Shown: positions 1 to 32,000 of the stretch, piece by piece
How positions within the stretch are numbered: position 1 is the stretch's first letter
Layout of the letters: each line of letters begins with the position of its first letter
Assembly (NCBI GenBank): GCA_022646745.1
Contig: CP060262.1
Location: 360,001-392,000 of the forward strand
Length of the DNA stretch: 32,000 bases
Origin: Planctomycetales bacterium
GTDB lineage: Bacteria > 4484-113 > JAFGCY01
Direction: 5' to 3'
Notes under the pieces: model-generated
The model's input: only the letters and a program-made list of their open reading frames with translations
What the model was told of the DNA's origin: nothing
Databases searched by the model: none
Made by a program: the position numbers and the translations under genes

Positions 1-1
1 C

Positions 2-1543
2 GGCACATTCGACGTGATCTACCCGATGGTCGGCATCAGCATGTTCCAGCGCCTCGACCCGATCGGCGGCCCGGTTGACAACGAGATGGTGATCGCCATT
101 GCGCCGAGCTTCGCCGACCTGGAGGTCGACCCGGCCAGCGGCCAGGCCTCCGTGCTTGAACGCATCGGAACCCTGCAGCTGTACATCCCCTACGATGACG
201 GCGCCGGCATGTTCGGCCCGCCGGAGATCATTGACAACGCAGCTGACAACACCGAGTTCGCTGACCTGGCCTTCATTGACTCCGACCCGACCGTGTTCTT
301 CGGGCTCAACGCGCTGCCCTCGAACCTGTACCGCCGCAATGGCGGCAGCTGGGACCCCATCAAGGCCACCTGGGCACCCTCTTCCGGCCAGCACTGCGCC
401 ATCGCCGCCTGGCCTGACGAGACTGTGCAAATCGTGGACGGTACCAACAACGGCGGGATCTTCCTCGCCTCCGTCGATGCCTCTGACAACACCGAGGAGC
501 TGGACTACATCGAGGGCAGTGTCTACCAGGGCAACAGCCTGCACGCCGTGGCCGGCAATGACGGGCTGCATGCCTACTGGATCATCGGCAACGAAGGCGT
601 GCACGTGATCGGCAGTGCCGACGGCAAGAACTGGTTGCCTGCGGCTGACAACGGCCCGTCATTCGGTGCCGACCTGATGGCCGACCGGGATGGCGAGGTG
701 TTCCTCTCCACTTCCTGGGGGGCCAACCACGAACTGCACAGCTGGACCGGTGCGGCCTGGCTGTTCGAGAGCAGCTCGGACACCTTCAACGCATCCCAGG
801 CCTGGTTCTGTGCGCAGGACAACGTGTTCGGCGGGCAGTGGTGGGCGCATGACCACAGTGTCGCCCCGGCCCGCATCCGCCGCATGCATGATGACGACGG
901 CATGGCCCTGCTGCCGGACTCCTACGAGTTCGACATCACGAACGTGTTCGAGGGCACCGGACTGCTGACACTGGGTGGCTACACCTCCTTCGTGCTGACC
1001 GGCAACGGCTCCGAGCAGGACGGCAGCGTCGGCTTCCTTGACAACGACACCGCGAGCTACAGTGAGATCATCAAGGGCTTCACCGTCAGTGATGAAATCA
1101 GCTGGACCAATGGCCGCCAGCTGGACGCCTGCAACTACATCGGCGATCCCGGCCTGCCGAAGGAGGCCTACTGGGCCAGCTTCAAGTCATTCGACCTCGG
1201 GGCCACCCGGATTGAGGGCCTCAACTTCGTTGGCGACATGTCCATTGAGCATGTCGAGGGCTTCGACAGCCTGCTGGACACCCAGACCTTCTCCGGCGCC
1301 CTGACCACCGTCAGCGCGGCCCAGGCCTGGAGCAACACCGCCGTGGCCGTGCTGGACCAGTTCTTCGGTGACTGGCACCGCATGGAGTGGAGCAACTTCG
1401 GTGACTTCGAGGAGATCCCCTCGCCGGGCATTGACTGGTCCATGACCAGCATGCACGAGCTGGTGGTCGGAGAGGATGGCCAGTGGCACCTGCTGTACCG
1501 CGACATGCGCGACGGTTACATCTACGTGATCAGCACTACATAG
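2..1543 (+). CDS. Secreted repeat (beta-propeller-like) protein, 5'-truncated by the window edge
   Basis: The frame is open from nt 2 to TAG 1541-1543. The GTG at 14 in the ORF track is therefore probably internal and the true start lies off-window. Third-codon G/C bias matches the neighbours, and overlapping ORFs on other frames are short. The sequence is G/D/N/W/Y-rich and repetitive, with one Asp-box-like SADGKNW. The product call is tentative. Confidence 0.6.
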   Translation, partial: GTFDVIYPMVGISMFQRLDPIGGPVDNEMVIAIAPSFADLEVDPASGQASVLERIGTLQLYIPYDDGAGMFGPPEIIDNAADNTEFADLAFIDSDPTVFFGLNALPSNLYRRNGGSWDPIKATWAPSSGQHCAIAAWPDETVQIVDGTNNGGIFLASVDASDNTEELDYIEGSVYQGNSLHAVAGNDGLHAYWIIGNEGVHVIGSADGKNWLPAADNGPSFGADLMADRDGEVFLSTSWGANHELHSWTGAAWLFESSSDTFNASQAWFCAQDNVFGGQWWAHDHSVAPARIRRMHDDDGMALLPDSYEFDITNVFEGTGLLTLGGYTSFVLTGNGSEQDGSVGFLDNDTASYSEIIKGFTVSDEISWTNGRQLDACNYIGDPGLPKEAYWASFKSFDLGATRIEGLNFVGDMSIEHVEGFDSLLDTQTFSGALTTVSAAQAWSNTAVAVLDQFFGDWHRMEWSNFGDFEEIPSPGIDWSMTSMHELVVGEDGQWHLLYRDMRDGYIYVISTT

Positions 1544-1558
1544 GTGGCAGAAAGCTGA

Positions 1559-1607
1559 GAGCAGGGAGCAGACTCGGTGTACGAACATGTGAGTCTGCTC
1601 TCTGCTC
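1559..1607 (+). other. Long hairpin (17-bp stem, 15-nt loop) built from GGAGCAG words, between the stop at 1543 and the next start at 1627
   Basis: nt 1559-1575 (GAGCAGGGAGCAGACTC) pairs with 1591-1607 (GAGTCTGCTCTCTGCTC) with one G-T pair. There is no downstream T-tract, so it is not a canonical intrinsic terminator. The same GGGAGCAG word array follows the stop codon at 20403-20405. Confidence 0.6.
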
Positions 1608-1626
1608 CCTGCCCTAGAATAGGGCC

Positions 1627-2688
1627 ATGAGCAAGATCCCCGCACTTGACAACTACCGCCTGCTGGGCAACAGCGGCCTGGCCGTTTCCCCGCTCTGCCT
1701 CGGCACGATGACCTTCGGCACCGAATGGGGCTTCGGCGGCGACCGCGAGAATTCCCGCAAGCTGTTCGAGGTCTACACCGAGGCCGGTGGCAACTTCCTC
1801 GACACCGCAATCAACTACAACAAGGGCACCAGCGAGGAATACCTCGGTGAGTTCGTCAAGGGCAGCCGTGAACGCTACGTGATCGCCACCAAGTTCACCT
1901 TCGGCACCCGCGAGGGCGACCCCAACAGCGGTGGCAACCACAGGAAGAACATCATCCAGAGCGTGGACGAGAGCCTGAAACGCCTCGGCCTGGAATACAT
2001 CGACCTCTACTGGCTGCATGTCTGGGAGTACCGCACGCCGGTTGAGGAACTGATGCGCGCGATTGACGATCTCGTGCGCATGGGAAAGATCCTCTACTTC
2101 GGCTTCAGCGACACCCCGGCCTGGGTGGTCTCGCGTGCCAATGCGGTCGCCGAACTGCGTGGCTGGACACCGGCGGTTGCCGTGCAGATGGAGCACAGCC
2201 TGATTGAGCGCACCTATGAAGCGGAGATGCTGACGATGGCCCGCCACCTGAACATCGCCGTCACACCCTGGAGCCCGCTCGGGGCCGGTGTGCTGACCGG
2301 CAAGTACCTTGGCAACGAGGAAGGTGAAGGCGAGGGCACGCGCAGCGGCGCCGTCAACCGCAGCGGCAAGCTCAATGAGCGCAATACCGCCATCGTGCAG
2401 GCCGTGGTGGACATGGCGCAGCAGTGCGGCAAGTCACCGGCGCAGGTTGCGCTCAACTGGCTGCTGTGCCAGCCCGGCGTGACCGCCCCGATCATCGGCG
2501 CACGTACTCCGGAGCAGCTCAGTGACAACCTCGGCTCCTGCGGCTGGCGCCTTGACGATGAGCAGCTGGCGAAGCTCAATGAAGTCAGCGCTGTCGACCA
2601 GCCCTTCCCGCATAGCTTCATCCACAATCCGCGTGTGCAGGCCGCCATCTCGGCGCAGACGAATGTGGAGAGCCGGCTGCCTGAATAG
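1627..2688 (+). CDS. Aldo/keto reductase family oxidoreductase
   Basis: 353-aa ORF with typical AKR motifs: LGTMTFG near the N-terminus, GGNFLDTA, YIDLYWLH, PWSPLGAGVLTGKY, IIGARTPEQL. Confidence 0.9.
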   Translation: MSKIPALDNYRLLGNSGLAVSPLCLGTMTFGTEWGFGGDRENSRKLFEVYTEAGGNFLDTAINYNKGTSEEYLGEFVKGSRERYVIATKFTFGTREGDPNSGGNHRKNIIQSVDESLKRLGLEYIDLYWLHVWEYRTPVEELMRAIDDLVRMGKILYFGFSDTPAWVVSRANAVAELRGWTPAVAVQMEHSLIERTYEAEMLTMARHLNIAVTPWSPLGAGVLTGKYLGNEEGEGEGTRSGAVNRSGKLNERNTAIVQAVVDMAQQCGKSPAQVALNWLLCQPGVTAPIIGARTPEQLSDNLGSCGWRLDDEQLAKLNEVSAVDQPFPHSFIHNPRVQAAISAQTNVESRLPE

Positions 2689-2844
2689 TGGTGAGTGGTC
2701 TGTGGGCAGTAGTCAGGAGCTGTTGGCAGAATGAGAAACAGAATCAGCAGAATACGGGTGTCGGATCCTCAGACCTGCTACTGTTTCTCATTCTGATTCT
2801 GCAAACTGCTACTGTCTGACCACTGACTACTGACCACTGACTAC
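2689..2844. repeat. Nested imperfect palindrome of word arrays (A-B-centre-B'-A') between convergent genes
   Basis: A is 2689-2717, GTGGTGA/GTGGTCT/GTAGTCA words. B is 2726-2754, GCAGAATGAGAAACAGAATCAGCAGAATA. B' is 2775-2812, CTGCTACTGTTTCTCATTCTGATTCTGC... A' is 2812-2844, CTGACCACTGACTACTGACCACTGACTAC. The arms are complementary at word level but not base for base. A' overlaps the stop codon of the 2841-3509 gene. Confidence 0.8.
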
Positions 2845-3509
2845 TTCCTTCTTATGAAGCACAGTCCGTCGAAGTTCTTGCGGCCGACAGTCTGGATCAC
2901 CGTGGCCTCCAGCCTGTCATCCTCCGCCGCCAGCCTGAGCGCGGCCCGCGTGCCGGCCACCGAAGGGTCCTCATCGCTGCCGGTGGCCACCTGCCCGCCG
3001 CGCACCACGTTGTCAATCACGATCAGTGCCCCGCTGCGGCTGTGCTCCGTGGCCCACTTCAGGTAGTTGACATTGTTAACCTTGTCAGCGTCTATGAAGG
3101 CCATGTCGAAGGGTTCGCAGCCCTCCGCCGCCAGCTGCTCCAGTGAATCCACCGCGGCCCCGCGGATCAGCTCGACCCTGTCCGCCACCCCGGCACGCTC
3201 GAAGTTGGCCTGCGCCACATCGGCATGCCTGTCGTCAATTTCCAGCGTGATGAGTTTCCCGTCCACCGGCAGCGCACGCGCCAGGTGGATGCCGCTGAAG
3301 CCGGCCAGTGTGCCGACCTCCAGGATGCGCCGCGCGCCGATTGCCCCGGCCAGCACCTGCATCAGCCGCGCCTGCAGTGGCGAGAGGCTGATCTGTGGCA
3401 GCCCGGCCTCGTCGGCACTGCGCTGCACCGCCTCCAGCACGGGGTCGGCGGGGGCCATCAGGCCTTCCATGAAGTCGGTGGATTCGCTCCAGAGATGTGT
3501 GTCTGACAT
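2841..3509 (-). CDS. Class I SAM-dependent O-methyltransferase (caffeoyl-CoA/cation-dependent OMT type)
   Basis: 222-aa ORF with ILEVGTLAGFSGIHLARAL (SAM motif I), GKLITLEID and FDMAFIDADK, all typical of the Methyltransf_3-type O-methyltransferases. Confidence 0.85.
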   Translation of the reverse strand: MSDTHLWSESTDFMEGLMAPADPVLEAVQRSADEAGLPQISLSPLQARLMQVLAGAIGARRILEVGTLAGFSGIHLARALPVDGKLITLEIDDRHADVAQANFERAGVADRVELIRGAAVDSLEQLAAEGCEPFDMAFIDADKVNNVNYLKWATEHSRSGALIVIDNVVRGGQVATGSDEDPSVAGTRAALRLAAEDDRLEATVIQTVGRKNFDGLCFIRRK

Positions 3510-3622
3510 GCGCCCTATGATAGCGGAGGCCAGGCGGGCTGCCTGGCCTCCGGGCCCGTGACCAATCCATCAGGCAGTGTCCAGTGGTCTCCGCCGTCTG
3601 CCCGCGGGCCACTGGCAACTGA

Positions 3623-6253
3623 TCAGAAATCGCCGCGGTTGTAGGCCTCATCCTGCACCGTCACCGTATTGCCATCCGTGTTAAATGTGAGCCCGTGCCA
3701 GCTCTGGTTCGCTCCGGCCAGGCCGCCTTCCATTGCGTAGGTACCACCGGCAGGTCCGGCAATAGTTATCTGAGTCACACGGATCACGTTCATGGACAGT
3801 ACAGGTGCGTCCATCATGATGTGGTAAACGCCGGGGTGCACGACCGCCACGGTGACGACGATGCTTCCCGTGTGGGATTCATCATCACCGTTGTACTGCG
3901 TACGGTCCTCCCACAGTGCATACGGTTCGCCAGCCAGGCTGCCCGGGCTGTTGCGGCTGACCCAGGTCGTGCCCTGGTCCGTCGTCATTGCCATGTAGGG
4001 CTTGTACTCGTAGCTGCGCGGGACCATGTTGCTCTCGAAGCGCCCCTCCCATTCCACGGTGAAGCGCAGTTGGCCCTCGGGCAGCGGCTCCTCGCCCTGC
4101 AGCAGCCAGAACGTTCCGGGCTCCTCCAGGTTGTTGGCAACCCAGATGTGCACCTCGCGGTGGGTGTAGGGATGGTACTGCAGTGAGCGCGCCAGCACGA
4201 CGAATTCGTTCGCCCCCTCCCTGAGCGGGACCGTCAGGCTGAAGTCGCCGCTCACCGGCAGCTTGCCGCCCACCATCTCACGTCCCGGCAGGCGTGTGTT
4301 CCAGAAGTACAGCTCGTCAACCAGGTAGTAGCTGCTGTCAACATGCCCGCTGAGCGTGACCTGCTCCTCCTCCACCCGCTGCCCGGCGCTGTAGCCGTCA
4401 ATGTTGACACTGGCCGCCTCATAGCCGCCGAAGGGTGGCTCAGCCGTCGCGTCCAGCAGGATGTTCTCGAAGTCCTCCAGCATCGGGATCGAGCCGTCAC
4501 CCATCAGGCGCAGGTGCTGCTTGTCCGTGCCGAAGTAGTAGTTGCGTGTGGCCTGCGGGTTCGCCGGGTCAAGCATCATCACGGTGTTGCCACTGTATGC
4601 ATAGGCCAGGCAGAGGGTCGATGGCCCGGCGGCTGGTTTCAGCAGGCAGAGCACCGGCCCGCCGCTGCGGCGCATTGCCAGCTTCAGCTCCTCGAAGGCA
4701 CGCTGGTCATCGCGGTCCGCATCACTGAGCGACCAGTTGTTGCCAAGCAGATAGGAGGTGGTGGCGCGGGCGATGATCTTCTGCTGCACCCGCGGGTCCG
4801 GGAAGCGGCTGCCCAGCGGCCCGAGGCTCTCCCGGTAGCTGTTGAAGTACCAGGCGGTGAAGGCCAGCCTGCCGAGGGATTCAAGGTCCATCCAGGCGAA
4901 GTTCGGCGGGACGTTGAAACCATCCTCGCGTGGATTGAATCCGGTGCTGTAGCGGACCCGCTCGTTGTTGAAGCGGTCGTCGAAGTTCTCCATCACCAGC
5001 CACATGATGCACTGGTAGCTGCCACTGGGCTGCCAGCCCGAGGAGGCGGACACCGAGTGCACGCCGCTGCCGGGATAGAGCGCGTGGAGCTCAAACTCCA
5101 GCCAGCCAGCGGCATAGTCGGCTGCCGTCACGTTCAGCGGCACCATCTGCCCATCCAGCCTGGCCAGCAGCGGCTGCACCGCCAGCCTGTCCTGCGGGTC
5201 AAACCAGGCGCGCACCGTGATTGGCAGTGCCAGGTTGACCGCCTCGGCACTGGAAATGTAGTAGAGGTCCCCGCCGAGGTCCTCGCCATTGAGCTGCACG
5301 CTGCCGCTCACACTGCCGACGCTGATCTCCATCGCCGATTCCAGCGCTCCGTCCGGAATGCTGACGGACAGCGGGCCAAAGCCCCTGTCCGGCCCGTTGA
5401 CACTGCCGCCACCCGGCCCGATGATGATGGTCTCAGAGGCCGTGGTGCCACTGTGCTGCAGGACGGCCGGCCCGCAGTTCAGCAGGCAGTCGCCGGCCAG
5501 GCCCTCGTTGTCAGTGCGGTCAAACGGCCGTACCTGGTACCAGGCATGTTCGCGGGTCTGCAGCTCGTACTGCAGTCGTTCGGTCAGCTGCACCGCCGGC
5601 AGCTCAAGCTCGCCGACCAGCTCCCAGGGCCCGGCCTCCCCCTGCGAGCCGTAGATCCGGTAGCCCGCCACCGTCGTGCCGTAGTTCACGCCGATCGGTG
5701 TCACGTCGGCGATGTTCACCTCGCCGTTGCCATCCCCATCCGCCCGGCAGGACTGCAGCCAGCCAGGGTCGCCGAAGCGGTGCTGGTAGTGCAGCCCGAT
5801 CGGGGTCAGGTCTGCGATGTTCACCTCGCTGTTGAGGTCATAGTCACCGCAGCTCAGGTAGCTCCAGCTCAGGAGCCAGCCCTCGCTGTCGGACCCGCTG
5901 AGCAGCAGGTCGTGGATCTCATTGCTGCTGCCCAGCGGGGCACGCAGGGCACTGCGCCCGCAAAGCACGCGCAGTAATTCGCCGCGCAGATCCTCAAACA
6001 CCGCGTTGTCAACGCCTGCCGGGACCGGGGCGGCTTCGATCTCTGCCCGGACGGCTGCGTCCGCCGGTACAGCCGGGGACGTGCCAGCCGATGAACCCCC
6101 GGAGCAGGCCGTGAGCAGCATTGCCAGCAGGATCAATGCCAGTGATGAAAGGGCTGGCGGGACAGGTGTCCCGCCATCGCAGGGGCCGTCCGACAGGGAA
6201 GTGGCGCATTGCCCAACCCTGTCCGGTGCAGTGCGGAAGTGTTGCACAGACAT
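3623..6253 (-). CDS. Large lipoprotein with a duplicated dockerin-like Ca-binding segment and an uncharacterised C-terminal region of about 600 aa
   Basis: 876-aa ORF. ATG 6251-6253 is preceded by GGGAGGAAG (reverse complement of 6257-6265). Hydrophobic stretch plus lipobox LLTAC-SGG. Dockerin-like pair GDYDLNSEVNIADLTPIGLHY ... DGDGNGEVNIADVTPIGVNYG at nt ~5677-5850. The 544-aa plus-strand ORF 4343-5977 is R/A/G/H-rich shadow sequence. Confidence 0.8.
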   Translation of the reverse strand: MSVQHFRTAPDRVGQCATSLSDGPCDGGTPVPPALSSLALILLAMLLTACSGGSSAGTSPAVPADAAVRAEIEAAPVPAGVDNAVFEDLRGELLRVLCGRSALRAPLGSSNEIHDLLLSGSDSEGWLLSWSYLSCGDYDLNSEVNIADLTPIGLHYQHRFGDPGWLQSCRADGDGNGEVNIADVTPIGVNYGTTVAGYRIYGSQGEAGPWELVGELELPAVQLTERLQYELQTREHAWYQVRPFDRTDNEGLAGDCLLNCGPAVLQHSGTTASETIIIGPGGGSVNGPDRGFGPLSVSIPDGALESAMEISVGSVSGSVQLNGEDLGGDLYYISSAEAVNLALPITVRAWFDPQDRLAVQPLLARLDGQMVPLNVTAADYAAGWLEFELHALYPGSGVHSVSASSGWQPSGSYQCIMWLVMENFDDRFNNERVRYSTGFNPREDGFNVPPNFAWMDLESLGRLAFTAWYFNSYRESLGPLGSRFPDPRVQQKIIARATTSYLLGNNWSLSDADRDDQRAFEELKLAMRRSGGPVLCLLKPAAGPSTLCLAYAYSGNTVMMLDPANPQATRNYYFGTDKQHLRLMGDGSIPMLEDFENILLDATAEPPFGGYEAASVNIDGYSAGQRVEEEQVTLSGHVDSSYYLVDELYFWNTRLPGREMVGGKLPVSGDFSLTVPLREGANEFVVLARSLQYHPYTHREVHIWVANNLEEPGTFWLLQGEEPLPEGQLRFTVEWEGRFESNMVPRSYEYKPYMAMTTDQGTTWVSRNSPGSLAGEPYALWEDRTQYNGDDESHTGSIVVTVAVVHPGVYHIMMDAPVLSMNVIRVTQITIAGPAGGTYAMEGGLAGANQSWHGLTFNTDGNTVTVQDEAYNRGDF

Positions 6254-6283
6254 GGTCTTCCTCCCATTGAGACGGATCTCATA

Positions 6284-6307
6284 AATTCGTGAATTTATTC
6301 ACGAATT
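6284..6307. promoter_or_regulatory. Perfect 24-bp AT-rich palindrome AATTCGTGAAT-TT-ATTCACGAATT, a candidate operator upstream of the 876-aa gene
   Basis: 11-bp arms at 6284-6294 and 6297-6307 are exact reverse complements. The palindrome lies 31-54 nt upstream of ATG 6253, just downstream (on the minus strand) of a TATCAT -10-like hexamer (reverse complement of 6313-6318). It is strongly AT-rich in a GC-rich context. Confidence 0.5.
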
Positions 6308-6400
6308 AACAGATGATACCGCCAATCACGGGAAATGTGCGGGCCGCACGGAAAATCAATTCACCTGCTGGCTCAGTGCTGCCGGGTGTGTCTGTCTTAG

Positions 6401-6688
6401 ACCGACAAGGTCCCCTAGCTCTGAGAGCTACATTCCATTGAAAAGCAATTAGTGTTGAGCAATGAGTGCTGAGCCAAACTTCCGCCGTGCTTGCCTGGCT
6501 CATTGCTCACTCTTCATTGCTCATTGCTGCCTGGTATGTTGTTCTATGACCAACAAGGCCCTGTAGCTCCGCGAGCTACATTCCATTGAACAGCAATGAG
6601 TGCTGAGCAATGAGTGCTGAGCCAAACTTTTGCCGTGCTTGTCTGGCTCATTGCTCACTCTTCATTGCTCATTGCTTCGCTTCTCCAT
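6401..6688. repeat. Tandem direct duplication (period 148 bp, 2 copies) of a composite element: GTAG-type hairpin plus inverted CATTGCTCA word arrays
   Basis: Copy 1 starts at 6401 (ACCGACAAGG...) and copy 2 at 6549 (ACCAACAAGG...). Both contain AGCTC-NNN-GAGCTACATTCCATTGAA, then GAGCAATGAGTGCTGAGCCAAACTT..GCCGTGCTTG.CTGG, then CTCATTGCTCACTCTTCATTGCTCATTGC (6499-6527 and 6647-6675). Copy 2 has the intact hairpin GTAGCTC-CGC-GAGCTAC at 6563-6579. Confidence 0.85.
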
Positions 6689-6698
6689 GCCCCTTCGT

Positions 6699-6704
6699 TA
6701 CAAT
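6699..6704 (+). promoter_or_regulatory. -10-like TACAAT placed 6 nt before ATG 6711 (possible leaderless transcript)
   Basis: TACAAT at 6699-6704, then CTGTAC, then ATG 6711. No Shine-Dalgarno is possible in this space. The -35 is weak (TTCGCT, 6676-6681). The same TACAAT-N6-ATG geometry occurs at 8585-8599. Confidence 0.35.
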
Positions 6705-6710
6705 CTGTAC

Positions 6711-7535
6711 ATGGACAGTACGGGGGAAAGGGACTATCAGGACATCGCGCAGGACTGGGCACGCCTGCGCCGGAAGCCGATGCAGTGGGGCTGGATCCTG
6801 CAGGGCGGCGGCCTGCTTTCATCAACGCTCGTTATGTACCTCCTCAGCCTCGCATACAAGCACGCCGGTGCCAACCAGGAGCTTGTCAGCCGGATCTCCG
6901 GTTTCCACCTGCAATTCAATGTGGTGCTCTTTTACCTGCTAAACGGGCTAGTGATCTGGCTGGCGCTGGACCGCATCCGTTACTTCAGGAATGTCCTTGA
7001 ACCTGGCAACGCAGGCAGCGGCCTGTTGCAGCGCTACCATGTTGAGTTCAATTCCGCGATCCACCTGATTGCCCTGTTCATCCTGCCTGCCACCGTGCTG
7101 ATGGGCCTGGTCTTCCTGCCCGTCGGCATCCGCGAGAGCGTGGCCTGGATGGGTATCGGCAACACCATCGGGAGCTACCTGCTGAACATTGCCATTACTC
7201 TGGCAGGACTGGTACTGATGGCGGTGGTGATTGCCAGCCTGTCAGTGCTTGCCAGCAGGCTGGCGCTGATCCAGCAGGCATCCATCGGCGTGCTGGCATT
7301 GCTGCTGGAAAGCAGGCTGGAAGGCTTCCTGTCTCTCAAGGCAAAGGACCTGCTGGCAATCAGCCTGGGCGAACCCAGCCCCGTGGGATACTCCCTGCCA
7401 GATATGGGATATCTCTACCTGTCCAGTGTCGTGAGGCTGCTCGTGGCGATCATCGTGATCGGCTGGCTGTGCTGGCTGCTTGGCAGGCGGGAGGCCGGAC
7501 CCATGGTCTGGCAGCCGCGAACAGTGCGAGGATGA
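6711..7535 (+). CDS. Polytopic membrane protein, function unknown
   Basis: The ORF track starts at TTG 6630, but codons 1-19 are translated repeat words (CATTGCTCA array). I prefer ATG 6711 (MDSTGERDYQD...); ATG 6687 is an alternative. There are several hydrophobic segments, e.g. GGGLLSSTLVMYLLSL, VVLFYLLNGLVIWLAL, IALFILPATVLMGLVFL, LAGLVLMAVVIASLSVL and LLVAIIVIGWLCWLL. No family was recognised. Confidence 0.6.
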   Translation: MDSTGERDYQDIAQDWARLRRKPMQWGWILQGGGLLSSTLVMYLLSLAYKHAGANQELVSRISGFHLQFNVVLFYLLNGLVIWLALDRIRYFRNVLEPGNAGSGLLQRYHVEFNSAIHLIALFILPATVLMGLVFLPVGIRESVAWMGIGNTIGSYLLNIAITLAGLVLMAVVIASLSVLASRLALIQQASIGVLALLLESRLEGFLSLKAKDLLAISLGEPSPVGYSLPDMGYLYLSSVVRLLVAIIVIGWLCWLLGRREAGPMVWQPRTVRG

Positions 7536-7541
7536 AGGAGC

Positions 7542-7709
7542 TCAGGCCCACGGCCTGACAGGAGGCCAATCCCACGGATTGGCAACTGCCTTTTGCCTTT
7601 TGCCTACTGCCTTGTGCCTACTAAAGCGGTCCTTGGGACCGCATACCTGTCAGGCCATGGGCCTGACCTCCACTGACTACAGACCACTGACCACTGCCCA
7701 CTGATTGCC
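7542..7709. repeat. Intergenic mosaic between convergent genes: four 3-nt-loop hairpins plus GCCTTTT and CTGACCA word arrays
   Basis: TCAGGCC-CAC-GGCCTGA at 7542-7558. GCCAATCC-CAC-GGATTGGC at 7565-7583. GCCTTTT/GCCTACT/GCCTTGT array at 7587-7621. GCGGTCC-TTG-GGACCGC at 7626-7642. TCAGGCC-ATG-GGCCTGA at 7650-7666. CTGACC/CACTGAC word array at 7663-7709. Confidence 0.8.
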
Positions 7710-7733
7710 AGACTTCCGTCTGAGCTCTGCGCG

Positions 7734-8483
7734 CTATACCGAACGCAGCAGGTCGCGCACATGGGCCAGGATCGTCACCCGCGTGCGCTGCTTATCATTG
7801 GCATTCACCAGCAGCCAGGGTGCATGGTCGGCATCGGTTCGCCTGAACATCCGGTCGGCGAACTTCTGGTAGCGCTCAAAGTTCTCCCGGTTGCGCCAGT
7901 CGTCATCGCTGATCTTCCAGCGCTTGAGCGGGTTGTCCTCACGGTCGCGGAAGCGCTGCAGCTGCACCTCCTTGTCGATCTGCAGCCAGAACTTGGCAAT
8001 CGGCGTTCCGTTGTCAGCGAGGAAGCGCTCGAACTGGCGGATCTCGCGCGCCGCGCGGCGGTACTCGTCGCGGTTGCAGAACTCCTCGATCGGCTCGACA
8101 AGCATCCGCTCATACCAGGAACGGTCGAAGATCGCGATCCGCCCGCGGCTGGGCAGGCGCAGCCAGAAGCGCCTGAGCCAGCTGTGCCCACGCTCCTGCT
8201 CATTCGGCGGCCCGATCGCATGCACATCCACATGCCGCGGGTCCATGTAACCCGTCAGGCGCTTGATCGCCCCGCCCTTGCCGGCGGCATCCATCCCCTG
8301 GAACACCAGCACCACCCGGCTGCCACGGCGGATCAGCTGCTGCTGCAGGGCCACCAGCTCATGCTGCAGCTCTGACAGGCAGCTGTCGTACTCCCCGTGC
8401 TTCATCGGCTCCACAGGTGCCAGCTTACTAAGCTTCAGTGTCCGCTCCGCCGGCGGCCAGGCCTTTCCAATATTCTTTCTCAT
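7734..8483 (-). CDS. ppk2: Polyphosphate kinase 2 family protein (single-domain PPK2)
   Basis: 249-aa ORF with the PPK2 Walker A-like motif FQGMDAAGKGGAIKRL and the lid-region motif IAIFDRSWYERMLVE. Size is typical for one-domain PPK2. Confidence 0.9.
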   Translation of the reverse strand: MRKNIGKAWPPAERTLKLSKLAPVEPMKHGEYDSCLSELQHELVALQQQLIRRGSRVVLVFQGMDAAGKGGAIKRLTGYMDPRHVDVHAIGPPNEQERGHSWLRRFWLRLPSRGRIAIFDRSWYERMLVEPIEEFCNRDEYRRAAREIRQFERFLADNGTPIAKFWLQIDKEVQLQRFRDREDNPLKRWKISDDDWRNRENFERYQKFADRMFRRTDADHAPWLLVNANDKQRTRVTILAHVRDLLRSV

Positions 8484-8584
8484 TTACAAAGTCTATCGAG
8501 ATTCCCTTTGCCCGCAGCAAAGTCCCGGCCAAGTCCGGATATGCAATCGGTGAAGCGGCATGCCTGATGAGCCCCACTCCCCAC

Positions 8585-8590
8585 TACAAT
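8585..8590 (+). promoter_or_regulatory. -10-like TACAAT 6 nt before ATG 8597 (possible leaderless MFS transcript)
   Basis: TACAAT at 8585-8590, then TAGCCG, then ATG 8597. There is no room for a Shine-Dalgarno and no convincing -35. Confidence 0.3.
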
Positions 8591-8596
8591 TAGCCG

Positions 8597-9850
8597 ATGC
8601 CAGTGACCGGGCCGGACCTGCGGCGCAACCCGCAGCTCTACCAGCTTTACAGCGTGCTGTTCAGCCTGATGTGCTGGCTGCCGGTGTTCGCGATCTACAT
8701 CGCGGGCCGGGTCGGGCTGGAGGGCCTGCTGCTGCTGGAGTCCCTCTACTACATCAGCGTCGTCATCATGGAGGTGCCCTCCGGCTACCTTTCCGACCGG
8801 CTCGGCCGCCGTCCCGTGCTGCTGATCTCCACCGCCGGCTTCAGCCTGGCGGCCCTGTTGTTCATGCTTGGCGATTCCATCGCGGCATTTGCCATCGCCC
8901 AGGTGCTGACCGCGATCGGCTACTCCTTCAACAGTGGCAGCGATGTCTCTATCCACTACGATAGCCTGCAGCAGCTCGGCGAGCAGGAACGCTTCGGCGC
9001 ACTGGAGGCGGTCGCCGAGCGCAACCGCTTCATGGCCGGCGGGCTGGCCAGCCTGGCCGGCGGACTCGTCGGTGTGCTGGACCTGCGCCTGGCCTACCTG
9101 CTGACGGCGCTGGCCAATATTGCCAACCTGTTCGTCGTGCTGCGCATGCGTGAACCGGCGCAGTCAAAGGAACGTGAATCATTCCGCCAGTCGCTGCAGT
9201 ACTGCATCGGCCGGCTGCGCATCCCCTCAATGGCCTGGCTGGCGGGCTTCTTCGTGCTGATGACCGTGCTCAACCACATCCCCTACGAGTTCTACCAGCC
9301 CTGGCTGCACCTGCTGGCGGTCGACGGCCTGTACCCCGAGCGCTTCACCCCGCTGGCCAGCGGCCTGCTGATGGGCAGTGCGATGCTGGTCGGCTCATGG
9401 TTCGCCGCCAATTCGATCCGCCTGCGTGACCGCACCGGGATCGCCGCGGCGCTTTTGATCGCCTGTGCGATGCAGTGCCTGGTGATCGGCGTGATGGGGC
9501 TGTGGCTGCATGTTGCCATCATCGGCGTGATCCTGCTCAGGAGCGTGCCGCGCGGGATCATGATGCCGGCCTTCAATGCGGCGGTGGCCCCGCAGCTGGA
9601 CCAGCAGCACCGTGCCACCTACCTCTCGGTGATGTCGCTCGGCGGGCGGCTGGCCTTCTCACTCACGCTGTTCGGCCTGTCATTCGCGGTTGGCGAGGCG
9701 CAGGACTGGCCTTCACTGTCACGCCTGCTGCTGATCGGCGCGGCGATCGGCGTCAGCGGGCTTGTGGTGTTATTGGCAACGGCGAGTAGAGCGAGGTTGC
9801 AGGATCCCGGAGCCACGTTGCGCAGGCGCAGCCGGAGCTGCGTGGACTAG
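8597..9850 (+). CDS. MFS transporter
   Basis: 417-aa ORF with about 12 hydrophobic segments and the MFS motif A-like SGYLSDRLGRRPVLLIS between TM2 and TM3. Confidence 0.85.
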   Translation: MPVTGPDLRRNPQLYQLYSVLFSLMCWLPVFAIYIAGRVGLEGLLLLESLYYISVVIMEVPSGYLSDRLGRRPVLLISTAGFSLAALLFMLGDSIAAFAIAQVLTAIGYSFNSGSDVSIHYDSLQQLGEQERFGALEAVAERNRFMAGGLASLAGGLVGVLDLRLAYLLTALANIANLFVVLRMREPAQSKERESFRQSLQYCIGRLRIPSMAWLAGFFVLMTVLNHIPYEFYQPWLHLLAVDGLYPERFTPLASGLLMGSAMLVGSWFAANSIRLRDRTGIAAALLIACAMQCLVIGVMGLWLHVAIIGVILLRSVPRGIMMPAFNAAVAPQLDQQHRATYLSVMSLGGRLAFSLTLFGLSFAVGEAQDWPSLSRLLLIGAAIGVSGLVVLLATASRARLQDPGATLRRRSRSCVD

Positions 9851-9936
9851 GTTTCAAATCACTTTCACTCAAGCACACAAAGCTCGCGTGTTGCCATTGG
9901 CACAGAGCCCAGCGAAGCTTCGCTTCGCGGCTCCCC

Positions 9937-10752
9937 CTACTCCCACTCCGGGTATTCGATCAGCACATCGCGCAGCTTCCTGTACTCCACGCCGTTGCGC
10001 GGCCAGTTGACAAGCGCTGCCCAGCGCGTGTCCTGCGGCGGGGCCAGCAGGTTGTCACCCTTCGCGCTGTCAAAGGCCGGGTTGATCCAGCAGTGCCACC
10101 AGGGGAAGTCCGCCGTCTCCTCCGGCCCCAGCTCGCCGGCCGCCACGCTGTCCCGCAGGGCCAGGAGCCCGCGCGAGGCATCCGTCGTGCCGCCCTCGCT
10201 GCAGTGCGCGCTCGTAGCCCGGCGGTACAGCAGCCAGGCCAGCGGGTAGTTGCCCTTCTGCCCGTTCGTGGCCTGCACCACCCAGCTGAGCACCGCCTCC
10301 GCCTGGTCCAGCGCGCCATGTTCCAGAAGCGCAATCCCCTCATGCAGGCGGTGCAGCCAGTGCTCCGGCTCCAGCAGTGCGGCACGCGAAAATGCCAGCG
10401 CGGCCTCCTCATACTGCCGGTTGGCAGCGAAGGCGCTGCCAAGCTTGAACCAGGCCACGGCGAACTCGATCGCGCCGGAGGCGATGCACTGCTGGTAGCA
10501 CTGCACGGCGTCGAGGATGCGCCGCTGGTCGAAGAAGGCATCTCCGCGCAGCATGTAGACCACGTCGTCACTGCTCCGGGTGCCAAGCGCGATCAGCTCA
10601 TCGGTCAGCCCGATCAGCCCGGCGCTGTCACCCTGCTCCATCAGTGCGCGGGCCTTCTCAAACAGCGCCTGCACCGCAGGGGACTCATCGGCGAAGGGCT
10701 GCTCATCACCCAGCGGCTGCGCGTTGCCAGTTTCAGGATCGTTGGTGTGCAC
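9937..10752 (-). CDS. TPR-like repeat protein
   Basis: 271-aa ORF with a GTG start as listed, so the start is uncertain. The helical repeat pattern has A/L/Y/W spacing typical of TPR, e.g. AWFKLGSAFAANRQYEEAALAFSRAALLEPEH. Overlapping ORFs are A/R/G-rich shadow frames. Confidence 0.6.
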   Translation of the reverse strand: MHTNDPETGNAQPLGDEQPFADESPAVQALFEKARALMEQGDSAGLIGLTDELIALGTRSSDDVVYMLRGDAFFDQRRILDAVQCYQQCIASGAIEFAVAWFKLGSAFAANRQYEEAALAFSRAALLEPEHWLHRLHEGIALLEHGALDQAEAVLSWVVQATNGQKGNYPLAWLLYRRATSAHCSEGGTTDASRGLLALRDSVAAGELGPEETADFPWWHCWINPAFDSAKGDNLLAPPQDTRWAALVNWPRNGVEYRKLRDVLIEYPEWE

Positions 10753-10773
10753 GGGGAAAGTATAGGGGAAGTG

Positions 10774-10952
10774 CTCAGTGGTCGGAAGTCAGTGGGCAGA
10801 AGCAGAATGAGAATGAGAATCAGAAGAAGAATCAGAATGAGGGGCAGGTTGGGAACCTTATGACTGACAACTAAGTTCTGCTGCTTCTGCTTCTGCTTCT
10901 GCTTCTGCTTCTGATTCTCTCCCTGACCACTGACCACTGGCTACTGACCACT
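10774..10952. repeat. Nested word palindrome A-B-centre-B'-A', same architecture as 2689-2844, including (CTGCTT)5
   Basis: A is 10774-10799, CAGTGGTCGGAAGTCAGTGGGCAG. B is 10800-10842, GAGAAT/CAGAAG/CAGAAT hexamer words. The centre is 10843-10875. B' is 10876-10922, with exact (CTGCTT)5 at 10881-10910. A' is 10923-10952, CTGACCACTGACCACTGGCTACTGACCACT. Confidence 0.85.
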
Positions 10953-10982
10953 AAAAAAAAAACGCCCCACCGAAGCGGGGCG
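10953..10982 (-). terminator. Intrinsic terminator of the rpsF-rpsR-rplI operon
   Basis: The minus strand reads CGCCCC-GC(TTCG)GT-GGGGCG followed by T10 (A10 at 10953-10962 on the plus strand). It has a 6-bp GC stem and a C(UUCG)G-type loop, about 70 nt downstream of the rplI stop. Confidence 0.8.
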
Positions 10983-11052
10983 TCCTTTGCGTTCAATTGT
11001 GTACCGGGCCGTTGATCAGAAGGCTGATCCCCGGTCCCTGGTCCCTGAGGAC

Positions 11053-11754
11053 TTATTCGTCCTCGGTCTCGTGGGCCTCGTACTTGTCCTGCGAGTCCTC
11101 GGCCTGGGCGGCGCCGTCGGCCTCAGCGCTGGCGGCGGGAGCTTCGTCCTCGTCCTCATGCGCCTCGCTGCCTTCGACGTACTCGCCATCGCCGTAGTCG
11201 GTCTCACGCTTGCGGGCCTTGCGGCGCTCATCGCGCTCGGCCTGGTCACGGGCCTCCTGCTCATCGCGGATCTTGTCCAGCAGCTCCTGCTCGAAGTCAC
11301 TGGACTTGCGCAGGGGCTCGATCACGACCTTGATCTTGCCGGTCACGTCAGCGCCGGCACGCAGCTCGACCTCGAATTCACCGAGCTGCTTGATCGGCTC
11401 ATCCAGGTGGATGTGGCGACGCTCGACATCCACGTCATGCTGGATCTTGATCTCATCCGCGATCATCGCGCTGGTCACGGCACCGAACAGACGGTTCTCC
11501 GTGCCGCTCTTCATCGCGATCACGATCTGCTTCTCGGCGAGGAAGTCGAACTTGTCGTTGGCTTCCTTCATGCGGCGGGCCCGCTTGGTCTCAGCGGCGC
11601 GCTTGATCAGCTTGATGCGGTTGACCGCGTCCTTGGTGGCCAGCTCCGCGTAGCGCTTCGGGATCAGCCAGTTGCGCGCGTAGCCGTTCTTCACTTCAAC
11701 TATGTCTCCGGCGACGCCGACATTGACGACATCGTCCAACAGAACAACCTTCAT
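11053..11754 (-). CDS. rplI: 50S ribosomal protein L9 with an 86-aa acidic/charged C-terminal extension
   Basis: The N-terminus MKVVLLDDVVNVGVAGDIVEVKNGYARNWLIPKRYA matches the conserved L9 N-domain. The canonical fold ends near residue 147 (KIKVVIEP). Residues 148-233 are E/D/R/K/A-rich low complexity. Confidence 0.9.
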   Translation of the reverse strand: MKVVLLDDVVNVGVAGDIVEVKNGYARNWLIPKRYAELATKDAVNRIKLIKRAAETKRARRMKEANDKFDFLAEKQIVIAMKSGTENRLFGAVTSAMIADEIKIQHDVDVERRHIHLDEPIKQLGEFEVELRAGADVTGKIKVVIEPLRKSSDFEQELLDKIRDEQEARDQAERDERRKARKRETDYGDGEYVEGSEAHEDEDEAPAASAEADGAAQAEDSQDKYEAHETEDE

Positions 11755-11766
11755 GCCGGTGCCTCC

Positions 11767-12000
11767 TTATCGCCTGTAGTACGGCAGGAGCGCCATGTAG
11801 CGTGCGTGCTTGATCGCACGCGCCAGCGGACGCTGGTACTTGGCGCTGGTGCCGGTGCGGCGGCGGGGCAGGATCTTGCCACGCTCGCTGATGAACTTCC
11901 TGAGCAGTGCAACCGCCTTGTAATCGATTGGCAGCTCGGGATCGACGGTGAAAGCGCAGACCTTGCGCTGTCTGAACCTATGAGGTTTGAACTTTGCCAA
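11767..12000 (-). CDS. rpsR: 30S ribosomal protein S18
   Basis: 77 aa with [10 protein letters not shown] and [32 protein letters not shown], close to the conserved S18 core. TTG start at 11998-12000, overlapping the rpsF 3' end by 23 nt. Confidence 0.9.
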
Positions 12001-12322
12001 GACGCTTCCTCCTCTTGCGCTCCTTCTCCGTATAGTCCAGCACCAGGTAGCGCAGGAGATTGTCGTCGTAACGGAGGTGGTACTGCAGGTCCTGCAGCAG
12101 TTCGGTCGTGCTGAACCAGCGGTAGATCACGTAGAAGCCTTCCCGGTATTCCTTGATCGGATATGCCAGGAAACGGCGATTCCAGCGATCCACGCGGCTC
12201 ATTTCGCCGCCTCGGTCCTCGATGAGCTTCTGGATGGCCGCGACTTCATTGTCGAGCACCTCCGCATCAAGGTCCGGGCGGAAAAGCGCGCACAGTTCGT
12301 AGTCTTTGATGACTTCCGCCAT
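11978..12322 (-). CDS. rpsF: 30S ribosomal protein S6
   Basis: 114 aa with [11 protein letters not shown]...[11 protein letters not shown]...GFYVIYRWF, the S6 signature pattern. The SD-like AAGGGG lies upstream of ATG 12320-12322. Confidence 0.9.
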
Positions 12323-12413
12323 GGTTACCCCTTATGAGATAAAGAGTGTTGTACCCCGGGGATCAGGTGCCACGGGGGACGGATGATAAGCGCCCTGTTA
12401 CAGGCGGACGGGA
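12323..12413 (-). promoter_or_regulatory. rpsF 5' leader (~90 nt) with hairpins; candidate S6:S18 autoregulatory leader
   Basis: This is the region between the predicted -10 and ATG 12322. It contains the hairpin CGCCTG-TAA-CAGGGCG (reverse complement of 12391-12406) and the palindrome CCCCGGGG. The function is inferred only from position and the known existence of rpsF leaders. Confidence 0.3.
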
Positions 12414-12443
12414 ATTATAACACAGGTTGCAGGGAGCTGGGAA
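12414..12443 (-). promoter_or_regulatory. Candidate sigma70-type promoter of the rpsF operon with extended -10
   Basis: The minus strand reads TTCCCA (reverse complement of 12438-12443), an 18-nt spacer ending in TGT, then TATAAT (reverse complement of 12414-12419). This gives a perfect -10 with an upstream TGn. Confidence 0.4.
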
Positions 12444-12481
12444 CAGGGATCAGTAGCGGCGACACTCCTGTCGCCGGTAAA

Positions 12482-12986
12482 GGTTGGAGTTTGGAGTGGG
12501 GAGTTTGGAGGAGCCGGAGGTGCGCAACTTGTTTGCGCACAATGCAGCGCTGGGACAGTCTGGATAGTTCGAATAGTAGGAATAGTGGAAGAAGTTGTTA
12601 GTAGCTTAGTTCTTAGTAGCGGTGCCCTCGCCGCTAGGGAGGCCCGATGTCAGTCGGGCAAAAGGCAGAAGGCAAAGGGCAGAAGGCAGGGTTCGGAGGT
12701 GCGCAATCACGCCGTGGGCGTGACGCACAATACAGCGCTGGACGGGAGCCGTAGGGCAAGGCCACCCTGCCTTGCTCAGGAGGTCATTATCCACGCACTG
12801 CATCCGGCGGCTGTGAGCTGCCGCTACGGTCAAACACCTTAACTATCAATACTATTCCAACTATTCAAACTGTTCTGTACGGCTGGCACCAGCCAGCCTG
12901 GGCAATGCCCGGTGTGTGGCTCTTAGAGCCACAAGGCCCTGTAGCTCTAAGAGCTACACTCCCTCAAACCTGAACCCTCCTTCCCT
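12482..12986. repeat. ~500-nt non-coding mosaic with nested inverted word arrays and several hairpin modules
   Basis: Outer arms are the GGAGTTTGGAG words (12482-12511) against CACTCCCTCAAACCTGAACCCTCC (12957-12986). Inner arms are the GAATAGT/TTAGTAGC words (12562-12620) against AACTATCAATACTATTCCAACTATTCAAAC (12837-12877). Inside are two copies of CGGAGGTGCGCAA-hairpin-GCACAAT.CAGCGCTGG (12515-12555, 12694-12743), a GGCAAAAGGCAGAAGG array (12657-12691), and the hairpins GTGGCTC-TTA-GAGCCAC (12916-12932) and GTAGCTC-TAA-GAGCTAC (12941-12957). Confidence 0.8.
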
Positions 12987-13154
12987 TTGCGCAGTCCCTA
13001 TCCGCATGCAAGTCAGCATCAGGCCGCAGCGACGACTGCGTGCAGGCAAAGAACGCGCCTCCGCCCCCCGCAAGCGATACAATAACTGTCCGATGACGAG
13101 CAAGCCGCAGCAGGCCGCGCGAATCCAGCACTGGACTGGACTCAGGCGGGTGAG

Positions 13155-14117
<963 letters not shown>

Positions 14118-14118
14118 G

Positions 14119-15297
14119 ATGCGCATCCTGCTGCGAGCATGCATCCTGCTGACCTGCCTTGCTGCCACATGGCTGGCGGGCAGTGTGCAGGCGACCGCGG
14201 CACCGAGCAACCTCTACTTCATTGACGACTTCAGCGGCGAAAGCGGCACCTATTTCTACAGCGGCCAGCTGGACGAGCGCCGCTTCGGCTATGACAAGGG
14301 CCAGTACCGCATCGACACCAGCGGCAGCGAGGCCTACGGCCAGAGCGTGCTGCTGGAGGACCTCGAGGAGTACAGCGTGGAGGTCAGCGCGCAGCTCCTG
14401 GACTCCAGCGACAAGGACGGCGGCGGCTTCGGCATCAGCTTCAACTACAACGAGCGCCAGGGCGGCTCGGACTTCATGCTGTTCCTGATCTACAACCGCG
14501 GCGCCTTCGCCGTGCTGCGCTACAAGGATGACAAGACGAGCGTCGTCACCAGCCCGCAGCTGACCGACCTCGTCAAGCCCGGCAAGCCCGTGCAGCTCGG
14601 GGTTGACAACACCCGCGGCCAGCTGACCTTCTACATCAACGGCGTCGAGGTGCATTCGCTGAAGGAGACGCAGCTCACGCGCGGCGGCTTCGGGATGTTC
14701 GCCACCCGGCGCAGCCTGGTGCAGTATGACGACTTCAAGGTGTTCGCCGACCGCCCGACGCCAAAGATTTTCAAGGACGACTTCTCCACAGATGCCAGCT
14801 TCTACAAGGGCAGCTATGGCGAGGTGGAGTACTACTACCGCGACAAGCGCTACTACATCAACACGCTGGACACGCAGTACATCGGGCTCTCGCCCTTCCC
14901 GGAGAAGGCGATGAACTTCGACCTCAGCGTCGACGTGGAGCTGGTGCAGGGTGAGCCGCAGGGCGGCTACGGGATCTACATCCGCGACTGGGAGACGGGG
15001 GGAGGCGGCTTCAACCAGTTCCGCTTCCTGGTAGCCGACGGCTGGTACGCGATTGAGCAGAGCGTGGAGGACCGCCCGCTGGCGCTGTCACAGTGGACGC
15101 AGCATAGCGCGGTGCGCCTGACTGGGGTGAACCGCCTGCGGGTGGTGGCCCAGGATGGGAAGCTCAGCTTCTTCATCAACGGGGTGGAGGTCTACAAGCA
15201 CACCGACGACATGCCGCACATGGGCGACTTCGGCCTGTATGCGGCGGGGGGCGTCGAGGTGGCGTTTGACAACCTCGAATTTCTGCCGCTGCAATAG
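14119..15297 (+). CDS. Secreted protein with two tandem jelly-roll (concanavalin/LamG-like) domains, function unknown
   Basis: I prefer ATG 14119 (MRILLRACILLTCLAATWLAGSVQA, a signal peptide) over the listed GTG 14107, which would overlap the upstream gene. Internal duplication: both halves share DDFS...Y...G.Y.I, GG.GI, G.L.F.INGVEV and ..D.F.V. The fold assignment is by pattern only. Confidence 0.7.
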   Translation: MRILLRACILLTCLAATWLAGSVQATAAPSNLYFIDDFSGESGTYFYSGQLDERRFGYDKGQYRIDTSGSEAYGQSVLLEDLEEYSVEVSAQLLDSSDKDGGGFGISFNYNERQGGSDFMLFLIYNRGAFAVLRYKDDKTSVVTSPQLTDLVKPGKPVQLGVDNTRGQLTFYINGVEVHSLKETQLTRGGFGMFATRRSLVQYDDFKVFADRPTPKIFKDDFSTDASFYKGSYGEVEYYYRDKRYYINTLDTQYIGLSPFPEKAMNFDLSVDVELVQGEPQGGYGIYIRDWETGGGGFNQFRFLVADGWYAIEQSVEDRPLALSQWTQHSAVRLTGVNRLRVVAQDGKLSFFINGVEVYKHTDDMPHMGDFGLYAAGGVEVAFDNLEFLPLQ

Positions 15298-15412
15298 TGG
15301 TCAGTAGTCAGTGGTCGGTGGTCAGATTGCCCTGCCAACTGCTTGATCCCTTGATACTTTTTCAGTGTTAGAGAAAGCCAGCCTATATCAGTGGTCAGTA
15401 GTCAGTGGTCAG
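15297..15412. repeat. Two direct GTGGTCA/GTAGTCA heptamer arrays (15297-15325, 15389-15412) flanking a 63-nt spacer
   Basis: GTGGTCAGTAGTCAGTGGTCGGTGGTCAG begins inside stop codon TAG 15295-15297. CAGTGGTCAGTAGTCAGTGGTCAG is at 15389-15412. The inverted partner is at 15869-15895. Confidence 0.85.
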
Positions 15413-15428
15413 ATCAACCCGCTTTTCG

Positions 15429-15812
15429 CTAACCCTTCTGGTTACCAGGCATTGAAGCAGCAACCTTATTCCTGACTGAGTAAAGCAATCTGCAAGTCTC
15501 GTCCAACAACCTGTAGGCATCAGCAAGGTTTCTGCCGGAAACGTAGCCAAGCTTCTGGGAAACAAACAATAGCGTGTCCAGCTCCCTTGCGGATCCCAAA
15601 GCCATTGAAAGAAAGTGGGCGTAGTCCCTGGCTGTTGACCTCGCATTGCCCTCAGCGATGTTTGCCGGAATTGACACTGCAGCTCTTTGGATCTGTGAAC
15701 TAATTCCATAAATTTCCCGGCGAGGGAATCCTTCCGTCAGGCCATAAACCGACTCAACCAGCTCAACAGCCCTCTGCCATACGATCAAATTCCTGTGGGA
15801 TGCCTTTGTCAT
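15429..15812 (-). CDS. Four-helix-bundle protein (23S rRNA intervening-sequence protein / Avd-like family)
   Basis: 127 aa from ATG 15810-15812. The sequence NLIVWQRAVELVESVYGLTEGFPRREIYGISSQIQRAAVSIPANIAEGNARSTARDYAHFLSMALGSARELDTLL matches the conserved pattern of this family (W..A..L...vY..t..fP..E.y.l.sQirRAa.SI..NIAEG..r.s..d...fl.iA.GS..El.t.l). It is visibly lower in GC than the flanking genes. The upstream ATGs in the ORF track lie beyond the predicted promoter. Confidence 0.85.
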   Translation of the reverse strand: MTKASHRNLIVWQRAVELVESVYGLTEGFPRREIYGISSQIQRAAVSIPANIAEGNARSTARDYAHFLSMALGSARELDTLLFVSQKLGYVSGRNLADAYRLLDETCRLLYSVRNKVAASMPGNQKG

Positions 15813-15821
15813 AACAAATGA

Positions 15822-15850
15822 ATAGTACAATAAATATTGACTTCTGTCAA
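15822..15850 (-). promoter_or_regulatory. Sigma70-like promoter of the four-helix-bundle gene, giving a near-leaderless transcript
   Basis: The minus strand reads TTGACA (reverse complement of 15845-15850), 17 nt, then TACTAT (reverse complement of 15822-15827), then 9 nt to the ATG. The -35 is embedded in the palindrome ATTGAC-TTCT-GTCAAT. Confidence 0.5.
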
Positions 15851-15868
15851 TCATTTTTTTGTCTTTAT

Positions 15869-15895
15869 TGACCACCGACCACTGACCACTGACCA
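15869..15895. repeat. TGACCAC heptamer array, inverted partner of 15297-15412
   Basis: TGACCACCGACCACTGACCACTGACCA is the reverse complement of the GTGGTCA word family. Together with 15389-15412 it brackets the four-helix-bundle gene and its promoter. Confidence 0.85.
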
Positions 15896-16017
15896 AACGA
15901 AAGTTACTTCCGAGCAGTCAGTATTCAGTACGGAGGTGCCGTAAAATGAATCTTTTCGAGCATCCGACTTTCCTTTGGGTAGAATTAAAACAGCCAGGTA
16001 ACCAAGGCGGAGACTGA

Positions 16018-16815
16018 ATGACCAAGCGATTTTTCCTGACAGCCATCACCGGCATCCTGCTGCTGTTCGCGCTCGCATCCTGCGGCGGCGGCGGTGGCTC
16101 ATCCAGCCAGGTCAGCGTGACCGCGATCAACACCGGCGGCGGTTCGATCTCCGCCGGCAGCGTGGTGCCGCTCAGTGCCACCATCAGCGGCGGCAACGGC
16201 CAGGTGATGCTCAAGAACTGGACCGTCAGCGCCGGCAGCCTGATGCTCAACCCGCCGGACTTCAGCCTGACCCTGCGTGCGACTGCCAAGTCCACCTCCG
16301 AGACCTCCGTCAGCACCACCGGCCCGACCGTCTACTGGGTCGTGCCCGCCACCGCCGGCACCGCACAGATCAGCGTGACCGTCGAGGGTGCCTCGCGCAC
16401 GCTGGACGTTACCTACGGCGCCAGCCCGGTGACGCTTGCGGTGAACAGCGGTTCCAACGGCCAGCGCATCGTGACCGTCAGCGCCAGCAACATCTCCGAC
16501 CTGTTCGGCGCGGCCTTCCGCGTGAACTACAGCGATGGATACACCCCGGTCAGCGTTGAGGCCGGCGACTTCCTCGGCCCCGCCAATGAGATCCTGTTCC
16601 TCGGGCTGGCCAACCAGGCGGACTTCGTCCCGGTGGCAATCACCCGCAAGAACGGTGCCAGCGGCAAGGACGGCAGCGGCGTGCTGGCGACGATCACCTT
16701 CCAGCCGGCCAGTGGTTCCAGCTCCGCGAAGGGTGCCAGCCAGGCCGAAGGCTTCGACCTGAGCTCGCTGTTCTTCATCGATTCGACCTACGCCCGCATC
16801 CAGCTCGACAACTGA
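16018..16815 (+). CDS. Lipoprotein with an Ig-like region and a C-terminal cohesin-like domain
   Basis: 265 aa. SD-like GGCGGAG lies 7 nt before the ATG. Signal plus lipobox LFALAS-C-GGGGGSS. The C-terminal segment VTLAVNSGSNGQRIVTVSASNISDLFGAAFRVNYSDGYTPVSVEAGDFLGP...KDGSGVLATITFQP fits the cohesin domain pattern. The minus-strand ORF 16099-16851 is shadow. Confidence 0.8.
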   Translation: MTKRFFLTAITGILLLFALASCGGGGGSSSQVSVTAINTGGGSISAGSVVPLSATISGGNGQVMLKNWTVSAGSLMLNPPDFSLTLRATAKSTSETSVSTTGPTVYWVVPATAGTAQISVTVEGASRTLDVTYGASPVTLAVNSGSNGQRIVTVSASNISDLFGAAFRVNYSDGYTPVSVEAGDFLGPANEILFLGLANQADFVPVAITRKNGASGKDGSGVLATITFQPASGSSSAKGASQAEGFDLSSLFFIDSTYARIQLDN

Positions 16816-16827
16816 GCCAGCGGCACG

Positions 16828-17502
16828 ATGCCAGTCATCCTGATCCGCCACGGCCAGAGCGAAGGCAACTTAAAACGCATCTTCCAGGGCAGCCTGGACT
16901 ACCCGCTGACGGAGCTCGGCCGCGACCAGGCGCGCAGCGTCGGCAAGTGGCTGGAGCAGCGCGGCCTGCACTTCGACACCGTCTACAGCTCCCCGCTCAG
17001 CCGGGCCCATGAAACCGCACGCATCCTCGGCGGGCAGACCGGCAATACGGAGATCCAGGCGCACGACATGCTGCGTGAGATCCACGGTGGCGAGCTGGAG
17101 GGCCTGACACATGAGCAGTGTGTGGAGAAGTTCCCGGCCTACGCCGAGCGCAAGCTGCCGGAGGGTGCGGACTTCAAGAATTACGGCGGCGAAAGCTATG
17201 CGGAGGTCAATGTCCGCATCATGCAGTTCATTGAGTTCATCCAGCAGCGGCACAGCGAACCGGACAGCATCCTCATCGTGGCCCATGGCGGCACGCTGTA
17301 CCAGCTGTTCAAGCGCTGGTGCGGCTGGCCGGTGCCTACACACTTCTTCGTCGGCATGAGCAACTGCGTGATGATCTGCCTCGAGCAGCGCGAGGTGCTC
17401 GGGCACCTCGGGGCGCAGCTGAAGTGGATGCTGCCGATGGAGCTGCTGGACAATTCGCTTACCACCGAATGGCGCCTGGCCGATTCCCCCGCCGAGGAAT
17501 AG
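16828..17502 (+). CDS. Histidine phosphatase family protein (phosphoglycerate mutase-like)
   Basis: 224 aa. The N-terminal LIRHGQSEGN contains the catalytic RHG motif, and VAHGGTL is the second His motif. Confidence 0.85.
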   Translation: MPVILIRHGQSEGNLKRIFQGSLDYPLTELGRDQARSVGKWLEQRGLHFDTVYSSPLSRAHETARILGGQTGNTEIQAHDMLREIHGGELEGLTHEQCVEKFPAYAERKLPEGADFKNYGGESYAEVNVRIMQFIEFIQQRHSEPDSILIVAHGGTLYQLFKRWCGWPVPTHFFVGMSNCVMICLEQREVLGHLGAQLKWMLPMELLDNSLTTEWRLADSPAEE

Positions 17503-17523
17503 ACCGCGGGTTAGAATCAGGGT

Positions 17524-17955
17524 ATGGATCACACGCAGGCCCAGCCGGCGGACAACTGGAGCGAACAGGACTTCCCGGTGCTCGGCTACCGCACCAGCCC
17601 GGTATTCTTCGTTGCCGACGTGGAAGCGAGCATCGCCTTCTACCGCGACCGGCTCGGTTTCGCGCTGCAGTCCAGCTATGGCAATCCGACCTGCTTCGCG
17701 ATCGTCCGGCTGTGGGCCGCAGCGCTGATGCTTTCGAAGCCGGAGCAGCTCAGCGGGCATAGGCCGGCCTTTTCGCTGGACAACTTCAGCTGGGATGCGC
17801 ACATCCTCGTATCCGATGCCCGCGCCTACCATGATTTCTGTGTTGCCAACGGAGCGGAGATCGCAAGCGGGCTGGTGGAAGCGCCCTACGGCATGCTGGA
17901 GTTCGTCGTGCGTGATCCGGACGGCTACGGCATCTGCTTCGGGCAGAACCTCTGA
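17524..17955 (+). CDS. VOC family protein (glyoxalase/bleomycin-resistance fold)
   Basis: 143 aa. VFFVADVEASIAFYRDRLGFAL and FVVRDPDGYGICFGQ are typical paired beta-alpha-beta-beta-beta module signatures. Confidence 0.8.
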   Translation: MDHTQAQPADNWSEQDFPVLGYRTSPVFFVADVEASIAFYRDRLGFALQSSYGNPTCFAIVRLWAAALMLSKPEQLSGHRPAFSLDNFSWDAHILVSDARAYHDFCVANGAEIASGLVEAPYGMLEFVVRDPDGYGICFGQNL

Positions 17956-18026
17956 TCCTGCACAGCTGTTAGCGGGCGCTGGCAGCGGGTATAAAGCACG
18001 GACCACGCGTGGTCCGGGGAGCTGAC

Positions 18027-20405
18027 ATGAGATACGGCAGACAGATGATCGCCATGCTGCTTTGCGCAGTGCTGGCCCTGGCATCCTGCGGCGGCAATGC
18101 ACGCCCAGGCGATGCAGCGCTGGAAGCAGCAGTGTCCCCGCAGGCCACACTCAGGCTCGACGGACTGGAGCTGCTGGATGGCAGCATGCTGGACGAAGCA
18201 GGCTCCCGTGGCATCAGCGTGCAATGGTCCGATGTCAATGGCCAGCCCGTGGCCAGCATCCTTGCCGAGGGCGTGCAGGACCTGCGCGCGCTGTACTTCT
18301 CTCTTGAGCATGACAATACCCTGCAGGCCGGGGCATTCACGGCCGGCGACTGGGCGGCTGGCAACAGCCTCAGCCTGGCCCTCACTCCAGAGGCAGGGCA
18401 CAGCGAGGCCGGTATTGTGCTTGTCAATCCTGAGGGTGGCGATGGCTTCAGCGGCAGCGGGGTGCTGGCAACGCTTGCCTTCGATGCAGCTGGCAGAAAC
18501 CCCAAATCCGCCAGTGCTGCGCCGAACACGGAAGCCTCGCGCATGCAGCTCTACTTCGCGCCCGACTTCGGCCTGCTGTACTGGTACTACCGCAACCAGG
18601 GTGACTATGACCAGAACGGCGAGGTGAACATCTCCGACCTGACCCCGCTGGCAATCCACTTCGGCAAGGCCGCCGCCGGCGGAAGCTTTGACTTCACGAA
18701 GGTCGAATCCGTGGTGGACGGCGATGGCAACGGGGAGATCAACATTTCCGACATCTCACCGATCGGCGCCAACTTCGGCAACTCCGTGCAGGATTTCAAT
18801 CTCTATTTCGGCACGATGGTTGACTACCCCGCCAACCCCGGCGACACGCCGGGCGGGCTGGAGATCGAGAGCTGGCCGCTGGCCGATGCATCGGGGGAGG
18901 CTGCCTCCCAGCGGCTGTACTTCACGAAGCAGCTGCCGATCATGGTCCCGGTGGCCAGCGGGCTGTGGCTGCATCCGGTCAGCGGCAGCTCGATCGGCAT
19001 CGCCAGTACCTCAGTCGGCTTCGGCAACCAGTCGCCGCAGGTCCAGCTGCAGGCGGCACCGCTCACCGGAGTGGCCCCGTTCAGTGTCAGCGCGGATGGC
19101 AGCGCATCCAGCGACCCCGATGGCGACCCGCTGTCCTACACCTGGGTGTTCGGTGACCTGACGGCGCTGTACACCAGTGACGCCCTGTACAACCCGGCTG
19201 ACATGGGAGCGCAGTTCAGCGTGGACGTGGAGGCGGGGGGCGAGTACGTGCTGATCCTGATGGTGCGCGACCCGCAGGGCGCAGTGGCCTTCCAGGTGCA
19301 GGATGTGGTGGCGGTTGACAGCGCCGGCTGGCAGATCCGCGAGTTCGACGTGACCGGGAACCACCCCACGCTGGAGACGATCTTTGACGTGGACGTCTGC
19401 GAGGTGGCCGGGCTGCCGACGATCGCCTACGCCTACAAGCAGGGCGCCACCGGCGGGCACGTCTACCTGCTGCAGGGGGATTCCCTGTTCGATGGCGACT
19501 GGGACATTGACAATTTCGTTTACGGGCAGAGCGGCACGGACTTCTGCGAGGTGGCGGTGGCTGAGATTGACGGTACTGCGGCTGTGGCGGCGTCCTACGA
19601 CCGCGGTGGCAACGGTGAGGCGGTGTTCGCGCGCCAGGTCGAGAGCGGCGGGACGGACATGTACAACACCGTGCTGTTTGAGCAGTCCACCGGCGCGCTC
19701 AGCGGGGTCGACCTGGCGAACATCGACGGGCAGGCGATGGTCGCCTACCGCAACAATGCCACAGGTGAGCTGCGCTTCTGCGTGGCGATTGACGACAGTG
19801 CGCAGAACTTCGTCGGGCCGTTCAATGTCGGCATCACCGGCGCCCCGAGCTCGCAGATCTGCCTGGCGGAGGTGCAGGGTGCACCGGCCTTCAGCTACTG
19901 GGCCGGGCCATCCAGCAACCGCCTGCGTTACCACACCGCGGTGATGAACGGCCCGCTGCCGGTGTTCAACAGCGGCACCACGCTCGCCGTACTGACCAGC
20001 TGCTACCTTTCCGATGCACTGATCGTCAGGGAGGATGGCAGCCCCTCGGTGCTGTTTGACATCCCGGTGAACACGGCGATCTACGGCCTGCGCGCCGCCG
20101 ACCCGCAGGCCTCGATGTGGACCGCCGACGGCGAGATCTCGCAGCAGGGTGCGGCGATCGGCGAGTACTGCGCCGGGATGCATGGCGGCCGGCCGGCGAT
20201 CCTGTGGTACGACTTCCTCACCGCCGAGCTGTACTACCAGCGCGCGGCGGATGCCGATGGCACCAGCTGGGAAGCTGCCGTGCTGGTTGACGACAGCCTC
20301 GCACTGGGCACCCGGCCCTGCATGGCGGAAGTACTCGGCGTGCCGGTGATCGCCTACATCGACAAGGGCCGCAACATGATCTGCTACGGGATATACGTGG
20401 AATAG
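18027..20405 (+). CDS. Lipoprotein with cohesin-like, dockerin-like, PKD-like and Asp-box-variant propeller regions
   Basis: I prefer ATG 18027 (MRYGRQMIAMLLCAVLALAS-C-GG lipobox) over the listed GTG 18009. Cohesin-like segment at ~18130-18500 (..SGSGVLATLAFDA). Dockerin-like pair GDYDQNGEVNISDLTPLAIHFG / DGDGNGEINISDISPIGANFG at ~18598-18783. PKD-like segment (APFSVSADGSASSDPDGDPLSYTWVFGD). C-terminal ~50-aa repeats with G.P.IAY...L.Y.RAADADGTSW. Confidence 0.8.
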   Translation: MRYGRQMIAMLLCAVLALASCGGNARPGDAALEAAVSPQATLRLDGLELLDGSMLDEAGSRGISVQWSDVNGQPVASILAEGVQDLRALYFSLEHDNTLQAGAFTAGDWAAGNSLSLALTPEAGHSEAGIVLVNPEGGDGFSGSGVLATLAFDAAGRNPKSASAAPNTEASRMQLYFAPDFGLLYWYYRNQGDYDQNGEVNISDLTPLAIHFGKAAAGGSFDFTKVESVVDGDGNGEINISDISPIGANFGNSVQDFNLYFGTMVDYPANPGDTPGGLEIESWPLADASGEAASQRLYFTKQLPIMVPVASGLWLHPVSGSSIGIASTSVGFGNQSPQVQLQAAPLTGVAPFSVSADGSASSDPDGDPLSYTWVFGDLTALYTSDALYNPADMGAQFSVDVEAGGEYVLILMVRDPQGAVAFQVQDVVAVDSAGWQIREFDVTGNHPTLETIFDVDVCEVAGLPTIAYAYKQGATGGHVYLLQGDSLFDGDWDIDNFVYGQSGTDFCEVAVAEIDGTAAVAASYDRGGNGEAVFARQVESGGTDMYNTVLFEQSTGALSGVDLANIDGQAMVAYRNNATGELRFCVAIDDSAQNFVGPFNVGITGAPSSQICLAEVQGAPAFSYWAGPSSNRLRYHTAVMNGPLPVFNSGTTLAVLTSCYLSDALIVREDGSPSVLFDIPVNTAIYGLRAADPQASMWTADGEISQQGAAIGEYCAGMHGGRPAILWYDFLTAELYYQRAADADGTSWEAAVLVDDSLALGTRPCMAEVLGVPVIAYIDKGRNMICYGIYVE

Positions 20406-21191
20406 GGAGCAGGGAGCAGAGAGCTGAAAGCAGGGAGCAGGTTGGAGCTACCCGCTTCAGCGGTAATAACTCGCTTTGCTCGGTTAACATCGAGGTAGGT
20501 ATGCAGCGGTTATCCTGAGCGCTAAGGCGCGAAGACGCGAAGGAAAAGAAGACTTGGCAGACTCATTGCTCACTCTTCATTGCTCATTGCTTCGCTGCAT
20601 GCACTCCCAAGCGCACGCAGCGTGCGCCGCTACGTTGCTTTCATTCGAGAGGCAAAACATTATTGCCAATCTTCTCCGCGCCTCACTAAAACTCTGCGTC
20701 TCCGCGTCAAAAAAACCGGACTGGCGAGCACGAAGCTTCTCGCGCGGCTGCGTGCCACGCATCGGCTCGCTACACTCGGGCACTATGAGGAATCCATGCG
20801 AAGGTTTTGTCAACGCGGAGTCGCGGAGGAAGTCGGAGGTGCGCAACTTGTTTGCGCACAATGGAACGCCTCACATAAGCTCGGGTGACAGCGAGGAAGC
20901 ATTCCCGGTTTTCTTTAACACAGAGATTCACAGAGTTCCACAGAGGAATTCAATGTTCGTCAGGCTCATTGCTCACTCTTCATTGCTCATTGCTTCGCGG
21001 CATGCATACCCATTCGCTGCAGGGGACGTTCCGTCGGTGTCTGTGTTTTCTTCGTGTCTTCGTGACTTCGTGGTCAGTCCAGTGCTGTCATGGTCACGAA
21101 GGCACGAAGCGCAATCTGCTTGTTGCCAGGCCAGACTGCCATGCGGAATTCCTGGCATGCACTCCCAATTGCGCCGGGGGCGCACCGCTAC
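20406..21191. repeat. ~780-nt non-coding mosaic of shared repeat modules
   Basis: Modules in order:
- GGGAGCAG array, 20405-20445
- GCTAAGGCGCGAAGACGCGAAGGAA, 20521-20545
- CATTGCTCA array, 20562-20590
- GCATGCACTCCCAA-hairpin-CGCTAC, 20597-20633
- CTTCTCC..TCCGCGTCAA..GGCGAGCA module, 20671-20756
- CGGAGGTGCGCAACTTGTTTGCGCACAATG, 20834-20864
- CACAGAG array, 20919-20946
- second CATTGCTCA array, 20965-20993
- inverted TTCGTG arrays, 21048-21073 and 21092-21112
- second GCATGCACTCCCAA-hairpin-CGCTAC, 21155-21191
The ORF-track entries here (20554-21375, 20885-21499 and others) translate repeat words. Confidence 0.8.
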
Positions 21192-21607
21192 ACCCCGACC
21201 GGCTGAGCTGCCTTCCCGTTGCCCATTCCATTCAGCCCGGCCAGTCCCTTCTCGGCCAGCTTTGCCAGCTCAGCCCTTTCCCACTCCGGGAACAGCCAGT
21301 CCGGCAGGCCCTTCAGGCAACGCAGGATGCTCGAGAGTTCGCTGGCCTTCTTCACGTTGCCAAGCTGCTCATTGAGCTTGTGGCGGATCAGCGAGGCCAT
21401 TTCCTTCACCCCCATGCGCTGGGCCAGCTGGTGGTGCTGCTTCATGCGGCGCAGCAGGTTGTGCTGGTCCTTGAGGATGGCGTGGGTCTCCGTGTCTGAG
21501 AAGCCGGCGGCCTTCAGCCCGGCCTGGTCCATGTTGCCTGAGCTGATCAGGCACCAAAGCAGCGCACGGATACAGGGGTCGTCATGCAGTTTCTGGCAAA
21601 GATCCAT
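21188..21607 (-). CDS. Small hypothetical protein (139 aa), possibly a helix-turn-helix protein
   Basis: I prefer ATG 21605-21607, preceded by GGGAGAGG (reverse complement of 21613-21620), over the listed upstream start. The segment LISSGNMDQAGLKAAGFSDTETHAILKDQ loosely resembles the HTH of phage small-terminase-like proteins (..gN..qAa..AGyS...a). The resemblance is weak and unverified. An AT-rich promoter island lies upstream. Confidence 0.55.
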   Translation of the reverse strand: MDLCQKLHDDPCIRALLWCLISSGNMDQAGLKAAGFSDTETHAILKDQHNLLRRMKQHHQLAQRMGVKEMASLIRHKLNEQLGNVKKASELSSILRCLKGLPDWLFPEWERAELAKLAEKGLAGLNGMGNGKAAQPVGV

Positions 21608-21670
21608 TTTGTCCTCTCCCTGCGGGTCGGCCGGAATATGAATGCACAACCCACACTATCTACTACACAA

Positions 21671-21698
21671 AAATTACCATAAATATTAAATCTGTCAA
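21671..21698 (-). promoter_or_regulatory. Sigma70-like promoter of the 139-aa gene
   Basis: The minus strand reads TTGACA (reverse complement of 21693-21698), 16 nt, then TAATTT (reverse complement of 21671-21676). It shares TTGACAGA...AATATTTAT.GTA with the promoter at 15822-15850. Confidence 0.4.
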
Positions 21699-21752
21699 GT
21701 TTTTGCAAGGTTAATTGCTTGCTTTGTCATCCGCACCATAGCTTCGCCAGAT

Positions 21753-21782
21753 TTGACAGCAGGCAAACAGAAAGGGTATACA
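21753..21782 (+). promoter_or_regulatory. Sigma70-like promoter of the first tandem lipoprotein gene
   Basis: TTGACA at 21753-21758, an 18-nt spacer, TATACA at 21777-21782, then AAGGAA 7 nt before ATG 21810. The whole block is duplicated at 24556-24612. Confidence 0.5.
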
Positions 21783-21809
21783 TCGGGCATCTCCTGAAAG
21801 GAATATCCG

Positions 21810-24539
21810 ATGACTGCTTACTGCCTGCGAGTGCTGCCTGCCGGCCTGCTTGCTCTGCTTCTCGCCTCTTGTGGAGGATCCACAACGTCCCAGAGCCCCG
21901 CTTCCCTGCATGAAGCGGCATTGGAGCTGCCTGAGATGGCCGGAATTCAGTGGCCTGCGGAGCTGCCTGCGGATGCCCTGCAGCCCTGGGAACGGGAGGC
22001 CAGCGGCATCAGCGCGGAATCCGAATTCCTGCCGGGGCGCGAAGCCTTCAGCAGCAGCCTGGCGGGTGCCAGCGAGAACGGTGAGGCCACGCGGCTGGAA
22101 AGCAGCACAGGCCAGTCCGCATGGGCGAGCTACCGGATCCCCACGGGCGGCGAGGCCCCGGGAGTTCTATCACTCGACGTGAACCTGCTGGCGCCAGATG
22201 CAGGTGGTGCATCGGAATACTTCGTCGGGCTGGCAAACTACGGCACGGGCCGCTGGCAGTGGCGCGGGCCATTCTCCGACAGCCATGTGCGCCTTGCCCT
22301 GCCGGACAGCGGAATGCTCAGCCCGGTAAACAGCTTCTTCGCCACTGTGCTCTGCCACAGGGGCAGCCGGATTGACATCGTGGGACTTGGCCTCGGGATG
22401 CGGATTGCCGACGACAGCACAGCGCCGCCAATGCCAATCGCCCTGACCGCCACGCCCGTGGCCGGCGGTGCCGAATTGCAGTGGTTCCCCGTGCTTTCAG
22501 GCGACCTGGCGGGCTATGAGCTCTTCTGGGCCGGGCAGTCCTTCAGCAACCCGCAGTCCGCCGGAGTGCGTAACCTTGGCTACATCGAAGGAAGCACGCA
22601 CACGGTGCTCAGCGGACTGGGCGGCGAGACATTCCTGCGCATTCGCTCCGTGGACCTGAATGGCAACGCCAGTGAACTGTCGGACGAGGTTTCCTTCACA
22701 GCACTCGCCGGCTCCGGGCCCAGCCTGCTTGTCAGTGCGGGATCCGCCAGTGCCGGGCTTGGTGAGGCGGTCAGTGTCAGCGTGAGCGGGGCCGAAAGCT
22801 ACGACTACGACACGGATGGCAACGGTGATTTCGACATCACGGCTGACAGCTCCGGCAGCTTCAGTGTGGACACCAGCCGCCCAGGCATCATCCGCCCACG
22901 CGTGCGCGCCAGCGGCAGCGGTGGCGAAGCGGTGGCCCTGGGCTCGGTCAGCCTGATCGTCACCAGCAACTCGCGGCCCGTTGCCAGCGCCACGGCGGAC
23001 CCGCAGAGCGGCCTGGCGCCACTGGACGTGACATTCACGGGTGAGGCCGAGGATGCCGAGGATGAGCAAAGCGCGCTGGAATTCGCCTGGGACTTCGACG
23101 GTGACGGCATCTTTGAAGTGGGGACCGATACGCTGACGCCTCCGCTGCAGAACTATGCGTCCGCGGGCATCATCAACGCCAAGCTGCGGGTGACCGACAG
23201 CCAGGGTGCCTGGGACGTTGACACGATCTCCATCCTGGCAACGGATGGCGGTGTCCATGCCGAACTGGCAATGGCACAGAGCCTGATCGGCAAGGGCGAG
23301 TATGCCATCTTCAGCGCGGAATCCAGCACTTCCTCGTCAATGATCACCAAGTATGAATGGGACCTGGACGGCGACCTGGTTTTCGAACTGGACACGGGCT
23401 TGGACCCGCTGCTGAAGCGGAGCTTTGACACGGTCGGCTTCCAGCAGGTTGCGCTGCGGGTCACGGATGACCTGGGCCGCTTCGATATTGACATTGACAC
23501 GCTGGTGGTGGAGGGCTGGTCCGACCCGGCGGACGTACCCGGGACCACCGGTAGCTTCATCAGCTACAGCACAGAGGTGGCCGGCTTCCCGGCCATCAGC
23601 TATGGGAACTCAGGAACGAACCAGATGATGTTTATCCGGGCCCTGGACTGGCAGGGAACCGCATGGGGAACACCAGTCGGAATCGGGGAACCGGGGCTTG
23701 ATGTGTACTATCCCCGGATGATCATCGTCAATGGCAACCCGGCGGTGGTCTACAGCGGCATCTCGGACGAACAGCTGCACTACGTACGTGCGCTGGATGC
23801 TGAAGGCAGCAGCTGGGCGGCCCCGATGGTTGTCACGACGGATGTCAGTGAGTCGGACATCAAGGGCCTGATCGTCGCTGACGGCAACCCGGCCATCAGC
23901 TACAAGCGCAAGAGTGACGGCGCCCTGATGTACGTCCGGGCGGTCAATCCGGAGGGCAGTGCGTGGAGCGCGCCGCTGGTCGTGGACAACAGCACCTCAT
24001 ATGCCGGCAGTGACATGGAGATAGTCAACGGGCGTCCCTGCATCGCCGCACGCAAGCAGAGCCCCAGCGAGCTCCACTGGTTCAGGGCGGCGAATCCGCA
24101 GGGCAGCTCCTGGGGCGCAGCGGTGGTGGTTGACGATGTCAACGTGGCGGGCCTGTATGCCGACATCGTGGTCACGGGCGGGCGGCCGGGGATATTCTAC
24201 CTTGACAATGACACCATCAAGTGGGTCATGTTCTGCATTGCTTCCGACATAAATGGATCTGCCTGGGAAACGCCGGTGCAGCTTGACAATGGCAGCAATG
24301 CCAACTCAAACCATGGAGCAGCGGTGATAGACGGCCGGCCGGCCGTCGGCTACAAGAATCCCGCCTTCGGCACGATGTTCATCCAGGCCAAGGATGCCCT
24401 GGGAAGCGATTGGGAAGCGCCGCAGGTCGTGATCCCGGCGGAACATGGCTTTCCCCACATGTGTGCCGTGGCTGACAGGCCTTTCGTTGTGATCGCGGGT
24501 AACAGCGGCAGCCTGACTTTCACTAATTTCAGACCCTAG
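21810..24539 (+). CDS. Large lipoprotein: unknown N-domain, FN3-like, PKD-like repeats, C-terminal 6-7-blade Asp-box-variant propeller
   Basis: 909 aa. Signal plus lipobox LLLAS-C-GGS. FN3-like segment (PIALTATPVAGGAELQWFPVLSGDLAGYELFW...LRIRSVDLNGNASELSDEV). PKD-like segments (LAPLDVTFTGEA...FAWDFDGDGIFE...AKLRVTDSQGAWDVD and YEWDLDGDLVFE...VALRVTDDLGRFDID). C-terminal repeats of ~50 aa with G(N/R)PA(I/V).Y...L.Y(V/I)RA.(D/N)..G(S/T).W..P. Confidence 0.85.
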   Translation: MTAYCLRVLPAGLLALLLASCGGSTTSQSPASLHEAALELPEMAGIQWPAELPADALQPWEREASGISAESEFLPGREAFSSSLAGASENGEATRLESSTGQSAWASYRIPTGGEAPGVLSLDVNLLAPDAGGASEYFVGLANYGTGRWQWRGPFSDSHVRLALPDSGMLSPVNSFFATVLCHRGSRIDIVGLGLGMRIADDSTAPPMPIALTATPVAGGAELQWFPVLSGDLAGYELFWAGQSFSNPQSAGVRNLGYIEGSTHTVLSGLGGETFLRIRSVDLNGNASELSDEVSFTALAGSGPSLLVSAGSASAGLGEAVSVSVSGAESYDYDTDGNGDFDITADSSGSFSVDTSRPGIIRPRVRASGSGGEAVALGSVSLIVTSNSRPVASATADPQSGLAPLDVTFTGEAEDAEDEQSALEFAWDFDGDGIFEVGTDTLTPPLQNYASAGIINAKLRVTDSQGAWDVDTISILATDGGVHAELAMAQSLIGKGEYAIFSAESSTSSSMITKYEWDLDGDLVFELDTGLDPLLKRSFDTVGFQQVALRVTDDLGRFDIDIDTLVVEGWSDPADVPGTTGSFISYSTEVAGFPAISYGNSGTNQMMFIRALDWQGTAWGTPVGIGEPGLDVYYPRMIIVNGNPAVVYSGISDEQLHYVRALDAEGSSWAAPMVVTTDVSESDIKGLIVADGNPAISYKRKSDGALMYVRAVNPEGSAWSAPLVVDNSTSYAGSDMEIVNGRPCIAARKQSPSELHWFRAANPQGSSWGAAVVVDDVNVAGLYADIVVTGGRPGIFYLDNDTIKWVMFCIASDINGSAWETPVQLDNGSNANSNHGAAVIDGRPAVGYKNPAFGTMFIQAKDALGSDWEAPQVVIPAEHGFPHMCAVADRPFVVIAGNSGSLTFTNFRP

Positions 24540-24555
24540 CAAGGCCTGCAACCAT

Positions 24556-24585
24556 TTGACAGGGGCAAAGCAGAAAGGGTATACA
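24556..24585 (+). promoter_or_regulatory. Sigma70-like promoter of the second tandem lipoprotein gene (duplicate of 21753-21782)
   Basis: TTGACA at 24556-24561, an 18-nt spacer, then TATACA at 24580-24585. The TTG start used by the ORF track at 24556 is the first three bases of this -35 hexamer. Confidence 0.5.
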
Positions 24586-24612
24586 TCAGGCATCTCCTGC
24601 AAGGAATATCCA

Positions 24613-27429
24613 ATGTCTGCTTACTGCCTGAGACTGCTGCCTGCCAGCCTGCTTGCCATGCTTCTTGCCTCTTGTGGAGGGTCCACAACCGTCCAGAGCC
24701 CTGCTTCCCTACCGGTCGAGAAAGCGGAGCTGCCTGAGATGGCCGGAATGCAGAGGCCTGCGGAACTGCCTGCGGATGCAGTGCAGCCCTGGGAACGGGA
24801 GGCGAGTGGGATCAGCGCGGAGTCGGAATTCCTGCCGGGGCGTGAAGCCTTCAGCACCAGCCTGACCGGAGCCAGTGAGAACGGTGAGGCCACCCGGCTG
24901 GAAAGCAGTTCCGGCCAGTCCGCCTGGGCCACATACCGGATCCCCACGGGCGGGGAAGCACCGGGAGTGCTCTCGCTGGATGTCAACATGCTGGCCCACT
25001 CCGATGCCGGCCTGTCGGAATACTACGTGGGAGTTGCCAACTACGGCACGGGCCGCTGGCAGTGGCAGGGTCCCTTTTCAGACAGCCACGTGCGCCTCGC
25101 CCTACCGGAGAACGGCGCGCTCAGTTCCGTGAACAGCTTCTTCGCCACCCTGCTCTGCCACGGTGGCAGCAATGTTGATATCGTGGGAGTCGGCCTCGGG
25201 ATGCGCAATGCGGATGACAACACACCGCCACCAGTGCCGATCGCCCTGACCGCCACGCCCGTGGCCGGCGGTGCCGAATTGCAGTGGTTCCCCGTGCTTT
25301 CAGGCGACCTGGCCGGCTATGAGATCTTCTGGTCCAGCCAGACCTTCTCGGCAGTGGAAGATGCCGGCGTGCGCAGCCGGGGCTGGATCGAGGGCAGCAC
25401 CCATACAGTACTGACAGGGCTGGCAGGAGAGACATTCATACGTGTGCGTTCTGTTGACCACAATGGCAACGCCAGTGAGTTTTCCGATGAGGTGGCAGTC
25501 ACTCCGCTGGTCGGAGCAGCCCTGCCCCTGCTCGTCAGTATTGACAGTGTCAGCAGCGGAGTGGGCGATCCCATCAGCATCACAGTGAGCGGGGCGGACA
25601 GCTATGACTATGACACGGATGGCAACGGCGTGTTCGACATCACCGGTGATGCAGGCGGCAGCTTCTCGGTTGACACATCGCAGCCCGGCATCATCCGCCC
25701 ACGGGTGCGGGCCAGCGGCAGCGGCGGGGAGCGGGTGGCACTGGGCTCCGTCAGCCTGATCGTCAGCAGCAACTCGCGGCCCGTTGCCAGCGCCACATCC
25801 GACAAGTCCGTGGACTACCTGGACTATGGCGGTTTCCAGGATGCGGCAATCACCTACACTGGTATTGCCGAGGACCAGGAGGACAGTGAGGAACAGCTCA
25901 GTTTCGCCTGGGACTTCGATGGCGACGGCATATACGAAGCGGATACGGATACACTGGCACCCGGCACGGTGCAGTACGACACGCCTGGTTCATATAACGT
26001 GAAGTTCCGGGCCACCGATTCCGCCGGTGCCTGGGATGTGGACACGCTCAACATTGACATCCGCATCAACCAGCCGCCGGTGGTGTACATTTCCGGTCCC
26101 AACAGGCTGTACCTGATGCCTGATGGCATCACGATCTTCAACAACTACTCCGTCACGGCCATGAATCCCGAAGGTGAGGAGGAGCTGAACTTCTACTTCG
26201 ATGAAGATGGCGATGGCAACCATGAGCAGACTGACACGGATGAGGAGAGTGCCAGCTTCGGTGTCACCTATGAGCGAGCCGGGCTCTATCCGGTGAGGGT
26301 CGAGGTGTACGACAGCAGGGGAGCTGCGGGGGTTGCCCAGATGATGGTGGAGGTCTACAACCATTCCCCGACCCGCGTGGAGACGGGAGCGCTTGACGGC
26401 ATCTCCAGTTCGCTGGTCGGCTTCCGGGGCGGCATCGCCCTCGCCTACCGCGACGGACTCGCTGATGAGCTGGAATTCATGTTCAGCCATGACAGCAGCG
26501 GCACGAACTGGACGGAGCCCCTGGTGCTCTCGGGAGCGGATGTCTGCAGCGGCCAGGTCAGCATCATGGCGGATGCCGGCGAGAATTACCTGGTGATCAC
26601 CTACAAGGATGAAACCACCGGAGACCTGCGCTTTGTGGAGAAGGATAGCGTGAACGGCGGCGGTGCCTGGACGGCACCTGCCTCGATTGACAGCGGACCG
26701 CAGTATGGGATCTATAACTCGCTGGTATTCAACGAGGACCTGTTCCGCTTCGGCTGCTTCTACTATGACGAGGACAATGGCGACCTGCTCTATGTACAGG
26801 CCACCAATGACAAGGGTACGTCCTGGGGCACACCCGTGAACGTGGTGTCCAACGCCGATGACACGGGGCAGTACTGCTCGGCGCAGATCGTGGATGGCAA
26901 CCCTGCGGTCTGCTACTACAACGTCTCGGACCAGGACCTGGAGTACATCCGCGCCGATGATGCCAACGGAACCAGCTGGGGCGCGATCATCGACGCCCAC
27001 AGTGTCAATGGCGAGGACGTCGGTGTGAACTGCCGTATGGCGCTTGGCCGCATCGGCTTTCCGATCATCGCCTTCAACAACCTGACAACCAACCGCATCC
27101 ACTACATCCGTTCCAACAATGCCCAGGGATCCAGCTGGGCCTACGACGACGGCGACCCGCTGGCGAACCTGAGCGGCGGGGACGGTTCTCTGTGCATCGG
27201 ATTCGATGGCACCCGCGCCTTTGCCGCGATGCACGTGAACGGGAAACTGTGGGTTTCGCAGGCCTTCTCCTTCAACAACACAAATTGGACCCCGGCCCGC
27301 CTGATTGACGATGACGACAGCGACAATGTCGGGCTCAACCCGGCGGTGGCCCTTGTGAACGGCCGCTATGTCGTGAGCTACTTCGACGAGGACAGCGGGG
27401 ACCTGAAGGTGCTGCTGCCCCGTTACTGA
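24613..27429 (+). CDS. Large lipoprotein, tandem paralog of 21810-24539 with an extra PKD-like module and a divergent propeller
   Basis: 938 aa from ATG 24613 (MSAYCLRLLPASLLAMLLAS-C-GGS). The first ~400 aa are closely similar to the upstream paralog, including a 74-nt identical DNA run (25240-25313 = 22437-22510). The C-terminal repeats carry SHDSSGTNW, ATNDKGTSW, ADDANGTSW and SNNAQGSSW. Confidence 0.85.
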   Translation: MSAYCLRLLPASLLAMLLASCGGSTTVQSPASLPVEKAELPEMAGMQRPAELPADAVQPWEREASGISAESEFLPGREAFSTSLTGASENGEATRLESSSGQSAWATYRIPTGGEAPGVLSLDVNMLAHSDAGLSEYYVGVANYGTGRWQWQGPFSDSHVRLALPENGALSSVNSFFATLLCHGGSNVDIVGVGLGMRNADDNTPPPVPIALTATPVAGGAELQWFPVLSGDLAGYEIFWSSQTFSAVEDAGVRSRGWIEGSTHTVLTGLAGETFIRVRSVDHNGNASEFSDEVAVTPLVGAALPLLVSIDSVSSGVGDPISITVSGADSYDYDTDGNGVFDITGDAGGSFSVDTSQPGIIRPRVRASGSGGERVALGSVSLIVSSNSRPVASATSDKSVDYLDYGGFQDAAITYTGIAEDQEDSEEQLSFAWDFDGDGIYEADTDTLAPGTVQYDTPGSYNVKFRATDSAGAWDVDTLNIDIRINQPPVVYISGPNRLYLMPDGITIFNNYSVTAMNPEGEEELNFYFDEDGDGNHEQTDTDEESASFGVTYERAGLYPVRVEVYDSRGAAGVAQMMVEVYNHSPTRVETGALDGISSSLVGFRGGIALAYRDGLADELEFMFSHDSSGTNWTEPLVLSGADVCSGQVSIMADAGENYLVITYKDETTGDLRFVEKDSVNGGGAWTAPASIDSGPQYGIYNSLVFNEDLFRFGCFYYDEDNGDLLYVQATNDKGTSWGTPVNVVSNADDTGQYCSAQIVDGNPAVCYYNVSDQDLEYIRADDANGTSWGAIIDAHSVNGEDVGVNCRMALGRIGFPIIAFNNLTTNRIHYIRSNNAQGSSWAYDDGDPLANLSGGDGSLCIGFDGTRAFAAMHVNGKLWVSQAFSFNNTNWTPARLIDDDDSDNVGLNPAVALVNGRYVVSYFDEDSGDLKVLLPRY

Positions 27430-27437
27430 GGGACATA

Positions 27438-27473
27438 GCAAAAAGCAGACGGGCCGCTCATGGGCAGCCCGTC
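27438..27473 (-). terminator. Candidate intrinsic terminator for the minus-strand thioredoxin-like gene(s)
   Basis: The minus strand reads GACGGGC-TGCCCATGAGCG-GCCCGTC followed by TGCTTTTTGC. 7-bp stem at 27448-27454 / 27467-27473. Confidence 0.55.
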
Positions 27474-27498
27474 CGCTCCTTGGTATCCGTAGTAGCTG

Positions 27499-27530
27499 CC
27501 GGTTCCGGCTTGCACCGGAACCGGTTTTGC
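27499..27530 (+). terminator. Candidate intrinsic terminator for the 24613-27429 gene
   Basis: CCGGTTCCGG-CTTGCA-CCGGAACCGG (perfect 10-bp stem, 27499-27524) followed by TTTTGC. Confidence 0.65.
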
Positions 27531-27560
27531 TTGCCGCCTCCCCAGGCAGGCAGTGGTTCC

Positions 27561-28085
27561 TTAGTTGAAGTAGTCCTTCTGGGCCTTCGCCACCAGCTCC
27601 ACCACCTCGTCCACGTAGCTCGGGCCGTTGGTGTCGCAGGTGCCGATCAGCTTGCCACCCTTGCCGAGCACCACCGTGGTGGGCCAGCCGTCACGCTTGT
27701 ACAGCTCGCTGAACTGGCCATCGCCGTCGATCACGACCGGCATGCTCAGGCTGCGGCTGTCCATGAAGCGCTGGGTCTCGCGCTCAGAGCTGTCGACCGA
27801 GTACATCAGGAAGTTGACCGCCTTGCCGTCCAGCTTGCCGTACAGGTTCTTGACGTAGGGCATGTGGCGCTGGCAGTGCGGGCACTCCGGGCTGAAGATG
27901 TGGAACACCAGCGGGGCTTCCGCGGTGAGGGCCTCGAGGTCCATCGTCTCGCCACTGAACATCTCAGTCGCGGAGAAGGAGTAGTCGCTGCCCCGGGCAG
28001 CCTCGGCACGGTTGATCCCGAGGGCCATGACCATCGCCAGGCCCATCAGGCTCATCATCAGTTTCAGAATGTTCGTCGATCGCAT
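27561..28085 (-). CDS. Secreted TlpA-like thioredoxin-fold thiol:disulfide oxidoreductase
   Basis: I prefer ATG 28083-28085 (MRSTNILKLMMSLMGLAMVMALGINRAEA), preceded by AAGGAAGG. CPHC active site within FSPECPHCQRHMPYVKNLY. Confidence 0.8.
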   Translation of the reverse strand: MRSTNILKLMMSLMGLAMVMALGINRAEAARGSDYSFSATEMFSGETMDLEALTAEAPLVFHIFSPECPHCQRHMPYVKNLYGKLDGKAVNFLMYSVDSSERETQRFMDSRSLSMPVVIDGDGQFSELYKRDGWPTTVVLGKGGKLIGTCDTNGPSYVDEVVELVAKAQKDYFN

Positions 28086-28349
28086 ATCACGCCTTCCTTT
28101 TTCCAAACCAGATGTGTTACCCGGCTGGTGGCACTGCGAAACAGTACCGCGCCAGATTCTGGCTTTCGATATGGATATTCCGAACTACACCTATATGTCA
28201 CCTTAGACCGGTGGGGCTAAAGTCTTGTTCCAGAGCGGGGTGCGGCGCTGGGAGATGGAATGAGGCGGATATGGGCCAGGGCTGCGCGCAAACGCGATCA
28301 AGCCAAAGCAATCTCAGTGGGGATGATCAATGAGAAGAAATGAGGAAAA

Positions 28350-28949
28350 TCAGTCCTCGAACCAGTTGGTTCCGTCCGATTCCTTATTGGCCTCTTCCTC
28401 GGCCTGGGCCTCCTGCTCGGCACGCAGCTCATCGAACTGCTCCTCCGCCTTCTCCACCAGCTTTTCCATCGTCTCGACATAGCTGGGGCCATTGATGTCG
28501 CAGGAGCCGACAAGCTTGCCGTCCACGCCGAACACCATCGTGTTCGGCCAGCCGCCGTCCTTCAGGTCCTTGGAGAAGCTGCCGTTGGAGAGGCAGATGG
28601 TGGGGAACTCGAGGTTGCGCTTCTTGAGGAAGCTCTGGGCGTCATTGGTCTTGCCGGTGACGCTGTAGGTGACGAAGTTGACCTTCTCGTGGTCCAGCTT
28701 CTTGTAGAGGCTGGAGAGGTAGGGCATGTGGCGCTGGCAGTGCGGGCAGTCCGGCGCCCAGACATGCAGCACGAGCGGCTTGTCGGCGGTCAGCTCGCTG
28801 AACTCCAGCATCTTGCCGCTTTCAATCTCACGCGCCTTGAAGGTGTAGTCCTTCTCGGTCGTGCGGCGGGTGCCCTGTGCATACGCGCTGCTGCACAGTG
28901 CGAACACCGCAAATAGCACCATCAGTTTGCCGAAATGCTTGATCAACAT
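28350..28949 (-). CDS. Secreted TlpA-like thioredoxin-fold protein, paralog of 27561-28085, with an acidic C-terminal tail
   Basis: I prefer ATG 28947-28949 (MLIKHFGKLMVLFAVFALCSSAYAQG signal). WAPDCPHCQRHMPYLSSLY has the same CPHCQRHMPY core as its neighbour. The tail is EEQFDELRAEQEAQAEEEANKESDG. Confidence 0.8.
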   Translation of the reverse strand: MLIKHFGKLMVLFAVFALCSSAYAQGTRRTTEKDYTFKAREIESGKMLEFSELTADKPLVLHVWAPDCPHCQRHMPYLSSLYKKLDHEKVNFVTYSVTGKTNDAQSFLKKRNLEFPTICLSNGSFSKDLKDGGWPNTMVFGVDGKLVGSCDINGPSYVETMEKLVEKAEEQFDELRAEQEAQAEEEANKESDGTNWFED

Positions 28950-29178
28950 GTTCCTGTCACCAGACTGCACATGATACCCGCGCAGGCCATGCGCATCGCC
29001 GGGAAGGGCTTGCCCGCCTTTCACCGGATAGCTAATCGGGAGCCGGGGCTGCGTGGTAAAACCGCGCCACCGGCTTTTGGCGCGCTAATTATAGTGGAAC
29101 CGCAGGCCGGTTCGCTGCTCCGGCGGGTCTCATTTCGCAGATCGGATGAGCACTGGGCCGGTGATAAAATCAGGATCT

Positions 29179-30711
29179 ATGTTCAAGCGCATCCTGGTTG
29201 CTAACCGAGGCGAAATCGCGGTGAGGATCATCCGCACCTGCCGTGAGATGGGCATTGAAAGCGTGGCGCTGTTCAGCGACGCGGATGCCAATGCACTGCA
29301 CATCGTGCTGGCGGACTATGCGGAGAACCTGCCGGGCACATCCCCGGCGGAGACCTACCTCAACATCGACAGGATCATCGAGATCTGCCGCAAGTACAAG
29401 GTCGATGCGCTGCATCCGGGATACGGCTTCCTCTCGGAGAACCCGCTGCTGGCCGAGGCCTGCGACAGGGCCAAGGTGAAGTTCATCGGCCCCGGCGCGC
29501 AGGCGATCCGTGACCTCGGCAACAAGGTCAAGGCCAAGGAGCTGGCGAAGAAGGCCGGCACGCCGATCAGCCCCGGCACGGAAGGAGCGGTGGCCGGCGT
29601 GGAGGAGGCGATCGAGTTCGCAAAGCAGGCCGGCTTCCCGCTGATGCTGAAGGCGGCCGCCGGCGGCGGCGGGCGCGGCATCCGCGTTGTGAAGAAGATG
29701 GAGGAGATGGAGAAGGCCTTCAGCTCCTGCCAGAACGAGGCGCGCGGCGCCTTCGGTGACGACTCGATCTTCATCGAGCGCTACATCGAGAACCCCAAGC
29801 ACATCGAGTTCCAGATCATCGCCGACGAGCATGGCAACGTGGTGCACCTCGGCGAGCGCGACTGCTCCGTGCAGCGCCGCCACCAGAAGCTGATCGAGGA
29901 GGCCCCCTCCCCCGCGCTCACGCCTGAGCTGCGGGAGAAGATGGGCGCCGCCAGCGTGGCGCTCGCGAAGGAAGCGGGCTATGCCAACGCCGGCACGGTG
30001 GAGTACCTGCTGGACAGCAGCGGCAACTTCTACTTCATGGAGATGAACACCCGCCTGCAGGTGGAGCACCCGGTGACGGAGATGATCACCGGCATCGACC
30101 TCGTACGCCAGCAGATCCGCGTGGCGGCCGGCGAGAAGCTGGAGTTCCGCCAGGAGGATGTGCAGATCAAGGGCTGGGCCTTCGAGGCGCGCATCAATGC
30201 CGAGGACCCCTACCGCGGCTTCATGCCGGCGCTCGGCCTGCTCAACCGCTACATCCCGCCGCAGGGCCCCGGCGTGCGGCTGGACTCCTGCGCCTACGAG
30301 GGCTTCGACATCCCCTCGCAGTACGACAGCATGGTTGCCAAGCTGATCACCTACGGGCCGGACCGCGAGACGGCGGCGATCCGCATGCTGCGGGCGCTGC
30401 ATGAGTTCATCGTGACCGGCGTGCGCACCACGATCCCGTTCCACGACTTCGTGTTCAGCCACCCGGTGTTCCGCAGCGGCGACTTCACCACCGCCTTCGT
30501 TGACAACTACTTCAGCGAGGAGCAGGTCAAGAAGCTGGTCAGTGGCCCGCAGGAGGGCATCAGCAGCGAGCAGATCGCGCTGGCGGCTGCGCTCAAGTAC
30601 TACCTGGACCGCAGCGAGGTGATCGTCAGCAACCAGGCCGACGACCGTGAGGCGGGGCGCCGCTGGGCCCTCGTCAACAGGCTGGCCAGCACCAGCTATC
30701 TCCCGAACTAG
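29179..30711 (+). CDS. accC: Biotin carboxylase (AccC-type ATP-grasp) with a ~60-aa C-terminal extension; could belong to acetyl-CoA or another acyl-CoA carboxylase
   Basis: I prefer ATG 29179 (MFKRILVANRGEIAVRIIRTCREMGI), the canonical biotin carboxylase N-terminus. Also present: GFPLMLKAAAGGGGRGIRVV, EMNTRLQVEHPVTE and GWAFEARINAEDP. The minus-strand ORF 29170-30720 is shadow. Confidence 0.9.
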   Translation: MFKRILVANRGEIAVRIIRTCREMGIESVALFSDADANALHIVLADYAENLPGTSPAETYLNIDRIIEICRKYKVDALHPGYGFLSENPLLAEACDRAKVKFIGPGAQAIRDLGNKVKAKELAKKAGTPISPGTEGAVAGVEEAIEFAKQAGFPLMLKAAAGGGGRGIRVVKKMEEMEKAFSSCQNEARGAFGDDSIFIERYIENPKHIEFQIIADEHGNVVHLGERDCSVQRRHQKLIEEAPSPALTPELREKMGAASVALAKEAGYANAGTVEYLLDSSGNFYFMEMNTRLQVEHPVTEMITGIDLVRQQIRVAAGEKLEFRQEDVQIKGWAFEARINAEDPYRGFMPALGLLNRYIPPQGPGVRLDSCAYEGFDIPSQYDSMVAKLITYGPDRETAAIRMLRALHEFIVTGVRTTIPFHDFVFSHPVFRSGDFTTAFVDNYFSEEQVKKLVSGPQEGISSEQIALAAALKYYLDRSEVIVSNQADDREAGRRWALVNRLASTSYLPN

Positions 30712-30719
30712 GCAAGCCA

Positions 30720-31253
30720 ATGAAGATCATCACCGACATCAACGACGAGCATTTCGACATCGATATCCACGTCGACACCGCCACCGAGGAGGGTTTCCTC
30801 GCGACGGTGAACGGGCGGCAGGTGCACATGCGCATCATCGAGCACAAGCCGACCTCGCTGACGCTGTCAATCGACGGGCATGTCGGCTTCTACGAATTCC
30901 GCAAGGACAAGGGCCGGCTCGTGGAGGTGATCCACGCCAACCGCTCCTTCCGCAGCGACATGAAGAACCCGCAGCAGGACTCGCTGGAGAAGCTGCTGGA
31001 GGCGATGGGTGCCGGCATGGGCGGCGGCAGTGCGGAGACCAACGTGGTGGCGCCGATGCCGGGCAAGGTGCTTGGCGTGTCCTGCAAGCCGGGCGAGAAG
31101 GTCGAGCTCGGGCAGATCGTGCTGGTGCTTGAGGCGATGAAGATGGAGAACGAGATCGGCAGCGTCTGCGAGGGCACCGTGCGCAAGGTGAACATCAAGG
31201 CCGGGGATACGGTGGCGGTTGGCGACGTGCTGATCGAGGTGGACCCGCAGTAG
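30720..31253 (+). CDS. Biotin/lipoyl-attachment protein (BCCP-like) with a ~100-aa N-terminal beta-rich region
   Basis: 177 aa. The C-terminal 70 aa are a biotinyl domain with the EAMKMENEI biotinylation motif. The start is 8 nt after the biotin carboxylase stop. Confidence 0.85.
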   Translation: MKIITDINDEHFDIDIHVDTATEEGFLATVNGRQVHMRIIEHKPTSLTLSIDGHVGFYEFRKDKGRLVEVIHANRSFRSDMKNPQQDSLEKLLEAMGAGMGGGSAETNVVAPMPGKVLGVSCKPGEKVELGQIVLVLEAMKMENEIGSVCEGTVRKVNIKAGDTVAVGDVLIEVDPQ

Positions 31254-32000
31254 GGGGAGGCCAGACGAGAGTCTGGCAGCGGGATTCCGGTTTCGGGTTT
31301 CGGGTTTCCGGTTTCGGGGGAATAGGCTCGCATGCGCTCGGGTGGCTAGTGTGCTAGCCCGGTCAATCAGTCAAGAAGTCAAACAGTCAACCACCTGCAT
31401 CGAGCATTTCCACAAGGGCAGTTGTTGACTCTGTGACTGATTGACTATGTGACTTTTTCCATGGCCATCAAACGCTCGGGTGGCGACGAGCAAGGTATCA
31501 AAGGGATTCCTTAACGCTAAGGCGCGAAGACGCGAAGGAAGTCAAGGGAAAGCATGTTCCATCGAAAAGCTAAGTACCGGCGTTGCCCCGCAACGCCTGC
31601 ACGCGAGCGGCTGCTTCGTGCGCAATGAGTCTCGCGAGTGAGGGCAAGTTGCCAACTTCTTCTCTGTGTACTCTGTGGCTCTGTGGTCATACGAACGGGA
31701 ACATCTGCCACGAAAGCATCATGACAACAGGCATATCCCGTATTGCCACTCCCTCTGACAAGCGAACTTCGAGGCATGCACTACCAGTCGCGGCCAGGCC
31801 GCGCCGGTACAACCTTCCTTTGGGAATTCTTCTCCTTATATTCCTCCGCACTTCCGCGTCAATGAAACCAGACGGCGAGCAAGTTGTCACTCGCGCGAAT
31901 GCGCGGCTCGCTTGCGTCCGGGTGGCAACGAGGCATTCGGAGCGGTTCTGGTTAACGCTGGGTCGCTGGGACGCTGTGGAATCCAAGGAAACAATTTCCC
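31254..32000. repeat. ~750-nt non-coding mosaic running to the window edge, sharing ordered modules with 20406-21191
   Basis: Modules in order:
- hairpin CCAGAC-GAGA-GTCTGG, 31261-31276
- GGTTTCG array, 31287-31318
- hairpin GGCTAG-TGTG-CTAGCC, 31344-31359
- inverted GTCAA/TTGAC word arrays, 31362-31392 and 31421-31453
- GCTAAGGCGCGAAGACGCGAAGGAA, 31516-31540
- hairpin GGCGTTGC-CCC-GCAACGCC, 31579-31597
- CTCTGTG array, 31662-31687
- GCATGCACTACCA-hairpin-CGGTAC, 31774-31810
- CTTCTCC..TCCGCGTCAA..GGCGAGCA module, 31829-31919
The listed ORFs here have no protein-like features. Confidence 0.8.

Follow-up and report, generated by a model that had tools for sequence, protein, structure and literature searches.

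A 23S rRNA intervening-sequence-family gene between inverted heptanucleotide arrays: a probable IVS-type cassette between protein-coding genes of a Planctomycetales bacterium

Proteins of the 23S rRNA intervening sequence (IVS) family were named in the 1990s, had a structure solved in 2006 and are found in thousands of genomes, and to our knowledge the family is still without a function. In many bacteria, no other long simple repeat is as over-represented as the heptanucleotide tandem repeat, and we know of no explanation for this excess. Both are present at one locus of a Planctomycetales bacterium, which raises the question of what kind of genetic unit a gene of this family forms with the inverted arrays of a 7-nt word that bracket it. 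The locus was studied within a window of 32,000 nt, the whole stretch of DNA that was analysed (contig CP060262.1, positions 360,001 to 392,000), and compared with homologous loci.

The gene encodes a 127-aa four-helix-bundle (4HB) protein of PF05635/TIGR02436 and is located at 15429-15812 on the minus strand, with its ATG at 15812, antisense to the two protein-coding genes between which it lies. Beyond its 3' end are two direct copies of a heptamer array. The outer one (15296-15325), G-rich on the plus strand, consists of ~4.3 units of GTGGTCA/GTAGTCA/GTGGTCG as detected by TRF (the A word) and overlaps the TAG stop codon of the upstream gene (15295-15297), and the inner one (15388-15412) contains ~3.6 units and lies 17 nt past the 4HB stop codon. 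The 62-nt spacer between them (15326-15387), read directly from the sequence, is missing in the L092 ortholog, where a single array is present on that side. At the other end, 56 nt upstream of the ATG, an inverted array with TGACCAC units on the plus strand (15869-15895) provides the G-rich 5' arm on the sense strand of the gene. The best inverted pair is 15298-15324 and 15869-15895 (27 nt, 96% complementary), while the inner copy pairs with 15869-15895 over 24 nt at 92%. The outer array, which the earlier note took as an extra direct copy, does exist, and it is the better stem partner of the inverted array, not an extra. A fourth, short A-like direct copy, AGTCAGTATTCAGT (15913-15929, repeat family D1), is conserved in the P0002 ortholog and, by pairing locally with 15869-15895, could give rise to an alternative hairpin. 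A promoter-like site, TTGACA-N17-TACTAT (15850-15822, minus strand), is located inside the arrays, and since only 9 nt separate its end from the ATG, a leaderless or nearly leaderless mRNA is implied. In the P0002 and L092 orthologs, the distance between these hexamers and the ATG is 8-9 nt, and the layout of the P0186 paralog is similar.

Profile matches, TRF and the sequence thus bear out the earlier description of the locus as a 127-aa IVS-family gene with its own promoter-like site between arrays. The enclosed segment is also AT-richer than its flanks, as had been claimed, with a GC content of 0.43-0.51 over 15250-15999 vs 0.63-0.69 further out on both sides; the cassette region is 12 GC points under its surroundings, and the 4HB gene itself has a GC content of 0.50. 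The 15-mer GTGGTCAGTRGTCAG occurs 22 times in the window when up to two mismatches are allowed (shuffle mean 0.11). No Rfam family and no tRNA were found in the window, and the cassette is not inserted in an rRNA helix tip, the site being between two protein-coding genes.

Profile searches place the protein in PF05635 (E 1.2e-34, 119.2 bits, cut-off 33.8) and TIGR02436 (E 7.5e-33, 113 bits, cut-off 24), with a match to PDB 2GSC (XCC0516) at E 2.7e-25. Its AF2 model has four helices (pLDDT 93.8) and was matched by Foldseek to 2GSC (TM 0.82-0.96, rmsd 0.7-0.8 Å), to 2RLD (BT_0352; TM 0.73-0.89) and to Avd (4DWL, 8UB7; TM 0.70-0.87). The S-x3-NIAEG motif previously noted for the family (PMC3936711) is present, with N51, I52, A53, E54 and G55 invariant and S47 at least 90% conserved among 68 aligned homologs. 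XCC0516 is described in PMC4990558, citing Lin et al. 2006, as a homopentameric ring. The 4HB protein is moderately basic (16 K+R vs 11 D+E), and its gene is under purifying selection (pN 0.117 vs pS 0.779 against the 80% ortholog). Neither paralog of this genome was matched by the PADLOC defence-protein models, and no phage homolog was found. The Avd-like fold, together with weak matches to Avd models, would allow the gene to be read as a DGR remnant, in which an Avd accessory protein has lost the reverse transcriptase and the template/variable repeats. The Avd scores, however, are far under the cut-offs (22.5 bits for the Avd equivalog NF033474, cut-off 80; 18.3 for Pfam bAvd PF22296, cut-off 40), sequence identity is 13-18% to Avd vs 44-45% to XCC0516, and no reverse transcriptase was found among the main ORFs scanned in the 32-kb window. 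This origin is therefore effectively refuted at this locus and retains next to no probability.

The combination of gene and arrays extends well beyond this genome. Arrays are present on both sides of the gene in 57 of 82 homologous loci from many phyla, with complementary words in 50 (61%), whereas 20 of 4,033 same-length intervals from the same loci (0.5%) pass the identical test. Arrays of this kind are therefore not equally common around unrelated genes, and one non-4HB cargo was found between arrays (L061). Period 7 was found for 141 of the 166 arrays near 4HB genes in the 82 loci, and other period-7 arrays within 20 kb around the gene are few (0-6 in most loci). The 50 paired cassettes have a median span of 485 nt and ~4.5 units per arm; the G-rich arm is 5' in 48 of them, and the 5' array ends at most 35 nt from the start codon in 33. 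In 78 of 81 loci, the 4HB gene has a lower GC content than its host, the mean difference being 8.3 points. None of the eight CPR loci checked has an rRNA context. A 4HB gene with inverted arrays is thus the norm for the PF05635 family across phyla. Moreover, the flanking word follows the protein phylogeny (Mantel-type rho 0.149, reached in none of 2,000 permutations), and related proteins from different phyla have words in common, showing that word and protein lineage travel together.

Comparison of filled and empty sites shows that gene and arrays enter genomes as one unit. In Picosynechococcus PCC 7003 the cassette lies between cmr2 and cmr3, a site that in PCC 7002 is an array-free spacer of 12 nt. 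Of the copies of a Nostoc plasmid operon, four are filled, and the two empty ones that were retrieved read TAG-GTT-ATG. The empty sites, in sister plasmids of cyanobacteria, lack both the gene and the arrays, indicating that the unit inserts whole. No target-site duplication was found at the filled sites in these two comparisons, and no transposase, integrase or reverse transcriptase was found among the main ORFs scanned in the window. Array-free empty sites also bear on the idea that the heptamer hairpins belong to the ordinary intergenic equipment of the host, for instance as terminators or stabilisers, and that the 4HB gene tends to land in or beside them without any functional coupling. 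Period-7 arrays of many words (at least eight) do occupy nearly every intergenic gap of the window, some of them nested, and a metagenome scan for the exact A-type array yielded mostly solo arrays and short hairpins, with a 4HB match at two of 80 loci, 42 of the 80 being near contig ends. However, arrays that arrive with the gene, the scarcity of other period-7 arrays around most of the 82 loci, the outcome of the control test and the sharing of word and protein between different phyla all argue against an uncoupled passenger, an already disfavoured explanation that we regard as very improbable. Given a 4HB match at only two of 80 array loci, the arrays are unusable for locating the genes.

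At the locus itself, the cassette is found at the same site in three further lineages, so that, as the earlier note had proposed to compare, the gene is seen to be kept there together with its arrays. In L092, the flanking proteins are 78% and 72% identical, the 4HB protein is 63% identical and the word is A-like. In L012, the flanks are closer (85% and 80% aa identity), yet the 4HB protein is only 53% identical and the word is different. The cassette was kept at one locus while the neighbouring proteins diverged to 72-85% identity, which indicates that movement is rare. L093, which looked like an independent relative at 93%, was dropped; its differences cluster at contig ends and it is otherwise identical, which makes it the same strain and no lineage of its own. 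Other copies of the gene are array-flanked too. This genome has at least two paralogs according to protein searches, the second of which, P0186, is bracketed by inverted GGCAGAA arrays, and inverted arrays likewise flank two paralogs in a related MAG; the word of P0003 is AGGCAGT. None of the three observations that the earlier note named as refuting its interpretation was made.

Taken together, these data suggest that the locus is probably an IVS-type insertion cassette, situated between protein-coding genes and not in rRNA, which RNase III would process in host transcripts. The unit spans ~0.45-0.6 kb, with a PF05635 gene, in this window under its own promoter, set between a G-rich tandem array of heptanucleotides and its C-rich complement. 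Wherever a host transcript runs across the cassette, the arrays would pair into a stem of ~27-30 bp. In line with this, the 27-nt, 96% stem closes both the MFE and the centroid predicted RNA folds on both strands (z-scores -4.9 and -4.4). The analogy is supported by the IVS of Coxiella, which is 428-444 nt long with a 28-bp terminal stem and carries three to four GACAGAT repeats ahead of the ORF start, their number varying by strain, with the RNase III cut at the first repeat (PMC4990558). By analogy with this one experimental system, RNase III would cut the cassette stem and remove the cassette RNA from the host transcript, and we propose that insertion would thereby be harmless, even within operons. 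The promoter-like site lies inside the arrays, so the mRNA made from it would be stemless, having just the C-rich arrays at its 3' end; a stem could arise only in read-through or antisense transcripts, and the internal promoter would drive the gene independently of it. The Coxiella protein is probably not made, according to the authors of that study (PMC4990558). Here, the basic protein, a pentamer of the Avd fold by homology, is a putative nucleic-acid binder that may help to maintain or spread the cassette and its gene-less array relatives.

The arrays may also act on translation, as they adjoin host stop codons and many of their words contain TAG (36 of 71 words, ~17% being estimated from base composition). 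A stop codon in a 7-nt repeat falls in all three frames, and we propose that incoming translation would thus be halted; a stop is also present on the other strand in 33 of the 71 words, and the idea fits only in part. A frame of at least 100 codons ends at most 10 nt from the outer array edge in 33 of the 50 cassettes, an uncontrolled figure that carries no weight, since spurious frames, too, would be cut short by arrays that have stops in every frame.

The arrays could instead work as DNA, with the 4HB protein as a repressor that binds the heptamers and regulates its own gene, and with the inverted arrays serving DNA looping and not an RNA stem. Both the promoter-like site and the gene are bracketed by arrays, the protein is moderately basic, and some regulators, those of the SARP family, are described as binding tandem direct heptamers (PMC5930380). 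However, the 5' array is so close to the start codon (at most 35 nt in 33 of 50 cassettes) that there is no promoter room between them, the same build occurs inside rRNA and operons that are transcribed from outside, and a known DNA-binding motif is absent from the fold, making such an operator improbable.

The IVS-type cassette reading has to account for arrays that carry no gene, which greatly outnumber the genes. A nested gene-less palindrome at 2688-2845 has outer A-type arms (2688-2716 and 2816-2845) and inner CAGAAT-type arms, and its arms contain the stop codons (2686-2688 and 2841-2843) of two convergent genes. A second one, at 10771-10952, is A-type outside and CAGAAT/CTGCTT inside, and between its right half and 2775-2845 identity is 77%. 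A solo A-type array, C-rich on the plus strand, lies at 7670-7704; outside the cassette, A-type arrays are present at four places in the window. The GGCAGAA word that brackets P0186 also occurs gene-less in the window, in a GGCAGAA/GGCAAAA array at 12657-12689 with an inverted copy at 7587-7619. Among arrays neighbouring cassettes, 65 of 199 match the word of their own cassette vs 8.6 ± 7.2 by permutation, and counted by locus, 21 of 47 have an own-word match vs 4.0 ± 1.8, showing that gene-less copies of the cassette word are dispersed across the host genome. The common word, the polarity and this own-word excess lend partial support to the proposal of the earlier note that the two "empty" A-type palindromes are cargo-less cassettes, and they may derive from cassettes. 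However, they have nothing but the word in common with the cassette and contain an extra inner array of the CAGAAT type. When the whole window was searched in six frames with a sensitive profile, the regions of gene-less arrays yielded no 4HB remnant, leaving cargo loss without direct support.

The scattering of own words invites a comparison with REPIN/RAYT systems, in which a single-copy gene is flanked by an inverted short repeat that is also scattered intergenically, often as hairpin-forming doublets, different paralogs accompany different repeat families, and the RAYT proteins belong to the HUH tyrosine transposases, whose DNA-cleaving fold is known. REP/REPIN elements with RAYT genes are reportedly the subject of work by Nunvar et al. 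in 2010 and by Bertels and Rainey in 2011. By this comparison, a 4HB pentamer would recognise its own word and create, spread or maintain gene-less arrays, the flanking arrays being the "master" copy and RNA processing being secondary. The word differs from paralog to paralog (GTGGTCA at this locus, GGCAGAA at P0186, AGGCAGT at P0003), and these words are found again gene-less nearby. The A word is retained in three lineages despite saturated synonymous sites, which points to constraint on the sequence itself or to concerted evolution, and not to pairing alone. In addition, Xanthomonas has 186 GGGAATC arrays, one of which adjoins XCC0516, and Avd, with the same fold, is part of a ribonucleoprotein with RNA (PDB 8UB7). 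On the other hand, the protein is without a nuclease or transposase fold, nucleic-acid binding is documented for no PF05635 protein in the literature searched, the word-protein correlation is modest (rho 0.15) and could be explained by co-inheritance alone, and at least eight words in the window stand against at least two paralogs found in this genome. We therefore consider a REPIN/RAYT-like role possible but tentative, and retain the IVS-type cassette as the preferred reading.

A wider generalisation, which we put forward as doubtful, is that PF05635 proteins are the trans-acting partner of heptanucleotide repeats, each recognising a 7-mer word of its own, riding in a cassette that this word bounds, and seeding or maintaining palindromes and gene-less arrays of it genome-wide, as a REPIN/RAYT-like system based on a non-enzymatic pentamer. 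If this were true, the heptamer excess, seen as STRR in cyanobacteria and as GGGAATC in Xanthomonas, would have an explanation, and the IVS protein would have a function, so that the two may be one problem. No paper describing a general link between PF05635 genes and heptanucleotide repeats was found in the literature searched. The association of gene and arrays shown above makes both questions testable in cultured Nostoc punctiforme, Picosynechococcus PCC 7002/7003 and Xanthomonas campestris. There are also practical consequences: the PF05635 family may score as CRISPR-associated because cassettes insert within cmr operons, short-read assemblies may break near PF05635 genes because of the repeats, and gene callers may run reading frames on into the arrays.

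Among known systems, REPIN/RAYT resembles the cassette in that a gene is flanked by inverted copies of a genome-dispersed repeat. It differs in that the RAYT is an HUH/Y1 transposase, whereas the cassette protein is a four-helix bundle with no catalytic fold, and in that REPINs are fixed palindromes, whereas the cassette repeats are tandem heptamer arrays. MITEs and small insertion sequences are likewise discrete units with terminal inverted repeats, filled and empty sites and possible gene-less derivatives, but the cassette has no transposase and shows no target-site duplication, and its terminal word varies from cassette to cassette. Avd (4DWL, 8UB7) is, like the cassette protein, a small basic four-helix bundle. 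It works bound to RNA and a reverse transcriptase, whereas the cassette is without a reverse transcriptase, template or variable repeats, and the cassette protein, at 13-18% identity, stays under the Avd family cut-offs.

Bacterial heptanucleotide repeats, such as GGGAATC of Xanthomonas (PMC4692102), TAACTGA of Beggiatoaceae (PMC4679880) and the cyanobacterial STRR, are intergenic, G-rich and often arranged as convergent inverted pairs, of which Xanthomonas has 70-75 (PMC4692102). Those two studies draw no connection between the repeats and PF05635, whereas the cassette repeats bracket such a gene, and the Xanthomonas supplement includes a GGGAATC array that overlaps the XCC0516 start (PMC4692102). 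The ORF-bearing 23S rRNA IVSs of Coxiella burnetii, Leptospira and Brucella (PMC4990558) encode the same protein family and are of a like size class (428-444 nt vs a median span of 485 nt). They have in common with the cassette the terminal inverted repeats, a stem of ~28 bp, tandem heptamers before the ORF, an AT content above that of the host and a suspected horizontal transfer. Unlike them, the cassette lies outside any rRNA helix, carries a promoter-like site of its own and is antisense to its neighbours. Purifying selection on its protein is clear, in contrast to the ORF of Coxiella, which was considered to be decaying and probably untranslated (PMC4990558).

The four-helix-bundle (4HB) gene of the window (15429-15812, minus strand) encodes a 127-aa protein matching PF05635 (23S rRNA intervening-sequence protein; E = 1.2e-34) and TIGR02436 (four helix bundle protein; E = 7.5e-33), and scoring far under the cut-offs of the models for Avd, the accessory protein of diversity-generating retroelements. 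Period-7 arrays were located by Tandem Repeats Finder at 15296-15325 (outer near array), 15388-15412 (inner near array) and 15869-15895 (far array). Complementarity of the far array extends over 27 nt (96%) with the outer near array and over 24 nt (92%) with the inner near array. These data bear out the earlier note, which had described a 127-aa gene of the 23S intervening-sequence (IVS) family between inverted arrays of the heptamer GTGGTCA (A word), with an extra direct copy at 15297-15325. The promoter and AT-rich enclosed segment that it reported were also recovered: a TTGACA-N17-TACTAT site ends 9 nt ahead of the ATG, and GC falls to 0.43-0.51 across the element against 62% for the whole window. 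A 15-mer of the A word matches the window 22 times versus 0.11 in shuffles, a recurrence far above chance. The cassette is flanked by ordinary plus-strand chromosomal genes, one ending at the array with a weak 3-keto-disaccharide hydrolase-like match and the other with a sub-threshold cohesin-like match. No reverse transcriptase, transposase or integrase was found in the scanned main ORFs of the window.

A protein-guided scan with one genome per species gave, among the matches listed, 80 loci (10-kb flanks), and with the window and one more locus these form a set of 82. The hosts of the 80 belong to Planctomycetota, Cyanobacteria, Acidobacteriota, Gemmatimonadota, Chloroflexota, Bacteroidota, Patescibacteria, Proteobacteria, Bacillota, a spirochaete and others. 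A short-period array lies within 300 nt of the gene at 78/82 loci and on both sides at 57/82, and 141 of 166 nearby arrays have period 7. Words are complementary between the two sides at 50/82 loci, against 20 of 4,033 same-length control intervals (0.5%) passing the same test. Gene plus inverted arrays is the rule for the 4HB family, in line with the earlier note's expectation that other copies would be flanked and unrelated genes would not be equally so. The typical cassette spans 485 nt and has arms of ~4.5 units; its 5' array ends a median of 23.5 nt before the start codon and its 3' array begins a median of 7 nt after the stop codon, with the last residues sometimes array-encoded. The G-rich arm is the 5' arm in 48 of 50 cassettes, a polarity valid for both strands because the inverted repeat is symmetric, and gene-less A-type hairpins in metagenomes have the same polarity (20/20).

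Variants of this build were also observed. In a deltaproteobacterial MAG (L061, 1293-1841), inverted AGGGATC-type arrays between arginine-pathway-like genes surround an AT-rich 140-aa ORF that is not a four-helix bundle and has no Pfam match; such cassettes may therefore carry other cargo. A paralog in a related MAG (L098, 9735-9880 and 10440-10740) is bracketed not by simple heptamers but by inverted arrays of a composite ~30-60-nt unit built of heptamer-like sub-units. At locus L054 (5670-6156), AGTGGAT arrays and their complement lie inside a 1,264-aa ORF and encode repeated peptide inserts (EKWIVD..., STN[YH]YPLSTK). Most short-read metagenome contigs carrying the window gene or its 80% ortholog (L001-L010) are shorter than 2 kb, and at least L009, the contig read from end to end, stops ~50 nt or less from the arrays, which fits assembly breaks at dispersed repeats.

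Two natural comparisons of filled and empty sites, both in cultured cyanobacteria, bear on whether the arrays move with the gene. In Picosynechococcus PCC 7003 (L100, 1466-1893), a cassette with GGAGATA-type arms lies between the cmr2 stop and the cmr3 start, and on plasmid pAQ6 of PCC 7002 (L222) the cmr2-cmr3 gap is 12 nt without arrays. In a Nostoc plasmid operon, the insertion point is identical in four filled copies, whose TCAGGAG arms have 5 or 8 units, and two empty copies read TAG-GTT-ATG without arrays; search matches suggest that the gene is missing from other copies as well. Since the empty sites have no arrays, the arrays are part of the mobile unit rather than pre-existing host hairpins. 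No target-site duplication was seen at the Picosynechococcus and Nostoc sites. The PCC 7003 cassette lies inside a type III-B cmr operon, with a published Pleurocapsa example at the same place. Two CRISPR surveys list the 4HB family as CRISPR-associated, a scoring that insertion within cmr operons may explain.

Words and proteins are tied to each other. Similarity of the flanking words correlates with protein identity (rho 0.149, reached by 0 of 2,000 permutations), mean identity being 57% for identical words versus 43-44% for dissimilar words. Related proteins of different phyla have words in common, such as the TAGTGGG type (a Chloroflexota MAG, a gammaproteobacterium and an unclassified MAG) and the AGGTGTC type (Blastocatellia, Acidimicrobiia and Chloroploca). 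At the window's own locus the whole cassette, rather than the gene without arrays, is present in three further lineages: P0002 (4HB identity 80%, word A), L092 (neighbour proteins 78% and 72%, 4HB 63%, A-like word) and L012 (neighbour proteins 85% and 80%, 4HB 53%, TTGGAGG-type word). The neighbours of L012 are closer than those of L092, yet its 4HB protein is more distant and its word different, a pattern suggesting either that one cassette replaced another at a fixed site or that protein and word diverged fast together.

At 78 of 81 loci the 4HB gene has a lower GC content than the flanking host DNA (mean gap 8.3 points), in hosts ranging from 37% to 71% GC. Between the window gene and its 80%-identical ortholog, non-synonymous divergence is 0.117 per site against a saturated synonymous 0.779, so selection maintains the protein. 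Composition and substitution pattern thus indicate a gene that is foreign yet functional. Structure prediction confidently gives a four-helix bundle, nearly superimposable on XCC0516 of Xanthomonas campestris (2GSC), then closest to BT_0352 (2RLD) and then to Avd. Homology with Avd leads us to think that the protein binds nucleic acid, possibly its own arrays.

The words are also dispersed without the gene. Of the remaining period-7 arrays within the 10-kb flanks, 65/199 match the resident cassette's word (8.6 ± 7.2 under permutation); counted by locus with one very repeat-rich case left out, 21/47 have such a match (4.0 ± 1.8). Dispersal is extreme in Chloroploca sp. Khr17 (L027, 4500-20000), with more than 30 period-7 arrays in 20 kb, 29/30 carrying the resident TGTCAGG-type word. 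The window's genome has a second 4HB paralog (P0186), likewise bracketed, by seven units of GGCAGAA with a TTGGAGG array further out; both words also occur gene-less within the window. X. campestris, source of the solved structure closest to the window protein, has 186 GGGAATC arrays in a published list, one overlapping the XCC0516 start. Exact A-type arrays at 80 metagenome loci were accompanied by a 4HB match in only 2 cases; arrays are far more numerous than 4HB genes.

Nearly all intergenic gaps of the window hold short-period arrays of many words (for example GTGGTCA, GGCAGAA, TTGGAGT, AATGAGC, CATCCCG and CAGAAT), several forming nested palindromes. The suggestion that the A-type palindromes at 2688-2845 and 10771-10952 are cargo-less cassettes stands in part: the common A word supports a family relationship, but neither contains a 4HB gene remnant, and both have an inner CAGAAT-type array that the 4HB cassette lacks. 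The stops of convergent aldo/keto reductase and O-methyltransferase genes (2686-2688 and 2841-2843) lie within the arms of one heptamer palindrome. A 148-nt unit with AATGAGC/GCTCATT arms and a small hairpin (ggcccc-tagctc...gagcta) is tandemly duplicated at 6371-6676 (87-88% identity), with a related 57-nt piece at 12906-12962. The first ~46 codons (13167-13305) of the ORF at 13167-14117 are probably non-coding: AATGAGC, CATCCCG and GCTCATT arrays occur within them, and the ortholog in L092 has only 270 aa. Distinct from the heptamer arrays is a dispersed ~45-nt hairpin element (GGAGGTGCGCAA...TTGCGCACAATGCAGCGCTGG; 12507-12550, 12695-12745 and 20825-20869), its copies at most 91% identical. 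Two long gene-poor stretches crowded with different arrays (20405-21810 and 31253-32000) have in common a 68-nt segment with 8-nt-unit arrays (ACGCGAAG / CTTCGTG; 20478-20545 and 31474-31540, also 21047-21073). Three large PKD-domain proteins are encoded in tandem (18009-20405, 21810-24539 and 24556-27429), the last two genes sharing 77% DNA identity across 1.5 kb.

These data show the architecture, the insertion as a unit, the selective maintenance of the protein, the word-protein tie and word dispersal; how the cassette works may be proposed as follows. A transcript crossing the cassette would fold into a closing stem of ~27 bp, predicted on both strands (z-scores -4.9 and -4.4). By analogy with Coxiella, RNase III may cut this stem, which would leave flanking host RNA with defined ends, so that an rRNA, an operon or an intergenic gap could bear the insertion. 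In the window, L092, Nostoc and Picosynechococcus, the arrays border on host stop codons or run over them; half of the words contain TAG, which a 7-nt repeat places in all three frames. The conserved promoter-like site in the window's lineage has a spacing that fits a leaderless mRNA, and 4HB expression would then be independent of the stem.

In a full-text search of open-access papers and preprints, only a Coxiella paper links the 4HB family to heptamer repeats, and the heptamer-repeat papers on Xanthomonas/Nostoc and Beggiatoaceae do not mention a 4HB protein. The IVS cassette is known in rRNA, and its generalised form outside rRNA was not found described in these sources, although an earlier description may exist elsewhere. 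None of the 8 CPR loci examined has an rRNA context. The Coxiella burnetii IVS, 428-444 nt long, is closed by a terminal stem of 28 bp and has an ORF of the 4HB family and three to four tandem GACAGAT heptamers ahead of the start codon, their number varying between strains, and its RNase III cut was mapped to the first heptamer repeat (PMC4990558). The cassette has the same anatomy as this IVS, with terminal stem, tandem heptamers and 4HB-family ORF; whereas IVS take the place of the tetraloop at an rRNA helix tip (PMC4990558), the window cassette lies between protein-coding genes.

Follow-up and report, generated by a model that had tools for sequence, protein, structure and literature searches.

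On balance, the 32,000-nt stretch of DNA analysed here (the window) appears to hold three members of a lineage-specific, non-cellulosomal and calcium-dependent candidate cohesin-dockerin pairing system, all of them lipoproteins, with the 265-aa protein Coh265 as a putative common receptor. Both module types are present in the window as well as in loci L007–L009, L016 and L017. The original prediction of cohesin and dockerin modules on lipoproteins was upheld: the modules are genuine, as judged from Pfam matches of orthologues, cohesin fold matches and conserved calcium ligands, they lie where they had been placed, and lipoboxes were found in Coh265, in a 792-aa protein and, at the level of a probable assignment, in an 876-aa protein.

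The cohesin lipoprotein Coh265

The Coh265 gene (16018–16815, plus strand) was characterized by its translation, an alignment of 38 orthologues, Pfam, AF2 and Foldseek. Its signal peptide ends in the lipobox LASC, whose Cys22 (nt 16081–16083) is invariant among the aligned orthologues together with 25 further columns. The lipobox is followed by a short Gly-rich tether, an Ig-like domain (aa ~33–134) and the cohesin module (aa 135–254; 16420–16779, plus strand), which was delimited by Pfam Cohesin, AF2 strands and structural matches. Residues 140–235 match Pfam Cohesin with E=9.6e-5 and 23.0 bits, 1.1 bits short of the gathering score of 24.1, and the same family is matched by 23 of the 38 orthologues at E<=0.01 (best 7.9e-10). 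In the AF2 model (pLDDT 83.4), beta strands at 138–254 have pLDDT >90, and Foldseek ranks cohesins first among its single-domain matches (2xdh, TM 0.66; 2jh2, 0.64–0.65; 5nrk_A, 0.65), with 4uyp and 3ul4 as further structural matches; 2xdh superposes with an rmsd of 3.4 over 132 columns. The Pfam matches of the orthologues and the AlphaFold superposition confirm that the C-terminal end of Coh265 is a genuine cohesin module.

Coh265 occurs as a single copy in the window and likewise in each of the related loci. Its adjacency to the gene of the 792-aa protein is retained only in relatives at ~78% identity, and in near relatives a ribosomal protein L9 gene also lies near Coh265. Among orthologues at ~50% identity, the gene is unlinked to dockerin genes; the more distant orthologues retain as neighbours DUF3108, a LamG-like (LamG/3-keto-disaccharide-hydrolase-like) protein and a histidine phosphatase. 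The metagenome-assembled genome (MAG) IIA79 carries Coh265 (IIA79_08700) and at least five dockerin proteins. A conserved Coh265 with kept neighbours, set against many near-uniform dockerins, forms a pattern that would suit one receptor with many ligands.

The 792-aa lipoprotein with both modules

The gene of the 792-aa lipoprotein (18027–20405, plus strand; the open reading frame is listed from GTG 18009) had been placed two genes downstream of the cohesin gene; it is actually the third, with two unrelated genes between. The protein comprises, in order, the lipobox LASC (Cys21), a cohesin-like module, a dockerin, an FN3-like domain, a PKD domain and ~50-aa propeller-like repeats, and thus combines both modules in one chain, as anticipated. 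The divergent cohesin-like module (aa ~45–175; 18159–18551, plus strand) has no direct Pfam Cohesin match in the Pfam search. It was recognized by hhalign against the Coh265 cohesin (probability 97.3%, E 1.9e-11), by cross-HMM matches between the two modules (E 5e-8 and 3e-9) and by Foldseek, where cohesins match the N-terminal model best (2w1n on top, then 4fl4_B, 2xdh and 2jh2; TM 0.41–0.52). Judged by the profile comparisons, the two modules are homologous, and structure prediction, which had been proposed as a check, yielded for both segments models that match solved cohesins best.

The dockerin with a preceding Trp-containing strand occupies aa ~185–255 (18579–18791, plus strand), as delimited by Pfam, ligand conservation and AF2 helices. 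The dockerin proper (aa ~191–252, nt ~18597–18782) consists of two 22-residue calcium-loop-plus-helix segments, DYDQNGEVNISDLTPLAIHFGK and DGDGNGEINISDISPIGANFGN, and of the AF2 helices at 202–211, 226–230 and 240–248, the first and the last directly follow the respective loops. Against Pfam Dockerin_1, whose gathering score is 22.9, it reaches only 14 bits, and aligned dockerin modules of relatives reach 25–37 bits, above that score. In the HMM searches that had been suggested, the window's own modules stayed below both gathering scores, and both profiles were matched in orthologues and relatives. A PDB sequence search with this dockerin likewise ranks dockerins first (4fl4_A and 2y3n_B), at non-significant scores.

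Downstream lies an FN3-like beta domain (aa ~256–320; 18792–18986, plus strand; AF2 strands at 256–319 with pLDDT >90), its label denoting a resemblance of the predicted fold, without a Pfam match. As seen in a search with a 161-aa query, this domain and the dockerin are conserved together as a unit, in which it always comes second. The expected PKD domain (aa ~334–428; 19026–19310, plus strand) matches Pfam PKD_4 above the gathering score (E 6.2e-8), whereas the expected propeller is read from sequence repeats alone. The C-terminal region (19389–20402, plus strand) is built of ~50-aa repeats of the form G-x-P-A-h-x-Y ... D-x-x-G-x-x-W, spaced 50–53 aa, with staggered phmmer matches in locus L010 and no match in Pfam or PDB sequence searches; it is probably a beta-propeller.

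The 876-aa protein and the dockerin lipoprotein family

The gene of the 876-aa protein (3623–6253, minus strand) was characterized by the lipobox LLTAC (Cys50), the family HMM and its orthologues, and its product is a probable lipoprotein with a helical spacer, a dockerin, an FN3-like domain and ~600 aa of cargo without an assigned family. The dockerin (aa 129–195; 5669–5869, minus strand) is of the type found in the 792-aa protein, as had been claimed: it matches the family dockerin HMM with E 8e-27, and its DNA is 74–79% similar to nt 18573–18780 of the 792-aa gene. An internal duplication (5681–5729 versus 5786–5834) is 86% identical. Orthologues P0079 and P0080 (57% identity) keep both the lipobox and the dockerin position.

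By sequence, the 792-aa and 876-aa proteins are members of a large paralogous family with 898 representative clusters at E<=1e-10. In ~230 relatives the dockerin stands at the N-terminus and adjoins the lipobox, and it lies within the first ~380 residues in 149 of the 150 best matches. A lipobox-like motif is present in 105 of 135 family representatives; in alignments the lipobox cysteine is invariant or nearly so and the preceding residues vary. The mature N-terminus after the lipidated cysteine consists of a helical spacer or a cohesin-like module, then the dockerin-FN3-like fusion and then variable cargo. In about half of the relatives, a cohesin-like module lies immediately upstream of the dockerin, whose median start is at aa 186 with this module and at aa 100 without it, and a nearly invariant Trp186 strand lies in the short structured connection between the two modules. 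The dockerins are numerous and near-uniform in sequence, and over 95 aligned modules the calcium-ligand positions 1, 3, 5, 9 and 12 show 82–100% conservation in both 22-residue segments. PKD domains and propellers make up most of the cargo, whereas peptidases and cytochromes are occasional and GH5 was seen once (P0099); ChitinaseA_N and Sde0182_C domains are found in a few relatives only. The host is an uncultured bacterium, and related MAGs carry the depositor labels 'UBP7' or 'Planctomycetales bacterium'.

Comparison with known systems

Like the OlpA/OlpC type of Clostridium thermocellum, Coh265 has a single cohesin on a cell-anchored protein and could take a dockerin protein without a scaffoldin; 3ul4_A, from the complex of Coh-OlpA with Doc918, is among its structural matches. 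OlpA is anchored to the Gram-positive wall by SLH repeats, and its ligands are secreted CAZymes with C-terminal dockerins, whereas the anchor of Coh265 is a lipidated cysteine and its candidate ligands are lipoproteins with N-terminal dockerins. Among single domains, the structure that Coh265 matches best is 2xdh from Archaeoglobus fulgidus, where the setting is likewise non-cellulolytic and one protein reportedly has both a cohesin and a dockerin (refs 31–32 of PMC4611034). This system differs in being archaeal and limited to a handful of proteins, and we know of no expanded family, N-terminal dockerin rule or lipobox context in it. The GH84 toxin-complex modules of Clostridium perfringens (2w1n, 2jh2, 2o4e), of which 2w1n tops the matches to the N-terminal model of the 792-aa protein, resemble our case in that large multidomain proteins associate pairwise outside a cellulosome and a cohesin adjoins FN3, but they belong to glycoside hydrolases that a Gram-positive pathogen secretes, which are not lipoproteins and form no expanded family.

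In Ruminococcus bromii, Amy4 has a cohesin that binds its own dockerin and multimerises, a precedent for two-module pairing and multimers, and the single-cohesin surface anchor Sca2 also accepts peptidase dockerins (PMC4611034). The amylosome of this Firmicute differs in its GH13 amylase cargo, C-terminal dockerins and sortase anchoring. The cohesin/dockerin proteins inferred in the Cloacimonadota 'Ca. Stygibacter' and in ANME and syntrophic SRB are likewise metagenome-derived and non-Firmicute, with peptidase- or adhesin-type cargo, but lipobox-anchored proteins with N-terminal dockerins are absent from these reports (PMC8542988; PMC10553843), and in Ca. Stygibacter the dockerins are C-terminal and a multi-cohesin scaffoldin of 3,755 aa ends in a domain of T9SS type (PMC8542988).

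Possible roles of the modules

The suggestion that a lipid-anchored cohesin tethers dockerin cargo does not fit, since the dockerin proteins, with their own conserved lipobox, are lipoproteins and need no tethering; any pairing would thus be between two anchored proteins. With the dockerin beside the lipid anchor and not at a free end, the system is cellulosome-like in its parts and unlike a cellulosome in layout or cargo.

An alternative that we regard as rather unlikely, yet worth weighing, is that the dockerin and FN3-like unit serves for sorting or spacing, or as a stalk that calcium stiffens, and has no cohesin partner, the cohesin-fold domains being generic beta-sandwiches that bind, for example, glycan or cell wall. 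The invariable position of the unit between lipid anchor and cargo is a spacer's place, half of the family lacks the cohesin-like module, and in distant relatives Coh265 is unlinked to dockerin genes and kept beside DUF3108 and the LamG-like protein. However, more than the calcium loops is retained, namely the complete duplicated dockerin signature, which in relatives passes Pfam Dockerin_1, and chance poorly explains genuine cohesin homologues in the same genomes and even the same polypeptides.

Less probable still, the cohesin-like domain may bind or pack on its own dockerin within the chain as a rigid pedestal, with Coh265 alone, if any, acting on other proteins. The AF2 model of the 333-aa N-terminal part of the 792-aa protein (pTM 0.79, with pLDDT >90 across three domains, though ~45 N-terminal residues are disordered) suggests a single rigid unit made up of the cohesin-like module, the dockerin and the FN3-like domain, and the inter-module connection is short and structured, with its Trp186 strand almost invariant. 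Members without the cohesin-like module, such as the 876-aa protein, have this Trp strand too, and it is therefore part of the dockerin/FN3 unit, not of a cohesin-dockerin interface.

We give little credence to the modules acting between cells, with cohesin on one cell and dockerin on another, be it a partner or prey, in aggregation or adhesion within flocs and biofilms. Relatives derive from activated sludge and sediments, PKD domains and propellers are typical adhesin cargo, and the cohesin/dockerin proteins of ANME-SRB consortia were proposed as adhesins (PMC10553843), but a dockerin nearest the membrane, under 500–700 residues of cargo, would have poor reach to another cell, and Coh265 is raised above its anchor by one Ig-like domain only. 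A classical cellulosome or polysaccharide-degrading scaffoldin system is highly improbable despite the single GH5 and the few ChitinaseA_N and Sde0182_C domains among relatives, as Pfam and family HMM searches detected no multi-cohesin scaffoldin, CBM or, in line with the original prediction, glycoside hydrolase in the window, PKD domains and propellers account for the great majority of the cargo, and a lipobox replaces SLH domains or sortase anchoring.

Several points also count against pairing among lipoproteins, the reading we favour. The window's own modules score below both Pfam gathering scores, Coh265 is unlinked to dockerin genes in its ~50%-identity orthologues, and we know of no demonstrated cohesin partner for the dockerin-like modules of other non-cellulosomal organisms. 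Many partners cannot be scaffolded simultaneously by one cohesin, which leaves the gain from one-to-one pairing of already anchored proteins unclear, and in a rigid three-domain unit the cohesin-like face could be occupied in its own chain.

If pairing does take place, each dockerin would use its two calcium-loaded helix segments to bind the beta-sheet face of a cohesin, supplied either by Coh265 or by a cohesin-like module in a different member of the family. Lipoproteins that diffuse in one membrane would thereby be paired or chained in defined clusters, with Coh265 as the receptor shared by all, the two-module proteins as adaptors or chain formers and the dockerin-only proteins as chain ends. 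In this way binding or enzymatic cargo would be organised on the envelope, rather than secreted enzymes being retained, by members of a dockerin family that is much larger than the window alone implies.

Cohesin and dockerin modules of the window

HMMs built from relatives, applied to all 273 ORFs in the six reading frames of the window, identified exactly two cohesin-like modules and exactly two dockerins, all within three proteins: Coh265, a 265-aa predicted lipoprotein (16018-16815, forward strand), a 792-aa predicted lipoprotein (18027-20405, forward strand) and an 876-aa protein (3623-6253, reverse strand). The original prediction had placed a cohesin in Coh265, a second cohesin-like segment in the 792-aa protein and the same duplicated dockerin in the 792-aa and 876-aa proteins, and had regarded the first two of these proteins as lipoproteins. 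These assignments were borne out, with cohesin folds predicted for both cohesin segments and a helix behind each dockerin loop of the 792-aa protein; the Pfam profiles supported them in part, the scores of the window modules lying below the gathering scores and those of aligned dockerins of relatives exceeding that of Dockerin_1.

Residues 140-235 of Coh265 match the Pfam Cohesin family (PF00963) with 23.0 bits (E = 9.6e-5), 1.1 bits below the gathering score of 24.1. The Coh265 family yielded 40 hits, 37 of which were aligned together with the window protein (n = 38; 40-80% identity), and Pfam Cohesin was found at E ≤ 0.01 in 23 of these 38 sequences (best E = 7.9e-10). In the AlphaFold2 (AF2) model of Coh265 (pLDDT 83.4), an Ig-like domain (aa 33-134) precedes a C-terminal domain made up of beta strands (aa 138-254), which superposes on solved cohesins, as expected of the flattened beta-sandwich (jelly-roll) fold. 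Solved cohesins are the best single-domain Foldseek matches of this model, including the non-cellulosomal cohesin 2xdh from Archaeoglobus fulgidus (TM 0.66, rmsd 3.4, 132 columns), 5nrk_A (TM 0.65) and the cohesin-like module 2jh2 from C. perfringens (TM 0.64-0.65), and many type I and type II cohesins are matched with probability 1.00. A search of PDB sequences with the whole protein returned only antibody heavy chains (E ~0.004-0.06), which were discarded as compositional or Ig-like noise, and a match of the orthologue profile to ebulin (E = 0.03) was discarded as spurious. The link to cohesins needed the Pfam search on orthologues and the fold comparison.

Pfam Cohesin does not directly match the N-terminal module of the 792-aa protein; the profile-profile alignment of this module with the Coh265 cohesin covers 84 columns with an hhalign probability of 97.3% (E = 1.9e-11). 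Cohesins are also the best matches of the structural model of the module (pLDDT 87.1), namely 2w1n, 4fl4_B, 2xdh and 2jh2 at TM 0.41-0.52, a weaker resemblance than that of Coh265. It is referred to here as a divergent cohesin-like module. In P0074, a relative of the 792-aa protein, the one Pfam Cohesin match that was located falls in an additional C-terminal cohesin (aa 375-470) and not in the N-terminal module, and was therefore not counted as support for the latter.

In the dockerin of the 792-aa protein, 16 residues lie between two segments of 22 residues each, DYDQNGEVNISDLTPLAIHFGK and DGDGNGEINISDISPIGANFGN. Duplicated segments of ~22 residues with 12-residue calcium loops bearing Asp/Asn at positions 1, 3, 5, 9 and 12, the pattern expected of a dockerin, are thus present; the 792-aa protein has the loops DYDQNGEVNISD and DGDGNGEINISD, and the 876-aa protein has DYDLNSEVNIAD and DGDGNGEVNIAD. 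Among 95 non-identical modules, the five ligand positions are conserved at 82-100% in both segments. The AF2 model of the 792-aa dockerin shows helices at 202-211, 226-230 and 240-248 (pLDDT >94), that is, the three-helix arrangement of a helix right behind each loop and a short linker helix. The dockerin of the 876-aa protein (aa 129-195) is the same module (HMM E = 8e-27), and the likeness of the two is also seen at the DNA level.

Against Pfam Dockerin_1 (PF00404; gathering score 22.9), the 792-aa dockerin reaches 14.0 bits (E = 0.061), and nothing is matched in the 876-aa protein; the aligned homologous modules of five relatives (P0043, P0046, P0052, P0067 and P0075) score 25.1-37.1 bits, and Dockerin_1 is recognized at E ≤ 0.01 in 12 of 29 relatives. 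The top hits of the dockerin among PDB sequences are true dockerins, 4fl4_A and 2y3n_B, at non-significant E-values (0.046 and 0.33). In characterised dockerins, symmetry between the segments accompanies a dual binding mode; by analogy, the 59% identity between the two segments suggests that such a mode may apply here too.

Coh265 and the 792-aa protein carry the lipobox LASC behind a typical hydrophobic region, and the 876-aa protein carries LTAC with the cysteine at position 50. These agree, at the level of the motif, with the pattern [LVI][ASTVI][GAS]C. The cysteine is invariant in 38 Coh265 orthologues and, within the dockerin family, shows a conservation of at least 90%, and the residues preceding it vary, which favours a lipobox over cleavage by signal peptidase I. 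All three proteins therefore look like lipoproteins on sequence grounds.

Genomic context of Coh265

The genes for Coh265 and the 792-aa protein belong to a set of four co-directional genes (16018-20405) with intergenic gaps of 12, 21 and 71 nt, the two between them coding for a histidine phosphatase (16828-17502, forward strand; Pfam His_Phos_1, E = 2e-50) and a glyoxalase/bleomycin-resistance-fold protein (17524-17955, forward strand). Orthologues of Coh265 were found in 13 species-level genomes. At the three loci with ~78% identity (L007-L009), Coh265 lies upstream of the 792-aa gene, as in the window; both intervening genes are kept at L008 and L009, and the phosphatase gene at L007. Just upstream of Coh265 on the opposite strand is a gene of the 23S rRNA intervening-sequence protein family (15429-15896, reverse strand; PF05635, E = 2e-34), whose position is retained at L007-L009.

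Since this arrangement is limited to relatives at ~78% identity, a conserved cohesin-dockerin operon was rejected. No dockerin gene was found within 10 kb of the Coh265 orthologues at 34-54% identity, L016 and L017 excepted, so that Coh265 appears as a conserved gene with lineage-wide neighbours and not as half of a two-gene cassette. The dockerin genes of cellulosomes are scattered as well, and the lack of linkage is thus no argument against distant partners. Recurrent neighbours of the distant orthologues include a DUF3108 protein, a LamG/3-keto-disaccharide-hydrolase-like secreted protein (396 aa) and the histidine phosphatase, which may hint at the process in which Coh265 takes part. These conserved neighbours are located at 13167-15297 and 16828-17502 in the window and recur at L011, L013, L014 and L016.

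One of the three close loci is labelled 'UBP7 HKST-UBA03', a label that originates from Shatin activated sludge (PMC8495973). Genomes of the current GTDB UBP7 have sizes of 0.83-1.39 Mb and 35-53% GC (PMC11382960), which does not fit the 62% GC and the 4.1-Mb contig of this lineage.

Beyond the 792-aa gene, the window (G+C ~62%) contains a 1.4-kb stretch (20406-21809) with several short repeats and no convincing gene, around which the G+C content is lower (0.587 in 20001-22000). It is followed by a tandem pair of paralogous lipoprotein genes (21751-27429) encoding 909 aa (21810-24539) and 938/957 aa (24556/24613-27429), whose 5' halves share 79-86% nucleotide identity. Their products combine FN3-like and PKD domains with the same propeller-like repeats of ~50 aa as the 792-aa protein, and contain neither dockerin nor cohesin.

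A short intergenic repeat with the core GCTCATTGCTCACTCTTCATTGCTCATTGCT occurs in five copies (at 6371-6699, 13326-13360, 20541-20614 and 20944-21017), includes a 148-nt tandem duplication (6371-6676) and gives rise to spurious ORFs, among them 6630-7535 and 20554-21375. The latter and the ORF at 27480-28220 appear non-coding and were rejected as genes. Rfam has no match in the window, this repeat included. Runs of 7/14-nt repeats of the CTGACCACTGACCACTG type are also intergenic (2802-2859, 7673-7702, 10923-10952 and 15868-15897, with an inverted copy at 15288-15325) and partly form inverted pairs (10923-10953 and 15295-15325 are 94% complementary); these may be REP-like or terminator-associated elements.

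Distribution and architecture of the dockerin family

The N-terminus of the 792-aa protein and the 876-aa protein, used as queries, recovered ~90 relatives, in all of which the dockerin follows a lipobox and is confined to aa ~45-290, and which differ in their C-terminal cargo. The 161-aa strand-dockerin-FN3-like unit was searched exhaustively against 1.84 billion representative proteins; 1,719 of them matched at E ≤ 0.001, including 898 with E ≤ 1e-10 and 23 with E ≤ 1e-30. The unit is located within the first ~380 residues in 149 of the best 150 matches. Among 135 new representatives, a lipobox-like motif is present in 105 and a cohesin-like module in 70, directly upstream of the dockerin in 68 of those (median dockerin start at aa 186); the other 65 begin their dockerin at a median of aa 100. 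At least two dockerins occur in 29 of the 135, and an extra cohesin-like module downstream in seven. Throughout the family the dockerin sequence is near-uniform, and Coh265 is conserved with one copy per locus. Several dockerin proteins can share one metagenome-assembled genome, as in IIA79, which encodes at least five of them together with a Coh265 orthologue (IIA79_08700).

According to Pfam, the cargo of the family consists mainly of PKD domains and beta-propellers, along with clostripain, subtilases, DUF3466, AhpC/TSA, multihaem cytochromes and one GH5, the last found in 1 of the 54 proteins retrieved with the 876-aa query. The N-terminal dockerin unit is joined to multihaem cytochromes, an AhpC/TSA peroxiredoxin domain, subtilases and GH5 in P0130, P0124, P0097, P0129 and P0099, so that both redox and hydrolytic proteins bear the tag, in addition to PKD/propeller proteins.

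The cargo of the 876-aa protein and the C-terminal repeats of the 792-aa protein have no match in NCBIfam, Pfam or PDB. A 649-aa relative from another sample (P0081) is 99% identical to the 876-aa protein over 42% of the latter, lipobox and dockerin included, and the precomputed Pfam annotation of P0081 lists TraG/VirD4-type coupling-protein domains (PF10412, PF02534 and PF12696). Either P0081 is an assembly chimera, or a conjugative element has been inserted in this gene.

Comparison with known systems and a possible mechanism

Cohesin-dockerin recognition is the textbook case of modular assembly outside the cell, and synthetic biology uses it as a standard tool; to our knowledge, the partners and roles of these modules outside cellulolytic Firmicutes are mostly unknown. 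Cellulosomes are built on scaffoldins with multiple cohesins and a CBM, whereas the proteins of the window have single cohesin modules and no CBM match; tandem cohesin arrays were not seen among the relatives either, although some have two cohesin-like modules. Cellulosomal dockerins are C-terminal on secreted carbohydrate-active enzymes, whereas those described here are N-terminal on predicted lipoproteins with PKD/propeller cargo. With no multi-cohesin scaffoldin, CBM or CAZyme cargo in the window, and with lipid anchoring, the original view that this is not a cellulosome holds.

As single-cohesin surface anchors, the OlpA type (3ul4) and R. bromii Sca2 are the nearest functional analogues, and for two-module chains it is R. 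bromii Amy4, which contains both modules and self-associates (PMC4611034); structurally, the non-cellulosomal cohesins of A. fulgidus and C. perfringens are nearest. Cohesin and dockerin proteins have been reported in candidate phyla (PMC8542988) and in ANME-SRB consortia (PMC10553843). Among the papers listed by full-text searches for dockerin with lipoprotein or lipobox, none indicated in its title or abstract a lipobox-anchored system with N-terminal dockerins, a limited search that does not prove novelty. The architecture is unusual and is widespread in this uncultured lineage.

The original prediction that a lipid-anchored cohesin could tether dockerin-bearing cargo was supported in part: both modules are indeed present on predicted lipoproteins, but the dockerin proteins carry a lipobox of their own. 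We suggest instead that calcium-loaded dockerins would bind the Coh265 cohesin or the cohesin-like modules of sister proteins, and that lipoproteins would thereby be paired or chained in one membrane. Cohesin and dockerin modules co-occur in the same genomes and in the same polypeptides. The geometry is compatible with pairing within the membrane, as a single Ig-like domain separates the cohesin of Coh265 from its anchor and 50-170 residues lie between the dockerins and theirs. The high pTM (0.79) of the tri-domain model of the 792-aa protein raises the possibility that, within this chain, the cohesin-like module is packed against the dockerin/FN3 unit.

A broader reading, which we offer tentatively and consider somewhat doubtful, is that the N-terminal dockerin and FN3-like unit could be a previously undescribed docking tag on dozens of lipoproteins per genome, read by one single-cohesin lipoprotein and by cohesin-like modules of the same chain, and serving to sort, display or arrange lipoproteins two-dimensionally on the envelope.

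The system is compact, with a single cohesin lipoprotein that is small and conserved, a very uniform anchor-adjacent dockerin and many chains bearing a cohesin-like module. If the modules bind, such a pair can serve to organise proteins anchored in the membrane instead of capturing secreted enzymes, and surface display would gain a new orthogonal pair. Without binding, the dockerin fold would have a second role, as a calcium-stiffened stalk that needs no partner, and this would alter the reading of thousands of 'orphan' dockerin annotations in metagenomes. Should the docking-tag reading be true, the cohesin-dockerin pair would have been repurposed from enzyme scaffolding to the organisation of membrane proteins.

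Follow-up and report, generated by a model that had tools for sequence, protein, structure and literature searches.

Positions 20406-21191 form a 786-base gap separating two converging genes within the window, i.e., the whole stretch of 32,000 nucleotides of DNA that was analyzed. This spacer had been predicted to hold no credible ORF. Its ORFs showed coding log-odds per codon of -0.2 to -0.5 and a GC3 of 0.54-0.61, as compared to +0.2 to +0.68 for nearly all called genes and a GC3 of 0.84 for both flanking genes, and a Pfam search with all spacer ORFs of at least 70 aa returned zero matches. The prediction was thus borne out. A 273-aa spacer ORF is nevertheless called by public gene callers and present in public protein catalogues, which favors a decayed gene; similarly, contigs of related genomes end at these repeats (L010, L019, L020), which favors a repeat mis-assembly. 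Both readings are very unlikely. The arguments against them are negative coding log-odds, low GC3, the lack of family matches, and a tblastn search which revealed no remnant of a gene encoding a RAYT transposase. Six independent metagenome assemblies from different samples agree on the region 20300-21300, which is 100% identical in L001-L005 and differs by one mismatch in L006. No IS transposase was found in the window, and an exact-protein look-up of the 521-aa biotin carboxylase returned no record.

Table 1. Borders and repeat features of the spacer, and related features elsewhere in the window (hp, hairpin).
Feature	Position	Strand	Remarks
792/798-aa PKD gene, TAG stop	20403-20405	+	left border of spacer
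(AGGGAGC)x5.4 heptamer array	20404-20441	+	TRF; abuts TAG stop of 792-aa gene
GGAG-headed weak hairpin GGAGCTACCCGCTTCAGCGGTAAT	20443-20468	+	unit common to L011 4326-4349 and 4374-4396
GCTAAGG(CGCGAAGA)n octamer array	20519-20545	+	TRF row 20520-20542
CATTGCTCA heptamer array, copy 1	20561-20591	+	families D4, D7
GTAG-headed REP-like element	20597-20633	-	GTAGCGG-CGCACG-ctg-CGTGCG-CTTGGGAGTGCATGC (- strand reading); D14; 7-bp perfect stem
Element X, dispersed repeat of ~150 nt	20634-20790	-	core GCAGnCGCGCGnG..GTGCTCGCCnGTCnGGTTTnnTTGACGCnGA; hairpin resembling RAYT-flanking REP
GGAG-headed REP-like hairpin	20834-20863	+	CGGAGG-TGCGCAA-cttg-TTGCGCA-CAATG; z -3.3
(CACAGAGnnn)x2.7 decamer array	20919-20945	+	TRF
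CATTGCTCA heptamer array, copy 2	20964-20994	+	TRF, repeat families
TTCGCGGCATGCATACCCA, GCATGCA box without hairpin	20995-21012	+	truncated copy of 20592-20609 flank; D4, 81% identity
Inverted octamer-array pair, (TCTTCGTG)3 21049-21072 facing (CACGAAGG)2 21095-21110	21049-21110	.	TRF
GTAG-headed REP-like element	21155-21191	-	GTAGCGG-TGCGCC-ccc-GGCGCA-ATTGGGAGTGCATGCC; D14
139-aa gene, stop codon	21188-21190	-	right border of spacer
2 x 148-nt tandem unit (outside spacer)	6371-6666	+	REPIN doublet D8, AGCAATGAG array, loop, CATTGCTCA array; TRF 148-nt period
Third D8 REPIN doublet (outside spacer)	12906-12969	-	GGAG-TGTAGCTC..GAGCTACA-GGGCCT-TGTGGCTC..GAGCCACA
PF05635 '23S rRNA IVS protein' gene (outside spacer)	~15432-15812 in 15295-15895	-	Pfam 2e-34; TIGR02436
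Second mosaic (outside spacer)	31501-31930	+	73% identity over 315 nt to L011 4432-4732

All seven module types listed in the original prediction are present at the coordinates given there, and they recur far above chance. The (AGGGAGC) array belongs to family D18, with copies at 1542-1571, also directly 3' of a stop codon, and at 12424-12453; a complementary array lies at 1594-1612, and similar arrays occur in L013 and L017. The hairpin at 20443 is the weakest member, because it has only four perfect stem pairs and folds no better than shuffled sequences (z -0.7). GCTAAGGCGCGAAGACGCGAAGG is found at 20521 and, identical, at 31516, with a diverged copy at L011 4447-4470, and the GCTAAGG octamer array is of the type complementary to the TTCGTG arrays. 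The 27-mer CATTGCTCA(C/G)TCTTCATTGCTCATTGC occurs five times in the window (6501, 6649, 13329, 20564, 20967) with 0 expected. Three copies each were found of GCATGCACTNCCA (20597, 21155, 31774; 0.02 expected), always followed by a hairpin and CCG(C/G)TAC (family D14), and of CGGAGGTGCGCAA (12515, 12694, 20834; 0 expected). The hairpin at 20834 has further copies in L017 (twice) and at L025 2196. The CACAGAG array has a copy at L011 4768 whose placement with respect to the CATTGCTCA module is the same, and complementary arrays at 31662-31686 and L011 4585. The (TCTTCGTG)3 / (CACGAAG)2 pair makes up one hairpin of ~17 bp (DNA fold -19.1 kcal/mol, z -4.9), and CTTCGTG repeats similar to these arrays occur downstream of the L025 RAYT gene. 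The 139-aa gene has its stop codon in the last element, 21155-21191, as the TAG of the GTAG head.

The claim that almost every segment is such a module proved overstated as written, as about 30-40% of the spacer recurs by sequence. Exact 12-mers common to the rest of the window account for 23%, and 12-mers together with internal repeats and 11 related loci for 41%; BLAST hits with E ≤ 1e-3 cover 29% of the spacer and 0% of non-paralogous, non-orthologous coding controls. What remains is either unique or repeated only in the form of diverged copies or at the level of structural families.

The closest MAG is UBP7 HKST-UBA01, with 94% nucleotide identity to the window. Confinement of the modules to the window, the outcome named in advance as refuting, was not what we found: the CATTGCTCA 30-mer is present on at least eight different HKST-UBA01 contigs and in three other MAGs, namely HKST-UBA03, AC1.30, and a Bacteroidales bin. 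The remaining modules recur too (L011, L013, L015-L017, L025), and L011 4273-5017 is a colinear counterpart of the spacer mosaic, sharing its modules and part of their order. Several modules do have exact copies only in the window, GCTAAGGCGCGAAGACGCGAAGG for example, and this would suit a merely local duplication history inside the 32-kb stretch. Such a history is, however, extremely improbable, with modules on many contigs, in at least three MAGs and at non-orthologous loci, and with the D8 doublet bordering a RAYT gene on an unrelated metagenome contig. The 27-mer was not found in viral contigs, and JGI metagenome contigs yielded one match only; neither a phage origin nor a wide distribution in the environment is therefore indicated.

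Orthologous spacers differ in their content. The 2 x 148-nt unit is missing from that of HKST-UBA01, where L010 is 94% identical on both sides and lacks ~275 nt. The orthologous spacer of a sister genome, L019, has only element X (880-1000) and the GTAG hairpin in common with the spacer of the window and carries a D8 doublet instead; the two are rearranged relative to each other, and the homology of element X and the GTAG hairpin was spotted by eye and then confirmed. A second window copy of element X (31811-31930, alignment A1) ends the second mosaic, in which the GCTAAGG array, hairpins, CTCTGTG array, GCATGCACTACCA-hairpin-CCGGTAC, and element X follow in the same order as in the spacer. 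Spacers of 300-1000 nt are common in the lineage; the distant relatives L021 and L023 have short spacers with few arrays. A reading of the repeats as MITEs was rejected, because no consistent termini or target duplications were found for the 148-nt unit, element X, or a ~300-nt element.

Hairpins were analyzed in ~150 kb of sampled sequence, ~3% of a genome, with loci chosen for containing the CATTGCTCA 30-mer and with home-made gene calls; here, those with a stem of at least 6 occurred at 5.4 per kb of intergenic as compared to 1.8 per kb of coding sequence. A GGAG or GTAG head in correct orientation was carried by 49 of 110 intergenic hairpins and by 14 of 110 in the wrong-orientation control. 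GGAG was followed by a hairpin in 7.1% of cases, seven control words in 2.1-5.2%, the top one of which, GAGG, overlaps the head. GGAGG is a Shine-Dalgarno word too, and part of the head enrichment could therefore have another cause. In total, ~60 GGAG-headed and ~20 GTAG-headed intergenic hairpins were counted, with 3' flanks conserved as (C)AAT or AYTGGGAGTGCATGC.

Defining features of REPINs and RAYTs were taken from PMC3337134 and PMC5581495. As in REPs, the units are short (~20-40 nt) imperfect palindromes with conserved 5' and 3' flanks, and within the ~3% genome sample they are present in high copy, dispersed, and essentially extragenic. Stems vary between conserved flanks, as had been predicted: in nine GTAGCGG-hairpin copies, pre-selected for hairpin presence, all six stem pairs covary and are 100% paired. 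Under one head, stems differ widely, and identical stems occurred only in small groups of 2-6 within the sample. The copies of a family lack a common palindrome sequence, which sets them apart most clearly from classical REPs. D8 has the build of a REPIN doublet, two hairpins with a conserved linker (GGAG-hp1-AGGGCC(T)T-hp2), and GGAG-hp-AAAT-hp-CTCC pairs were found at L015 6374-6423 and L014 971-1019. Direct-tandem units, rather than inverted doublets, are frequent (L025 2083-2220, L021 10404-10506). The four REP-like units in the spacer are singles, not doublets, and they alternate in the manner of a BIME, at 20443 (+), 20633 (-), 20835 (+), and 21191 (-), with recurring arrays and boxes between them. 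Of the 18 GGAG hairpins in convergent spacers, 14 have sense orientation relative to the closer gene, whose stop codon they often follow at 3-30 nt.

Four RAYTs belonging to one clade (L021, L025, L033, L034) passed the NCBIfam equivalog NF047646 with 88-97 bits at a cutoff of 80. All possess the HUH and Y motifs, and each is bordered by inverted GGAG-headed hairpins. In the relatives L021 and L025, the RAYT gene is located where the spacer studied here lies, directly downstream of the 139-aa gene homolog. The D8 doublet of the window aligns with each flank of the L033 RAYT gene, which comes from the same metagenome series; the L034 RAYT is located on a metagenome contig. The RAYT-type REP GGAGCGCGAGCATTCAGCTCGCC is dispersed (L011 6381, L014 6136). 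A tblastn search for a RAYT gene or remnant detected none in the window or in ~85 kb from the closest relatives, including the HKST-UBA01 loci. No homolog more than 56% identical to the L021 RAYT was tied to HKST-UBA01, and among the RAYTs found none was linked to the GTAG-headed class, the GCATGCA module of the original prediction. The BIME analogy gains a mechanistic basis, because REP-type heads occur together with RAYTs bordered by such inverted hairpins.

Folding of the spacer was better than that of shuffled sequences on both strands (z -5.2 and -4.6), hairpin stems covary, and element X is kept in the sister-genome spacer and as a second window copy. These observations would fit a spacer encoding structured ncRNAs or long structured 3' UTRs, with element X and the following hairpin as one candidate and with repeats kept for RNA function, not for DNA mobility. 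We consider this unlikely. Structure on two strands is expected from palindromic DNA repeats anyway, the covariation term was about zero for three copies of X, and units stand in either orientation to genes and across 5', 3', and convergent spacers. Moreover, Rfam 15 produced no match in the window at the gathering threshold and none in 20300-21300 even at E ≤ 1, and the promoter scan detected no sigma-70-type promoter in the spacer. The tRNA/tmRNA scan also gave no match. The terminator scan of the spacer revealed no canonical terminator and a single terminator-like site, which is within chance expectation. Candidate -35/-10 boxes in CGCTAC or element X were dropped in view of their inconsistent spacing and zero scan hits.

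The spacer is probably a BIME/REPIN-type build-up of non-coding, hairpin-forming dispersed repeats between converging genes. The BIME-like reading proposed originally is supported by the dispersal, the alternating headed hairpins, and the RAYT-REP linkage in relatives and the metagenome series, and, among bacterial repeat mosaics of this known kind, the spacer is unusually rich. The gap between two converging genes would offer a harmless place for repeat accumulation. Two building blocks may be distinguished: a REP-like unit consisting of a GGAG(G) or GTAGCGG head, a GC-rich hairpin of 5-8 bp, and a 3' flank (C)AAT or AYTGGGAGTGCATGC; and tandem arrays of 7-10 nt, mostly 7-8 nt, some of which form long hairpins as inverted pairs. 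REP-like units would be copied on single-stranded DNA by a RAYT (HUH/Y1 transposase) recognizing head and hairpin, arrays would expand via replication slippage, and composite units would duplicate or insert as wholes. In transcripts of the flanking genes, the hairpins would most likely act as 3'-end structures, in termination or in protection against 3' exonucleases. We infer mobilization in the source genome, and likewise any role at the RNA level. A counterpoint to the repeat build-up is that RAYT activity does not account for the tandem arrays, which make up ~10% of intergenic DNA.

In the ~150-kb sample, arrays occurred at a density of 3.2 per kb of intergenic and 0.5 per kb of coding sequence. 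They occupy 9.7% of intergenic bases, and period 7 was found in 38 of 65 intergenic arrays; like STRRs, they are thus intergenic, have a 7-nt unit, and are present at many loci per genome. The PF05635 gene of the window sits inside inverted (AGTGGTC)n/(TGACCAC)n arrays which are 96% complementary (I13). PF05635/TIGR02436 four-helix-bundle proteins are relatives of the DGR protein Avd. As a separate observation, PF05635 genes from at least five phyla were found inside inverted heptamer arrays.

It is conceivable, though doubtful, that tandem arrays, and perhaps array hairpins, are a separate system tied to PF05635 genes and not by-products of slippage. Apart from the enclosed gene of the window, the Bacteroidales locus L009 has a PF05635 gene bordered on both sides by the 27-mer array of the spacer itself, and (AATGAGC/AATGAAC)n arrays likewise border, on both sides, a homolog in L042 which is 69% identical to it. 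A period-7/8 array was present upstream in 13 of 13 plasmid loci and a complementary one downstream in 11 of 13, and three of the five period-7 arrays in 50 kb of Anabaena pANA02 lie less than 1 kb from the gene. On this view, which we put forward tentatively, arrays of the spacer that lack a gene would be empty arms, sites of past or potential insertion, or sites for binding or RNase III processing in that system. Arrays could possibly be one side, the one without a gene, of a partnership with PF05635/TIGR02436 genes that is widespread and apparently not yet described, in which, again with considerable reserve, the heptamer unit would be specific to, and conserved with, each gene lineage. The arrays may, though this is doubtful, be cognate nucleic-acid sites, serving protein binding or, as with rRNA IVS, an RNase III-type excision of the cassette out of host transcripts. 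Against these proposals, one gene was seen in ~150 kb of the lineage as compared to 65 intergenic arrays, an inverted partner lies within 200 nt in only 8 of 52 intergenic arrays, and loops of gene-less array hairpins are without similarity to gene-cassette ends. Furthermore, the named close homologs of the L009 protein are all from Bacteroidota or Ignavibacteria, none from this lineage, and slippage suffices for heptamer arrays according to the proposal of Mrazek et al. (2007), as cited in PMC4679880. Horizontal transfer of the L009 gene together with its array gained no support from this comparison.

The repeat build-up was compared with known systems. In outline, E. coli REPs and BIMEs (Gilson et al. 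1991, cited in PMC3337134) share with it the extragenic location, favoring gene 3' ends and convergent spacers, the short GC-rich imperfect palindromes with a conserved 5' head, and, in BIMEs, alternating units interleaved with conserved short motifs in mosaics of several hundred bases. As far as that outline goes, they differ in their head, GTAG there and mostly GGAG(G) here; here, one head also goes with a great variety of stems, and direct tandems of units occur as well; the many kinds of 7-10-nt tandem arrays have no counterpart in BIMEs as outlined. REPIN-RAYT systems of Pseudomonas and enterobacteria (Bertels & Rainey 2011, PMC3116915, PMC3337134; Bertels et al. 2017, PMC5581495) likewise have RAYTs with HUH and Y motifs bordered by inverted REP/REPIN copies, as in L021, L025, L033, and L034; D8 is a true doublet, and whole units are present in some related genomes and missing from others. 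Those systems, however, have one to three hairpin subfamilies in contrast to many here, and the RAYTs described here come from relatives and metagenome contigs, none from the window.

Cyanobacterial STRRs are heptanucleotide tandem repeats, the name having been coined for cyanobacteria; the lineage studied here is not cyanobacterial. TAACTGA repeats are known from Beggiatoaceae, Cyanobacteria, and Bacteroidetes (MacGregor 2015, PMC4679880). Our arrays resemble both in the dominance of period 7 and the almost exclusively intergenic location, and one array motif is identical word for word in a different phylum (L009). They differ in that a single genome holds at least a dozen different units where those repeats have one or a few, in abutting stop codons and REP-like hairpins, with some inverted pairs, and in showing no preference for sites just upstream of start codons.

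Three fixed modules of invariable order make up the BOX elements of Streptococcus pneumoniae, for which, to our knowledge, no transposase is known. The mosaics resemble these and other modular MITE-like repeats in being modular, with short boxes in variable number and order, non-coding, dispersed, and hairpin-forming, but contain many more module types and a RAYT link; terminal inverted repeats and target duplications were not definable in them. Intervening sequences of 23S rRNA with a PF05635 ORF (Ralph & McClelland 1993, cited in PMC3936711) resemble 15295-15895, where a four-helix-bundle gene is enclosed by inverted repeats and a long stem is possible. Compared with that account, the spacer itself is without a PF05635 gene, stems are tandem heptamer arrays, and sites are intergenic or within operons, not in rRNA.

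In the literature found on UBP7, no REPIN-RAYT system is described. A related REP/RAYT system is now seen in an uncultured candidate-phylum lineage (MAGs labelled UBP7) from activated sludge, and it is distinct in its GGAG head, very diverse stems, direct-tandem clusters, and a dozen kinds of heptamer arrays mixed in. Work on REPs and REPIN-RAYTs has so far mainly concerned Proteobacteria. The diverse stems under one head suggest that RAYTs may recognize head and shape instead of stem sequence; if so, the lineage would provide a natural data set on the substrate needs of RAYTs. Mosaics of this type also break metagenome assemblies and yield spurious gene calls such as the 273-aa ORF. Finally, the side observation on four-helix-bundle genes could tie long-unexplained heptamer repeats to a protein family. 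If the partnership were true, cyanobacterial STRRs and similar 'orphan' heptamer repeats would gain a partner protein, and the UBP7 lineage would be a genome in which such sites multiplied alongside REPINs.

The spacer at 20406-21191 is non-coding; it is a mosaic built from dispersed repeat families that form hairpins. Five independent metagenome assemblies carry 20300-21300 at 100% identity, and a sixth shows one mismatch; the locus is therefore not an assembly artefact, and it is fixed at population level. As originally noted, there is no credible ORF: spacer ORFs scored -0.2 to -0.5 log-odds per codon at a GC3 of 0.54-0.61, as compared to +0.2 to +0.68 for nearly all called genes and a GC3 of 0.84 for the two flanking genes, and a Pfam search of these ORFs gave zero hits. 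In public data, gene callers place an ORF of 273 aa (or 258 aa) over the mosaic (20554-21375; L001-L006, the metagenome assemblies carrying the locus). This ORF translates into an HCSLL/LIAHSSLLIA repeat peptide, scores negative for coding and matches no family, so that the protein catalogued for it is spurious.

Features of the spacer, its borders and the PF05635 locus
Feature	Position	Strand	Remark
792/798-aa PKD-domain gene	stop 20403-20405	+	upstream border of spacer 20406-21191
139-aa gene	21188-21607	-	converges on PKD gene across spacer
(AGGGAGC)n array	20404-20441		relatives at 1542-1571 and 12424-12453
GCTAAGGCGCGAAGACGCGAAGG	20521 and 31516
CACAGAG array	20919-20945		complement at 31662-31686
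Inverted TTCGTG arrays	21049-21110		single joint hairpin, z -4.9
PF05635/TIGR02436 four-helix-bundle gene ("23S rRNA IVS protein")	~15432-15812	-	between inverted (AGTGGTC)n arrays, 15295-15895

Every repeat module previously listed for the spacer was found at its place. The 27-mer CATTGCTCA(C/G)TCTTCATTGCTCATTGC and CGGAGGTGCGCAA occur in five and three copies in the window, respectively, with 0 expected for each; GCATGCACTNCCA occurs three times (0.02 expected), each time followed by a hairpin and then CCG(C/G)TAC (family D14). The earlier statement that almost every segment is such a module was right as to recurrence and too generous as to extent. Exact 12-mers that also occur elsewhere in the window account for 23% of the spacer, or 41% once internal repeats and related loci are included, and significant BLAST hits cover 29% as compared to 0% in ordinary coding controls. 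The seemingly unique stretch 20634-20790 is also a repeat (element X, about 150 nt); further copies lie at 31811-31930, after a GCATGCA module, and in the orthologous spacer of a sister genome (L019).

The hairpin families have the architecture of REP elements. Perfect hairpins (stem at least 6, loop 3-7) occurred at 5.4 per kb in intergenic and 1.8 per kb in coding DNA. GGAG or GTAG directly 5' of the stem, or CTCC or CTAC directly 3' of it, was found in 49 of 110 intergenic hairpins, as against 14 of 110 in the wrong-orientation control. A hairpin followed 7.1% of GGAG occurrences and 2.1-5.2% of those of seven control words, the highest of which, GAGG, overlaps the head. The module originally given as GCATGCACTCCCA-hairpin-CGCTAC reads GTAGCGG-[6 bp]-CYY-[6 bp]-AYTGGGAGTGCATGC on the opposite strand. 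Nine GTAGCGG copies of one geometry vary on both sides at each of the six stem pairs, with all cells paired and the flanks invariant; as a hairpin was a criterion for selecting these copies, the percentage of pairing follows in part from the selection, but the stem diversity does not. Conserved flanks around differing stems, as had been proposed, are thus seen in these copies. The CGGAGGTGCGCAA module is one form of a more extensive family, GGAGG-[stem]-[loop]-[stem']-(C)AAT, with subfamilies common to the window and the related genome AC1.30 (L025), e.g., GGAGGCCCGATGTCAGTCGGGCAA at window 12638 and L025 2171. The four headed hairpins of the spacer alternate in orientation: 20443 (+), 20633 (-), 20835 (+) and 21191 (-). 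In the last, the GTAG head contains the TAG at which the 139-aa gene stops (21188-21191); the homolog in the sister genome ends otherwise, with TGA.

GGAGG, the commonest head, is also the Shine-Dalgarno word; units of opposite orientation end with its complement, CCTCC (7537-7671, 3525-3551 and 31256-31280; L025 2083-2220). Many GGAGG units begin a few bases from a stop codon (TAGGAGG, TGAAGGAG). At 20590-20640 (-) the minimum-energy fold is an alternative stem of 13 bp, in which a GGGAGTGCATGC box can pair with the REP hairpin's 3' arm; the copy at 21148-21195 showed no such stem.

REP-associated tyrosine transposases (RAYTs) of the lineage and of its community are flanked by members of the window's hairpin families. 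Related genomes were reached via homologs of the 139-aa gene. In one of them (L021), a 197-aa gene (10535-11128) lies directly downstream of the 139-aa homolog, the place occupied by the spacer in the window. Its product passed the NCBI equivalog model for RAYTs (91 bits, cutoff 80) and has HUH (HVH) and Y motifs. Upstream of it stand five tandem hairpins GGAGCGCGA(A/G)CATT(C/T)AG(C/T)TCGC, with an inverted copy downstream, and this hairpin sequence is also dispersed in other loci (L011 6381, L014 6136). AC1.30 has the same arrangement beside its 139-aa homolog (L025 3001-3600), with three hairpins on each side; HKST-UBA02 (L023) has no RAYT gene at this site. Two more RAYTs of the same clade were found on short metagenome contigs. 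One is flanked by inverted GGAGCGCGCGTCTTCAGACGCGC (L034). The other (L033) derives from the activated-sludge series that also gave L001-L006, and on either side it has a doublet GGAG-TGTAGCTC..GAGCTACA-GGGCC(T)T-hairpin, which is the D8 doublet module of the window (6384-6444, 6532-6592 and 12910-12970) and a module of the sister-genome version of the spacer. REP/REPIN systems are defined by a RAYT that lies between inverted copies of a dispersed palindrome (PMC3337134, PMC5581495). Neither a RAYT nor a remnant was found in the window; the linkage is seen in relatives and on metagenome contigs. No RAYT could be tied to the GTAG class, and RAYT activity does not account for the arrays.

Intergenic DNA (20.3 kb) contained 65 short-period tandem arrays, or 3.2 per kb, as compared to 0.54 per kb for coding DNA; they made up 9.7% of intergenic bases and had a period of 7 in 38 cases. 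The window has at least a dozen distinct units. Inverted array pairs folding as long hairpins were found at 1548-1626 (z -6.7), 21040-21115 (z -4.9) and 31355-31460 (z -3.2), and a strict test detected an inverted partner within 200 nt for only 8 of 52 arrays. Between two minus-strand genes, 10775-10952 forms a nested long hairpin with an outer pair (AGTGGTC..)/(CTGACCA) and an inner pair (CAGAAT)/(CTGCTT). The ORF of a DUF3108 gene (13167-14117) crosses four arrays (GAGCAAT, CATCCCG, CTCATTG and TCCTGC) before an obvious signal peptide (13155-13390); depending on start codon assignment, this gene may overlap a CATTGCTCA module at its 5' end.

An exact 30-mer from the CATTGCTCA module matched 11 stretches in the species-level genome collection: eight different contigs of the MAG HKST-UBA01 ("UBP7") and one contig each of HKST-UBA03, AC1.30 and a Bacteroidales bin. 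The remaining modules recur in these loci too. In one of them (L011), a 745-nt spacer (4273-5017) carries the same modules in partly kept order, with 82% identity over 107 nt to 20918-21024 and 73% over 315 nt to 31501-31810. The modules are therefore not restricted to the window, but occur on many HKST-UBA01 contigs and in other MAGs. A locus of HKST-UBA01 (L010) was 94.3% identical to 6638-9804; hence, the window comes from a close relative of this MAG. This lineage often has spacers of 300-1000 nt, whereas in the more distant relatives L021 and L023 spacers are short, arrays are few and intergenic GTAGCGG hairpins are absent; the expansion is therefore lineage-specific.

Furthermore, repeat units have been gained or lost between close relatives. 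At 6371-6666 the window has two tandem extra copies of a 148-nt composite unit as compared to the 94%-identical HKST-UBA01 ortholog (L010 1-130), a clean insertion/duplication polymorphism; the unit consists of a D8 doublet, a AGCAATGAG array, a loop and an inverted CATTGCTCA array. The sister-genome spacer, downstream of an 82%-identical 139-aa gene, has only element X and a GTAG hairpin in common with the window and carries a D8 doublet instead; about 400 nt of the mosaic are thus lineage-specific additions. Contigs of relatives stop inside repeat mosaics (L010 at its start; L019 and L020, contigs of about 1 kb), and such mosaics evidently fragment short-read assemblies of this lineage. Two genes with PKD domains, 21810-24539 and 24556-27429, are paralogs in tandem: long stretches (21751-23233 / 24554-26054) are 71-86% identical, the offset being 2803 nt throughout. 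The 792-aa and 876-aa genes have repeats in common with them.

In the Bacteroidales bin (L009, CAIYUC010000178.1, 39% GC), the UBP7-lineage CATTGCTCACTCTTCATTGCTCATTGC array of 27-30 nt has one exact copy and two copies with 1-2 mismatches (3515-3583, 6466-6541 and 6968-7056), and it forms an 85-nt array hairpin there. The 27-mer was absent from the viral contigs searched and had a single match in JGI metagenome contigs (L018). At 6466-7056 of L009, this array hairpin flanks a PF05635 gene on both sides. A homolog with 69% protein identity in another Bacteroidales locus (L042 1428-1950) keeps (AATGAGC/AATGAAC)n arrays on both sides, so that array unit and gene are conserved together. The window has its own PF05635 gene of foreign composition. 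Among 13 plasmid-borne homologs from Cyanobacteriota, Gemmatimonadota and Alphaproteobacteria (L026-L031, L035-L041), all had a period-7/8 array upstream and 11 a complementary array downstream. The gene between inverted 7-8-nt arrays was seen in five phyla, and hardly any two loci have the same unit. Several plasmid genes lie inside operons (cas6-cas4, cas10-cmr3, RNR beta-alpha), and in 50 kb of Anabaena pANA02 three of five period-7 arrays lie <1 kb from the PF05635 gene. PF05635 genes in cas loci have been discussed without mention of arrays (PMC3936711); the association may be more novel than the spacer finding itself, although our literature search was limited and a prior description is possible. 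UBP7-lineage sequence yielded one PF05635 gene, as against 65 arrays, and the gene-less arrays of its spacers may or may not be part of this partnership.

The closest known kinds are REP/BIME of E. coli and the REPIN-RAYT systems, and the BIME-like reading of the spacer is supported, now with a transposase family behind it. The present system differs in that its head is GGAG, that stems under a single head are extremely diverse, that different hairpins form clusters in direct tandem (L025 2083-2220) and that many heptamer arrays are mixed in. These arrays resemble cyanobacterial STRR and the TAACTGA repeats common to Beggiatoaceae, Cyanobacteria and Bacteroidetes (PMC4679880). We assume that headed hairpins would be copied by RAYT via single-stranded DNA, with head and shape, not stem sequence, being recognized; arrays would arise through slippage, and convergent spacers would collect insertions because these do no harm at such sites. 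REP clusters flanking a RAYT at the same position in relatives may be the origin of the mosaic, as weakly hinted at by CTTCGTG repeats downstream of the AC1.30 RAYT and a REP-like hairpin in element X. Additionally, 14 of 18 GGAG hairpins in convergent spacers are sense to the nearer gene, often 3-30 nt past its stop codon, and a scan of the spacer revealed no sigma-70-type promoter and a single terminator-like match, within chance expectation. Hence, by analogy with E. coli REPs, it is plausible that the hairpins serve as 3'-end structures.
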